Positions 1 through 64,000 of a stretch of DNA of 64,000 bases are shown here, in pieces. The DNA is taken from the NCBI GenBank assembly GCA_009103225.1, contig RHPI01000017.1, forward strand, positions 113,468 through 177,467. The letters run 5' to 3'. A program made the translations under genes and the position numbers. The first letter of the stretch is position 1. Every line of letters begins with the position of its first letter. The DNA comes from Chlorokybus atmophyticus (lineage: Eukaryota > Plantae > Mesostigma and Chlorokybus algae). The notes under the pieces were generated by a model that ran no database searches, had not been told where the DNA came from, and saw nothing but the letters and a program-made list of their open reading frames with translations.

Positions 1-1828
1 GCATGCTGAAGCTACAAGTCTTGAAGGCGCACCTCTTTTACTCAACTTTAAAAAAGCTTTTGACAGACTCGATTGGGCATTCGTCACCTGCGTACTTCAA
101 TGTCTTACGTTTTTAAAGACTTTGCTAGATTGGGTACAAACAATCAACGGGGAGGCCGCAGCTGCATCAACATCAATGGTTACCTTTCTGCATCTTTCCA
201 ACTGCAGAGTGTATGACAAGGCTGCCCCCTCGCACCTTCTCTGTTCATCCTCGCCATGGAGGCATTGGGTGCTCTCCGTCGCACTTTCCTCATAATGAGA
301 GGCATCCAGCTCCCCAACCCAGAGGATGGACCCGGTAATGATAGCGAAGTCCGCTACACAGGGTTTGCGGATGACCATAAGGTTTACGTGGTTCGCACAG
401 AGTCAGCATTCGCGGGACTGCAAAGTGCTTGTCCACATACTGCCTGGCATCGCATTCACAACTAAACATGAACAAGTCTACGGGGATAGCATTGGGGCCG
501 GTAACTGGTACGCCCCCCATTCCCTCCACAACCCAGCACCCATGATGAGGTGCTGAGACAACCTCTCTTCCTGAACCCCTGCCTCCTGGACAACAACAAC
601 AAGCCTCCCGCCTGCAGCAGCATCCCTCACGGACACTAGAGTCGATGGGCCTCTGCTGGCTTTATAATGGTACAGGATCCATGGAGCACGACGGCCAGTC
701 CCTTCCACCCAGCAGAGACTCTGATGACATGGCTCCCCCTCTCACTCTCTTCCACACGAGCTCAACTCTCTCTGCTGCGACAGTCTCTTCCCAAAGGCTG
801 GCGGGCTATTCTTTACACCGGGGTAGGCAAGCCGTTATGCGGAGAATAATGCGGCCTACGCCATTACCTACACCATTATACTCTATCACTACAGCCATAC
901 ACATAGAGGAGACATCCCACAACCGCTGCGCGAGCACTGCGTTCACTCTTTAAGGCCCAGAGCAGGACACTCTCACATCCTCCTCTCTCTCTTCACACAG
1001 ATGCCATCATTTGGTCCGGATACGAGTTCTGCCCTCCCCCCCCCCCCCCCCNNNNNNNNNNNNNNNNNNNNNNNNNNNNNNNNNNNNNNNNNNNNNNNNN
1101 NNNNCCCCCCCCCCCCCCCTCCTCCTCAACGCTGGCGCTCCCTGCTCCTCCATCTCCCCTGTGGGTAGCAATCGATGGCTGGCCTTACCCCCATCCCAAC
1201 ACTATAAAGGCTGGCGGGTGGTAGGCTCGGCCCCTCTCCACTCACTGCATGTGGACCCATTACTTATAGAGTGGGTTCTATGCATAGCTAGCGCCACGTA
1301 GCTCACTTCGGGAGTATCGCGCTAAGCTGGGTTATAACATCCTAGCAGCCCGACCTGCCCATCTCTTTCCTGCGCCGAGATAATGGCCTCACCTTCACCT
1401 TAGCAGCAGGAGAACAGTGGACGTCCGCATGGAAGCTGGTCCACTCCTCTCCACACAAAGGAGCAATCCGCTCCTATATGTGGCTTCTTTCACAACGCAC
1501 TCTTTGGATACTTCTACCTCTCCGCGGTCCATCCAGGCTGGCCTAGTAGACTATCCTCTTAGAATGTCACCACATACAATACATTGTTCGTTGTATACAC
1601 TTGATTAGCGTACGTGCAGCTAGGAATCTTGGACTCTTGTCTCATGCTAAATACATTGCTGATTTGCGCGCAAACATTGTCAAAGAGACAAATACAACAC
1701 AATCTCAGGCACAGGGCCTTTCTCAAAGTGATACTTCACCAACTAGGGAGGTATCAACCAGTCAGCAAAGCATGGTAACACAAGGCTCAGGCCCAAGTGG
1801 GGAGGACTCCTCCCCACGTAGTTGACAT
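1..1828 (+). pseudogene. Degraded L1/Tx1-clade LINE ORF2 (reverse transcriptase to zf-RVT/C-terminus)
   Basis: Translating across frameshifts gives LNFKKAFDRLDWAF...INGYLSASF...QGCPLAPSLFILAMEAL...GIQLP...GFADD, then LRQPLFLNP, and after the N-gap WTSAWKLVHS...IRSYMWLL. It contains stops and frameshifts. Confidence 0.85.
1052..1104. other. Assembly gap flanked by poly-C
   Basis: Run of N between C homopolymers. Confidence 1.
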
Positions 1829-1970
1829 GTGAAGGGCCTTCACGTGTCAACTAACGCAGATGTGGAAGATGACGTTCCTGATATATTAGACGAGTTGTCT
1901 CGTGCTTACTCGGAAGACTCGTGGCTTCGCATCTTACTGGGACAAGCGGACTCAGGTCTTGCGTGCAATA
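1829..1970 (+). pseudogene. 5' piece of Gypsy pol remnant (pre-integrase linker), split by element C
   Basis: ILDELSRAYSEDSW...GLACN joins in frame to NNSWYNKSKLVV at 28168 once element C and one ATA copy are removed. Confidence 0.75.
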
Positions 1971-2330
1971 CACACGGCTTGTCGTCCAAGGACCAGGTAT
2001 GGTTCTTTCAAGGACCCCGCGGACCATACCTGGTCCATATTCCGCGGGCAAGGACTGCCTGGTCCGCGGGGGACGGATTGTTCCTGGCCCCGAATAGAGG
2101 TGCGCACTTGCGCACCAGACATGGTGCGGCGGACCAGTCAGGTGCGCTAATGTTTCAATGCAATAACGTATCGTTCCGCGGCTGTCGCGCACCGTACCTA
2201 GTTCGTCGTGAACCGCAAATGGCGCGGCACGGACCAGTGACATTACTAGTCCGTGTACATATAGGCAGTCACGACGCCAGAGGCCTGCTTCTCAGCCAAA
2301 GCTTAAACCGGCCCGGTCATCGTTTTGCGC
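1971..2330 (+). repeat. Left TIR/subterminal GGACCA-motif region of element C
   Basis: Many GGACC/GGTCC motifs and a perfect 14-bp inverted repeat GGACCAGGTATGGT...ACCATACCTGGTCC. Confidence 0.75.
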
Positions 2331-4066
2331 GGTGATTCACACCGTGTTGATGTGCTGTGCAGTGTTGCTTTACGTTGTGTTACAATGACTTGCACCGTTG
2401 AGGTGGTTGTATCAGCCGCGTGTTTTGACGGTGAGAGAGGCGCTGATGGATCAGTGTCTGTGTACGCTTGGTTCGGTCAGTTTACTGTTGTCGATCATGC
2501 TTATAATGGCATGTAACATCGGCGGATGGTGAAGTTTAAACGTATACTTACTGTGCGTAAACCGTGGAGAAGCCTGTTTGTGAGTTGTTTGTTAGCGCTG
2601 TTCGTCTTCGTGGCGTATGTAGTATATCCGTGGATTTTTATCCGCTGCGTTGATATCGACTGTTTGCTGAATGGGTTTTGAGCTGGTTGTTGATGGCAGT
2701 GGCAGCGGCGGCGGGTGCGGTGTCATTGTTGTGCGCGTTATGGCAGCTCACGGTGTTGGCGATGATCATGCGCCATTGAGCGTGTCGTTGTCGCTCGATG
2801 GTCCGCTGCCGTTTATTAGACAGAGTGGCTCGTTTTACCTGGCCGGTTATGAGCAGGTGATCAGTTGACTTGACTCTTGCTGCTGTGTAATCAATGGATG
2901 GTGTGAATGCTTGGCGACTAGGTATGCCAATGTGCTGGTTGTTTGGTTTTGATGTGCGCTGTCTAGGTGTCGTTGGGATGGCCAGCTCTGATAGCTGGTT
3001 CTATTGCTGGTGAGGGGGATGGCGTGAGGGAGCTGCATGTGGCGTTGCTTGGTGGGTTTGGTTTTCGTTATAGTCTGCATCATGTGCGGCGAAGTGGAGG
3101 CATGCAGCTGCGGCTGAGCAGTGATTTGTTGGTTGTGGAGCATGTGGTGGGTGGGGTTGTGTTGGCGCGGTGGGTAATTGCACTCAGTTGTGATATGGAG
3201 CCTGGGCGGCGTCGACATTGGGTTGAACAGTGGCATGATATTGAGTGGTTGCCGTCCGAAGTTGGGCAGTGGAGCATGCATCCTCTGCAAGGCGGAGACA
3301 ATGGTTACGTTAACAACTCTGGATTGCCCCCCCCCCCCCCCCCCCCNTGGCAGCCAGTCTTGCCGCGATAGCCTGGTAAGCATCTGCTTGCACGTTACTT
3401 GCTGTGCCTGTGCCTCCACATCATTGTGATATTGTCCAACATGCATGATGTGATGTACATGGCGTTAAGCTGTTGGCACATGTGGTGCACATGTCATTGC
3501 AGTAGTTGGAGCGCTTCCTCTGCATCCGGCTGCAGGAGGATAGAGGCTGCCCTGGTCGTGTCGGCTAGATGCATTGTGCCAGCATTAATAGCTGGTGGTG
3601 AATATGCAATGATCATCCCGTTGCAGCTGCTGGTGCTAGATTGCGTGTGCACCGTGTGGTTAGGAACTTGTTGATGTACGCTCTTCTGCATGCCTTAATT
3701 GCCTGTGTTGCTGCCGATGCACAGCAGTGTAGTGAATGTGACCATGTCGCAGTGCTGTGCACGAGGTACCTAGTGACCAGGTTGTCTGGCCCGCGTGTAT
3801 GTGACACTCTCGCACTTGGAGCCTGTTGTGTATGCGCATGGGGATGAGTAGTCTCCTGCCTAGGGTGTGATAAGGCTGACAGACAGCGTGCGTGTGCGGG
3901 GCTGCATGAGTCAGTGCATGTGTCATGTTGTCTTGTCTAAACATGTATTGAACTTTGCAATTGTGGCCGTGTAGTGACCTGTGCTAGTTGTCTGTGCATG
4001 TAGCGAACATATAAAGCACTAGGCGGACCATGACAATGGACCGCTACACATTGTGTAGCCTAACCT

Positions 4067-5690
4067 TTGCAGCATCAACCTGCTAAGGTACTCCGAATAC
4101 ACTGGTGGTATACATTCTACAAGGGTGGGGTCTCTGCATGTATCCAATCGATGCCGAGTGCATGCTGCCACGCGTGGAGTGTTCCGCGTGAGGCTGCTTT
4201 GTCGTATACGGGGAACATTTGCTGTGTGACAGACAGTAGATGCTTGGGCAGTGCACTGCCGGTGCTGTGGGGAGACAGTGCTTGAAGGCTTTTCTTCGCA
4301 TGATCGCGTACCACATCGACTTGCAGTTTGGGGCTGGTCTCAAATATTCTGTGTGCCGGAATGTATGCAGACGAAACATGGTACCGCAGAGCACCATGGT
4401 TGGGGACATGTGAGCTGCAGCTCATGGAACGTTCTCCACAATGTAAGGCTTCCCGCTGTTGCGCAAGCGACTGAGAAGGTGTGGTAGCAGAGTGCTGTGA
4501 TTCCATGGCGCCTCGTGCATTGCGCGCTGTGTTGAGATTCGGACACTACTGACCATGCATGGAGTTGGTGCAAGCACAAGTACACACACTCTACCAGAGC
4601 ATACACACAAGGCTGATCCACAAGGCTTTCTAAGGATTACAACAAAGTCATACCGCGGGCTTTTATACCCGCCAGTTCTGCACCTGTCTACTCTAGAAGC
4701 CACCACGACTTCTACACTCAACCGATTCCTGCGCTCTAAGTTGCACCACGTAGGTACTTTCATGAGCTTTCCAACAAGCTATGACACGCGCCATTCAATG
4801 ACGTAACCACCGAGCTACAACGTTTCTTCTACAGCGCCTGGAAGTCTCCAGACTCCGGACTCGACTCCGCGCCTGGAACCTTCTCGACTGAAGTCCTCGC
4901 CTGGACCTTTCTCGATTGGAACCTTCTCGCGCCTGAAGCTTCTCGAGGCGATTTTTATCCACAGGGCAAGCTGACCGGATACAAGAATATCCTCAACACG
5001 CTGCGCATCTGTTATGCAGGCGGTATAGGCTTGACAGGGCGGACTAGCCCAAATGAGGTCATACATGGCGAGATCTACTGTCAAGGCATCTCCTTGCACG
5101 AATGGAAACGGGTACTCCGGCTGTGCATTGATGTCTACACCGGTAAGAATACAGCCCCATGCTAGCGCCGCAGCCGCCGCAGCACAAGTCCAGCACCCGC
5201 GGCCGATGTGGTGGACTATCGCTGCGGAGGTGAGTGTGTGTCATCAGGAGCGGGATCGAGACAGTCCACAGAGGCAATGCATGAAAGGGGGGTTGCACTT
5301 TGCGATGTTGCTGCACACGCTGCCCTCCGACTTGGTGGCAGCTTGTGCTACCATTGTGGGTGAATGTAACGACGATGTTATGCAATGCCATGTTCAGGTG
5401 CTGGATGTCATTTTCATGGAAGCGGACACTGTGACGACCTGCCACCAACCTTAAGTGAGCCTCGCGACATGGGCGCGCTTTGGCCAACACATGGTGCGTC
5501 GGTGTGCATCAGCTCTCACCGCTTTTGCCGTTGTAAGCATAAATTCTGCCACTGTACCAATTGACGTCCTTGGGCCAGTTCACCATGACGCTATACCCAA
5601 AGCACATTTGCCTTCGTGGCAGCGTAGGCGCTATACAGCAGAGCCAGGGGCTGCTCCAGGCTGTAACAAACACATTGGGGGTTAGGAGAT
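4067..5690 (-). pseudogene. Spliced Tudor-domain + phage-type C5 cytosine DNA methyltransferase (disrupted)
   Basis: Motif [20 protein letters not shown], then [21 protein letters not shown], motif [15 protein letters not shown], motif VI GKPYIVENVP, LCGTMFRLHTFRH..RIFE, and C-terminal ALGIDW...CIPPVYSEYL. Upstream Tudor-like VMVNWPKDVNWYSGRIYAYNGKSG|RHSVRFHENDIQHL is joined across a GT-AG intron (5439-5519). Disrupted by frameshifts, a stop codon and a solo LTR. Confidence 0.85.
4530..4998 (-). mobile_element. Solo LTR of Copia family E (469 bp) inserted in the methyltransferase
   Basis: TGTTG...CAACA ends, 5-bp TSD CGCTG (4525-4529, 4999-5003), near-identical reverse complement of the LTR at 16247-16715. 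Confidence 0.97.
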
Positions 5691-6334
5691 CTTCCACCAC
5701 ATTTGCAGGTGCGCAAGCATTGGCCAGGGTTGCTTCATAACATGTGCTCTTGGACTCACCATGTCAGTATCTGTGCTGCTTGAAACAGTTGCGGTGCTCA
5801 AGCGTAGCGTAGCCTGTCTGCATCCACAGCATACGAGTTGCCCCTGCCAACCATGTGTCATGCGACAATGACATATATGTCATGTGAGGTGTGCTGCTGA
5901 ACTGGTTGTGTACCGCAGTTCCAACTTATCTGCCTCTGCTGCTGGGTGGCTTCCGTACTGGCTGCACCCGGTCGCGCATACGGCATACACCGCATAAGAT
6001 GCCCATGCCACTCAAAAGCAGAGCCATGGCAGTCAATGCACTTACCCCAGGTTGAAGAACTCCGGACTGGTGCATCTCTGTTGGCTGCGGCAGTACACTA
6101 TGTGGTGGCCTGCTGCTTGATGATGCCAACAAGCTGCTGTAAAACCAAATCGCAGCAGGTAGGCGTCGCACTGCTTCTAATATCGGTTCAGCCTTGCTCG
6201 CTGTCCATTGTTAACCACGTATGCCTGGTAGACGTCGCAGATCAATGTATTCCACCTCTTCGCCGCCATTGACATGGATGGCAACACAACTGGCGGATAG
6301 TTGGCAACAATGCGGCACTGGCCATCATGTTGGC

Positions 6335-6365
6335 AACCCTAATTTTGTGAGTTAAACCCTAACAA
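6335..6365 (-). promoter_or_regulatory. Telobox pair, putative promoter of the Tudor-DNMT gene
   Basis: AACCCTAA and AAACCCTAA motifs just upstream of the minus-strand coding-like region. Confidence 0.35.
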
Positions 6366-7107
6366 AGCGAGTATTTCATTATCGGAGGTATGAGTCGACG
6401 GCAAGCACGACATCTGTCAGATGTCGTCCATGTTCATGAGAGTCAAGTCTTCAACGTCGCTGTCATCGTCGTCGGCCTCATGGTAAACATAGTCTATTGC
6501 CACATCAGTGTGGCTGCTGACCGCGGGAACAGCATGTTGCCCACATGTCTGTGTCGAGCACGTATCTTGTGCCCCCTCGGTGGCGTTGTTAGCAGCTGCC
6601 GCATTGTGGTTTTCACACCCCAGACAGCTGCAGCTTTCCGTGCACGCTTGTTCAGCTTTCCTGCATTTGCATCATTTGGTGTGCCACCTGCCTGTCTTGC
6701 AACCACACCCTTTCATCAGCAGGTGCCTCCTGCTCATGGCTTGCATGTTGTCTGGCAGGTCTTGCACTGCCGTCCACATGCCGTCCAACTCATAAACATA
6801 AAATCCGTACTAACAGAGGTCTGGCAAACGCATGTCTGACTCATAACTTTGCATCCACATGTGCACTGATTACACTGCACGCAGTGCGTGCAGCCATAGT
6901 GCGTCTACAGTGGGCATGGTGTCTCTGGGAGTTGATATTTTCTTCCACACAGTTTTGTGGATTGCTTCTAGCCAGGTTCACCCAAGGTGGCTTTATCACT
7001 GGTGGTGGCATCAGGTCCGTGGAGCTGATAATACAAGGAAGCAAATGTACCACAGTCGAATGAACTGCGGTATTTCTCGAAATACGCACAACCAAGCAGT
7101 CGCAGCA

Positions 7108-7532
7108 TGTTGAGAGTCATTCCTACATACGATCAGCATCGACCCTCCACACAGGAGTAGAAGGTCGTAAGGACGAGCACTAGGTCCGGACTTAGCAAGA
7201 TGGCGTCGTCGGATCAGACTCCGGACTCCAGACTGGAGCCTTTCTAACTGCTTCATATCTCCGCGTATACCTACTCATATTAGGCGTGTAAGAGCCTGTT
7301 GAGAAGCTCTGATTGTAAGGAAGACAACGCAGCTTAGTGCGCGTCAAAAGGCTGAGTATAGCTTACGCAGTGCTTGCAAACGTAGACGTGTGTTTAACTG
7401 GCTGGTATAAGAACCAGCGGACAACTTGTAATAGATGAATGTGATGTGACTTGTGTATGCTGTGGTGGCGGTAGCTCTGTCTCTGTGTGTCTATGCTTGC
7501 CACAAGTACATGTGCATGCTAGTCCTTCAACA
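7108..7532 (+). repeat. 5' LTR of Copia D
   Basis: 425 bp, TG...CA, repeated at 19100-19532. Confidence 0.97.
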
Positions 7533-7554
7533 GGTTATGGGCCCACACTACGCT
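7533..7554 (+). promoter_or_regulatory. Copia primer-binding site GGTTATGGGCCCA (shared with E at 14399-14420)
   Basis: Copia-type PBS directly after the LTR; 22 nt identical in D and E. Confidence 0.9.
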
Positions 7555-7660
7555 TGAGGAGTGTGAGACTAGCTTGTGTGCATAGTAGTTCCACACTACG
7601 GTAGCTTGTTGGTAGCAGAGCCTTGGGTGTCAACTGCAAGAAAAGGCAGGCACGACAGAG

Positions 7661-9234
7661 ATGGAGGCGACCTACGACAAGGGGCAGATTGCAAAGCTGG
7701 ACACCGACAACTACAACACATGGTGCGTGGAGATGAAGGCCTTGCTCATCCACAAGAAGGTGTGGAAATATGTTTATCTGAAGGCACCACCACCAATACC
7801 AGGAGCGAACACTGTGTGGTCAGAGCATTCAGCAGAAGCACACTCTTTGCTTGTGTTGAACTGCAAACCGCATCACTTTCCCATGCTCACTGCATGTGAA
7901 GATGGTAGACAAGCTTGGGAAAAGCTATTAGCCGTTTTCAGAGCCAAGAACAACGCCAGAAAGTTGCAACTACGCAAGCAGCTGCGCGCACTTAGGAAGG
8001 AGGCAGCGGAACCCATCATAAAGTATGTTGCGCGCGCGAGAGAGTTGTGGGCGGATCTCATTAACGTCGGCCACAACATGGGGGAGACGGAGATTGTGCT
8101 GGCTGTTGTTGCAGGGCTACCAGCAGAGTACGAGGTCGTCGCAACACTGCTGGAGACATCGTCATCAGAGTTGACGCTGGACGATGTACTACCGAAGCTG
8201 CTCACCGTGGAGCAGAGGGTGATGAAGAAGGACGAGCAAGCTGATGCCGTGGCCTTCTACACCAAGAAGCACGGGAAGAAGAGCAACCATGAAGAGAAGA
8301 ACAAGGGCAACAAGCTAGGCAATCCTCGTTACAAAGACCTCACATGCCACTGGTGTGGTTGGAAGGGGCACATTGTGAAGGACTGTAGGAAGAAACAACA
8401 GGGGCAACCTAGAGCAAGCACCAGCAACAGCGGCAACGAGCACCAACACAAGGAGAAACATGTCGCCTTCACTGCATCCAGTTCGAGGGCGGGCACAGCT
8501 TTTTGGGTGGTGGACTCTGGCTGCGATCGTCATCTCACACCAAACAAGGAGGTGATGGAGGGCTACAAGAAGCTGACGTCCACAATCAAGGTGGCGGGCT
8601 TCGGTGCCAAAGTACTGGTGGCTGAGGGAGTTCGCAATGTACGACTCCAGTGCAAGGTTGGTAACACACTACGCGAGGTGTTGTTACGCAACGTCTTGCA
8701 TGTTCCTAAGGCTATTGCGAGTCTATTCTCCGTGAGGGTTGCGGAGCGCTTAGGCGCGGAGATCCTATTTTGGAAGGGTGGCTGCTCAGTCATCCTTGAT
8801 GGGGTCGTGCACATGGTTGGAATTGCTGATCCAGGAGGGCTCTACCACGTGGAGCAGCCTCAAGACAGAGACATTCAAGCTATGGTGGTAAAGGACCAGA
8901 AGTCGCCAACATTGTGGCATTGGAGGTTCGGGCATCTCAGCTACGTCAACCTCACTCGCCTTGTCGCTGAGAAGATGGTCAAGGGCATCCATCTCAGCAC
9001 AGAACTCAAGACTGCATCAGGTGCACTTTGTGAACCATGCCTGGTTGCAAAGCAGCATGCTATGCCATTCCCATCATCCTCTTCTAGCAGTCAGCATCCT
9101 TGCGAGCTTGTGCACATGGATGTCTGTGGCCCTATGCGCATTGTGGCGAAGGGAGGGGCCAGGTACTTTGCTACATTCCTTGACGACTACAGCAAGCTGT
9201 TCATCATCTTTCCATTGACGCTCAAGTCAGAAGT
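7661..9234 (+). CDS. Copia D gag-pol, 5' part (gag, CCHC knuckle, protease, start of integrase)
   Basis: NYNTW, CHWCGWKGHIVKDC, WVVDSGCDRH, LWHWRFGH..CEPC, VHMDVCGP, FLDDYS. Broken at KSEV by element E. Confidence 0.93.
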
Positions 9235-9644
9235 TGTTGAGGATATTCTTGTATCCGGTCAGCTTGCCCTATGGATAAGAATCGCCTCGAGAAGATTCAG
9301 GCGCGAGAAGGTTCCAATCGAGAAAGGTCCAGGCGAGGACTTCAGTCGAGAAGGTTTGTAACGGCGGTGGTCGCGAATCATCCACCGTCAACGTCATCAC
9401 CATTATTACTAACCTAGCTAGAAGTTTCGGTAACTTAGAAGCTTCGTTAGGTGTAGTATAAAAGACGCTCACTGCCTTTGTTAACGCGTTCTGATTTCGC
9501 CTGTCATTTGCCGTTGTCATCTTGCTGCCGCCGTGCATGCCTTTAGTTTAGGTTTGCTTCACTGGTGGAGACGCGGGGTAGGGACAGTGTGTACCCTACC
9601 ACGAACCCAACGACAAAAGCCAGAACCCAGTTCCTACTGCTACG

Positions 9645-10595
9645 ATGGACGCCGAACAGTTCCAGCAGTTCATGACGCTACTGACAGTGACCCTGAGTCG
9701 ACCACCCACAACTGGAGGACAAGATAGACGTGCTAAGCCAGCCCCGTACACCGGAAAGGACGACATCGAGATGTGGCTGGACCACTATTCTAATGTAGCA
9801 GCCTACCACGACTGGGACAATAATCAAAAGGCTCGAGAAATGATGTTGCATTTACAAGGGGAGGCAGCGGCATGGTACCTGATACAGCCAAACGACGTAA
9901 AGGTGAATTGGGATTTGTTAGTGGCAGCCTTAAGAGCTCAGTTTGGACAGCCCAATTCCATTGCAGCAGCGTTACAGAAGCTACACCAGTTGAAACAGTC
10001 AGCCACGGAGAGTGTTACAGCGTTTGCTATTAGATTCAAGCAATTGATTGCCCGTGCGGACCCTACCATGAAGGAAGATGTCAAGTTGAGTTTTCTATGG
10101 CCAAGCATGCAACCTTCATATGCCCAAGTGGTAATGGTTCATGCACCTGCTACCCTGGCGGAAGCTTTCGCCATCGCTCAAAGGATTGAAACGGCACGGC
10201 AGTTAATTAATTTCAAAGCCAAGCCCGCCCCTACTTTGGCTACATTTAACACCCTGCCACCGACCAGTACTTTACAGTCGGTACCTGTCCTCACTGACAC
10301 GGCGAGACCAATGGACGTGGATTCGCAGTCTGCGCAGTACTCACAATCATCAGCGCGCGGAAATCGGACCCCAAATCAGGTACGACAAATGCCGCAGCGA
10401 CTTCCGGAGCGCGATGTCGAGGGACGCCCACGTTGTTTTAACTGTGATCGTTACGGTCACGTCGCCAAGTACTGCCGCGGCCCACGCCGACAGCAGACAC
10501 CTCGTCTTGAACGACAGAACGTTCAATTTGATGAAGATGGAGCCGAGCTGTCAATCCCCGCGCCCCACATGTTGCAGGAAAACGGTCAAGCGTGA
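9645..10595 (+). CDS. Gypsy F gag
   Basis: Open 316-aa ORF with retrotransposon gag fold motifs (YTGKDDIEMWL, LQGEAAAWY) and CFNCDRYGHVAKYC knuckle. Confidence 0.93.
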   Translation: MDAEQFQQFMTLLTVTLSRPPTTGGQDRRAKPAPYTGKDDIEMWLDHYSNVAAYHDWDNNQKAREMMLHLQGEAAAWYLIQPNDVKVNWDLLVAALRAQFGQPNSIAAALQKLHQLKQSATESVTAFAIRFKQLIARADPTMKEDVKLSFLWPSMQPSYAQVVMVHAPATLAEAFAIAQRIETARQLINFKAKPAPTLATFNTLPPTSTLQSVPVLTDTARPMDVDSQSAQYSQSSARGNRTPNQVRQMPQRLPERDVEGRPRCFNCDRYGHVAKYCRGPRRQQTPRLERQNVQFDEDGAELSIPAPHMLQENGQA

Positions 10596-13500
10596 GTGTG
10601 AACAGGGCCACGCCCACGCTAGCAACTCAACAAGCGGTTAGTAGAGGAACAAAGGCAGTTTTAACAGTGTGTCTGGGCATAGGAACTCCTCCATTGCCAA
10701 TAACAACTTTGATTGACACCGGTTCCTCTTTATGTACTATGAATGCTGAATTTGCTCGACGTATGCGTTTTCAAATTGGCACAAGTGCACAGCCAGTGCG
10801 TATCACATTTGGAGATGGCAAAGCCTCAGCTACTACCACCGCATTTGTTGAAGTCCCTGTACATTTCAATCAGTTGCTACAAGACACCGTCACATTTTAT
10901 GTACTCCCCGGCCAATTATTCAGTGTTACTATCGGTTTCGATTGGATTATGAAGACTAAGTCCTGGTGTTCTGAAAAGGGACTCTGGCACCCACGTGCGG
11001 GACTTATACCTCGTTCGCCGTCAGAAATCAAGTCAGTACAATGTGCTATGACCGAAAATGAACGTGCTGACATCAAGAAACTAATCGCGAACCTGTCGGA
11101 CGTCATTGCCGCGACACACCCAACACAAACCAATCATGTACAGCACCACATTGTCACCGGCGACAGCCTGCCCATAAAAGTACCACGATATCGCAAATCC
11201 CCAAAAGAAAGTGCAATCATTGCCCTGTTCGTATCTGACATGCTTGCCAACCATATCATTGAGCCGTCATCCAGTCCCTGGTCAACTGAGCCGATCGTCG
11301 TCCCAAAAGCAAATGGTACCGATTTCCGTTTGGTAGTAGATTACCGCCGTCTCAACGCTGTCACCAAACCGGACAGATATCCGCTGCCGCTGATTGACGA
11401 TATTCTTGATAAACTCGGCGGCTCCCTTTATTTTTCAAAACTGGATCTGGCATCCGGCTATTGGCAAATACCCATGGCACCTGAGGACGCGGAAAAAACG
11501 GCGTTCCGCACTGATAAGGGTCTTTATCAATTTAAGGTTATGCCATTTGGTTTATGCAACGCCCCAGCAACATTTCAACGAACCATGGATAGTATTTTTC
11601 GTGGTAAAGAGGACTCGGTCTTGGTTTATGTGGATGATATTATTATATTCTCGAAATCTTGGGAGCAGCACATCCGAGACGTTGAGGCGGCAGTGGCAAG
11701 GTTACGACAGCACAAAATGCAAATTCGTTTATCAAAATGTGAATTTGGCATGAAGCAGCTGAAGTTTCTTGGCTATATTATATCCCGAGACGGTATTCAT
11801 GCAGATCCAGCAAAAACATTGGCCGTTGCTGATTTCCCACAACCTCATAATACCAAAGCGGTACGTAGGTTTTTAGGAATGTGTGCTTTCTATGTTCGCT
11901 TTATTCCCAACATGGCGGACATCAGTGAGCCGTTGCGCCGTCTACTGCATAAAAACACCCCATTCGAGTGGACTACATCATGCGAGAAAGCCTTTAATGC
12001 TCTGAAGTCCGTACTCTGCGCCGCCCCTGTACTCGCTTATCCGGACTTTACAAAAACATTTGTTGTAAGGACTGATGCTTCAGACGTGGGGATGGGAGCT
12101 GTACTGTGCCAAGAATACGACACCGGTATGCGTCCCATCCAATTTGTTAGCCGCGCACTGACCGGAGCCGAACAAAATTATTCCGCTACGGACAAGGAAT
12201 TAGCTGCTGTGATCTGGGCATTCAAGAAATTCCATTCTTACTTGCACGGTTCTGACGTAATTATTGAAACGGACCACCGACCGCTTCAGGGACTTTTTGC
12301 TAAACAAGATCTACGCGGCCGCGCGGCACGATGGGTAATGGCTATGCAACCATATACTTTTTCCATTCGCCCGCGGCCCGGTTGTGCTAATATGGACGCC
12401 GATGCACTTTCCCGCGCCCCACTTTCGGCGGCATGTGACATTTCCTGTGCGCTGCTGACGAGAGCCGCGGAGGAAGAAGAACCCGCCCCGATGATTGCAG
12501 ACCCCTCGCCGGCACCAACTCCCGGTACCACGAAGGACGACCCAGTACCCTCGTTGCAAGATGTCGCGCACGCGCAGCAGTCGGACACCTGGTGCCAGTC
12601 CCTACTGCAACAACTTACGGACGATTGGTGGACACCGTACGGGGAACAGCCGCCGCCGCAGCAACAGCGCTTTCAATTGGTGAGTGATATTCTATATTAT
12701 TTTGGAGAAAATGGCCAAGAACCTCCGAGACTGGTAGTACCGTCCACGCTTCGGCAACGGTACATGCAGGCCATGCATGATGATCGCTATGGCGGCGGCC
12801 ATTTTGGGCGTCTCAAGACCTTGGAAAAATTGCGGCGACATTTCTTTTGGCATCACATGAGAAAGGACGTACACGACTATGTGGGGAGCTGCCATCTGTG
12901 TCAAACGCGTAAATCCCCGTCCCAAATGCCACCTGGCTCTCTACAATCCATTAATGTTCAAAGACCATTTCAGCTTGTGGCATGGGACATAATGGGCCCG
13001 TTCCCTCGATCACGACGTGGCAATCAGTACGTATTGGTCATGACGGAGTATTTAACGCGGTGGGGCATAGCAAAAGCGATCCCAGCAGCCACGGCAAACG
13101 CCGTGGCGGCCTTTCTATTAGAATATTGCATTGCAGATCACGCTTGCCCGGAGCGCATTTTATCTGACCAAGGCAGTTCATTTAAGAATCAAGTATTGGA
13201 CCTTGTATGTCAACAACTCCACATCCAGCGCTCTTTTACAGCCCCTTACCATCCAGAAACAGATGGCCTGACAGAAAGATTAAACAGAACCCTCAAAGAC
13301 ACCATCTCAATGTACGTGGGCCGAGAGCTCGATAATTGGGACGATGTTGTGCCTATGGCTTTAGCCGCATATCGCTTCTCAGTACATGAGTCCACTGACA
13401 TCAGCCCTTTCGAAGCACTCTATGGACGCAAACCGGTTCTCCCGGCAGAAATAGGCTTATTAAATGACGAGTTAAACGTTGGACCCAAAAACGCAACCGG

Positions 13501-13903
13501 ATGGGCCCAATACGCGCGCACTTTCTTACAATCAATCCACAACGAAGCTACAGCAAACCTACGAAAAGCTCAAAACCGACAAAAACGCCAGTACGACGCA
13601 AATCACCGGAATATTTCATTCGCAATTGGCACCACGGCACTAGTACGAACACGGGTTTTGAAAAGGGGGCTAGGAAACAAACTAATTCATAAATGGACCG
13701 GACCCTACGAGGTAACAGAAAAGCTTTCCCCTGTGACGTATAAATTGAAACGAGCTGACGGTGTCAGAGCGACCGTGACCGTGGCTCATGTCTCGCGCAT
13801 GAAACCCTATGTCAATAGGGACATGACCGAAGGAGGGAGTGGTGTAACGGCGGTGGTCGCGAATCATCCACCGTCAACGTCATCACCATTATTACTAACC
13901 TAG
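10592..13903 (+). CDS. Gypsy F pol (PR-RT-RNase H-IN), -1 frame relative to gag
   Basis: LIDTGSS, FKVMPFGL, YVDD, TDASDVG, HHCC, WDIMGP, SDQG, TERLN, WTGPY. No stops; runs into the 3' LTR; no chromodomain. Confidence 0.97.
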   Translation: MSVNRATPTLATQQAVSRGTKAVLTVCLGIGTPPLPITTLIDTGSSLCTMNAEFARRMRFQIGTSAQPVRITFGDGKASATTTAFVEVPVHFNQLLQDTVTFYVLPGQLFSVTIGFDWIMKTKSWCSEKGLWHPRAGLIPRSPSEIKSVQCAMTENERADIKKLIANLSDVIAATHPTQTNHVQHHIVTGDSLPIKVPRYRKSPKESAIIALFVSDMLANHIIEPSSSPWSTEPIVVPKANGTDFRLVVDYRRLNAVTKPDRYPLPLIDDILDKLGGSLYFSKLDLASGYWQIPMAPEDAEKTAFRTDKGLYQFKVMPFGLCNAPATFQRTMDSIFRGKEDSVLVYVDDIIIFSKSWEQHIRDVEAAVARLRQHKMQIRLSKCEFGMKQLKFLGYIISRDGIHADPAKTLAVADFPQPHNTKAVRRFLGMCAFYVRFIPNMADISEPLRRLLHKNTPFEWTTSCEKAFNALKSVLCAAPVLAYPDFTKTFVVRTDASDVGMGAVLCQEYDTGMRPIQFVSRALTGAEQNYSATDKELAAVIWAFKKFHSYLHGSDVIIETDHRPLQGLFAKQDLRGRAARWVMAMQPYTFSIRPRPGCANMDADALSRAPLSAACDISCALLTRAAEEEEPAPMIADPSPAPTPGTTKDDPVPSLQDVAHAQQSDTWCQSLLQQLTDDWWTPYGEQPPPQQQRFQLVSDILYYFGENGQEPPRLVVPSTLRQRYMQAMHDDRYGGGHFGRLKTLEKLRRHFFWHHMRKDVHDYVGSCHLCQTRKSPSQMPPGSLQSINVQRPFQLVAWDIMGPFPRSRRGNQYVLVMTEYLTRWGIAKAIPAATANAVAAFLLEYCIADHACPERILSDQGSSFKNQVLDLVCQQLHIQRSFTAPYHPETDGLTERLNRTLKDTISMYVGRELDNWDDVVPMALAAYRFSVHESTDISPFEALYGRKPVLPAEIGLLNDELNVGPKNATGWAQYARTFLQSIHNEATANLRKAQNRQKRQYDANHRNISFAIGTTALVRTRVLKRGLGNKLIHKWTGPYEVTEKLSPVTYKLKRADGVRATVTVAHVSRMKPYVNRDMTEGGSGVTAVVANHPPSTSSPLLLT

Positions 13904-14509
13904 CTAGAAGTTTCGGTAACTTAGAAGCTTCGTTAGGTGTAGTATAAAAGACGCTCACTGCCTTTGTTAACGCGTTCTGATTTCGCCTGTCATTTGCCGT
14001 TGTCATCTTGCTGCCGCCGTGCATGCCTTTAGTTTAGGTTTGCTTCAGGTTCCAGGCGCGGAGTCGAGTCCGGAGTCTGGAGACTTCCAGGCGCTGTAGA
14101 AGAAACGTTGTAGCTCGGTGGTTACGTCATTGTATGGCGCGTGTCATAGCTTGTTGGAAAGCTCATGAAAGTACCTACGTGGTGCAACTTAGAGCGCAGG
14201 AATCGGTTGAGTGTAGAAGTCGTGGTGGCTTCTAGAGTAGACAGGTGCAGAACTGGCGGGTATAAAAGCCCGCGGTATGACTTTGTTGTAATCCTTAGAA
14301 AGCCTTGTGGATCAGCCTTGTGTGTATGCTCTGGTAGAGTGTGTGTACTTGTGCTTGCACCAACTCCATGCATGGTCAGTAGTGTCCGAATCTCAACAGG
14401 TTATGGGCCCACACTACGCTGGTCTAGCAAGTGTCTAGAGGCGTGATAACGGCAGTAGGCTAGGCAAGGAGTTCTAGCTAAGTCTTGTGAGGTTGGGTTG
14501 AGTCCTGGA

Positions 14510-16192
14510 AGATGGCAACCAACTACGACAAGGTGACCGTGGAGCCTTTGAACGTGGACAACTACAACACATGGAGCGTGCGCATGAAGATGTTGCTGGT
14601 ACACAAAGACTTGTAGGAGTGGGTGGACCCGGAGGAGGCTGACCCTATGTCTACAAGGCAGAGTTCGGTGTTTAGGCAGCAAAGTGGGAGAGCGCTTGCC
14701 CTGATCGGTCTCAACGTGAAGGATCACTTGGTGTTGGTGGATGGCTGCAAGACTGCACGAGAAGCTTGGGAGAAATTGGCATCGCACTTCAAGGCGAAGA
14801 ATAGCGAGGAAGGTGCAGCTGAAGAGAGAGCTCGCTGGGTTGAAGAAGCAAGGCGCAGCGGAGCCTCTTACCAAGTATGTGTCGCGTGCACGAGAGTTGC
14901 AGAAGGACCTTCAAGGCGTTGGCTATGAGGTGAAAGAGTCCGAGTTGGTGTGGCAAGTACTGTCTGGGTTGCCTGAAGAGTATGACACGGTGATCACGGT
15001 CTTTGAGGGCTTGGAGGCAGAACCCACGGTGGACGAGGTGGTTCCAAGATTGCTGCAAGTGGAGTCGAGGCTGGCGAAGAAGCATGAGGAAGGCCCAGAG
15101 GCGTTGGCTTTCTCAGCGACTTCAGGAAGAGGTACTGATCGTTTTCAGCATGGGTCTGGGCGTTTCAGTGGTGATGGTGGCGGTTCTAGTGGTGGTGGTA
15201 GAGGAGCGTCAAGGAGTGACAGGGTCTGCTACTATTGCGGGAAGAAGGGCCACATCAGGGTGCATTGCTCGATGAGGAAGCAGCACGAAGAGGAGCGTGG
15301 TGGAGAGAAGCATCATGCCATGACGGGATGTGTTCAAGAGACGCCTATTGCCTTTCATGCAACAACGGATGGTGAGGCAGCTGGGTGGGTGCTGGACTCG
15401 GGTTGCACGAGGCATATGACGGGTGATTGTGAAAAGTTGGCGAAGTACAAGGTCTTGGAGAAACCTATGAAGGTGAAGTTCGGCAAGACAGAGGTGTTCG
15501 CGGTTGGTGTAGGGGAAGCTAAACTCCTGTCCCAGGTTGGAGGAAGGACGAGGCAAGTGTTGTTGAGAGAGGTTTTGTATGTCCCAGGGCTAGAGGTTAG
15601 CCTATTCTCTGTGCGCATCGCGGCGAGAGTTGGTGCTGTGACAGTGTTTGGTGGGGACATAGGAAGGGTAGTGCTGCGTGGTGTTACAGAGTTGGTTGGC
15701 ATCAACGTTGGAGGGCTCTACATCATTAAGGAGGTCAAGGGTGCGGAGATGCACAAGAAGACCAAGGTGGAGGTGTCCAAGTCAGCACCGGTTCTGAAGA
15801 AGATGAAGAAGAAGGCCAAGGTCGAGCCTGTTACTCGTAAGGGAGCAGGAGCTCAAGAGAAGGTGACGAATAGCGTGTCACATGCGAGTGGTGGAGTGAT
15901 GCCACGTGTGGAGGTTGCTGGTGGTGTCAAGAAGGCTGAAGGTGCAGTTCCGGAGCCCGTGGGAGCCAAAGGAGGCGTTGGCATCAGCAAGGACAAGAAG
16001 GAGAAGCATGGTGGTGGTGGTGTGCAGGACGTTGCCGAGAGTGAGCACGTGGGAGCACATGCAAATGACCATAAGAGTTGCAATAAGGGTGTGCAAGTGA
16101 AGAGCTTCAAGGAGGCGCTCATGAGAGGTGCGGGAAGTGTTTTCAAGATGGTTGGAAGAGCAAAGGATGGCGTGGGAGTTCGTCGCGCATAA
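14510..16192 (+). pseudogene. Element E gag-protease ORF with K/E/G-rich tail
   Basis: MATNYDK..NYNTW, then a stop and frameshift. CYYCGKKGHIRVHC, WVLDSGCTRHMT, GGLY, then low-complexity sequence with no integrase motifs. Confidence 0.9.
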
Positions 16193-16246
16193 GTACGCAA
16201 GGAGTTGGCATCGAAGGTGTTTAAAGCCAAGCTGCCCGCGTGGGAG

Positions 16247-16715
16247 CCTTGAGGATATTCTTGTATCCGGTCAGCTTGCCCTATGGATAAGAATCGCCTC
16301 GAGAAGATTCAGGCGCGAGAAGGTTCCAATCGAGAAAGGTCCAGGCGAGGACTTCAGTCGAGAAGGTTCCAGGCGCGGAGTCGAGTCCGGAGTCTGGAGA
16401 CTTCCAGGCGCTGTAGAAGAAACGTTGTAGCTCGGTGGTTACGTCATTGTATGGCGCGTGTCATAGCTTGTTGGAAAGCTCATAAAAGTACCTACGTGGT
16501 GCAACTTAGAGCGCAGGAATCGGTTGAGTGTAGAAGTCGTGGTGGCTTCTAGAGTAGACAGGTGCAGAACTGGCGGGTATAAAAGCCCGCGGTATGACTT
16601 TGTTGTAATCCTTAGAAAGCCTTGTGGATCAGCCTTGTGTGTATGCTCTGGTAGAGTGTGTGTACTTGTGCTTGCACCAACTCCATGCATGGTCAGTAGT
16701 GTCCGAATCTCAACA
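16247..16715 (+). repeat. 3' LTR of element E (starts CC instead of TG)
   Basis: Matches the split 5' LTR and the solo LTR; preceded by CGCGTGGGAG, as is the D 3' LTR. Confidence 0.95.
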
Positions 16716-16720
16716 GAAGT

Positions 16721-19175
16721 TGCTGGAGCTGTGCGCACAGTTGTGGCCTTGTTGGAGACGCAATCTAGCAACAAGATGAAGGCAATGAGGAGTGACCGAG
16801 GAGGGGAGTACATCAACAAGGAGTTGAAGGAGTTTTTCGCCAGCAAGGGCATACGCCACGAGACAACGGCACTCTACACCCCGCAGCAGAATGGAGCAGC
16901 TGAAAGGACGCCTCAAAAGGACACTCTTGGAGCGTGTTCGAGCCATGCTCAATGACACCAGGATGGACGACAGTATGTGGAAGGAGGCGGTACTCAATGC
17001 CAACTACATCCGCAACAGGTCTCCGGTGAGCTCAGAGCAGAAGACTCCGTGGGAGCACTTCTATGGAGCCACACCAGATGTGAGTGGTATGCGTGTGTTT
17101 GGATGCACGGCATATGCACTAGTGCCCAAACAGCTCAGGCACAAGCTGGAGCCGGTCAGCAAGAAGGGCATCTTTGTTGGCTATGAACCGAGTTCCAAGG
17201 CTTACAGGATCTTACTCGAGGACACTCAGAAGATCATGAGCAGAGAGGTGGTTTTCCATGAGGGATTATCACGACCGGAAGCAGGCTTCTTGCCTGAAGA
17301 TGAAGCACAGCCGGAGCATCCTGAAACAGTGGAGGCTACAGGCAAGGCCATCATCAACAACAAGGGTGAGCAGGACTCAGCCGCAGCAGACCAAGAGGAG
17401 CCGTACCAACAGCAGGAGCACGCAGCTCGGAGATACCCAGTGAGGGAGAGAAAGGCACCTGACTTCTTACACAAGGCACACGTCGCCAGTGTGCAGAATG
17501 AGGAGCCAAGCACCTACGAGGAGGCATTGTTAGCACCAGATGCGGAGCAATGGCAGCGTGCTATGGACGAGGAGATTGCGTCACTCCATGCCAACAACAC
17601 TTGGTCACTGGAGCAGTTACCGCAAGGAGTGAAGACCATTCCAGTGAAATGGGTCTTTAAGGTGAAGCGTGATGGTCAGGGCAACATTGAGCGCTACAAG
17701 GCAAGACTGGTGGCAAAGGGCTTCTTGCAGCAGGAAGGTGTGGACTTCACCAAAGTGTTTGCACCTGCAAGTAAGCATACCACCTTCCGTGCACTGCTAG
17801 CTGTGGTTGCTGCTGAGGACCTCAAGCTGCATCACCTCGACGTGAAGACTGCCTTCCTCTACGGAGAGCTGGAGGAGGAGATCTTTATCGAGCAACCACC
17901 TGGATATGAAGAAGGGGAGAGAGGCACAGCGTGCAAGCTGATCAAGGCACTGTACGGGCTGCGACAGGCACCGCGTATTTGGCACATCAAGCTCACCAAG
18001 GAGCTGGAGGCACTTGGCTTCACCGCATCCTCTGCAGACCCTGGGCTCTTCATCCATGCAGACAGCAAGGTCTGGCTGCTCGTATATGTTGATGACATCA
18101 TCATCACCGCCAGGCAGGTGCACCACCTGCAGGAGACGAAACTTGCTCTACAGCAAGCATTCTCAGTTCGTGATCTTGGAGAGGCCAAGTGGTTCCTTGG
18201 CATGGTGGTTGAGCGCGACAGGGTCGCTCGCACAATCAAGATCAGTCAGGAGTAGATGGTGAGCAGACTCGTCACCAAGTTCGGGCTCCGAGCCACTGAA
18301 GCGAGTGAGTCACTGAAGCGAAGACTAAGACCACACCGTTGGCACTTGGCACTGCCCTTATCAAGGCAAAGGATGAGGACGTACTCGACAAGGCTCAGTA
18401 TCCATATGGTGAGCTGGTAGGCAGCATGCTCTATCTGGCAGTGTGCACACGTCCCGATGTTGCACATGCTGTGGGAGTACTTGCTCGCTACATGTCTGCA
18501 CCGAGCATGGAGCACTGGAGAGCAATAAAGGGAGTACTACGCTATGTTGCTGGGAGCGCAACAGTTGGCATCAAGTTTGAGAGCGGGAGCACTGAGTTGG
18601 AGGGCTACTGCGACTCGTACTTTGCTGGTGACCTCAACAGCAGGAGGTCCACCACAGGCTACGTCTTCAAGCTGAACGGAGGCGTGGTGAGCTGGAACAG
18701 CAGGCTGCAGCCAACAACAGCAGCATCTACATTAGAGGCTGAGTACATGGCAGCGGCAGCAGCAGTAAAGGAGGCACTCTGGCTTCGCAAGCTCATGGCA
18801 GACTTGGAGCACCCCATGGCGTGCATCGTCATCAACTGTGACAACCAAGGAGCCATCAAGTTGTTGAAGCACCCTATCGCCTCGGCAAGGACGAAGCACA
18901 TTGATGTCATGCATCACTTTGTGCGTGACAGAGTCACAAGGAAGGTGGTGGAGTTCCAGTATTGCAACACTGAGGGCATGTTGGCGGACTTCATGACAAA
19001 GCCATTGTCACCGCTCAAGTTAAGACTTGTTGCGCAGGACTTGGCATCTGTGTTTGACTATAGGAGCAAGCGTCGGAGGTCAAGCTGCTCGCGTGGGAGT
19101 GTTGAGAGTCATTCCTACATACGATTAGCATCGACCCTCCACACAGGAGTAGAAGGTCGTAAGGACGAGCACTAG
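16721..19175 (+). pseudogene. Copia D pol, 3' part (integrase core, RT, RNase H)
   Basis: RSDRGGEY, QQNGAAER, YKARLVAKGF, LDVKTAFL, VYVDD, KHIDVMHHF. Frameshifts near 16910 and 18340 and a stop at 18253. Confidence 0.95.
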
Positions 19176-19532
19176 GTCCGGACTTAGCAAGATGGCGTCG
19201 TCGGATCAGACTCCGGACTCCAGACTGGAGCCTTTCTAACTGCTTCATATCTCCGCATATACTTACTCATATTAGGCGTGTAAGAGCTTGTTGAGAAGCT
19301 CTGATTGTAAGAAAGACAACGCAGCTTAGAGAGAGAGAGCGCGTCAAAAGGCTGAGTATAGCTTACGCAATGCTTGCAAACGTAGACGTGTGTGTAACTG
19401 GCTGGTATAAGAACCAGCGGACAACTTGTAATAGATGAATGTGATGTGACTTGTGTATGCTCTGGTGGCGGTAGCTCTGTCTCTGTGTGTCTATGCTTGC
19501 CTCAACTACATGTGCATGCTAGTCCTTCAACA
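19100..19532 (+). repeat. 3' LTR of Copia D
   Basis: Copy of 7108-7532 with about ten substitutions and an (AG)n expansion. Confidence 0.97.
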
Positions 19533-22500
19533 TAGCACAGCCAAGCACATCTCCTGTTCCTCGCCAGAGACGTCACCGATGATGAAGTCGGCATGTTGCG
19601 CCATGACAGTGCGCCAGATGAACTGCTTGGAGATGCCGCCGGTAAAAGAACTATAGTCGCTGCCAGTGGCAGCATATATAAGCAGCAGCCACCAGCCCCG
19701 CTTGTCGACACGCATGCTGCGCACTTGATGCATCGCGCTCACATGCTCGTGCAGGGTGTTGATGTGGATGAATGGGGGGCGCGTTGAGCCAGAGGAATGC
19801 TGCGCGACCTATACGGAGACGTCCTTCATCACGGAGTCACAGCTCTCCGTCCTTGCCACGCCGATTATCGTGACATCAGGTGAGTAGATGAGGATGTTGT
19901 TGTACGGTGCGTTGTGCGCATGCACCCACACCCTTGAATCCGCCTTTCCATGGTTGCATGCGTAATCGTCCACATCATACACTGCAGTTTGGTTGTCACT
20001 GTCCCGAATCACCACTCTGGCTAAGTCACCAAACTCTGCATTGTCTGACCCACCAGCAAACACCACCTCCTGACTCGGCCGCAAGTATTCTTGCAGCATG
20101 GATGGCATATGCTCTGTCACCAGGTCACACAGGGAACGCTTCAGGCTGCGATCCTGCAACACATCATGCCAAGATCGCGGCAGCTTTGTCTAAAGCGTCA
20201 GACCACCCCCTGAAGAGGACGCTGCGCTGTCACGAGATCGCTGGTGTGAAGACTTCACACCAATTTGCAATCTTGGTGTGTCAAACACTACATGGACGCT
20301 TCACACGGTGGGATTGGCAAGACGGCTGAGGTTTGACGTACACATAAGGTGCTGCAGGTAATCTTTAATGGTCGGCCGTCAGTGATGTGGCATTCCTTAT
20401 TGATCAGGAACATGCCCTCCAGGATGATGCAGTCCACTCCAACTGGAGGTGTGCGGCTCCAGCAGGGTGCATCCATGCCAGCGACTTCCGCCAAGAGCTT
20501 GGACTTGTCATCAGAGCGCATCTTGCCAGTCAACTCATTAAATTGAGCCCAAGGGTGTTCGCAGTACCTGGCTGTGACGGTATCGCGATCTGCTCCTGAG
20601 GAAACAAGGCGCTTTGCCACCAACATTTGCTGTCGGTACTGTTTCAGCACGGGTGTTTGCTTGCTCATGCGCTTAGTTGCCGGTGCCATTGTCTTCAAGT
20701 TGAACCTGCGACTAACTTTAAAAGGTGGTGCTTCTCTGCAGACCTCGACCTCAACAAACGACTTCAGCGCTTTCGCACCCACTTGGTATTGGCGCATAAG
20801 ATCAGCGGCCGCTGCAGCAGGCGCCAGCTTCCCCAATGTTAGGTGGGTCAACTGCAACTGATGTGGGCGCGCCAATGCCTGTGTGTTGATCAGCAACTCC
20901 GACATGTGCTCCAGGTCACTGCCACACCGTGCTGCGTCCTTCGAGAGGCTGCGCATCACCCTCGCATGATCATCGTCAGCGTCATCATCCAACTCATTGT
21001 TAACAAGCGTGTTGTCCAGCAACAGCTGCTTTTGCAATTGCTTATGTAACTGGCTGCGTTCAATCAGGTATACTGATTTCTGCTGCAACTGCTCTATAAT
21101 TGGCCGGTAGAGACACATCTTCATATCTCGGTTCATCTGCGACTCATGTGCCTCATCGAGTGCAACCATCCTTCCAGCAGCACCAGTCAGACTAAGTGCG
21201 AAGCCACCAGATGCCAACATGTCACGCAAGTCCGGCGGCACGAGCTGCAGGTCCCCTAAGTGCAATGTCATTAGCCGCTGATAGTGATAGCGATCCCAAG
21301 CGAACGGCAGGGGGCTGAGACCCTTCCATGTGGCCATGTGCAGGTGCCAGATCTTCTGGCGCACCGAATAGAACAAGCCCAGGTAATTTAGCATGTCAAA
21401 ATGCACAAAGTTCCACCAGAGCTGCCATGTGTGGTCTATCTTGGCCTGCTCAGCACACCATTGACGGAAGCAAGTGGCCGACATGGTTGCCATCACCCCA
21501 TGCTCCGTCAAATCGGCTCTGCATATGTATATGATTTCGATGCACTCACCCTCCACCCACAACTTATACTTATGCCTGTACAAGGCCTCCCACACCTTGC
21601 AAAGGAAGTTATGTATCTTCTTCCAATGCGACCCGTCCGCTAAGTGGTTGCGTGCAGTTGATGCTGAGAATCCAGCTTCAAGGGACATTGTATCCAGCCC
21701 GGCGTCCCATGCCATCTTCATCAACACGAGCTGCATGTTCATTAGCACATAAAAATCGCCCGGCAGCGGCACCACCGAGTCCCAATAACCAGGCTCAGCC
21801 TTCTTGAGGGCGTGCATCAGAGCAAACGTTTTCTGGTCGCCAGTCACGCATATTGTGCTATTGCCGTCATTGATGCCCACCTTGGCACGCAGTTGGAGCA
21901 GAGCGTGCTTAAGATTGTCTATGTTGTCAGGGCAGAATGGCAGCACAGGCAGGTACTCGATGTCATTGGCAACCACACCAGCCTCTCCCATGCATATGTG
22001 TAAGTATCTGGCCCAATCCTGCTTGAGCGTTGGCAATGCTGATTGATCTCGTTGCTGCATTCGCAATAAGACAGTGTTGTGCATTGTGTTTTGGAATGAC
22101 TCCAGCGCTGCTGTCTCTGCTGGCCGCATGCAGAGTATGTGTTCGCTTTGCAGAACAGTATGTGCATGCGGCATTGGAGCTGGCGGCGGCATCGGTTCAG
22201 CGCAGGGAGGCTGCGCCAGCGACTCTGCCAGAGTTGTATTTCGGGATGGCTGCCACCAAAGGTCACATGACGTCAGCACAATGGCCTCCACAACACAGCG
22301 CAGGTACAGCGTCATCCAATAGATTAATACCAATCTCACCTGCAGCGTCAATGGCAACTGCTGAGCCCGCCCAATGGTCGACGTGAGTTGTGTCGAGGTT
22401 GCGTGGATGTCTCCTCCATGCCTGCCCTTGTAGCGTGCCTGGTGCCCAGCCTTACAGTCCAGGTTGTTGATGGATGCCAGGACATGCATGTCAGCCCTTG

Positions 22501-25500
22501 GTCAAATCCTACTTAGAGAGCTGATGCTGTGCAGTGCCCAAGTATGAATGTGCCGATCAATATGACTGCGGCTTACTTAAACTCCGAGGCGATCGAGAGT
22601 CTGAATCAGTTTGTTGCCTTCTGACTGCATGTCCTCGTCAGTTACCACCAAGTGCAGAGGCAAATAAGCGAACTTGCTCCTCGCATACAGGCCGTGTGCA
22701 TGAGAAACAGCGTTTTGTTGCGCAGTATCGTCATTGCCCATGCATGACGAGTCCCTGGTGTCCTCGCTCCTTCCATGACACTGTAACCTGTTAGGGCGCC
22801 AAAAACTTGGCGCAGCAGTGCTCCGGAGGCATCCCACTTCGCAGTTCAGTCAACAGCACTGAGGTCTGGGTTTGACTTGTTGCGCTCAGCTTGCCATTGC
22901 CTCTTAATCTCCATCATTTTGTTAAGCGTACGCAGGACACCTTTAGGCAGTTCGTCACCATCTGCACCACTTGTTCCAGCCCGAGTGGACTGTGCACTGA
23001 AATGTACTTTAGTCACCCTCATGCCATGGCGAAGGAGGCACGACAGAGGGTCAGCCCAGGCACCGATCAACAGCGTGCCTTGCTGCCTCGCCCCAGTTAC
23101 GACGACCACTGCTCCATGCAAGCGCTGATGAACAGGTCTCATCCAATAGCGTGCCGGCACGATACCGTACTTGGCTGCAACAGCAGTTACGAAAACAACA
23201 GCATCTCTATGCAAGAGCTGATGTGCAATATTTCGCACTGGACGCTCCTGTGGCTCAACGGCATCCTCACTCGCCACCCTTTTTAAGTCTTCTTCGAATA
23301 GCTGCCGCACCTCTTCCGCCACACGTGCATTGTGTACTGTTTGCCGCACTGAAGAATTGGTGCGCACTGTCTCTCGCAATTCAGCAATGACATCCTCCAG
23401 CTCGACCAGCTCAGAATGGTAACCTTCCAGATCCCTGTCAGCCCTGATACTATGGCTCCTCTCCTCGTTCCCTGCATCTGTCTCCCCGCGCAGTCTGATC
23501 TTCAACACTTGCGACAGCCACTCCTTTAACACAAGCGTGCAGCGCTGTGCAACAAGTAAGTAACAAACCTAGCACAATCCGTACCTCTGCATGCTGCTGC
23601 AACTCATCTAACTTGTTCTCCAGTTCCCTTCGCACTACTTCGGCAGCCTGGCACCTTTGCTTCTCTGCAGCAGCCTGGCAACGATTCTGCTGCTTGGCAT
23701 CCTGCCGAGGCACACCCTTACGTGAGTGCCCTGACGTGCAACTGCCGCTTCATACATGCCAATGGTGTGCACCAGTCAATACTCACATCACATCGTGTGC
23801 GCTATAGGTGCACCTCCTTCTTGGCTTGCAGCAACACTCTGGTCTCGTCTGTGTGTGCCTGTGTCTCCACATCTCCCATAGCTGCTTGCAAGCCAGCCAA
23901 CTCCACACGCAGAACTTCGTGATCCTTGGTGATATCATCAAGCTGCTTGGTCAGAATTTGTACTTGAAGCCTGAGACTCTGAGTCACACAAACTTCCCAG
24001 CCAGATGCTTGACTGTACCTCAGACACCTGGCATAAGCAACCCTCGATGCGTGACGTGACTTGCGCACGCATATGCATCCGCCATTTCAAACACAACATA
24101 TGAAAGTACTTGACATTGTGTGTATCAGGCAGATTGTGAAAAGTGATCGTTTCAGGCATCGCCATGCACAGTACCCAGTCCGGTCATGCACAAGTCATGC
24201 ACAAGTTAGCTCACACATGAACACAACAACCATCTACAAGTCCAAACAGAGCTGTCACAACAACATACGCCATCCATTTCATGAAGGTATCTCCAATTGG
24301 CTGAACACACGGGTCTGCCTGTACGCAGAGTCTGCAAGCACAGCAGCAGTCCCGGAGGTGGCTGTACACACACCACAACAGCCATCAATCCTAGAATTTC
24401 AATACGACAAGAATGTTTAGCAAGCATTATTGTAGTGCTCATATATACAATGTCCAGCAAGAGTTCCGCTCATTCAAGCTTATCCATGCTACCACTGACT
24501 ACGATATCAGCTGCCCTGACAGGCAACTTAAATTCAACTTCCCACCCGCCCACCTGGCAGTGTGCCAAGTGGCGTCCTGGGCGTCCATGGCACGGTCCTT
24601 GTAGCATTGTGCATCCTCGACAGCATGGGCCCCATCCTGCCATTACCGCGATCCACGCGCGTGTTCGCGGGCGTTTGGTGGTGCATGCGCAGAGGGCACC
24701 TGCTGTTGGAAAACAGACTGGTGCTGCTTCTGCATCTTGCGCATTTGTGAAGAGTCAGGCTGGATGTTTTCCCGGTTCAAGATCTTCATCATCAAACTCT
24801 GATTGCTCAAGGTCATCGTCGTTCTGGCACAACAAAGTCAGCATCCACTCAACAAGCCACAGTCGACACATACACCAAGAAAACAGAGTGTCAGCACCTG
24901 CTACGTGATCGTTTTGTCCAGCTGGTGCTAAGCCGAGCAGTGGATCAGCCTCCTGCACACACAATTAACTCAACACCTTCTGCATGCAGTAAAGCATGCA
25001 GTAAATATCACAGCGTCATGCATTATCATTCGAACCTTTTAAAGAACCAGGTTATCGCCTTCCCATTTCCAGGTCCTCCCACAAGTCAGTGCATGAAGGA
25101 ACACTCCAATCGCATTTAAACGCGTCCTCGTCAAACCGCACTCCTCCTTCAACTGGTTGATCAAGTGCTTATCCTCTACACGCCGCCGCTTGGCATAATC
25201 ACGCTGGTTGTCGTTGCAAGCAGTCCTTGCCGCCTCGATAGCATGCAACTTACGTTGTTGCTCTTCCACGAGCAGCGCCACAGAACCCTCTTCAACCATC
25301 GCCGCCGCCGCCGCCACCGCAGAAGCCCAAGCCGCAATCTGCCTCCCCCAAATCACCCGCCCAACCCCACTTTCATTTCAAATGCTACACCATTGACAAA
25401 CCCCGATATACACTGTCGATTAGCGATGTTAACGCTGTTAGCACGTAGTCAGCGATATACACACGCGTGGACCACATTTACGATAAACGACAACCGACAT

Positions 25501-27269
25501 CGATCACCTATGTTAAGGCACACAACACAGCTGATCGACAACCATTTATGAACACCGATCATGCAGGACATACGCCGACCAGCACAGGCAATCGCACCAC
25601 GAACACGCCTGGCGATCAGTGCTGTTCACACAACGCTCACGGCACTACTACGTCGCCCTACAGCATCGCGGCCGTCCGTTTCCTGCAATCTGCCATAGCA
25701 AGAGGCCTCTGGCGTCGTGACTGTAGGATAATGATTGTGCAAGTATATATCGCTCTCAACGTATTGACCGGCCGCCCGACTCGGAAAATGCTCTCTGACA
25801 GGTGGACAGCCGCAAATGGTCGGCGGCTAATTGACAGCCGGGCTGTATTTAAGCTGTCTGTGCAATGAATGTAACCATAATTGCATGTGCACGAAGTTGC
25901 AAATTTGGAATATATTAATGTGCTTTATACATGCATGCATTGATGCACATTTATACAATGCAAAACATATGGTGCGGCTGTTTGGTCGGGCCGGCCGGCC
26001 GGCCAACACGTATCCCCACACGACGAAGGGCCTTACTGGCCCATCACACATAGGCACCCGCAACTGGCGGGCTGCGCGGATGTATGCGTCCCGCCTGCCG
26101 CTCATTGGCTGGGCGGCGACTACACATCTTAAGCCGTTGGATCTACATTATTCACATCTCGGCCGTCCAGAGCACATCCCAACGTCACAATATTGCTCAT
26201 ATTTGCTTATAAAACACAATACGAGCACAAACGGTGTGCACATGGACACTTATGGCGGTAAATTACGCATACCGTATTTACCTGTTCATAGTGCCCCCCA
26301 GAAATGCATGGGGGTAATTGTATTCGGGTGGGCACTCTATTCGAAAGAGGGTGTGGTACTGGATCGAGATCACGCTGATTGAGCGTAATGGACGATATCC
26401 AACATAATCTAATAATCCATAATGGTGCAATATGATGCAATATGGCTAGCAACCTGCAGTTAAGTGTTACAAAACTTAGTATTCAACATACCGTTCACGC
26501 CACAAAACGTGTTAAGATATTAAGTAAGTAATGCCAAGGTTACAACTATCTAAATATAGCTAACCTGAATTACCTTGACGTTAAGATTCAACTAAACGAA
26601 AAATTGTATCATTGGGCCACCATTTAGTTATGCATGAATTTGATCAAATGGGATCGCAACGGTGACAACAGCCGTTGCTGAAAAAGGCAGCAAATTGGCC
26701 TATCATTGCAGTGATACATAAAAGATGCTGAAAACTATCTCAGCGGCAACTGCTTGACAACAGCGATCAAAAATCGCTAGCAATTTGATGCAATTGCAGC
26801 ACAATTAGTGGTTAAAACGGCCGCGTTTTTTGCAATACGAGGTCGGGGCAAACCCCATACCCCAAAGACATGCCGCCACTACTCACCCTCGTTCTTTTTG
26901 ATCCACTCTACCATTTTATAGTAATTGATTACACGCTACATTTACTGCGTCATAAAATAAAATAAAATAAAAATAAAAACATGGTCAACAGCCAAAATAT
27001 GTATGCATTGATGCACACATGTCATTTAAAGTTATGAAGTATTGTATAATATGATATAATCCAAAAATGTAACTTTTGACGCACGCATTACCAAATAGAC
27101 ATATGACGGTAGTGAATGTTACAATATCATAGCATTAATGCGTTGGTGTTTTGCGCAAGTGTTGTACGTGTGTACGTGTGTACGTTGTACGCTATACATT
27201 GTATGTGTTATATACTACTACAAGTCTCATAAAATTGTAAATGCACACATATATACATACTTAATTCTA

Positions 27270-27350
27270 TTTTGTACATATATGTATATACATATACATA
27301 TATATATATATATAAATATACACATACATACGTGTATACATCTATGTATG
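27270..27350. repeat. (TA)/(TACA) microsatellite
   Basis: Directly visible simple repeat. Confidence 0.9.
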
Positions 27351-27672
27351 TGATTTGTATTGTGATCATCTTTATATGGATACATTTTTAATGAAAAACA
27401 GGCTGTGATTGACAAGATTACCGGCACATTTAAACAGCCCCGAGCTGAGCCCCCTTGACCGAATGTTGTGTTGTAAATACCCTGGCGGCCGTCGAGTTGC
27501 GATTGTCCATCAGTCAATTTTAAGATTGCTTAAAGTAATAATGGTCCAGCTTATGCATGTTTATAGCATGCACTGCATGGGCTCAGGCATACGGGCATAT
27601 CAATAGACAGTCGCCAAGCGGCCGTCGGCATGTTGCCTACGATATGATGCAACCATTTCGGCTCCGGTACGT

Positions 27673-27745
27673 GCACTTGTAACTTAGTGGTTAGGGCGTC
27701 GTGTTTGCTAACTGAAGCTACTGGGTTCAACTCTCAGTGGACGCA
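27673..27745 (+). other. Degenerate tRNA-like sequence (pseudo-tRNA or SINE head)
   Basis: A-box-like TAACTTAGTGG and B-box GGTTCAACTC at tRNA spacing, but acceptor and anticodon stems pair poorly. Confidence 0.35.
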
Positions 27746-27799
27746 TGTGTTCTTGGCTTATCATGTCAGAAACGCCGCGGCCTCGTGCGTGTAAAGGCA

Positions 27800-28164
27800 G
27801 GTGTGGCGTTGGCTCAAACTCAAGTCATTTTCGGTGCATTCACTCTCAACTGTACTTATGATGTATATAAGTTTCGGTTTATGGTCCGCTTGCCGGACCA
27901 GTGATGGTTGGATTTCTACAATTTTGCGATTTGGTCTCTGGTCCGCTACCCGGACGCTACCTGGTCCTAACGCGATCGAAATTGGCGGGGCCATACATGG
28001 TGCACCCCCCAAAACCATGGGACCATTTACTGAGGTTTGGACTATGTATGGTTCGACTGTCAATGACAATCCGACCATATATGATCCGCTAATCTCGTTT
28101 AGCAGAAGAAAATCCTAGTCCAGAGGTACGAACCACTTATGGTCCTTTTACGTGAATCAGTGTG
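27800..28164 (-). repeat. Right subterminal/TIR region of element C
   Basis: GGACC/GGTCC motifs ending in GTGTG followed by ATA. Confidence 0.75.
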
Positions 28165-29480
28165 ATAACAATTCATGGTATAATAAGAGTAAGCTGGTCG
28201 TGTTTGACATGCTCGCCCGCGACAGGATTGCATGTATGAGGCCCACAACACAGTGTATACTGGACAACTGGCACGCTCAAGACCATCTCATACTCGAGAG
28301 GTTGTACTGGCGCCAAGCTTGGCAGCTGGTACAGCAAGGTACATAGGTATTTGTAACATGTATCAGCACAAAAACGCTTCACATAAAAAGCCCGCTGGTC
28401 TGCTGAAGCCATTGCAGAAACAAGAGTGTCAGTGGCAAAGTGTCAGCATGGATCTGATTACTGAGCTACCTGTGATTAAGAAAGGTTCCACTGCTGTGAT
28501 TGTCTTTGTAGGCAGACTGACAAAGATGGTAAGGTTTGAGCCCTGCCGCACTGAAATATATGTTTGAGAGTCTGCTATCCGTTTCATCAACTCAGTGTTT
28601 AAGGCCCATGGGACTTAAGCATTGAGTTGCGGAACCTCGGGATACCGCAGGAGTTGGTATTGAATATGGATCTTGAGTTCGTGAGTAAGTTTTTGCGAGC
28701 TGTATGTGACTTTATGGGTACCAAGCAGAGCTGAGTACAACCTATCACCCACAGTGATTGCCAAATTGCAAGTGACTTAGGTAGTGGAAGATGTGCTACG
28801 CAGCTACATATTACCATGGTATGATAGCTGGGATCAATATCTTCCTCTGCCTGAGTTTGCTCTAAACAATGCTTGGCATGAGACCACGCAGAGCACTCTC
28901 TTATATCTCAAGGATAGTCGTCATCCGATGACACCCATGGCATTGCAATAAAGGCATTCTGTCATGTGCCTGCTGTCGAGGACTTCATTGCTGATATGCA
29001 TGCGTGCCTAGAGCATGCTAAGCATTGCAGCAAGGCTGCGCAAGACATGGCTAACATGTATGCAGATGCACATCGCGGGCGTGGTGACAGTTTGGTTGTT
29101 GGAGACCGGGTTCTGTTGAGCTCAGAATATACTAAGCTGAAGGTTTTGGCTCCACGCAAGTTACAGCCCCGATGGTTGGGACCATTTCAGGTAACCGAGA
29201 TGATAGGTGATCGGGCCGTGTGAAACTACCTTCGCATGTTAAAATACATGATGTGCACATGTTTCATGTACTCTGCTTAAGATGTACAAAAGTGATGGCC
29301 CAGTGCAGCCCCCACATCGAGTGTGAGGTGAAGGCAACACGGCAGAAGCGGTATGCGAAGTACAAGAAGTCTTTCGAGACGGAGTACTTTACCAAGTGGC
29401 ATGGGGGTTATTGTGACAAACATAACACCTACGAGTCTATTAACATGACCAGGTGTGTTGACATGGTAGCGAAGAGAGAG
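28165..29480 (+). pseudogene. Chromovirus-type Gypsy integrase + chromodomain remnant
   Basis: EAHN..LERLYW, KPAGLLKPL..WQSVSMDLITELP, EFALNNAWH, KLQPRWLGPF, IHDVHMFHV, TEYFTKWHGGY..HNTYE. Many frameshifts; purine run near 29495. Confidence 0.88.
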
Positions 29481-30473
29481 AATGAAATCCAATTCAGAGG
29501 GGGGCCACTTAAGAGCATCACAAGTGTGAGCTCTGCTGACTCATCAGAGCTCACACTGCTTGTCGGACAAGCACGTGCACAGGCGGTCGATACTTCCTTA
29601 GCTGCCAGCAACACAGCGCAATCAATAGCGGTTTATGCTTTCGTGGCTTGCAACAGTTTCACGCATGGAGAGCAAGTAAACTGCAAGGTTGGCCACCTTC
29701 TTGCTATGTAACTTCTTTGAACTTGGGGTCCTTTTTATAACAATAAGTTGCAATGCAAGCGAGGAGGTTTGTCACGCCTGCAAGGCAAGGCTTTACTCGT
29801 TCTCATGTGTTGCTCGCTATAGCATAGCTTGACAGCCAGGTAGCAGATTTTCTCCCAATCATGTGTGAGTACAATGCACAGTGGTTGGCGGTTTGCAACC
29901 TGCCATTGAGCCCAAGGGCCTTGGGCAGGAATTGTACGAGTACTGATAGGAGCCGGCACAGGGCCAATCAGTACGCAATCACATGATGTGATGTGACATG
30001 CTCTGTTGCTAAATGTGAGGATAACTCCATCTTGGTATCATCTGCGTAAGGATGCCTTGCTAAGTCAAGCAGTCACTGAGCAAGTCAAGTGACGTGCTTG
30101 ACTGTAGCTCCACAGCCAAAGGTGGCGGAGCATATGGTCGAGGTCAGCACATGTGGCTATGAGGGCCGTGCCCGTGCCCGAGCCTGGGCCCGGGCATTGC
30201 CCGACTGACTGAACTAGCTGGTTGATGAGGTGTACATCTACTGCTAACGTGTGGCCAAGTGGAAGGCAGTAGATCTAAATAGGCGCAATAATGTTGTACT
30301 ATCGCTATCTGTGGTTCGGAATGTGCTGCGATTGTTGCAGTAATACGCGTTTCACCAGGTACCCTCCAAGCATTGGTCTCATATCGCTATCGCAACATCA
30401 ACGAACGCCACTGTGCATAAGAAAAGGCCAGCCTACAGTCATCTTGCGAAGATGCAGATAGTTATGCGTTGGG

Positions 30474-30634
30474 NNNNNNNNNNNNNNNNNNNNNNNNNNN
30501 NNNNNNNNNNNNNNNNNNNNNNNNNNNNNNNNNNNNNNNNNNNNNNNNNNNNNNNNNNNNNNNNNNNNNNNNNNNNNNNNNNNNNNNNNNNNNNNNNNNN
30601 NNNNNNNNNNNNNNNNNNNNNNNNNNNNNNNNNN
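30474..30634. other. Assembly gap flanked by poly-G
   Basis: Run of N. Confidence 1.
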
Positions 30635-32959
30635 GGGGGGAGGGGGGGGGGAGAAAGGTTGGTTGATGCATGTTAATTTGTATCTGTAGCCGGCCCCTCC
30701 GCTTCTAATAAGATTTCTTTCACGCTCTTTTTTGACGATAAAGTTATAAAAAACGGAGTCAAGAGGAGAAAGCCAAAAATACAGCATTAGGTTGGCTAGC
30801 TTGCGCGGGCACAGAATGCTAAGTTTGCAAAACAAGTATGACGCTCACGTGCAACATGAATGGAAGCGTGATACTTGCCAACGCAACAAATTGTAGCAGT
30901 TAAACAAAAGAGCTCGGAATAGCTTGCTATCAACTGCAGCCAGCAGAAGCAGCGCGGGATGAGGTGATTATGCAAAAGATAGTGATTGCGAGTTGCAGCG
31001 AGATCGAGCGCATCAAGCGTGCAGTACAGTCTTAACTGCGGAGACATTGTGAGTAGGTTCGAAAAGTGGCACGCCAACGTGGTTGGGCTGGTTGGCATGT
31101 GTCATGCATATCTCAAGTGGTTGCTATTTCTGTGCACATTGTAGATATGTACACCTTTCAGCAATCAAGTCACTCGCTCGACTCGCTCAACTGGTTGATT
31201 GAATTTGCCGATGCGGATCGCAAGTGCAAAGCTAACTACTATAATTGGATGTTCCAAGTATGAGATCAAGAGCGAGAGCGAAGTAACAGATATGGAGTCA
31301 TTAGCTGACAAGCTAAAGAACAACTCGCACAAGAAAAGGCTCGAAAGCGTCGACACGAGACGGTGGTACATCGCAGCCTTGCACCGCGAATCATGCTGCA
31401 ATCTGCCTCTCGTAGCCGAAGACAGACATCTTATCGAGCACAACCACGTGCAGCACATCTTGCAAGCGAGACATTGCACGGCTTGCGAAAGAACCCAGCA
31501 GCAGATGCAAGCACAACCAAGTGTGCAGCATTGCTATGCGTTTGTGCATAACATACATGAATGTGGCACATGTGTCATATGTGGCACATGTGCCTCATTC
31601 ATGTACGTGGCACACGTATAGACAACAATAACTGATGCACACAATGACGAGATTTATAAGCAGCGAGTAATTGGCAGGTGTCAATGAGTAGAAACGATCC
31701 CATGCAACCAATAGCTTGGCACTTAAGAGCATTAAAGCTAACACCTTTGCTACACCGACCGCTCCAAGACCCGCTCCAGAGGAGCGAGCACATGTCACAT
31801 TGGGTGCGATGTAGTTGATCAAGTCGAAGTCACAGCAACGCTCGTTGGCTTGACATGCACAAGTTGTACATGTGGTATGACCGGTCTGCGCAATGGTCGA
31901 GATGGTGATAGACGATGTCGTGTGTTCGTTCAACAATGAATGAAGAGGATGCGGTGCGAGCTCGGAGTAATGCAAGTGACCCACATGATGTGTTGATTGC
32001 GGTCATGTATGAGCAACAATCTTGAATGGGGAAATCCTTGGCAAGGACGAGCATCCTGGCTTGTAAGTGAACGCTCTTCATTAGCAAAAACGTGCGAGCT
32101 ATATAATCTGATATAACATTGATTGTGTGCGTTGCAATGTGACGCTCTGTATGATGATGCGTCAGGCAAGAGGACGAGTGCACACGACCGGTTCAAAATG
32201 TGGAGAGTTAGGTTGCAAGGTCGCCCCAGAAAGACCACGAAAGCTTACTTATATGCGACAAATCCACTTTATGTTGTGTCTTGCGTGCTACATTACCGAG
32301 ATATCTCCGCTTGCAACAGATTATCTCATGCAGCTCATGCCTTAACAACGCTGTTGTTAGGCGTGGTGTGAATTGAGGCATTGCGAGACGGGTAAATGGT
32401 TGGGTGAACCCACCATTAAATGTTGCGCGAAATTATTGTGGCGCAAAAGTAACACGCTACCCGACCATCCAATAAAACTGGTGCATTTTGGTCTGCACTT
32501 TACACTTGAATATGCCGTGTTAAAAGCCATGTACATTGATCAACATACGTACAATACACAGCGTGCATGCTTATCATGTGTATGTTCGGTTGGTGACAAC
32601 GATAAAAGTCAACATTTCTGCGCTGCCACTCGCAGCGCAGAAATGCCTGCGAGATGCAAAGTTACGGTTGAAAATCGAGTTTCATCTCAACCTCGGGCCA
32701 GAGTGGTTAGCTACGATGTCATTCACACTATGAACCGCACAATCCCTGAGGGAGTTTTATAACGGCGCAAAAAGTGAGCACATGTCAATAACACATACTT
32801 TAAAATAGTTCAAGTACGGGATGACACATATGCAAACAAGCATATATGTATTTATGGCTGCTACACAAAGTACTGGCGCATCCGCTGCGTAATACCGCGG
32901 CAGACGACAATTTCATCATAAGCAGATCTGTAATTAGGTCGATACTCACACTTTCCCAC

Positions 32960-33182
32960 CAATAGTTCGCGATAACTAGCGACTACAACAGCCCTGCTGG
33001 CTTATGGTGTGAGGCCTTGTCATATTGACAAGTGTCACATAATTATACATACTGATTGCATTAGCAGCCAAAGTAGGCTACCAGTATTGACGCAGTAGCT
33101 TATTGGTTTTAATCATCTTCATGTAACCAAACAAGCACTCTTCCCAAAGGTCAAGTACATCTGCCTTAATCAGCTTGCCCTC
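32960..33182 (-). pseudogene. Short Gypsy integrase zinc-finger fragment
   Basis: GKLI..LWEECLFG..IKTNKLLRQYW*PTL resembles the H2C2 region. Confidence 0.45.
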
Positions 33183-33850
33183 CACACGATATTTCCCGCT
33201 AACCAGCCCTGGTCTGCACGTACGGACTAGGGCCAAATTGCCGAGGGGGGCTTTTGGTCCAAACCAGGGTCCCCCGCTTTGGTCTGCACGCGCGGACCAG
33301 GGCTGGTCCAAACAGTACGTACAATCCACCCCTATTAAGAGCATACTAATTATCCTCCGCTATCTTATGCTTCTGGCGGGGTAATTCTCATGACGTCACA
33401 AAACTTATTATGCTCTTGGGTGTGAAAGCATAAATATGCTATAAGCGCGTTTTCTTCACACCCATCACTGTGACGCCCAATGCATGACGCGTGTTACGTC
33501 ACGCCCATCGCACCATCATGTTTGTCACATTGATTGTTTGTCACACCTCGCCCATCACGCCATATTCATTAAGCGCGTCACGTTTTGTGCCACACCCGTC
33601 ACGCGCTACTCCCCTGAACTTGGAATCTCCCTCACTAAAACTTGCAAAATTTACATGAAATAAAGTTATGCTCTTCGCGGTTGAGCATATTCTCTTAGGC
33701 ACCAACATTTGCCTGTATTCCGTTCGGTAATCTCATCTTCTATGCTATTAGCGGGGGTATTCTCTTAAAGCGAAGTCTGTAAGCGGGGGTAAATTGACCT
33801 AATTGTCCCACCGTCCCCGGAAAACCGCGCCAGCCCTGGACCCGGTCATA
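33183..33850. mobile_element. Orphan terminus of a B-family element, interrupted by a MITE-like insert
   Basis: 33183-33321 and 33800-33850 align with the reverse complement of 55650-55812; it begins CACACG. No partner end with a CTC TSD was seen. Confidence 0.75.
33322..33796. mobile_element. MITE-like insertion (about 475 bp)
   Basis: Splits the aligned B-family end. Imperfect ends CAATCCACCCC / GGGGGTAAATTG; TA on the left only; internal TATGCT and GCGGGGTA repeats. Confidence 0.5.
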
Positions 33851-34089
33851 ACTAGTTCAATTTAAAATGGTTATGGTTATGGTTATGGTTCTTTGTGAGA
33901 ACCATCGTTGGTCCGTATCAATGTTATACGGATTTACTACTATTACTACGTATTTACCACTATTAGGGTGATTCCGCCTAATCCCGGTTGCTAACCTAAT
34001 TTCGTGCATTCACCGGTAATTATGAGACCCCCGAATTTTTGAAAATTCATGGCAAACGCACTAAATATTCGTTGGATTTACCGTTTCAG

Positions 34090-34660
34090 ATTTTTATCGA
34101 GTGAATATTCAAGTGTGTTCGTACATTTTGTGCAATCCCTGCCAAAACGAAATCGCGACATTCACCTATAAATCGCGTGAATATCCACACGATAAATCAA
34201 TGCCACCTTTCAAAACCCATATACATCGTATATTCAGTTGAAATCGATTGAATGTTCAAGGCATGCAATTGTGAATGGACACAGCATGTGCTCTGCTAAA
34301 TATTCAGCTATACATTGCCTGAACATTCATGAAGGGGCATAAGCTTGTGGCTATAACAGACAGCTTAAACTCACCAAGTCCCAACTGCCCGTGAATAATC
34401 AATTGATCAGCTTGTCACACATGTATATTCATAACCTTCATCAGTTTCATGCCACAGATGTGAGTGAACATTCAACACCAATCTGAAACTACGCAATACG
34501 ATTCACACTAAGTCCTAGCTTTGAGTGAATTTTCAACACCATTCCAAAACCAAGCAATACGTTTTGCACTAACTCCTAGCTGTGAGTGAATATTCAACCC
34601 CACACGAATAAACATATACTCTCATTTTGGCCAAGTCCCGAATGTGATTGAAAACCAAGT
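34090..34660. repeat. Left subterminal array of A (GTGAATATTCA motifs; 60-bp tandem unit at about 34460-34660)
   Basis: Repeated GAGTGAA(T/C)(A/T)TTCAAC at 60-bp spacing. Confidence 0.8.
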
Positions 34661-34807
34661 AGATTGCACAGCTAATTCTAATATACAGTCTAGTATATGT
34701 CAAAGCCAGAGTTGCTCAGCAATTCTACACAGCTGGTTTGAGTTGATGGTGGGGGACAGCTCTGATATGGACTACAGCATTGCTATGCTACACACCACCT
34801 GCTACTA

Positions 34808-36690
34808 CTAGCTCAACTCATGTCTTTGCTGTGCTAACATACTGTCCATGAGTGTTCGCAATCGTCTTCTCACCCTGTCTGCCACTTGAGGATGAAACCA
34901 ACTCCTTTGCATCTGCACACAACCACACAGCAATAACATGTGGTTACTAAGCACGTGTCGGCCTACACGACAGTGCCATTGAAGCACCTTCCACTTGTAA
35001 ACATTGCAGTGCACATGCATGAACTGTACCTGTTGAAATATCCGTGCGTTTGGGTCAATTGGACCAGCTTGTACCCCATCTATAAACTTGTCAAGATAAA
35101 GCATGACAAACAACCCGCACGCAACTCCATCCTTCTGCTGAGGGACCTGCACAAACATGTGTCAATGCTTGCAAACCAAATGCATGTGCATGCATCCAAT
35201 CAGTGCTTGTGACAGAATGCATGCAAACTCATCACTAGTGCAATGCAACGTGTGCTACCTGTGGTACAAGAAGCTGTACGTTTTCGGGAGAGAAGCGTCG
35301 TTGTGAGTCACTTCCATGCTTTCTGCCCCACATGTAGTCAAGGTAAGCGCGCATAGGTCCATCAACGTTGCGATGCAGGCCAAGGGAGTCGAGATGGACG
35401 AGTAAAGGCGGCGTGTCACTTCCAAGTTGGCCTCCAGGATTGCACACAAGCAGCAGACTCCAGTGAGTCCTGTGTACACAATCAAAATAATTCCAGTTTG
35501 CAAATACAGCAGCAATTCAGCAAGATATTCTTGGCGCTTATTCTCACCGCGTGTCTGGGTTGACAATCACTCCCAGCAAGTCCTTGGCAAACGGATCACT
35601 CTCCCACCTGTCTATCCTGTGATTGCTCGTGTGCCAGTCATTTTGTCTATGGCAGCGCACGATCTTGGTGTAGAAATGCGGGTGGAACAGCTTCACCTGA
35701 ATGCCATCTGCTCTGCCTAAGATTTCCTCTTCCTTGTATCTGCATGTGCATCCCACGTACATATGAGATACACGAATAACACAGACGCAACAAATCACAT
35801 ACCTGCAAAAGAAGTGGAGGATGGTGTCATTGAGCTCTTGTCTGCCATCCAGCAACCTCCTGTCCGTTTCAAGCACTGGCACCGCATCACGTGCACTTGC
35901 ACTAGGGTAAATGAACAGTGGCTGCGGTGTTGACGGCTGCGGGTTGCTGACTGGATCGTCCAGCACCATGATATCATCATCGCTGCCCACGAGGTCCACA
36001 ACTGCCGCAGCCGTCGTGGGTTGCTGATTACAGCCCTCTTCGTCTTCATCGTCAACTTCCATCGTGACTGCCTCTGCAGCCATAAATGGTTCAATTGGGC
36101 AAGAACCACAACGCAAATCAACAAGCTCAAGCACACAGCAGCTTACCATTGTTAGCCTCATCCCCACTCTCTTCAACGTGTTGAACCCCACTCTGCACAG
36201 GTTGTGAAACCCTACCGCAACTGCCCGGCAGAGAACGACGAGCAAGGCTCTCCCTTGGGAGCTGCGCTGGAGCACCACCTTCTTCGTACGCAGCGCATCG
36301 CGAGCACGTAACCTCAACCATGCTACCCACAGCGTGCCGTCGACAGAGGCTGTTTGGACACGTCGCGCAGACTTGAAAAGCTGCTTCGTTGCAGTTCTTC
36401 ACATGGCACCTGTGTTTTGGTTCAGTACAAGTGATGATGGTTCTAGGAGTGAAGTTCCTCACAACAAGATGCCAAGCATTTGCTGCAATGAAGTCCACTT
36501 ACTCATGCCTTGGGCACTCCCAATATTCATCCTCCACAGGTGGCATAGAGACACAGTGCGCGTGGTAGCTTTTCCAGCAACCTTCCACATCGCAGCCAGA
36601 TATGGTGCCCCCATCCTTGCAGACAAAGCAGTAGTCTTCATGTTCCCGATGTTCCAACGCATCCAGCTCCAGTCTCGGTCTCATCCTGTG
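34808..36690 (-). CDS. Spliced NSD-type PHD-C5HCH module + Ulp1/SENP (C48) SUMO protease
   Basis: EDYCFVCKDGG..CDVEGCWKSYHAHC..WECPRHE|CHVKNC..CATCPNSLCRRH. Protease motifs LNDTIL, LFHPHFYTK, THWSLLLVCNPG, HLDSL and QQKDGVACG give an intact His/Asp/Cys triad. Confidence 0.88.
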
Positions 36691-36899
36691 AACAAAGGTT
36701 CAGTGGCCAGGTCTACAGTCTCACAGTAGGGATATGAGGCATCACAATCGCAGACAGTACCTCTTGTACTCAAAATGCCAGTCGCGGCGTGTGGTCCATG
36801 ACATCTCGCTCGAGGCGCTATTGGTTTTGCTTTGGGCACCCTGCACCAAGTACACAAGATGGTTTTATGTGATGCCAAAACCCAGGATATATGAGGACA

Positions 36900-39800
36900 T
36901 CCAGATTCTAATGGACAACGTTGTTAAACCTTCCTCTTACCGGAGTGTCCCGGTGCATGCCTCGACGCATGAGACTGCGCCTGTCTTTAACAAGCGCTAC
37001 TGTTACTTTGTTGTCATGGGGATTAATTCCCTCAAACCACTGGCCCTTGACCTGCCAGCAAGAAGGGATATTCATCAGCCATTTTCATACTACTATTTCA
37101 ATTTACTATCATCACACCAAGCACACGCCAAAACGATTGCAACACAGCCACTTACCAGGTTGCAATCAAGGTAGGTTTGTTCTGCAAAGCGGGGCTTGTC
37201 TTTTCTTAGGATTGCAAATCCTCCACTGTGCTGGACTTGGTTGCTCATGTACCACCTAGCTCTGAGCAGCTGGTGCTCCCGACCAGCTATCACAACAACA
37301 TCAAAAGATTGCACCCTGCCATACCAATGGATCTTCTTGGTTGGGTCATCTGAGTCACGCCCAACGGTAAACACGCCACCGTCCATGGTGCGGAGTTTCT
37401 TCTCCATTTCCTCTGCTCTGAACTGACCGATGTCCTTGTAGCGTGCTTTGAAGTATCGCTTGATGTACTTTGGAAAGATTGGACCGCTCAACAGCTCCAT
37501 CTCGTGCTTTGTAAGCTCCCTAGCAGGTCCACGCCAGTGATGCAGCTCAGTCATATGCTCCATGTCCTTTGCCACGACATGTCCTTGTTTTTGAGCCCTT
37601 TCCCTTGCCATCCTGCGTTTGTTCACCTCCCGACTGAACTCTCTGTGTAGCAGCAACCCATAAATAAATCATACTGTCTGCGCGTTGGACATCACGTACA
37701 AAACAGCACCTCTTAAAGCAACTTAATCTTTTAACAGCCTGTATTCATCGTCATTCTCAGCCAACCACCACTCGAGCTCCTGCCTTGTCTTACTATCTTT
37801 ATCCCCAACCTCAATACGGTGTCTCCGTCCGCAGAGCACATAGTCGTCATCATCTCGTTGCTTGCCCGATCGCAAACTGATGTCGAAGAAAAGTCGCTTC
37901 AAGGCGTCCATGTAAGTGTTCAGCATGAGCTGGATAGAGTATCTGCAGATGCAACTGGCACTTGAACAAGGCAAACAATGTGGAAAGTTTGCACGTAACT
38001 CTCAGTGGGCTCACACAAAACTTGCCTTTTGCAGATGCTTGCTTCCACATGCTGCCTTGCAAATATCATGCGCTTCACCCACTGCATAAAGCGTTCATGT
38101 GCCCACTCCCAGTGGTCACGCGTCGGACCAAGCCACATGCACTGCTCTGGTAGATGGCCAAGGAGGTGCAGCATCATTGTGAGAGAAGTTCGCGGGAAGA
38201 ACAGCTCCACTTCAGACTGTGCCTCATGCACCAGCACCTGCACTAAGTAATAAGCTATGCATGCCATAGGAGCTGGGCATGCAGAGTAAAGTGTTATTAA
38301 AGCCAACCTTCAATTCTTCGAGGTGTGACTGCTTTACTTCCAATGCAGTCAGCCGTTGATAGATGTCGCATAGTTTGAAGATGGTTCTCTTCTGATCTTC
38401 TCCAATGTCGTGTGCAGAGCGCAGCACGTACTGAAAAACGACCGACCATAAGTTGTGCTTGTCGTGCGATTTCATCAAGCCTGCATGCTCCATGTCAAAA
38501 GTTCCATGCATGGAGAATGATTGCTTTAGCGTAAACACAAAACATATAACGGCTATCTCACTTAAATGCTTTGTGAAAGATTGCAGTTTCGAGCCGAAAG
38601 TGCTTGAAACCCTCACGCCGGAGAGCAATTGCTCAACCAGTCCTACATCTGTGATTGTCCATGGAGCCTGGGGTTTTACCTTGACTGCGACTGCCTTTCC
38701 ATCTTTCATCTTCATCTCTGTCTGCAGCACATAGGTTCAAGTCCTTGGTTAAATCCAACTATGGCACATGTCAACGAGGCCGACTACATACGTACCTCTA
38801 GCCAGAGTTCAGGCATGCGGCCTTGCTGCTGCAGATCTTCTCATGATTCGATGCTGTCGCGCAAGCCAGCTAGAAGATTTGCAAAGTTGGTTGCCAGGTT
38901 GGCAAAAATGTGCATAGGGCCAACCACATGACCTTTGACAGATTTTTGCAACGGTAGCCAATATGGAAGGTCGTGAAAACAACTCAGTCCAAGGATGCCG
39001 GAGGTCTTTGAAGGATGTCTCTTGGAGTGCAGTGGACGCTTGCTGTTGCGAGATGTCATAGCATACCTGATCACATGGCATCCATTGCTGACATACCTAT
39101 GTTCTGCAACCGAATGCGCAATCAACTGAGATTGCTCACCTGTACACGCTCTCTGCAGTCCGCATGGGTGGTGGAGGTCTGTGTTCTGGTTGCGGCCAAC
39201 GCTCATCAACTCTGTAAGGATGGTCATCCGGTAGGTACCGGCGGTGGCCTTGATAGATCACCTTTTTGAGAAGTTCCACATGTTCTCCACTGCACTCGCA
39301 CTTTGAACAGCCAAAGATGGCTCCATGCGCCATCTGCAAGGCAGCTTTTGCCAGAGCTGCGCAACCAACATGATGTACTTCAGTAGCCACAACCATGGTT
39401 GCAAGGACAGTCCGATATACAGATACAGTCAGACACTGATAACAGTAAGTGCAAACACTGCTGCTGCTTGAGTACCTGGGTAATCATGGATTACAATCTC
39501 CAGAATAGATCTGCAACGGAAAACTGCGTCGCGGTGGCTGTCATATATGTCTATACCTACAACAAATGCCAGCAGATTACATGCCTCAGTCATGCGCATT
39601 TGTCAAGCATGACTGCAGTAATGGAAGCTGCTTATCCTAGCTGCGTTGAAACCATACCTTCCCAGAGATCTCCCAACTGGTCAATAATTGGCTTGAGATA
39701 AGCCTGTAGATTCTCTGGCTGTTTGGGTCCAGGGATTACAGCAGCTACAAATGTAGTGTCTGTCTTGTGCATCTTAGCAATGGGCAGGTTCAACACTGAG

Positions 39801-40060
39801 ATTGTGACAACTCAAAACTCATAGTTCCCTGCAACTCAACAAACCCTTTGCTGCTATTCGTACAGTTACACTGCAACGAGCATACAGGAAGAAAAATGCT
39901 CTTTTATACCTTTGTGCGGATCTTTGAACGGGCTCATCCCGTTGATCAATTCTACTGCCAGTGTTAGGCGCTTGCATGCCTGATTTGTGTCCAACAGTTT
40001 TGAGCGCAACCCGCTTTGCCTTGCAGGCTGTGCTACGGCCATGAGGTAATACAAAGTACA
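36900..40060 (-). pseudogene. CACTA TnpD transposase (Transposase_21 + DUF4218 + DUF4216-like)
   Basis: VLNLP..VIPGPKQP..YLKPII..LWEG, GCSKC..YQGHRRYLPDDHPYR, FHDLPYW..PMH, KSHDKH, FFP..MLHLLGHL..GP..WAHERFM, HWYGRV..RARWY. In-frame TGA near 39808. Confidence 0.93.
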
Positions 40061-40095
40061 AGGTCAGATCTTTGCGTCATCCTTGCACAAGGCCT

Positions 40096-40205
40096 ATAGT
40101 TTGGTGGTAGTTTTGGTAGTTGTATAGTTGTTGTGTAGTTGTTGTTGTTGTGTAGTTGTATAGTTTGGTGGTAGTTTGGTAGTTGTTGTGTAGTATAGTT
40201 GTAAT
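40096..40205. repeat. GTT/GTA/TAG low-complexity tract
   Basis: Directly visible. Confidence 0.85.
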
Positions 40206-41277
40206 GTAACTAATCTGCTAGTCACTATGTTGTTGTGAACACAATTGTGGCGGTTGTGCCTGAGCTGATCTGCTGCTAGATCTCCAAGTTGCACAAAGGC
40301 ACACACCCCACTGTTATCAGTAATTGCACATGCAACAGCCACACTTGGAGAATTACCAGCAGAGCAGCTCAGCGGTAACCAGAGTGTAAAGGGCAAACAA
40401 AGTGTGTGTAGAGCAATGGTCATTTCGACGAGTCACTAGAGTCACTAGGTTCACTAGGAGGGTCGCGAGTGGGGAAAATTCCATTACAAGTTGGTGTGAG
40501 ATTGGTACCGGGCGTTGCACCAGGTGCAGGGACTTCGGAGCCAGTAAACACACTCCAGCGTGCAGCAATATTGTTGTCGCACTCGATCGCAACGCGCAGG
40601 CCAGCAGCGCCATAGCACAGGGCTTTTTACGCGCGGACCAGTCGTACGCGGCCCGTAGACCACGTCTGGTACGTTGTAGCGTACCAGTGCCGCGACTGGT
40701 CCGGCATGATCGGACCACTAGTGGTCCGGCCCCGGAGCCCGCCGATATGGTCCGAATGACCGGACCAGGGCTGGTGGCGTGTCCCGCGGCTTGTAGACCG
40801 GTACAGCACTGGTCAGCACGCGGCCTGAGCAGTAGGACCAAGGCTGATCGCATGCCCTGCGGCCTATGAGCCAGGGCAGCACTGGTACAGAATGCATGTA
40901 CTGTACGGACCAATTATGTCCTCACAAACGGGACCAAGCTGCACTGGTATGGTTGCAAGCGGCCCTCATCGACCATGCATGGTTCCGAAACCGAAACAGC
41001 ACTCAACAACTCAACAGCTCTTTTGGATCATTGATATATCATGATAACCAACGGTGAAGAATGACGTCGGAAGCATACGACACATCTCACCTGGTCCGTT
41101 GCTCCCAAGGTCACGTGCGCCAATGCTAAACGAGTAGCAGGCACTGGGCATGCATGGTCCCCTGTCCATTTACTAGGGTTTTGGGCTTGCGCTGCAGTCT
41201 CGGCGGCGGCGGCGGCGGCGGCGGTGGCGAAAACCTTTTGAACAGCTGGTTTCGTGGGTACTACGCATGCACCTAGC

Positions 41278-41794
41278 ATGGCGGCCCAAAAAGCAGCTGA
41301 TATTGCTGAAAGACTCCACCAGTCTATCGGACTCAAGCTACCTGCAGTCAACCTTGCAGCTTTGCGCAAGCGGAAGCAGCGTTCCAAGTTGGTTGTCAAC
41401 GCAACGCAAGGTCTCCTACGTCAGAAGGACTTGGAGTTGAGTCAAAGAGAGCAAGCTCTTGCCCGCAGACAAGCTGAGGTGTCCCAACTTTTGGCTGATA
41501 GCGGCCTCGCTGGTGACAATGCGTCCCCCATGGAGGTGGATGGGCAGGCAGACCCCTCACTCAGGTAACATCCTTGTCCCCACTAGCTAGCTTTCAAGCC
41601 TCATTGCGACACAGCCAGCACAGATTTCTTGACAGCCGTTGTTAAGCGCCTAATATGACTCCCTGCAGGCCAGCTTCAGCAACTCAGCCTGCTGCAACCG
41701 CTTGCCAGCCATCCACTTCGCATTCCCCTCTGTCACCAGCTGCTGAAGCTGGAGGTGGCTCATTCGCCGACGAGTCATCTGATCATGTGGAGAG

Positions 41795-41827
<33 letters not shown>

Positions 41828-44800
41828 TCGTCAAGTTATCTGCAATTGCAGTTCCAGTGGATGCCGCGGCATGGTAAGCAGTGCGGTCTTTGAGTTATGC
41901 AATCTATTGCTCTGACCGAAAGTTTCATAGTCCAGTATCTACGAGTTATGCACTCCATTGCTCAGACCTAAAGTCTGATAGGCACTGTCCAGTGTCTACG
42001 ACTTATGCATTCCTTTGCTGAGACCTAAGGACTCATAGGCACTGGACAGTGCCAGTCTGGTTTATGACACAGCCATGCACGCGTGTGTCTTGCTTGTGAT
42101 TCTTGATAGCGTGGTGATGTGGATTGGTGTTGATCGCTGGCGTGCTAACCAAGATCTGTCATCATAGATGGTGGACGAAGCAGTTGCAAGGGCGCACCGT
42201 GCACTTGACCTGGCAGTTGCCGCAAGCAGGTGGGCACCACCTATTCCCCACAGTCAACCTCGAGCCCAGCCAACCACCATCGGAGTCTACTACGAAGAAG
42301 TGGCTGGATATCTACCTAAAGATTGTGACAGCCCTGGAAGATTCTGGTGTCCAGGTTGCTCTCGTCAACGAGATTATGAAGCTCATCTTTGGCCAGATAA
42401 ATTCTGTGGTCAAGCTGGCCTTGGAGGTTCCTTTTAAACAGGAGCAGTTGCGGGATGACATCGCCAGCCTCATAGGCGACACAATATCGCACAGACATGT
42501 CGCGGATGAGCTGCCGACAGACATTGCCGCCGTGGATAAACTGTTGGCCGCGCTCGGCATGCCTGTTCCTCAGCGCCTGACCATCTGTCCCACATGCAAG
42601 TACTTGTTTGATGCACCTTATCACACACTCAATGAAGATGACGAAGACTCGGACACGAGCGAGACCAAGCAAAAAATGATTGATCGCCTTCACAACACAC
42701 CGTGCGGAGGGGGATGCGGCAGGGTTCGCAAAGAATGTTGCGACTTCTTGTACAATCGTATAGGTGCCTGGCTCAGCGCCAAGTTAGCTGTCCCTTCAAT
42801 CGCTCACGACTATCTGGAGGAATGGCGCCACAAAGATGAGTGGTTGCACGTCCATGTGGAACAAGTACCTGCTGCAAACACTGAGTACTGGCATGGTGCG
42901 AAGAAGCCGCATCAGTGCAGCTTCTGGGACCCTCGCCACAAAATCAAGCTGCCTGTGTCCTGCGCATTCTGCCACCACATCCCGGATGTCGATCTGGAGC
43001 ATCACAACGCAGGCGATCACGCGACATTTGAATGCTCAGGGTGCCACAAAACCAACCATCAGATGGTACAGCAAGCTCTTGGCGACCCTCGCAACATAGC
43101 CCTGCTAATCCACGCCGACGGCTTCAGCTCAACAACCACTGTGAAGCACAGCTGCACCGTTGTCAGTGCCTCTGTGCTCAATGGCGGGAAGCGCATTTCC
43201 TCACAAGAGTCTTCCGTCATGCCTTTGCTCTTTGTTCCCACTGATCAGCTCCCAAACGGTGTGGACAGTCTGGAGCCCTTTCTGGAACCACTGGTGCGTG
43301 ACCTGGAGAACCTCTACTTGAACGGCTTCACTGTTCGTTATGGCCTCGATTCCAATCATGTCGACAGCCGCGTGCTTGATCAACGACCAGGTAATGACTG
43401 GGTTATAACATGTTTTGTCACCTATATCACCCAAAGTCTCATAGGCACTGTCCAGAGTCTACAACTTATGCAGTCCATTTTTGTGTATGCTAAAGTCTCA
43501 TAGGCACTGTTCAGTGGCTGCGACTTGGTTATAGCATATCTGCCTTCTTGCGGTCTATGAGACTGTCATAGGCTGCACTGCCCAGTGCGGCCTATTACAG
43601 TCTCTATCAGACTGGTTGTGAGATACTGATGTTGACTTCATTGCAGGTCAAGAGATAACGCTGCGGGTAGTGCTGTGGGCATGGACGGGTGACCAGCCAA
43701 CACAATGTGAGATAGGCCAGTTTAAGAATGGAGGCCTCGTCCCTTGCCGGCGTTGTCTCCTCAAAGCCACTCAGCACCAAGTGCCCCGGCGTGCTAAGCA
43801 GGTGGAAGATACTACGAGGACACGTACTGACCATTTTTATGGTGACAATCGCTACTACTGCCGCCATCCCCCAGCAGAGAGAGCAGCAAAGGATGCGTTC
43901 GACAACGCGTGCATGGTGGACTCACTCGATGGCCAAAACCGGAAAGAAAAATCAATGGAGTGCGGCATCACAGGGAAATCTCCACTCTGGCGGCTGTGGC
44001 ATCTGTATGAGTTTAACCCTTGCCGTGACTTGGTCTATGACACGATGCACCTGTTGCTGGAGGGGCTTTGCAAAAGTTTCGTGCACAGTACGCTGGGTGC
44101 AGACAGTTCAAAGCATGTCGAAGACATTGCCAAGGTGGAGCGCAGGCTGTCTCAGATGCGCATATCACGCCCCATGGACTTGAAGAGCAAACGTTTCCCA
44201 AGAGGCATCAGCAAGCACCTGGCTTGGTTCAAGGCCCAGGACTTGCGATGTTCGTGCAGTATGCTGTGCCATACGCTGTGTCCGATCTGGTAGACGAAGC
44301 AACCAGAGACGTCAGCTTTGCGCTTCACTTGCTCATCCGCATCTTCTTCCACAACTCTCGCCTACATGGCTGGACTGCGGAGCTGTTGGAACTTGCTGAC
44401 GCTCTTTTGAAATATTGGAGGGTCTACTCGGAGGACCTGTTTGGCACCAACAAAAGGCCCAACGAGCATGTGGCCGGTGCCGGTCACATTCTGGAGGACA
44501 TCATCTGGCACGGGAGTCATGATGTGTACTGGTGTTTTGTGCAAGAGCGCACTGTGTCCAACTATGTCAACACCTTCACCAATGGGAAGCATTTGAGATC
44601 AGCTACATGCGGCGTACACTAAGGAGATGGTTTCTGAGGACGCTCAACATCATGCGAGAAGATCAGAGGACTGGAAAGCTGTTGTGCCACCGAGCTAATG
44701 ATATAATGGCGCACTCTCAGCAGGTTTACCAGCCTCTGAGTGGAGCATGTAGTGACTGTCATTACGAAGTGCGCACTCAAAAGCACGCCATGGAGCTCTG

Positions 44801-45995
44801 GACCCTCGCTGAGAAATTCCCAGACTTGGAGCATGCGCGACTGATCAGAGAAAAGGGCATCCTTATTGGCAGCACCAGGAAGCCTGTCCCTCTTCAGAGA
44901 CCCTTGGCCTTGGAAATCAAGCGCGTTGAGGACATCACTGGCAACTTGCCCGAAGGCATACGCAAGTTCCGCGCATATCTGCGTAACGGGGTAATCTACA
45001 GGTGTGGTATAGTCTACGAATTTTGCAATCTATTGATCTGACCTAAAGTCTCATAGGCACTGTCCAGTGTCTACGAATTATGTAATCTATTGCTCTGACC
45101 GAAAGTCTCATAGGCACTGTCCAGTGTCTACGAATTACGCATTCTATTGCTCTGCCCAAAAGTCTCATAGGCACTGTCAGGTGTAGCATAGGCAGTGTCT
45201 ACTAGAGTCTCATAGGCACTGTCTACTGTCATCTCTTGATACAAAGTGAGTGAGTAAAGCCTTTGGTATTTGCAGACGCAGAGGCGTTGATAACGTGAAG
45301 ATGGCGGACCCAACTGTCGCACCATGCCGGGTGGTTGAGATCTACCTGTTCAATTGGCGGAAATCCACTATCCATGTGCAAGTGCGGCCTTATACAAAAA
45401 AGCGTGATGCCATGGGCAATGACCTGATTGACAGAGACACTGGTGCACAGTGCATTGGGCGTTTGGCAGATGAGTTTACGCTCATCGGTGGAGACCAGTT
45501 GCAACGCAAGCTCTGGGTGTTGCTCAACCGTGATGTAGCAAATCATCAATTGGCGTACGACTATGACAGCACAGAGTTGAGAGTCACTGCAGCCGACATC
45601 CCCTTGCCGGTGTGGCCAGAAAAGGGCGATGTCCTGGAGATGCGGCACAACAGCAAGTCCATTTTCGACTTCAGACTTCCGCATGAGCCCCCAGATGAAG
45701 ATCCTGCTGACCCACCCCCTTGGGTTGTTGTGGTCAAAGAGGTGCGGTCCGACGGTCATATGGTAGTCGACTACCTGAAGAAGGCAGGGGGGAGGAGGCT
45801 AGGCGTCTGGGTGGTTAACACAGCTGCGAGCGACCAGGTGGAGGACCCTTTCTCAGCCAAAACAAAGCTCGACTGGCCAAGGCAAGGGAGCAGCAGAAGC
45901 AGCTGCGCTTGGACTGAGAGAAGTAGAAGTGATGGACGGCGAATGAAATTCAACCAACATCGCATGTATTGGAAGCCAGGACAGCAGGCAGCAAG
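41278..45995 (+). CDS. Spliced EnSpm/CMC transposase of B with C-terminal BAH-like and SH3/Tudor-like regions
   Basis: CPTC, GDPRNIALLIHADGF, FLEPLVRDLENLY, WTGDQP..PCRRC, YDTMHLLLEG, PNEH..YWCFVQER. Then YR..DNVKM..CRVVEI..VQVRPY (BAH-like) and PEKGDVL..WVVVVKEV..VVDYL. Frame changes near 44240 and 44620 are either short introns or frameshifts. Confidence 0.85.
41890..42050 (+). repeat. 57-bp intronic minisatellite (copy cluster 1)
   Basis: Unit GTCTCATAGGCACTGTCCAGTGTCTACGAATTATGCAATCTATTGCTCTGACCTAAA. Confidence 0.85.
43430..43560 (+). repeat. 57-bp intronic minisatellite (cluster 2)
   Basis: Same unit, about 2 copies. Confidence 0.8.
45010..45225 (+). repeat. 57-bp intronic minisatellite (cluster 3)
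   Basis: GTCTCATAGG at 45048, 45105 and 45162. Confidence 0.95.
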
Positions 45996-46304
45996 TGAGT
46001 GTGTTTGCACTTGCATTCACGTGTTTGTGAAGTGCGTGTGTCTGCATCATAGACCAATTCGGATAACTGCGCCTTGCAGACAACTATGTGCACTGTTGTG
46101 TGTGCATGCGACTGCATGTGTGATGGCCGAGCAAGTAGGGCAAGCAATGAACATGTAATGGCAATATATTACTGTATACACTTATGCACATCTGTTCTGC
46201 AGGCTATGTACACTGAATGGATGCCTATAAACCCAGCCTGCAGCTGGACTATAAGCAACCTGAAGTAGGTACCTGGGTGCTACTGACTCAGTCTATAGGC
46301 CATA

Positions 46305-49300
46305 CTAGGGTGGTGGTGGTGGCGGTGGTGGTGGTGAGTGTCTGCTCAAGTAGTAGCCGATCAGGTTATGATAAATGGCTTTGGTGTAGTGTGGGCCCAG
46401 GTGCATAACTTCCCGTTGTGCCGCAGTGAGGTGTGTATATGATCTGTTCGCCATGTTCTGATCAAGCAGAAGCAAAAAGTGAGTGAGGCCCGGCTGCAGA
46501 GCACCAAACGCCTCCATAGTGTTGGCGTACAAAGGGAGCCCATTTTCCGCTTGCCGTTGATTGATGTCACGGAGGTAATGGTGCGCTGTGTTTCGGATCA
46601 AAACACACAGTGCAGCAGGATCACTGTCCCAAGTGTCTCGTGTCGCTTGATTGTTCCTCTGCGCCCAGGCATTGCGAGCTTGTATGCAGACCGCAAGCTC
46701 TGGAGCCATCAGCTGTTGCCAACCTTGCAAGTACTGTTGTATGCGATGGGTAGTCTGTGCTCCTCCTTCGCTCAACGAACGTGCCCGCGCGCCGGAACTT
46801 TCAGCCAGGAAGTCCTCCACCACAACCCGCATCCACTCATCAACCAGCACGCCTTCCATGCAAATTTGCTGTTTTTCAACGAGCTCCAGGTCATCTTCTA
46901 AGTTCGTGACCCGCCTATCAAGTTGATTGTTCTCCCTTTGCTGTTCAATGATTTTCTCTTGCAGTTCAGCTTCTGGCGGTAGTGCGGACGTGGAAGGAAT
47001 GTCAGCAGCTCCACCACCTGGCATTACAGTCTGCAGCATCTGAAGCGTTTCCTCGAGCCTCTGCTGGGTATCTTCGAGCAGCTTCTCTGTATGACTGACA
47101 CGCTGCATGGCTCGAGCAACGTTTTCTTCCGATTTTGCCAGGTTCGCCTGCGCCTTTAGGATTTCCGGGTCGTCCATGGTGGCTGGTCGCTTGCCGTCTT
47201 TGATAAGCTTCTTATTGGACTTTTGGAGTTTGGCATTTTCCTGACGCAGGCGTTTCACCTCCGCATTCAGGGCGTCTGCTTGCCTGCTTGCCTCTGCTTG
47301 CAGCTTGCCCCCAGTCTCTTGCGTTTGAGAGGCCAGCCGCTGGAGTTGTTTGTTGAGAGACTCCACTCTTGCTTTGAGGCGGTTCTTCTCAGCAGTCAAA
47401 GATTCAACCTCTGTTTGCAGCTTGCGCCCAACCTCTTGCGCTCGTTGAGAGGCCTTCCCGAATTTTTCATTGAGAGACTGCACTGCTGCACGGAGCTTCC
47501 TCCTGGCCTCCTCGCCTGTGCGCAGGCGCTCGCGCAGGCTCTCATTGTCCTGCCGTAGGCTGCTCGCCTGCAGCTTCTTCCTGGCCTCCTCGGCTTGGCG
47601 CAGGCGCTCACTCAATTGCAAGTTCTCCTCTCGTAGGCGGTCCTCTTCACGCACCTGCTGAGCGGAGGACTCCTGCTGCTGCTGCTGGCCGCTGCTCTCC
47701 TCCAGCTTCTTCCTGGCCTCCTCGCTTTGGCGCAGCCGCTCAGTCAGGCTTGCATTGTCCTGTCGTAGACGGTCCGCCTCCTCAAGCGCCTTCTGCTGAG
47801 TGGACGCCTCCTGCTGCTGCTGGCCGCCGCTCTCCTGCTGCTTCTTCCTGACCTCCTCAGCTTGGCGCAGGCGCTCACTCAGTTCTGCATTTTCCTTTTG
47901 TAGGCGGTCCGCCTCCTCACGCGCCTGCCGCTGGAGGGAGGCCATTTGCTGAAGCTGGATTTGGAGTTGAGAGGCCTCCTCGGCTTTGCGCAGGCGCTCC
48001 TGCAGGCTCTGGATCTCCTCCAAGCGTGCTGCTGCTGATCCTTTGAAGCTGCTCCTCGCCTGCCGTAGGCTCACATTCTCTGTTTCCAAGCGTTGCCTCT
48101 CCGCATTGGTCCACCTCAACTGGTGCTGAAGCGTGTCTTCCTGCTGCTTCCGAATGGAGTCTTGGTGTGACTGCTGACGCTGAAGTCTTGCATTAAGGGC
48201 GTCAACCTCTGCTTGGAGCTTTTGTGCTTGCGCGGAGGGCTGCTGCTGAAGCTGGTCAAGAAGGTTCTGCTGCTTTTTCCTGGCCTCCTCGGCTGTCGCC
48301 AACTGCTGTCGTAGGCGGTCCCTGTCAGCAGTGGTGGCAACCAACTCTTGCGCTGCATCCTCACGCTGCAAGGCCAGCACCAACTCTTCATCCAACTCGC
48401 TGATCCTGTTAAAGGCGGCCTTCACGTCATCTTCAATGCGCTTGCAGCGGGTGAGGTGCTCTTTCAAGGCAGGGCGTTCACCGCACAGACATTCAGCTTC
48501 TTCCCTCGCCAGCTCTGAACGCCGAGCATTGATTTCTCCCAGCTCTTGCAAAGTTTGTTGTAGCTGTTGTACGCGCTGGCTGTCTTCCGCTCTGGCCTGA
48601 TTCTGCTGTTGCAGCCTTTGTCGCTCAGGATTGGCTGCATCGAGAGCGGCCTGCAGCTGTGGTATGCGCCCCACGGCCTCCTCTCTTTCCTTCTCCTGCT
48701 TTGCAAGAGCCACCTCCAGCTTCTGTATGCGCCCCCCGGCCTCCTCTCTGGCCTTCTTCTCCTGTTGCAGCAACTCTGCATGCTGTTGGCTAGCCTTGGC
48801 TGCTGCTTCAACAGCGGCTGATAACTCCGCTGCATGGATGCGCTTGACATCAGCGCTGGCGGATGCAACGGCCTGGGTGCTTGTAGACGCCTCTTCTAGG
48901 TGTTGCTGCATCGAAACACCAAGTTAGAGTACAAACACGAAACAGCGGGGTCATAGACCGAAATGGACAGTGCGGCCTGTGACGCACAAGTAGCCATAGA
49001 CTGACTAATGCTGACTTTGGCCAAGGGTTACCTGAAGTTGGGGCACTTGCTGTTGGAGGTTCTGGACAAAGCCTTCAACCAACTTGGCTATGTTGCTGGC
49101 ATTGGCGACTCCTGAACGTGCAGCAGCGATACCGTCTTCCAACTTCTTACGAGCATCGTCGTCACCGTCACCGTTGCTGTCATCATCGCTGCTTTCATGA
49201 TCGCTGGGTTCATCACCACTGCCGTCTCCATGATGATCACCTCCAGCAGGTTCATGATGATCACCTCCAGCAGGTTCATCACGACCTCCAGCAGGTTCAT

Positions 49301-50141
49301 TACCGCTGACATGCTGCCCCTCAGCAGCACCTCCTGGAGTCCCTCCAGCAGTTTGATGGCCACGGTCTATGGCATCCTTCTCTGCGCTTCCTTGTGGTGG
49401 CCTGTCCGGAAACACTAGAGGAACTGAAGGTCGCCCCGAAACCCCTCCCAATGCTGCAAGTGCAGCAGCAGCAGCAGCAGCAGAGGCAAGAGCAGCATCA
49501 ACAGCAGCTTGAGAAGGATTGCTAGAGGTAGCCGCAGCACCAGAAGCAGCACTAGAAGGAGTCGGACCAGGAGCTGCAGCAGGAATGGATGGCCAAGGAT
49601 GGTTGCACTCCCACTTGTTGATGAGGTATGCGCGCAAGGACTTGTAATTCTCAGCCCATCCTGGATCCTGAAAATGGATGGTCTTCATCTGCTCTTCCAG
49701 CCAAACTTCTCGCTTCTGCTTCCTCCGATTAGCAATGGCGTTGATGCGTAGCCGGCGTGTCTCCCACTCCGCCTTGTTGCGTTGCTGCAATTGCTTTTGC
49801 TCAGCCTGCCACTGTGCAGTCGTATCTTGGGCGTTTTGAACATTGGTGCGCACGGCAGCTATCTGCTCCTCAGTCAACCAATGTCGCCTGCTTTCATTCA
49901 GACCATTGCGCACCATGGACAAAATGGTCTTCTCGATTCTTGACTGATAATCCTGCTCCTTCAGCCTGTGCTGATTTGCAGCCCGTGTCACCATGGCGCC
50001 CTGAGCGGCAATCTTTAGAAGGCCTTTGCGAATTGTAGTCTCTGCCTTACGGAACACTTCCTTGGTAAGTTTCTGCGAATCATAACCACCAGTTAGAACA
50101 CGAATTACACACAACTCATTTACGTTTAATAACACAAACAT
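46305..50141 (-). CDS. Long coiled-coil protein exons with internal EEADRLRQ..ERLRQAEEARKK repeats
   Basis: 868-aa and 378-aa open frames with heptad-rich repeats at about 47480-48330. Probably the 3' part of the SET gene. Confidence 0.7.
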
Positions 50142-50246
50142 ACCCTATGTTCTTGCTCTTGTTCTATTCTGGAGTCTATCTGTCTTAACAGCAGGAATAG
50201 TCTATCTAGCACGCGTGTAAGCTCAGCGCACTTGCTTTCAGCTGAG

Positions 50247-51850
50247 TCAAATATCCCTTTTAAAAGGCGTACAGACGCCTCTCTGACAGTGTGATTGACT
50301 GTGTCGTTCTGGTGACACAAGTGCAGTATATGAATGCACACAATGACATGTACGACCATGCACTGACAAAGCGTTCTCAACACTTACATTCTGTCTTTGA
50401 TTTCGGGCGACTTGTGGTCGTTTCAGCACCCTCCATGTGTAGGCGCCTAAAGATTCACCAGCTTGACGCGGTGCAGTGCAAGCGGCGAGGTACGCGCCGT
50501 CTTCGAGCGCGACACCATGGCGAGCTGCCATCTCTGTTGCCTCCTTGATAAACTTTTCTCTGGCCGCCTCGAAAAAGAACTCCATGACCTGAGGTAAGAT
50601 GGTGATCAGCACATTGTTTGCAATGCTGAATGATAAGGTCATAGACCGCACAGCTCTCACAGATGCAGTCTATAACAGCAGGAAACAGTGTCTGGCAGAG
50701 CAAGTGATGTCTATAGGCATGAGCCACAGGCTGCATATACTCACATGGTCTGTAGGTTGATCGTCTGGAGGTGGAGGGAAGGGATCGTATTCCATGAGCA
50801 GCTCTTCGCCGGCGGCGATGTCACTCTGACTCCTAACCTCAGCTGCCTGCACCGCAGCCTCATCAACGGAGTCCATGATGTGGCAGTTGGGTTTGTACTG
50901 CGTATCGCGGCTGGAGTTGAGGAAGCCAGCTATGTTCCCATATCGAGGGTGGCCATCGATAACAGGGCTCTGGCGGCGTGGCACGTCCCTGATGACCTGC
51001 AGGTGGTATCGCTGGTGGTGCAGGTACTCCTTCTGAGGGAATGTCTGCATCTCCCGGTAGGAGTACCACTTGCCGTCAAAGACCATGATGCGGTCACCCT
51101 TCTTAATAGGCTGGCAGGTGAACAAGCCGAGCGTCATCCCAGAAATTCTTGTTCTGTGTAACAAGCGACAAGGTTAGCAACCAAGGCGTTGTAATGGCAT
51201 TTTTTTCGCTAACAGTTGCATGCTGCATGTGCTTACAAATGCAAAGGCTCCAGTGTGATGCTTTCGCAGATACTCCTCGGTGACTCTCCGCACGTTGTCG
51301 ACGGAAACTCTGCTTTGTTTGGGATGATTCAGGGCCTGCACGCCAACATATGCTTCATGTAAGTCAATTTTGTTGCATAGTCTTTTGGCCAGATATCAGT
51401 TCACTAGCATGCATACAACGTCTATGAGTCTACAAGTCTATAAGAACAAATGCACTTTCACAACATCACACGCACCCGTACTGCTTTGGAGAGAGAATCC
51501 CCCATCCGTCCCTTCAGCTCATCTGCTGTCTCCCTGCCGCCCTGGTTGGTTCGTCTGCGCATGTACCTGCAATATCTGATGTGCAGGTGCTGCGCGATCT
51601 TTGCAGTCTTGGTGTGTGTGGTTTCTGGAAGCCCGTTGGACTATAAATGGCCCGCCTTCACATTTGTTCTGCAGTAGAAACAGTGCCAATAGAAAGTCCG
51701 CTGGTGTGAAGGCTGCCTCCGAGTCTCCTCTGAAGTCGACAATGCCACCGACACGGTAGGGATGTCATCATCCATGGTGTTTCTCAGCTTGCTGATCTCT
51801 GCAACAACTTGCACTGGATAACACCCTTGTGCAACACAAGCCAGCACTCC
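50247..51850 (-). CDS. SET-domain gene, 5' exons
   Basis: LGLFTCQPIKKGDRI..F.G, YGNIAGFLNSS..KPNC, DIAAGEELLMEY at about 50770-51140. No post-SET cysteines. Confidence 0.85.
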
Positions 51851-51923
51851 GCTACCACACCTCTGCCAGCACCGCCAGAACTACCTTAGGCACACCAAAC
51901 ATCAGGCTGCCGGCGGTGTGACA

Positions 51924-52000
51924 GGCGACCGCATAGGCCGCTCCGACGAACCCTAGGTCACGGGCGACCGCATAGGCCGCTCCGACGAACCCTAGGTCAC
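51924..52000 (+). repeat. 39-bp direct duplication in divergent promoter
   Basis: GGCGACCGCATAGGCCGCTCCGACGAACCCTAGGTCAC twice (51924, 51963); each copy includes a telobox-like AACCCTAG. Confidence 0.95.
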
Positions 52001-52231
52001 ATGCACTGAAAGTTGATTCATTTGGAAGTGTTTGTTGTCAGGTTCCGTCATTTGGAAGTTTTGTTCGCTCGCGCGTGCGTTGTGCGCATGTGTTGTGCGT
52101 TGTGCGCAGTATGACTTCGGCACTGGTTATCGCAGCTGCAATAAGTCGCGTGCTGTAGACTCTCGTGCTATAGACTGCTGTGTGAGCCTTTTGTCACCTG
52201 AAAGCTTAGGTGCTTTGTGCATAGTGTAACA

Positions 52232-55110
52232 ATGGTGACCGCAGTGCCTTCTGCTAGCCAAGTGTTCAACTGTGGCAACAACGGCCAGAAAACTGGGGAC
52301 AGGTTCCTGAGGGACAACTTTTCCTGTGCACCCCACCCATGTGCGAAACATGGACAAGTTCACCAACAAGCTCAAACAGTGGGAGCAAATCCCTGGTCCA
52401 GGTTGGAAGGAGGTGAATTTCGACAAGCGGAGCAAGGATCATGCAGCGCAGGCCAGCATTGCCAAGCTGGAGAGGTTCTGTGAGGAGTTAGAGCCGGAGC
52501 TGGAGCCTCTAGTGTTTGGGGAAGGCATAGAGCTCCGCATGTCCAGAGGTCAGTTGTTTTCTGTGAAGGTTTGCTCTGAATGCCTTGTGTGTAGATCGGT
52601 AACTGTTCAGGTGAAACTAGCCCGTATTCATGCATATAGCAAGCTTTGCTAGCCCTCAAGCTGTTGTTGCTGCTGGTCAGTGTTGCCACTGTTGCAAGTC
52701 AGTTGATATCACGCTACTTGCCAAGTTGTCGCGTTACTTGATGGCTTGCTGTTCAGCTGAATTCAGCTAGTCTTCATGTATATCCAGCTGTTTTTACTAC
52801 TGGTTAGTGGTGCCACTGTTGGTCGGTTACTGTTTGTCAAGCTGGAACACTGGACAGTGCCTATGAGTCCTTAGGTCTCAGCAATGGATGGCATAAGTCG
52901 TAGACACTGGACAGTGCCTATGAGTCCTTAGGTCTCAGCAATGGAACGCATACGTCGTAGACGCTGACAACAGTGCCTATGAGCATCTAGAAGCAATGGA
53001 TTGCATAAGCAGACACTGGACAGTGCCTATGAGTCTTTAGGTCACAGCAATGGAGTGCATAAGTCGTAGACACTGGACAGTGCCTATGAGTCCTACGGTC
53101 TCAGCTATGGAAATGCATAAGTCGTAGAGTGTCTTGGACGGTGCCACCTTATGAGACCAAAGCAGCTTTTTGGACATGTGGACATCCTTATAACTTTTGC
53201 TTGGCAGAGCACATCCGGGCATATTTCATACAACGCCAATGGACTTATCGGAGGGGCGTTAAAGAAGAACGAGGTGAACGCCAAGGACAGTCCAGGGAGC
53301 AGCGGGTCCAGCTCCGTGCGCATGCTCGAGAAGCAGAGCGAACTGCCAAACACGGCACAGCTGCTCGTCGCCGGTCTGTAGGGTGGGGCAGAGTTTTCAG
53401 CCCTGACGATTACAGCCCTTCGCAGACAGTCGTTCTGTGGTGCCCCTTGAGCGACGGGCCCCTTCCAGATGACGTGCTGCGGGCTACTTGGCTCAAATTC
53501 AGGTAAGGACTGTGTGCGCGCATGTATGATTGCAACCCTGAACTGTGACAACTCCACTAGAAGTGAAGCAAGCTGAATGTACAGCTGTTGTGTTGTGTTA
53601 TCTAACACGATGCCTGTTCATGAGGTGCAGACATGCAGACGATTACGACCGAGACAAAGTCTTTGACGTCGATATGCAATCCTCAAGTCGTGAAGACCCA
53701 TGTGTGCCCGTGGCCATTGCCACCATCCTTGAGATTGCCGAGGTGGATGAGCCCTGCCGCACATACAGCGTGCAGATCATTAATTGGCTGCCAGTGTTTT
53801 GCGTGGAGGACGACAGCGTGCGGCCGTTCATACCTATCAGGTCGCAAAGGCTCATGCATGGCAAGACACCGGATCATTACACACGCGCCGAGCTAGAGGT
53901 AAGTTGGTGATTGTCAGTCACGCACAGTCTATGCTTTTGTCACTGCATGTCATCAAGTGCGAGACGTGCGTCGCGTGTAGTTGGCTAAAGTGTGCACATG
54001 TGAACCGCCTATGACACTGACAACTGATGGAGTGCAGAGCGTGACGGTTGAGTGGCCACTTATGTTCATGAGCCAGATGGGCACCTGCGTCTGTGAAAAC
54101 GGTGAATGCAGCTTCAATAGGCACGTCCGGATGAGGGAATGCCAGGCGAGAGTACTTGAAGAATTGAACACCAATGCGCAGCAAGATGATCAGGTTTGTC
54201 AGCTATGTGCGCGCAATTTCTTGTTTCAAGTGCTTTCTGGTTGTGCTGATGATGTGCCCATGCAGGACCACGAGGTTTCAGTGGATGATGAGAAGCTGGA
54301 GATCCTGCGGCTGTGTGCTGTGGCATTGAGCAAACACCTGCTAGGGCGCAGATTGGCCGGCAATGGGAATTCTGGCGGAAGAAGCAGGTGGCGCTAATGG
54401 AGAGCGTGGCACCTCTTCCCATTCGAGACCAGGCGCGGATGGACAGCATTCCTACACAGCGTATCATGCAAGCGGTTGTGCAGTTTGCAGTGAAGAAGAA
54501 GTGGCTGGGCGAAGACCCAACGCAGGGTGGTCAGCTGGGCTGGATAAACACGAGGAAACGGCCAGGTATGTTTTGAGCTTATAGACCGCTCATAGGCTTG
54601 GTAGCTGTGACCAATGCACAGTGTCACAATGCAGTCTATAGGGTATGCTCGTAAGCTGGTAAGCTGTAAGCTAATAGTGCCATGTACGAGCAGTCTGGTC
54701 TCTGTGTATGTGATTGTACACATTCGCCACTCATTGTGAATGCAGGCATGCCGGATGAAAGTGAAACGCCTGAGCCCAAGAGGTTCCGCTTCATGGGGCG
54801 ATGGGAGCCAAGCAGGACGGCATCCTCCAGATGATAGGTATCAGAGATGTGCAAAGTGCAATTGTTGCATGTTGCTACTGTTACGTGTCTATTCTTTAAG
54901 AAATGTACATTGTGTTCTACAGTTGTGGTGTTGCTCATATGCAGTGTGCGCAGTGTCTACGACAATCTGTTGTTGGTGCACGCGGCGTGCACTCGTTCAT
55001 CTGAAAGGCCGTCTACATTTGCAAGTATGGAGCAGAGTATGGAACAGAAGGAACGTGTGCGTGCAGTGCCGAGATCACGTGGTGTGCGCAGCATGCGCTC
55101 AGTCTCATCA
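52232..55110 (+). CDS. Unknown spliced Cys-rich gene in element B
   Basis: Coding-like exons bounded by GT/AG sites, with Cys clusters CTC..CVCENGEC..CQLC and CVQC..CAAC. Family not recognised. Confidence 0.5.
52845..53135 (-). repeat. 57-bp intronic minisatellite (cluster 4, inverted, about 5 copies)
   Basis: CACTGGACAGTGCCTATGAG repeated. Confidence 0.95.
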
Positions 55111-55815
55111 TAGGCAGGCTATGAGCGCTGGTGATCTTAGTAGCTATGAGAACACTGCTGTAGTTAGCATAGATGTTTGACACTTTGCAGGTCTCGCTGA
55201 TTGCCAGACACGCACTATATAATAGAATGGGTTACCGTGAATTGCTGGTGCATGGGTCATAGACCAGCATTGGTGCAGGATGTCAGCGGGTGTCGTGCAC
55301 CAATGCTGGTCCCTGGATGCAAGCATGGACCAATGCAGTGAGATTCGGCTGGTACAAAGAAATGGTTGGGTGTGGACCAGGCATGGTCCCGCCAGCAGAG
55401 CCATGGTTGGTCCCACTAGTCGGGACCATCCTTGCAGACCATCTGGGCTAGACATTAAGATACAAGTAGACCATGCATGGTCCCACAGTGCGAACCAAGG
55501 ATGGTCCTGCTACTCGGGACCAGTAGTGGTGATGCTTTTGACACTGTGCCAAGAGCGGACCATCCTTGGTGCATGCAGCAACGCGCATGGCAGACCAGCA
55601 TTGGTCCCATTGCGCTCGTCATGATAACAGCAACCAAGGCTGGCCCGGTTTTTTGGGGGACCGTGGGACAATTACGTATTGTTTGGACCAGCCCTGGTCC
55701 CCGCGTGCAGACCAAGGCGGGCGACCCTGGTCCGGACCCCAAGCCGCCCGGGCGTTTTGGCCCTGGTCCGTACGTGCGGACCAGGGCTGGTCCGTGGAAA
55801 AATTTCCGTGTGTAG

Positions 55816-56600
55816 ATGCCCGAGTCAATGATAGTGCGAGCAGGAAGAGGCGCATCAGGAGGCGAGGGAGTGTTCTTATGCACGGAGGCTGCCACATACA
55901 CACCGGTTTGTACAGTAGCTGCAATCGCAATGGGTGCCAGATGAACAATTCCACGAGTTGAAAGCTCCCAATTGCATAATTGGACCTGACAAACAAGTTT
56001 ACAGGTTAACTCGCATGTTGCATCGCATTCATTCATAAATGTGCGCCAGAAGTTGATGCAAATGCATAGGCAGCGCCTCTATTGTTATGGACATGAACTG
56101 GACACGCATTCAGGCAGTAGCATGGCATGACGTGCACGGCATGTAACGCGCAAGGGTGTTGTATGGTAGCAATCAGAGCTGTGCATATATATAGGCGTTC
56201 CTATCATAGCAGGACAAACATATGCACACTACACAGGCAAACTTAACCCAAATCGCACACAAGGCATACGCATGTACAAACAATGCGCAACAGTATGGCA
56301 CATGCATAGTGGCATGCATAGTCAGCAGCATGCAGAGTGACATAGCGCACGCAACTCACACCATGAATAGCGAGAAAGATACCTGATGATAGCGAGCATC
56401 GCTAGAGTCCACATAGCCGTTCCACGGTTGTGTCAAGACCTGACCTAGTCCCACTAATCGCCGCCCGACTGCGAGGAGCGCCTGCGTTAGAGCCTCATTC
56501 ATGGTGCGTATGGGTACAGGGGTTTCCATTGTTGCAGCACACAGCACTTCACATATCCTATACAACTACCAGCATGCATTGGATGTTTGGGTTAGGGTTA
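55816..56600 (-). pseudogene. Displaced 5' portion of the element A minus-strand gene
   Basis: Frame PARTIIDSGI joins YGAAGLRVAIEC... at 40612 when B is removed. Confidence 0.5.
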
Positions 56601-56899
56601 CTTATATTTGGGGTAAGCCACACAGACACCGTCCTCGGACCTGGACGATTTCATCGGAAATAGAGAATGTAATTTCGCTTGGTTTGTATGGACCAATAAA
56701 CATAGAGTTCATTTTGGCAATTAAAGTTTCGACAAAAGGCAATTTCCACGGCAATTGCTCGTGCGGCCTATTGCGGTCGGAGCAAGCGGAGACGCGACTG
56801 GTGTCCGACCAGCACAATTGCTGATGTGGATTTTCCGAACGATCACTGCATTCCATTGATTGCAGGGATTTCCGCACCGGGAATTGCACTGATTGTCCC

Positions 56900-59800
56900 A
56901 CAGCACCGGCGTACTTGCTGGTTGTGTTGGCGGCGGCGGCGCTGTGGCGAGGTGAGCGAGCGTTGTCAGCTGTCTTGTCGCACTGCCTTTCTAGTGGTTG
57001 CATGCTGGGTCACTTCGTTGCAATTAGCAAATACAGCATGGTGTTGTGCCACTAGCATTCTGGACTGCCATTTGCCTGCTGGCTTGCTATTAGGCTTACC
57101 TTTGTCGTGTTCAGCTGGCAAGAAGCTGAAGCAGCTTCTACTCTACAAGGTACTGGGTGTTTGGCTTGCTGGGTGCCTGTTTTACAAGTTCACAAGCACA
57201 TGTTTGTGCATGCACATGCCATTTGCCTGCTAGCTTGATGTTAGGCTTACCTTTCTCGTGTTCAGCTGGAAAGAAATTGAAGAAGCTTCTACTCTACAAG
57301 GTACTGGGTGTTTGGTTTGCTGGGTGCCTGTTTGACAAGTTCACAAGCACGCCCTTTGTGCAAGCAGCTTAGAGACACTTCTTTTGCAAGGTACATGGTT
57401 TGCTTGCTGTGACAAGTCAACAAGCAAGTCCACATGGCTTACAACTTGCAGTCACTTGAGTCAACCACGACTTGAGGTTGATTAGGGTTGCGGTTGCAAC
57501 TGACTTGTAAAGCAAGCTTGATCTATCTACAGGAGGGCATCATCATGTCAGGCACCACGTCGGGTGGGCGGTCCAGCATGCAACTGCAGCGAAGGATGGG
57601 AGAATTTGGACGAAGAGATATGGGGGAAGAATGCTGGTGGTCCTTTTGATGAGCAGCTGCAGCATGAGTGGGAAACCAGTGAGGCGACTGTTCACCTGCG
57701 TGATCTTGAGACCACAGCAATGGTCTGCTTAAAAGTGAGCTTATGCATCAAGCATCCGCAATCAATGTCAGACCTTGCTGCCGAAGTCTGTTTCGTCCCA
57801 TGTTGTACTAGTGCACCAATGTAAACTATGCAAGCACTGAAGGTCCTACATTGGCGTGGGAAGCATCATGCCCGTGATCGTCGCAAGGTCACCAAGCTGG
57901 TCGGCAAATGCCGGATTTGCTACGAGTACTGTCGCATGATGCCGGAGAAGACTCAAACGAAGCAGGACCCATTCAAGTTCGCTCTTGCAACCAAATGCTG
58001 GCATCTGCTGAATCCAGAGCTCTCCTATCAAATGGTTGGCAATTTCCCACAGTTACATGAGCCGTCATGCAATATGGCAGCATTGTCTGAGCTGGGAGGA
58101 GTTTGCTTTGCATGTGTTGGCCTTCACAACTTCTTCATTGGTGGGTAGGCGCGTTTGAAGATTCAACAGTATCTGGGCAACAAAAAGGGATACAGCAACC
58201 CCAAGCACAAAGAGAAGCAGAAAGAAAAGAGTCGGAAGCGTTACAAGGAGATGATGGAGAAGGCTTTCGCGGGGGGCTTTGTACCAAGGCGCAGGGGAGG
58301 GCCTAGCGACAAGAACAACAAGGTGTGTGTCATGTAGTGACTAAGGTGTTTGTGCGATGTGCATGTCTTGAGTGCCTTTGCCATGTGCTTGATAGAAAGC
58401 CTACAAGAAGAAGCCCAAGAAGTCAAATGAAGTGCAATCTGCCAGCGACGACGAGGATGCCACCTCAGAGGGTGACCTACAGTCTGCACAAAGTTGGCTT
58501 TGTCAATGTCGTGTTGAGAACGATGCTTTGTGTTTGATGGTGCCTTATGTATGCAGGTTGTGTGGTGTGTATGATGACCCCTTGTAATTGCACGGCGCCC
58601 ACGCGTTCACATCCCGCCAGCGACGCCAGCGACGACAGAAATGGCACCTCGCAGCGTGAGCCGTGTCTTGCGCGCGCAGGCAGTTGCTGGAGTACTGTGT
58701 GTATATGCAGGCTTTTGTGATCGGTGCCTTGTGTATGCGATAGGTAACAAGGAAGGCACTGCACCACAACCCTCAAGTTCTCCTGCTACTGGTTCACAGG
58801 TCAGATGCCGCTCCTGCTTGTACTTTGCTAAACATGTGTTCATGATCGTTCATGACTGTTGTGTTCAGGCACGTGCCAAGCAGGGTGCTGATGTGCGTGA
58901 CAGCAGCTCAGGGAAGCGCAAAGTGTCTGGTGATGTACGCAGCATTGGACTTGAAAGAGCGGCAATGCACTGAGTTGTGGCTCACCATCTGACTTCATGC
59001 TGTTGGCAGGAGGATGAGGTGTCAAGCCCCCCCAAAAAGAAAACAAACAAAACTGTTCGCTCGATACCGGCTCCCTACAAGTCTCAGGAGGCAGGCCACT
59101 CGACTGGCAAGCAGGAGACGGTGTTGGAGAAGAAGAGCGGCAAGCAAAAGGAGGTATGAAAGCACCGTGTACTTGATCTTATGGGCTTCTTGCGTTCTTC
59201 TGGCTGCACACAAACTGTCACCTGCGGCAGACGCGCATTCGTTGCGTGACGGTTGTAAGCTTGTTGACACGTCGTGTCACCTTGTCGCAGGATGAGCCAA
59301 CGTATTCAGAAATGCCTGAGACAGATAGAAGCGAGAACAGCGGTGAAGATGGCGCCAAGGACAGCGCCCCGGACAACGAGGGGGACAGCCCCAACAACAG
59401 CGACAACGACTCGCAGAAGGCAGGTCGCTTCGCAAGCGCTGTATGAGAGATCACATCTGTGTATGTGTGTACCTCTTGATGTGTTTGTCACTTGCATGCG
59501 CAGGAAGAGCTGAGCGACAAGGACAACACCGCACCGACGATGAAGGTTGGCAGTGAAGTCCAACTAGTCATAAACGGGCGCAAAGAACCAGTAGGGGAGG
59601 CGCACGTAAGCGACATCAATCCTGTCAACAAGTTTCATGGCAAGAAGATTGGAGAGGGCAACATGGTGGTCCAGTTCAGCCGCAGTCTTCCCATCACTAG
59701 GACCAGACGTCCCGGACCAGGGGAAGAAGAGGTTGTGCCTCTGCCAATCAGCTTCAAGCGTGATGGGGTTGGAGTGCAAGTGACCCACTTGAAAGGTGAA

Positions 59801-60044
59801 CGCGTTTGTGTGCATGCGATTGCATGAACAGTTTCAACATTGTGCAAGTCAGCTGAGTTCATGTGTGGTTGATGTATGCGCAGAGTGCGAGCCGGGTTTG
59901 TTGCTACTTTGGCCTGTTGGGTTGCTGAAGAGTATCAAGGTGAGGGAGCCAGCAAAGGAAGGCACAACCACACAGCGCGGGAGGGGCCGTGGGAAGGGCA
60001 GCCGGGGTGGGCGCGGTGGGCGTGGTCGAGGCAGCAAGAAGTAG
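56900..60044 (+). CDS. Multi-exon TnpA-like accessory gene of element A
   Basis: C-terminal KVGSEVQL..VGEA..FHGKKIGEGNMVV..LPI..LLLWPVGLL resembles the En/Spm TnpA (Transposase_23-like) domain. GR-rich tail; many short GT-AG exons. Confidence 0.7.
57067..57350 (+). repeat. 151-bp tandem duplication containing a 35-nt micro-exon
   Basis: Units start at 57067 and 57218, each with AG|35 nt|GT. Confidence 0.9.
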
Positions 60045-60199
60045 GTAGCAGAGATATATTGTAGACATCAGTGAATTTGTTGTTCGAGTCAGCTGCCATT
60101 CAGCTGACATTGCTGTCCAAATTCACCGGCTGGACTGATTGCTATGTGCTATGTCACAGCTGTGCTATGTCACAGCTGTTGACGATAGCAAGATGCAGT

Positions 60200-60860
60200 G
60201 ATTATTCAACCAAACTGTGAGTGAATAACCACTTATATGTAGGACTATGCGTGTGAGCAGAAGTGCTGTATTATTCAATTATCATTTGCGTGAAAAATCA
60301 ACCAAAGGCAGCAGTGTTCAACCATACTATGGGTGAATAACCACTCATATATAGGACTGTGTGAGAGCAGATATGCTGTATTATTCAATCACAAATCGTA
60401 TAATCACTCGCCAGTGTGGTACATGTGCTGTTGAAACAGCTTTAGTATGTGTGAACATTAAGCCAATATGCGTGTGAATAATTACCTATAAGGAGGACAT
60501 AGTGTGAGAGCAGGCGCTGTAAATATTCATGCACACAAAGTATGAATAATCACTTGGTGCCATGGTACAAGTCTAGGACCATGTATACCTAAGAAGACTG
60601 AATATGCAGTTCTGTCGCGAGTGAATAACTACTCACATGTAGGAGGTTGTGTGCGAGATGGACAACTACAATTATTCATGACCAAAACGTGTGAATATCC
60701 ATTGCTTGTATTCAGGGCATTTGGCCTGAATAATCAGCAATTGTAACAGCGACCTCTGCAGCCATGCAAGTGGCGAGTTCACACATAAAACAGATGAGTA
60801 TTCAGGGCAAATGCGCTGAATTTTCAGAAATTCGGGGGGTCCAGAATTACCGGTAATTGG
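60200..60860. repeat. Right subterminal array of A
   Basis: Four related GTGAATAA..TAGGA..GAGCAG..TATTCA units (about 60218, 60331, 60472, 60620) plus the inverted core. Confidence 0.8.
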
Positions 60861-61659
60861 CAGTTTTTGGCAGTTTTTGGCGGAATGGTGAAGGGAATAG
60901 CGGTGGGGAAAATACCCCTGGGTTTGTCTCAAGCCGGTCTATCTACTCCCTGCTTTCAATTTCAAATTTAAACCAGTAAAGCGCGCTATACAATATTACA
61001 TGGGCATTTATAAGGAGTGACATGTGGAAAATCATGGTATGAACCATTGGTTGGTAACAACTTTTGCAACCTAATAGCTTTTGATATGAGGCCTTTTGCA
61101 TCGTGTTATGTACTGTATAATACAACTTCTCGCCAAGTTGCATGCTATTTGATAAAGAATTGAGAAAGTTGAGTGTGTCATGTGGAGGGGGTTGCGCGTG
61201 CATAATCTTAAAGTAAGGGTGAGTAGTAACTCTTGACTCCGCGTATACTCTAAGGTAGGTTTTTTTGCATTGTTTTAATTGTGGTATAGTACACATTCAC
61301 ATAAAATTTCATGCCATCTGGATGTCTACTCCTTAAGTCAAGTGTGCTACTCATGAAAGGGTTGCGTAAGATTCTGCATGCTGTTTGTGGCGCGTGTTGT
61401 GGCAGCGACCTAGCGTCCTTGATTGTTGAGTGCTTGTGATTGAGAGGTTGCTGTGTGCTAGGTTGCTGTGCCATTGCATTGGGGGCGGTGCAAGTTGGCC
61501 AGTTGAGAGTGGTGGGGGAGGGGTGACATTGCATACGGGGCCAGTCAGGGACACAAACAAGAGCTTCGCATTGCAAGGAGGGGATGGTCAACAACGCTAC
61601 TCAGTTACCTACTCTACTTCTACAATGCTGGCTTAGAACTGCTTGGATGCCATTGCAGT

Positions 61660-63800
61660 GTCTCAGCAGGCCAGGTGTGCAATGCAACGCAAGTGAAACG
61701 CTCAGCTTCTCGCGCCAAGCTTATCGCCAACGAAAAGGTGCAGTTGGAGGCCAAGGCTCGCCTCAACCCGCACAAAAAAGGCCACTACATCAGCAAATCA
61801 ACACGTGCAAAGCTGCTTGAGGCTGTGCCAGCAGCTCTTAAAGCAGCGAAGTCTGGTTGCATAAGCCTCGCTAAGGCTGTCAGAGAGGTTGAACTTCCCC
61901 CTTCCACTATGCTTGACTACCACCACAACCCACCCCACCTGCAAGCATACAAGTAACTTATGTGTTAGCCATGCAGAGTGCCTGTTAGCTGCAGCATGGC
62001 AACTGTTAGTACAGCTGTTAGACAAACAGTAGCTGACTTGCACGCTGCTGTTGGTAGGGGAGCTGGTCGCCCCTGCGTGTTGACATTAAGAGAGGAGACC
62101 AAGCTCGTGAGCGTGCTTACTCATGCCAACAATATGGGGAACGCCATGACACTCACTGAGATTGTAATGTATGCGGCTAAGCTGCTCGTGAGTGATGCAA
62201 AAAGGGCATGCTTCAAGGATGGCATACCGGGCTACAAGTGGGTGGCATTGTTTGGGAAAAGATACAAGCTGAGCAAAAGAAAGGCAGAAACTCTGCATGC
62301 TAGTCGTCGTGGAAGCTTCAGAAGCTGCATAATCAGCGACTACTTTCAAACTCCATGAGGTATTGGACCACCTCCAGATAGGTCCTGACCGTATCATTAG
62401 CTGTGCCGAGAATGGAGTGGAGCCTGAGTTCTGCATGAAGAACTCAGGTCATTGTGAAACGGTGAGTATCATTATGCTGCAGTGGTGCAAAGTGTGAGAT
62501 GCAATGCTTGACATGCTGTGTGCATGCAGAGGGTCAAAGTGGGCACAGCTTGGCACCTCTGGTGGCCGCCAACATGTCACCATCATGGCAGCGGCTACTG
62601 CAACCGGCTATGCCATCCCCTCGGGAGTCATTATAAATGGTGCCAATGGTGTATGAAGAGTGGTATGCAGCATGGGACATACCTGAAGCACAGCTAGCAG
62701 TGCAAGAGATTGCCTGGATGACCACGGAGCTGCTTAGCAACTGGATTGAACACCTTGCCCGTAACATGCCCGGTCGGATCAGCCCCTCCAACCCTGCGCT
62801 TCTAATATATGACCGTGCTGTAAGCAGATACAGTGTCAAATGCTGAGACATGGGCTTGGAGGTGCTGGTGCTGCCCCCCCACACAACCCACAGACTCCAA
62901 GTGCTGGACGTGTCCTGTTTCAGTAGTTTCAAAGTCAGTACCGCAAGGAGTACGGGGCATGGTTTGCCAACAGCCATACCCTGTGAGAGGCCTGCCTAAT
63001 AAGGCATTCCTATAGATGCTGGTGGCCAACTTCTACGCAAGCCTCAGTCAACAGAATAACACCAACGGATTCAGAGCAGTGGTAAGCATGCATATATGCA
63101 TGCATTTATGTAGAGAACTGACCTGCGTGTGATGCTGTGCAAGGGATCTACCCCTTCAACAATTGTGCCGTTGATAAGTGCCTCCCCCCTGAAGAATCCA
63201 CCGGTGCATTGGACAGCCTGCTGGATGCCATGGAGAGAGGGGGTCGCGAGGAGGAGGAGTTGGAGGAGGAAGAGCAACAGGGAGATGCTAAGGCTGCTGT
63301 TGCACCAGGGACTAAAGATGCAGCCAAGAAGAGGAGAGTAGGTGTGCGCCATAAGACTGCCGAGTGGCTAACAAGTTAAGATGTGACAGACATGCAGCAT
63401 GCAATTGAGGACGAGAGGAGACAAAAGCAAGAAGGCATAGCAGCACGCAAGGCAGCAAATAAGACCCATAGACTCAACAAGAGGCAGCCAATGCAAGAAG
63501 GGCCTGTGCAAGCAAAGAAGTAGCATGCAGCAGAGAAGAAGAGGGAGCAAGGGAACGGCAGCAAGGGCAGCTGTGCGAGAAGCTGCCAGACTAGCCAAGC
63601 AAGAGAAGGCTGTACGCAAGGAGGTGGAGGTCCAGGAGGGGCTGCTGCTGGAGGAGAGGAGAGAGAAGCGCAGCAGGGAAGCCCTGAAGCTATACCACAG
63701 CTGAAATTGGGACATCAGTAGTTGGGTGAGCGAGCGCCATGTGCCGTTCTTCAACCGGGCCGAGGAGCTTCTCTTCAAGGTCGATCACCGCCGCCGCTAT
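61660..63800 (+). pseudogene. pogo/Fot1-like transposase (HTH-psq, CENP-B HTH, DDE_1) with introns
   Basis: SLAKAVREVELPPSTM, GRPCVLTLREETKL..FKDGIPGYKWV.LF.KRY, AWMTTEL..PALLIYD, LPPHTTHRLQVLDVSCF. Stops and frameshifts; GT-AG introns near 61954, 62462 and 63082. Confidence 0.88.
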
Positions 63801-64000
63801 AAGGAGCATGAGGCAGCCAGAGAGGCTGGCGCTCGTTGGAGAGCACGTAGGGTTAAGCAGAGATAGAGAAGGACAAGCGTAGCCAGCTGTACATACACGC
63901 ATACAACACTCACACATATACATACAACCCCATCACTTGTTTGCTGTCGCTGCCGCCTTGTCTTTAACATTGCACACTGCCTTGCATGCTAACTTGCCCC

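Follow-up and report, generated by a model that had tools for sequence, protein, structure and literature searches.

The minus strand of this locus in Chlorokybus atmophyticus carries a SET domain followed by a long coiled coil adjoining a transposase gene, raising the question of whose gene this is and what its product would do. The window, i.e., the whole 64,000-nucleotide stretch of DNA analyzed, was examined for element boundaries, gene structures, protein families, and relatives. The region is probably a passenger (accessory) gene carried by a CACTA/EnSpm-type DNA transposon of 15,197 bp. Its product would combine a Cys/His N-terminus with a minimal SET domain, a long rod, and a helical end domain, and a chromatin-setting function is proposed for intact copies.

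The cut-and-paste transposon spans positions 40616-55812 and has termini typical of CACTA/EnSpm elements. The target-site duplication TAG, read directly from the flanks, lies on both sides (40613-40615 and 55813-55815), within the 2-3 bp of this superfamily. The termini start with CACAGGG… and CACACGG…, consistent with CAC(T/A)-starting terminal inverted repeats, and form a unique, imperfect pair in which the left repeat CACAGGGCTTTTTACGCGCGGACCAG (40616-40641, plus strand) and the right repeat (55787-55812) match at about 19/27 positions. Among the 863 30-mers of the window starting with CACA, the right end alone, the left end itself aside, reached an alignment score of 11 to the left end (null score 2.4 +/- 1.8). 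The TSD-bounded element proposed in the initial annotation was therefore upheld. Both subterminal regions (40616-41315 and 55113-55812) carry arrays of short palindromic GGACCA/TGGTCC motifs, with 11 in the first and 17 in the last 700 bp of the element compared to none in the 700 bp just outside either end and an expectation of ~0.12 per 250 bp. In addition, the right end shares 87.5% identity across 120 nt with a further terminus of the family at 33183-33321, the likeness beginning exactly at CACAC.

Three genes were identified within the element: a transposase, the SET/coiled-coil gene, and a third gene candidate. The tnp2/EnSpm-type transposase gene (41254-46230, plus strand) was delimited by Pfam, splice sites, and a single relative (P0001, 35% identity), with spliced exons ending at 41873 and spanning 42110-43390, 43647-45001, 45276-45995, and possibly 46203-46230. 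Its match to Transposase_21 (PF02992; E 4.9e-5, 23.1 bits) lies below the gathering cut-off of 28.6. The SET gene runs tail-to-tail with the transposase, its stop codon at 46305-46307 and the two 3' ends within about 150 nt of each other.

On the minus strand, every ORF block between 51173 and 46305 is in the same frame, and four junctions, all canonical GT-AG in phase 0, join the SET exon to four downstream exons to give 1,488 open codons. The SET domain and coiled coil are therefore most likely parts of one spliced gene, as modeled by this exon chain, in agreement with the earlier description of an EnSpm-like transposon carrying such a gene. Exon 4 (50388-50669, 94 codons), in which Pfam found no known domain, and exon 5 (50144-50278, 45 codons) were placed by splice reading. 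They are followed by exon 6 (49032-50072), with a helical charged part and then an Ala/Pro/Gly/Asp/His low-complexity part, and exon 7 (46305-48905), in which a charged helix of ~680 aa with heptad periodicity and 45-aa repeats precedes a helical end domain of 186 aa and a poly-Pro tail. The tandem repeats of the coiled-coil region comprise units of 135 nt (x2.8), 78 nt (x1.9), and 24 nt (x3.1), and the heptad signal (periodicity z up to 7) is confined to model residues ~230-300 and ~590-1300, while residues ~420-560 are A/P/G/D low complexity. More than 1200 codons of largely open, repeat-expanded coiled coil had been proposed; the open frame and the tandem repeats stood, but coiled-coil character was found in only ~700-850 of the 1,488 codons, the remainder being the low-complexity stretch and the last 186 aa, which are not coiled coil.

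Upstream of the SET exon, a putative Cys/His-rich first coding exon (…HCFYCRTN…HLHIRYC…; 51476-51775, minus strand) ends in the donor CGG|GTGCGT and is open in frame 2 on both sides of an in-frame TAG (51643-51641); neither piece matched a Pfam family. A 99-nt exon candidate between the two (51237-51335, minus strand) has good splice sites, but its phase cannot suit both neighboring exons in this copy and mismatches the SET exon. The transposase also carries two disrupting frameshifts, close to 44245 and 44590, where the frame switches leave no room for an intron. With the first-exon stop codon, the splice-phase mismatch, and these frameshifts, the copy is probably dead. Since both genes carry disabling lesions, the long open frames are in keeping with an insertion of fairly recent date and do not indicate selection, and the suggestion of a "young or selected" gene was not borne out.

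The SET domain itself (exon 50745-51153, within the minus-strand ORF 50670-51164) is a genuine one, matching Pfam PF00856 with E 2.7e-10 (41.1 bits compared to a cut-off of 22.4) over profile positions 2-104 of 105. Alignment of this exon with ASH1L and with two relatives, P0003 and P0004, revealed a mixed set of catalytic motifs. The segment GFLNSSRDTQYKPNC aligns to RFINHSCDPNC of ASH1L and reads N-S-S in place of NHS, with the Asn kept and a four-residue insertion before PNC. The GxG-like start is kept, as is the catalytic Tyr of the ELxF/YDY motif, where GEELLMEYD aligns to GTELTYDYN of ASH1L; this ELxxxY tyrosine is invariant across the three-sequence alignment of the window SET, P0003, and P0004. 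The Tyr of (I/V)xEYxG is replaced by Phe in this copy (IMVFDGKW), compared to FFYDG and FVYDG in the relatives. A post-SET CxCx4C cluster is absent, EYD being followed by PFPPPPDDQPTDH and then by exon 4 with its single Cys. Both the NSS variant and the lack of a post-SET zinc cluster had been noted from the initial reading, and both hold. Because the His of NHS and the YxG Tyr are replaced in this copy, catalytic activity is uncertain.

Among 1.84 billion representative proteins, only P0003 and P0004 are true relatives of this SET domain. The metagenome contigs that encode them also carry giant-virus (NCLDV) genes, with matches to the major capsid protein (E 1e-55), EsV-1-7 repeats (E 9e-49), and DUF5901 (E 3e-81), and a JmjC gene is nearby. 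By sequence, the SET domain falls in a very small clade, the other members of which are located among giant-virus genes. The clade shares the motifs VIDGxPxxYGN[IV]AG[FY][IL]NS[SC] and AGEELLxxYDPF, directly after which the viral proteins stop. As in the window, the viral SET domains are minimal, without pre-SET or post-SET zinc clusters; they are ~30-34% identical to the window SET, and their genes are unspliced and short (165-466 aa). P0004, the nearest relative, reads NSS and P0003 reads NSC at the NHS position. Since NSS is common to the nearest relative, the His-to-Ser change is an inherited trait of the clade rather than decay. The studied example of a giant-virus SET protein is vSET of PBCV-1, which was absent from the PDB matches of both the window SET and the clade profile. 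Against solved structures, the three-sequence clade profile matched the EZH2 SET best (E 1.1e-5), followed by ATXR5 (E 0.006), and the viral members alone again gave EZH2 and ATXR5 as weak best matches. Although EZH2 and ATXR5/6 are H3K27 methyltransferases, the subfamily assignment is not secure, as ASH1L was the best match of the window SET alone (E 0.0075) and the SET gene lacks the CXC/SANT or PHD modules of EZH2 and ATXR5/6.

In intact copies, the protein would oligomerize through its coiled-coil rod, and its Cys/His end may bring it to chromatin or to the repeated motifs of the element. The SET domain would then methylate a histone lysine or act as a catalytically weak binder of histone tails, with the EZH2 and ATXR5 profile matches giving a weak lean toward an H3K27-type target. 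Either way, the chromatin state of the element would be set by this protein, which may also bridge the element ends as TnpA does in classical En/Spm. TnpA is the second protein of maize En/Spm, the ends of which carry many short subterminal motifs, and it resembles the SET protein as a second element-encoded product beside the transposase. It lacks a SET domain and arises by alternative splicing of the transposase transcription unit, whereas the SET protein is encoded by a convergent gene, and no sequence similarity is expected.

The strongest alternative, possible yet somewhat unlikely, is that the SET domain is a pseudo-enzyme that binds histone tails only or has no role, the protein being a structural or DNA-bridging accessory factor like TnpA. 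In its favor are the Ser for His in NHS and the FDG of this copy, the long dimerizing rod and Cys/His N-terminus, and the dense subterminal motifs of the element, which need a binding protein. Against this, the domain keeps the NHS-motif Asn, the GxG-like start, and the tyrosine of ELxxxY, and viral relatives with intact ORFs conserve the NS[SC] variant, which suggests a working fold under constraint. A broader proposal, speculative and on balance unlikely, is that a private clade of NSS-type minimal SET enzymes, maybe EZH2/ATXR5-like H3K27 methyltransferases, is common to giant viruses and the CACTA transposons of this alga, and that the rod and a DNA-targeting end enable the element to write its own chromatin state. 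If true, chromatin-writer genes would have moved between giant viruses and transposons, with a role in the self-regulation of mobile DNA.

The C-terminal non-coiled domain (46308-46865, minus strand) contains one RNTAHH (Rx4H) motif within an all-helical prediction, which would fit a HEPN/KEN-type RNase and make the protein a SET-RNase effector. This is improbable, as an Rx4-6H motif arises in 87% of shuffles of the domain, the fold prediction is uninformative (pLDDT 46), and no relative was found by Pfam, PDB, Atlas, word search, or metagenome search.

That SET relatives occur only in NCLDV-type contigs might instead indicate a host gene or integrated giant-virus remnant adjoining the transposase rather than element cargo. 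This reading is very improbable, since the TAG-flanked termini enclose the whole gene, which is spliced while the viral ORFs are not and ends close to the transposase 3' end, and the element yielded no further viral hallmark gene.

The initial annotation further held that the transposase has a BAH-like tail and that the SET scaffold could write marks read by it. The tail exon (45276-45995, plus strand), joined in frame via the intron 45002-45275, encodes ~240 aa and is partly beta-rich. Searches of the tail gave no BAH or other Pfam family at E<=10, no match to PDB sequences at E<=10, and no usable Protein Atlas match, and its single-sequence fold was uninterpretable (pLDDT 34). A module in which the SET protein marks a lysine and a BAH domain at the transposase end reads that mark to target or protect the element is exceedingly improbable, as it draws on the co-residence of the SET gene with a transposase bearing this extra exon, whereas the four independent tail tests found nothing, leaving the loop without basis. 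In this copy, moreover, the transposase frameshifts lie upstream of the tail exon.

The passenger-gene reading agrees with known transposons. ParB-methylase genes are carried by Sola elements, among others, and fungal KDZ/Plavaka elements carry TET/JBP genes. With the Plavaka PAG genes, these examples make self-carried modifiers of chromatin or DNA a recent theme in transposons. The red alga Bostrychia moritziana has giant Plavaka (EnSpm/CACTA) transposons with accessory genes PAG1-3, one bearing a SET domain (10.1101/2025.02.11.637652). These resemble the present element in belonging to the CACTA superfamily, in their size of 15-19 kb, and in carrying several accessory genes, one with SET, and internal tandem arrays of short repeats (10.1101/2025.02.11.637652). 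PAG2 differs by description, joining an N6-adenine DNA methylase domain to SET (10.1101/2025.02.11.637652), whereas here SET is followed by the long coiled coil and Pfam found no such methylase domain (PF01555) on any exon block of the SET gene. Giant EnSpm elements were likewise reported in Ectocarpus (EnSpm-1/2_Ec32 and EnSpm-N1..N3; Genome Biol 2025, PMC12477816, Supplementary Material 3), with accessory genes described as of unknown function, no mention of SET, and a TSD given as 2 bp (PMC12477816), compared to TAG (or at least TA) duplicated here; the published Plavaka-1 ORF1 protein does not resemble the proteins of the present element. Transposon-borne SET genes are thus already published, and the Cys/His end, minimal SET, and long rod constitute a different architecture. 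What is new is the link of a transposon SET to giant-virus SET genes, the nearest of which also has NSS; these genes neighbor NCLDV genes for capsid, EsV-1-7, and JmjC proteins. Should an intact copy prove active, it would make a tractable example of histone marks being set by a mobile element on itself or its host.

The third gene candidate (52300-55100, plus strand) is divergent from the SET gene and consists of several protein-like ORF blocks, partly Cys-rich and with a donor AG|GTCAGT, for which no family match was found. An intron-like gap in it holds a 57-nt array of five copies (52847-53128, minus strand) in opposite orientation to that of the transposase introns, where the 57-nt tandem array lies at 41886-42051 (plus strand) with further arrays at 43429-43526 and 45012-45230. 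The region separating this candidate from the divergent SET gene contains a perfect 39-nt direct repeat in two copies (51924-52000).

The SET gene in this window is the passenger of a real and well-bounded CACTA-type transposon, present here as a slightly decayed copy, and joins a viral-type minimal SET domain to a long rod. Palindromic GGACCA/TGGTCC motifs were concentrated toward both ends of the element, with 11 in 40616-41315 and 17 in 55113-55812 compared to only four in the 13.8-kb interior and none in the 700 bp immediately outside either end. The motif-rich zones terminated at CACAGGGCTTTTTACGCGCGGACCAG (40616, plus strand) and CACACGGAAATTTTTCCACGGACCAG (55812, minus strand), and among the 863 CACA-starting 30-mers of the window compared with the left end, only the right end reached a score of 11 besides the left end itself (null 2.4 ± 1.8). 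Both ends were flanked by TAG, and over 120 nt the right end shared 87.5% identity with a solitary terminus of this family at 33183-33321, with the likeness starting exactly at CACAC. A strict terminal inverted repeat search requiring 12 of 14 matches failed to pick up these ends. The motif zones, paired termini, TAG flanks, and second terminus therefore define a 15,197-bp element (40616-55812) with CACTA-type termini, subterminal motif arrays, and a 3-bp (at least 2-bp) duplication, in agreement with the initial annotation that had placed the SET gene within an element bounded by target site duplications. Three genes were contained in the element: the transposase, the SET gene, and a third gene candidate. 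The transposase and SET genes are arranged tail-to-tail with their 3' ends within ~150 nt.

The minus-strand open blocks from 51173 to 46305 shared one common frame and were joined into a predicted gene model. This comprised the SET domain in exon 3 (51153-50745), exon 4 without a known domain (50669-50388), the 45-codon exon 5 (50278-50144), exon 6 encoding a charged helix followed by low complexity (50072-49032), and exon 7 with the rod, end domain, and poly-Pro tail (48905-46305). All introns between exons 3 and 7 were GT…AG and all junctions, as read from the sequence, were phase 0, such that the joined model had 1,488 codons without a stop; the database searches used the exons singly rather than the joined model. 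Hydrophobic 3.5-residue periodicity, evaluated against shuffles as a test for coiled coil, was strong in residues ~230-300 and ~590-1300 of the model (z up to 7) and was absent from an Ala/Pro/Gly/Asp-rich stretch (~420-560) and the last ~190 residues. Hence, of the more than 1,200 codons of open coiled coil proposed earlier, the open length was upheld, but coiled coil suited only ~700-850 codons because the periodicity was confined to these two regions. Tandem Repeats Finder identified repeats of 135 nt (45 aa; 2.8 copies), 78 nt (1.9 copies), and 24 nt (3.1 copies) in the SET gene. Together, the SET match in Pfam, the phase 0 GT-AG exon chain of the model, and the TAG-flanked termini around the gene cluster support the description of a CACTA/EnSpm-type transposon carrying a SET and coiled-coil gene.

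The open reading frame at 50670-51164 (minus strand) encodes a true SET domain, whose match to Pfam PF00856 (E 2.7e-10, 41.1 bits versus a cut-off of 22.4) spans positions 2-104 of the 105 in the profile. Its best match among solved structures when searched alone was ASH1L (E 0.0075), in which RFINHSCDPNC aligned with GFLNSSRDTQYKPNC such that, at the canonical NHS position, the Asn was retained and the His replaced by Ser, along with a four-residue insertion. GEELLMEYD was opposite GTELTYDYN of ASH1L with the catalytic Tyr retained, and IMVFDGKW was opposite IIEYLGEV with a Tyr to Phe change. The ASH1L alignment contained no cysteine cluster after the SET domain, and the earlier description of a SET domain with NSS in place of NHS and without the post-SET zinc cluster was thus correct.

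A word search with the SET exon gave zero matches, and therefore an exhaustive HMMER search of 1.84 billion representative proteins was chosen. This retrieved three matches at E<=0.001, of which two were real relatives; the top match, P0002, was a repetitive artefact. The relatives were complete, unspliced open reading frames from JGI metagenome contigs, namely P0003 (165 aa, E 1.9e-6, contig L003) with NSC at the NHS position and P0004 (426 aa, E 1.6e-5, contig L002) with NSS. P0004 was accompanied by an NCLDV (giant virus) major capsid protein (Capsid_N, E 1.9e-55; Capsid_NCLDV, E 3.2e-49) and Bro-N/T5orf172, and P0003 by a five-repeat EsV-1-7 cysteine-motif protein (E 9e-49), DUF5901 (E 3e-81), and a TnpB-like gene. 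The window is eukaryotic, with GT-AG introns and ~52% G+C. The motifs VIDGxPxxYGN[IV]AG[FY][IL]NS[SC] and AGEELLxxYDPF were common to all three SET domains and the viral-type proteins end directly after the latter; as a result, the His to Ser change and missing post-SET characterize a small clade whose other members come from giant-virus-type DNA, rather than indicating decay.

Both giant-virus-like contigs also carried a JmjC gene, either adjoining the SET gene, as in L002, or within a few genes of it (L002:2548-5200 and L003:6158-10498; E 1e-7 and 2e-6), and the two genes would thus be candidates for a viral writer and eraser of lysine methylation. A profile of the three clade sequences best matched the Chaetomium EZH2 SET domain among solved structures (E 1.1e-5), followed by ATXR5 (E 0.006). 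The viral members alone likewise had EZH2 and ATXR5 as weak best matches; the window SET alone favored ASH1L. With regard to subfamily and target lysine, these comparisons would suggest a slight lean toward H3K27-type enzymes. Scans of metagenomes and IMG/VR contributed no new clade members: the SET alignment had a single metagenome match (contig L004), an unrelated SET of bacterial origin that sits next to ATP synthase genes and has the normal NHAC motif, and IMG/VR gave zero matches to both the alignment and the degenerate pattern YGNxAGxxNS.

The spliced transposase gene (~41254-46230, plus strand) matched Pfam Transposase_21/tnp2 at E 4.9e-5 with 23.1 bits, under the 28.6 cut-off, and a word search found one relative, a 35% identical fragment on a Logan contig. 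Its tail exon (45276-45995) joins in frame via an intron at 45002-45275. The tail had been called BAH-like, an identity that found no support as there were zero matches at E<=10 in Pfam or the PDB sequences, no usable neighbor in the Protein Atlas, and a single-sequence AlphaFold model too poor for a fold search (pLDDT 34). Since nothing backs a BAH domain in the tail, the proposed loop in which marks written by the SET domain are read by the element's own BAH is likewise unsupported. The last 186 residues of the SET-gene protein (46308-46865, minus strand) were helical in a single-sequence AlphaFold prediction that was similarly too poor for a fold search (pLDDT 46), and no relatives of this domain were identified by word search, Pfam, PDB sequences, or metagenome scan, nor any usable match in the Protein Atlas. 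A HEPN/KEN identity suggested by its RNTAHH motif was rejected, as Rx4-6H turns up in 87% of shuffles of the domain.

The transposase frame switches twice within exons, near 44245 (…WFKAQDL / AMFVQYAVPY…) and near 44590 (…NTFTNGKH / FEISYMRRTL…), with insufficient space for an intron at either. The stretches at both switches may resemble conserved plant CACTA transposase motifs. The first exon of the SET gene (51775-51476), which is rich in Cys/His, has an in-frame TAG at 51643-51641 and is open on either side. A well-formed 99-nt exon (51335-51237) has a phase incompatible with joining both neighbors, and no frame stood out in its similarity to the viral pre-SET segment. Pfam gave zero matches for this exon and the pieces of the Cys/His exon. 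There are no N runs within the element, and assembly errors are a possible source of the lesions. The long open frames therefore fit a fairly recent insertion; with one or two lesions in each ~4-kb gene, they offer no sign that this copy is under selection, where a young or selected gene had been suggested earlier.

Transposons with SET accessory genes are already known, and the minimal viral-type SET fused to a long rod is a variant on that theme. The 17-19-kb Plavaka (EnSpm/CACTA) elements of Bostrychia moritziana have three accessory genes, including one with fused N6-adenine methylase and SET domains, and SET genes have been cited in Helitrons and HarbingerS elements (10.1101/2025.02.11.637652). 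A transposon survey of Ectocarpus described giant EnSpm elements reaching 15.2 kb, with accessory genes of mostly unknown function (PMC12477816); the build of the window element matches these, although its proteins are unlike the Ectocarpus proteins printed in the supplement.

The third gene candidate (~52300-55100, plus strand), divergent from the SET gene, consists of several ORF blocks that are protein-like and in part rich in Cys, and that yielded neither Pfam matches nor relatives on the loci retrieved. The ~500-bp divergent region between both genes contains a perfect 39-nt direct repeat in two copies (51924-52000) that may be a shared promoter element. A 57-nt unit, whose core CTCATAGGCACTGTCCAGTGTCTACGA includes the small palindrome CACTG-TC-CAGTG, is tandemly arrayed in two to five copies in three successive transposase introns (41886-42051, 43429-43526, and 45012-45230, plus strand) and, inverted, in a gap of the third gene that resembles an intron (52847-53128). 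The unit was absent from the rest of the 64-kb window, and the arrays might be sites bound by a protein of the element, or might be left over from small nested elements. An array had no notable folding as a single strand (z -1.8) and an Rfam search of the element gave zero matches.

Outside the element, the window contains copia and gypsy retrotransposon sequence. In a nested retrotransposon landscape at 7661-19175, copia-type gag/integrase/RT ORFs flank a gypsy-type gag and a pol ORF of 1,103 aa that look complete. An inverted repeat pair of 45-60 nt (~88% identical; 34005-34075 and 60800-60860) encloses ~26.8 kb including the entire 15.2-kb element, which may be nested within a larger unrelated DNA transposon. 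Two further GGACCA/TGGTCC clusters (2001-2250 and 27751-28000; 4-5 per 250 bp versus ~0.12 expected) are probably the ends of other CACTA superfamily elements.
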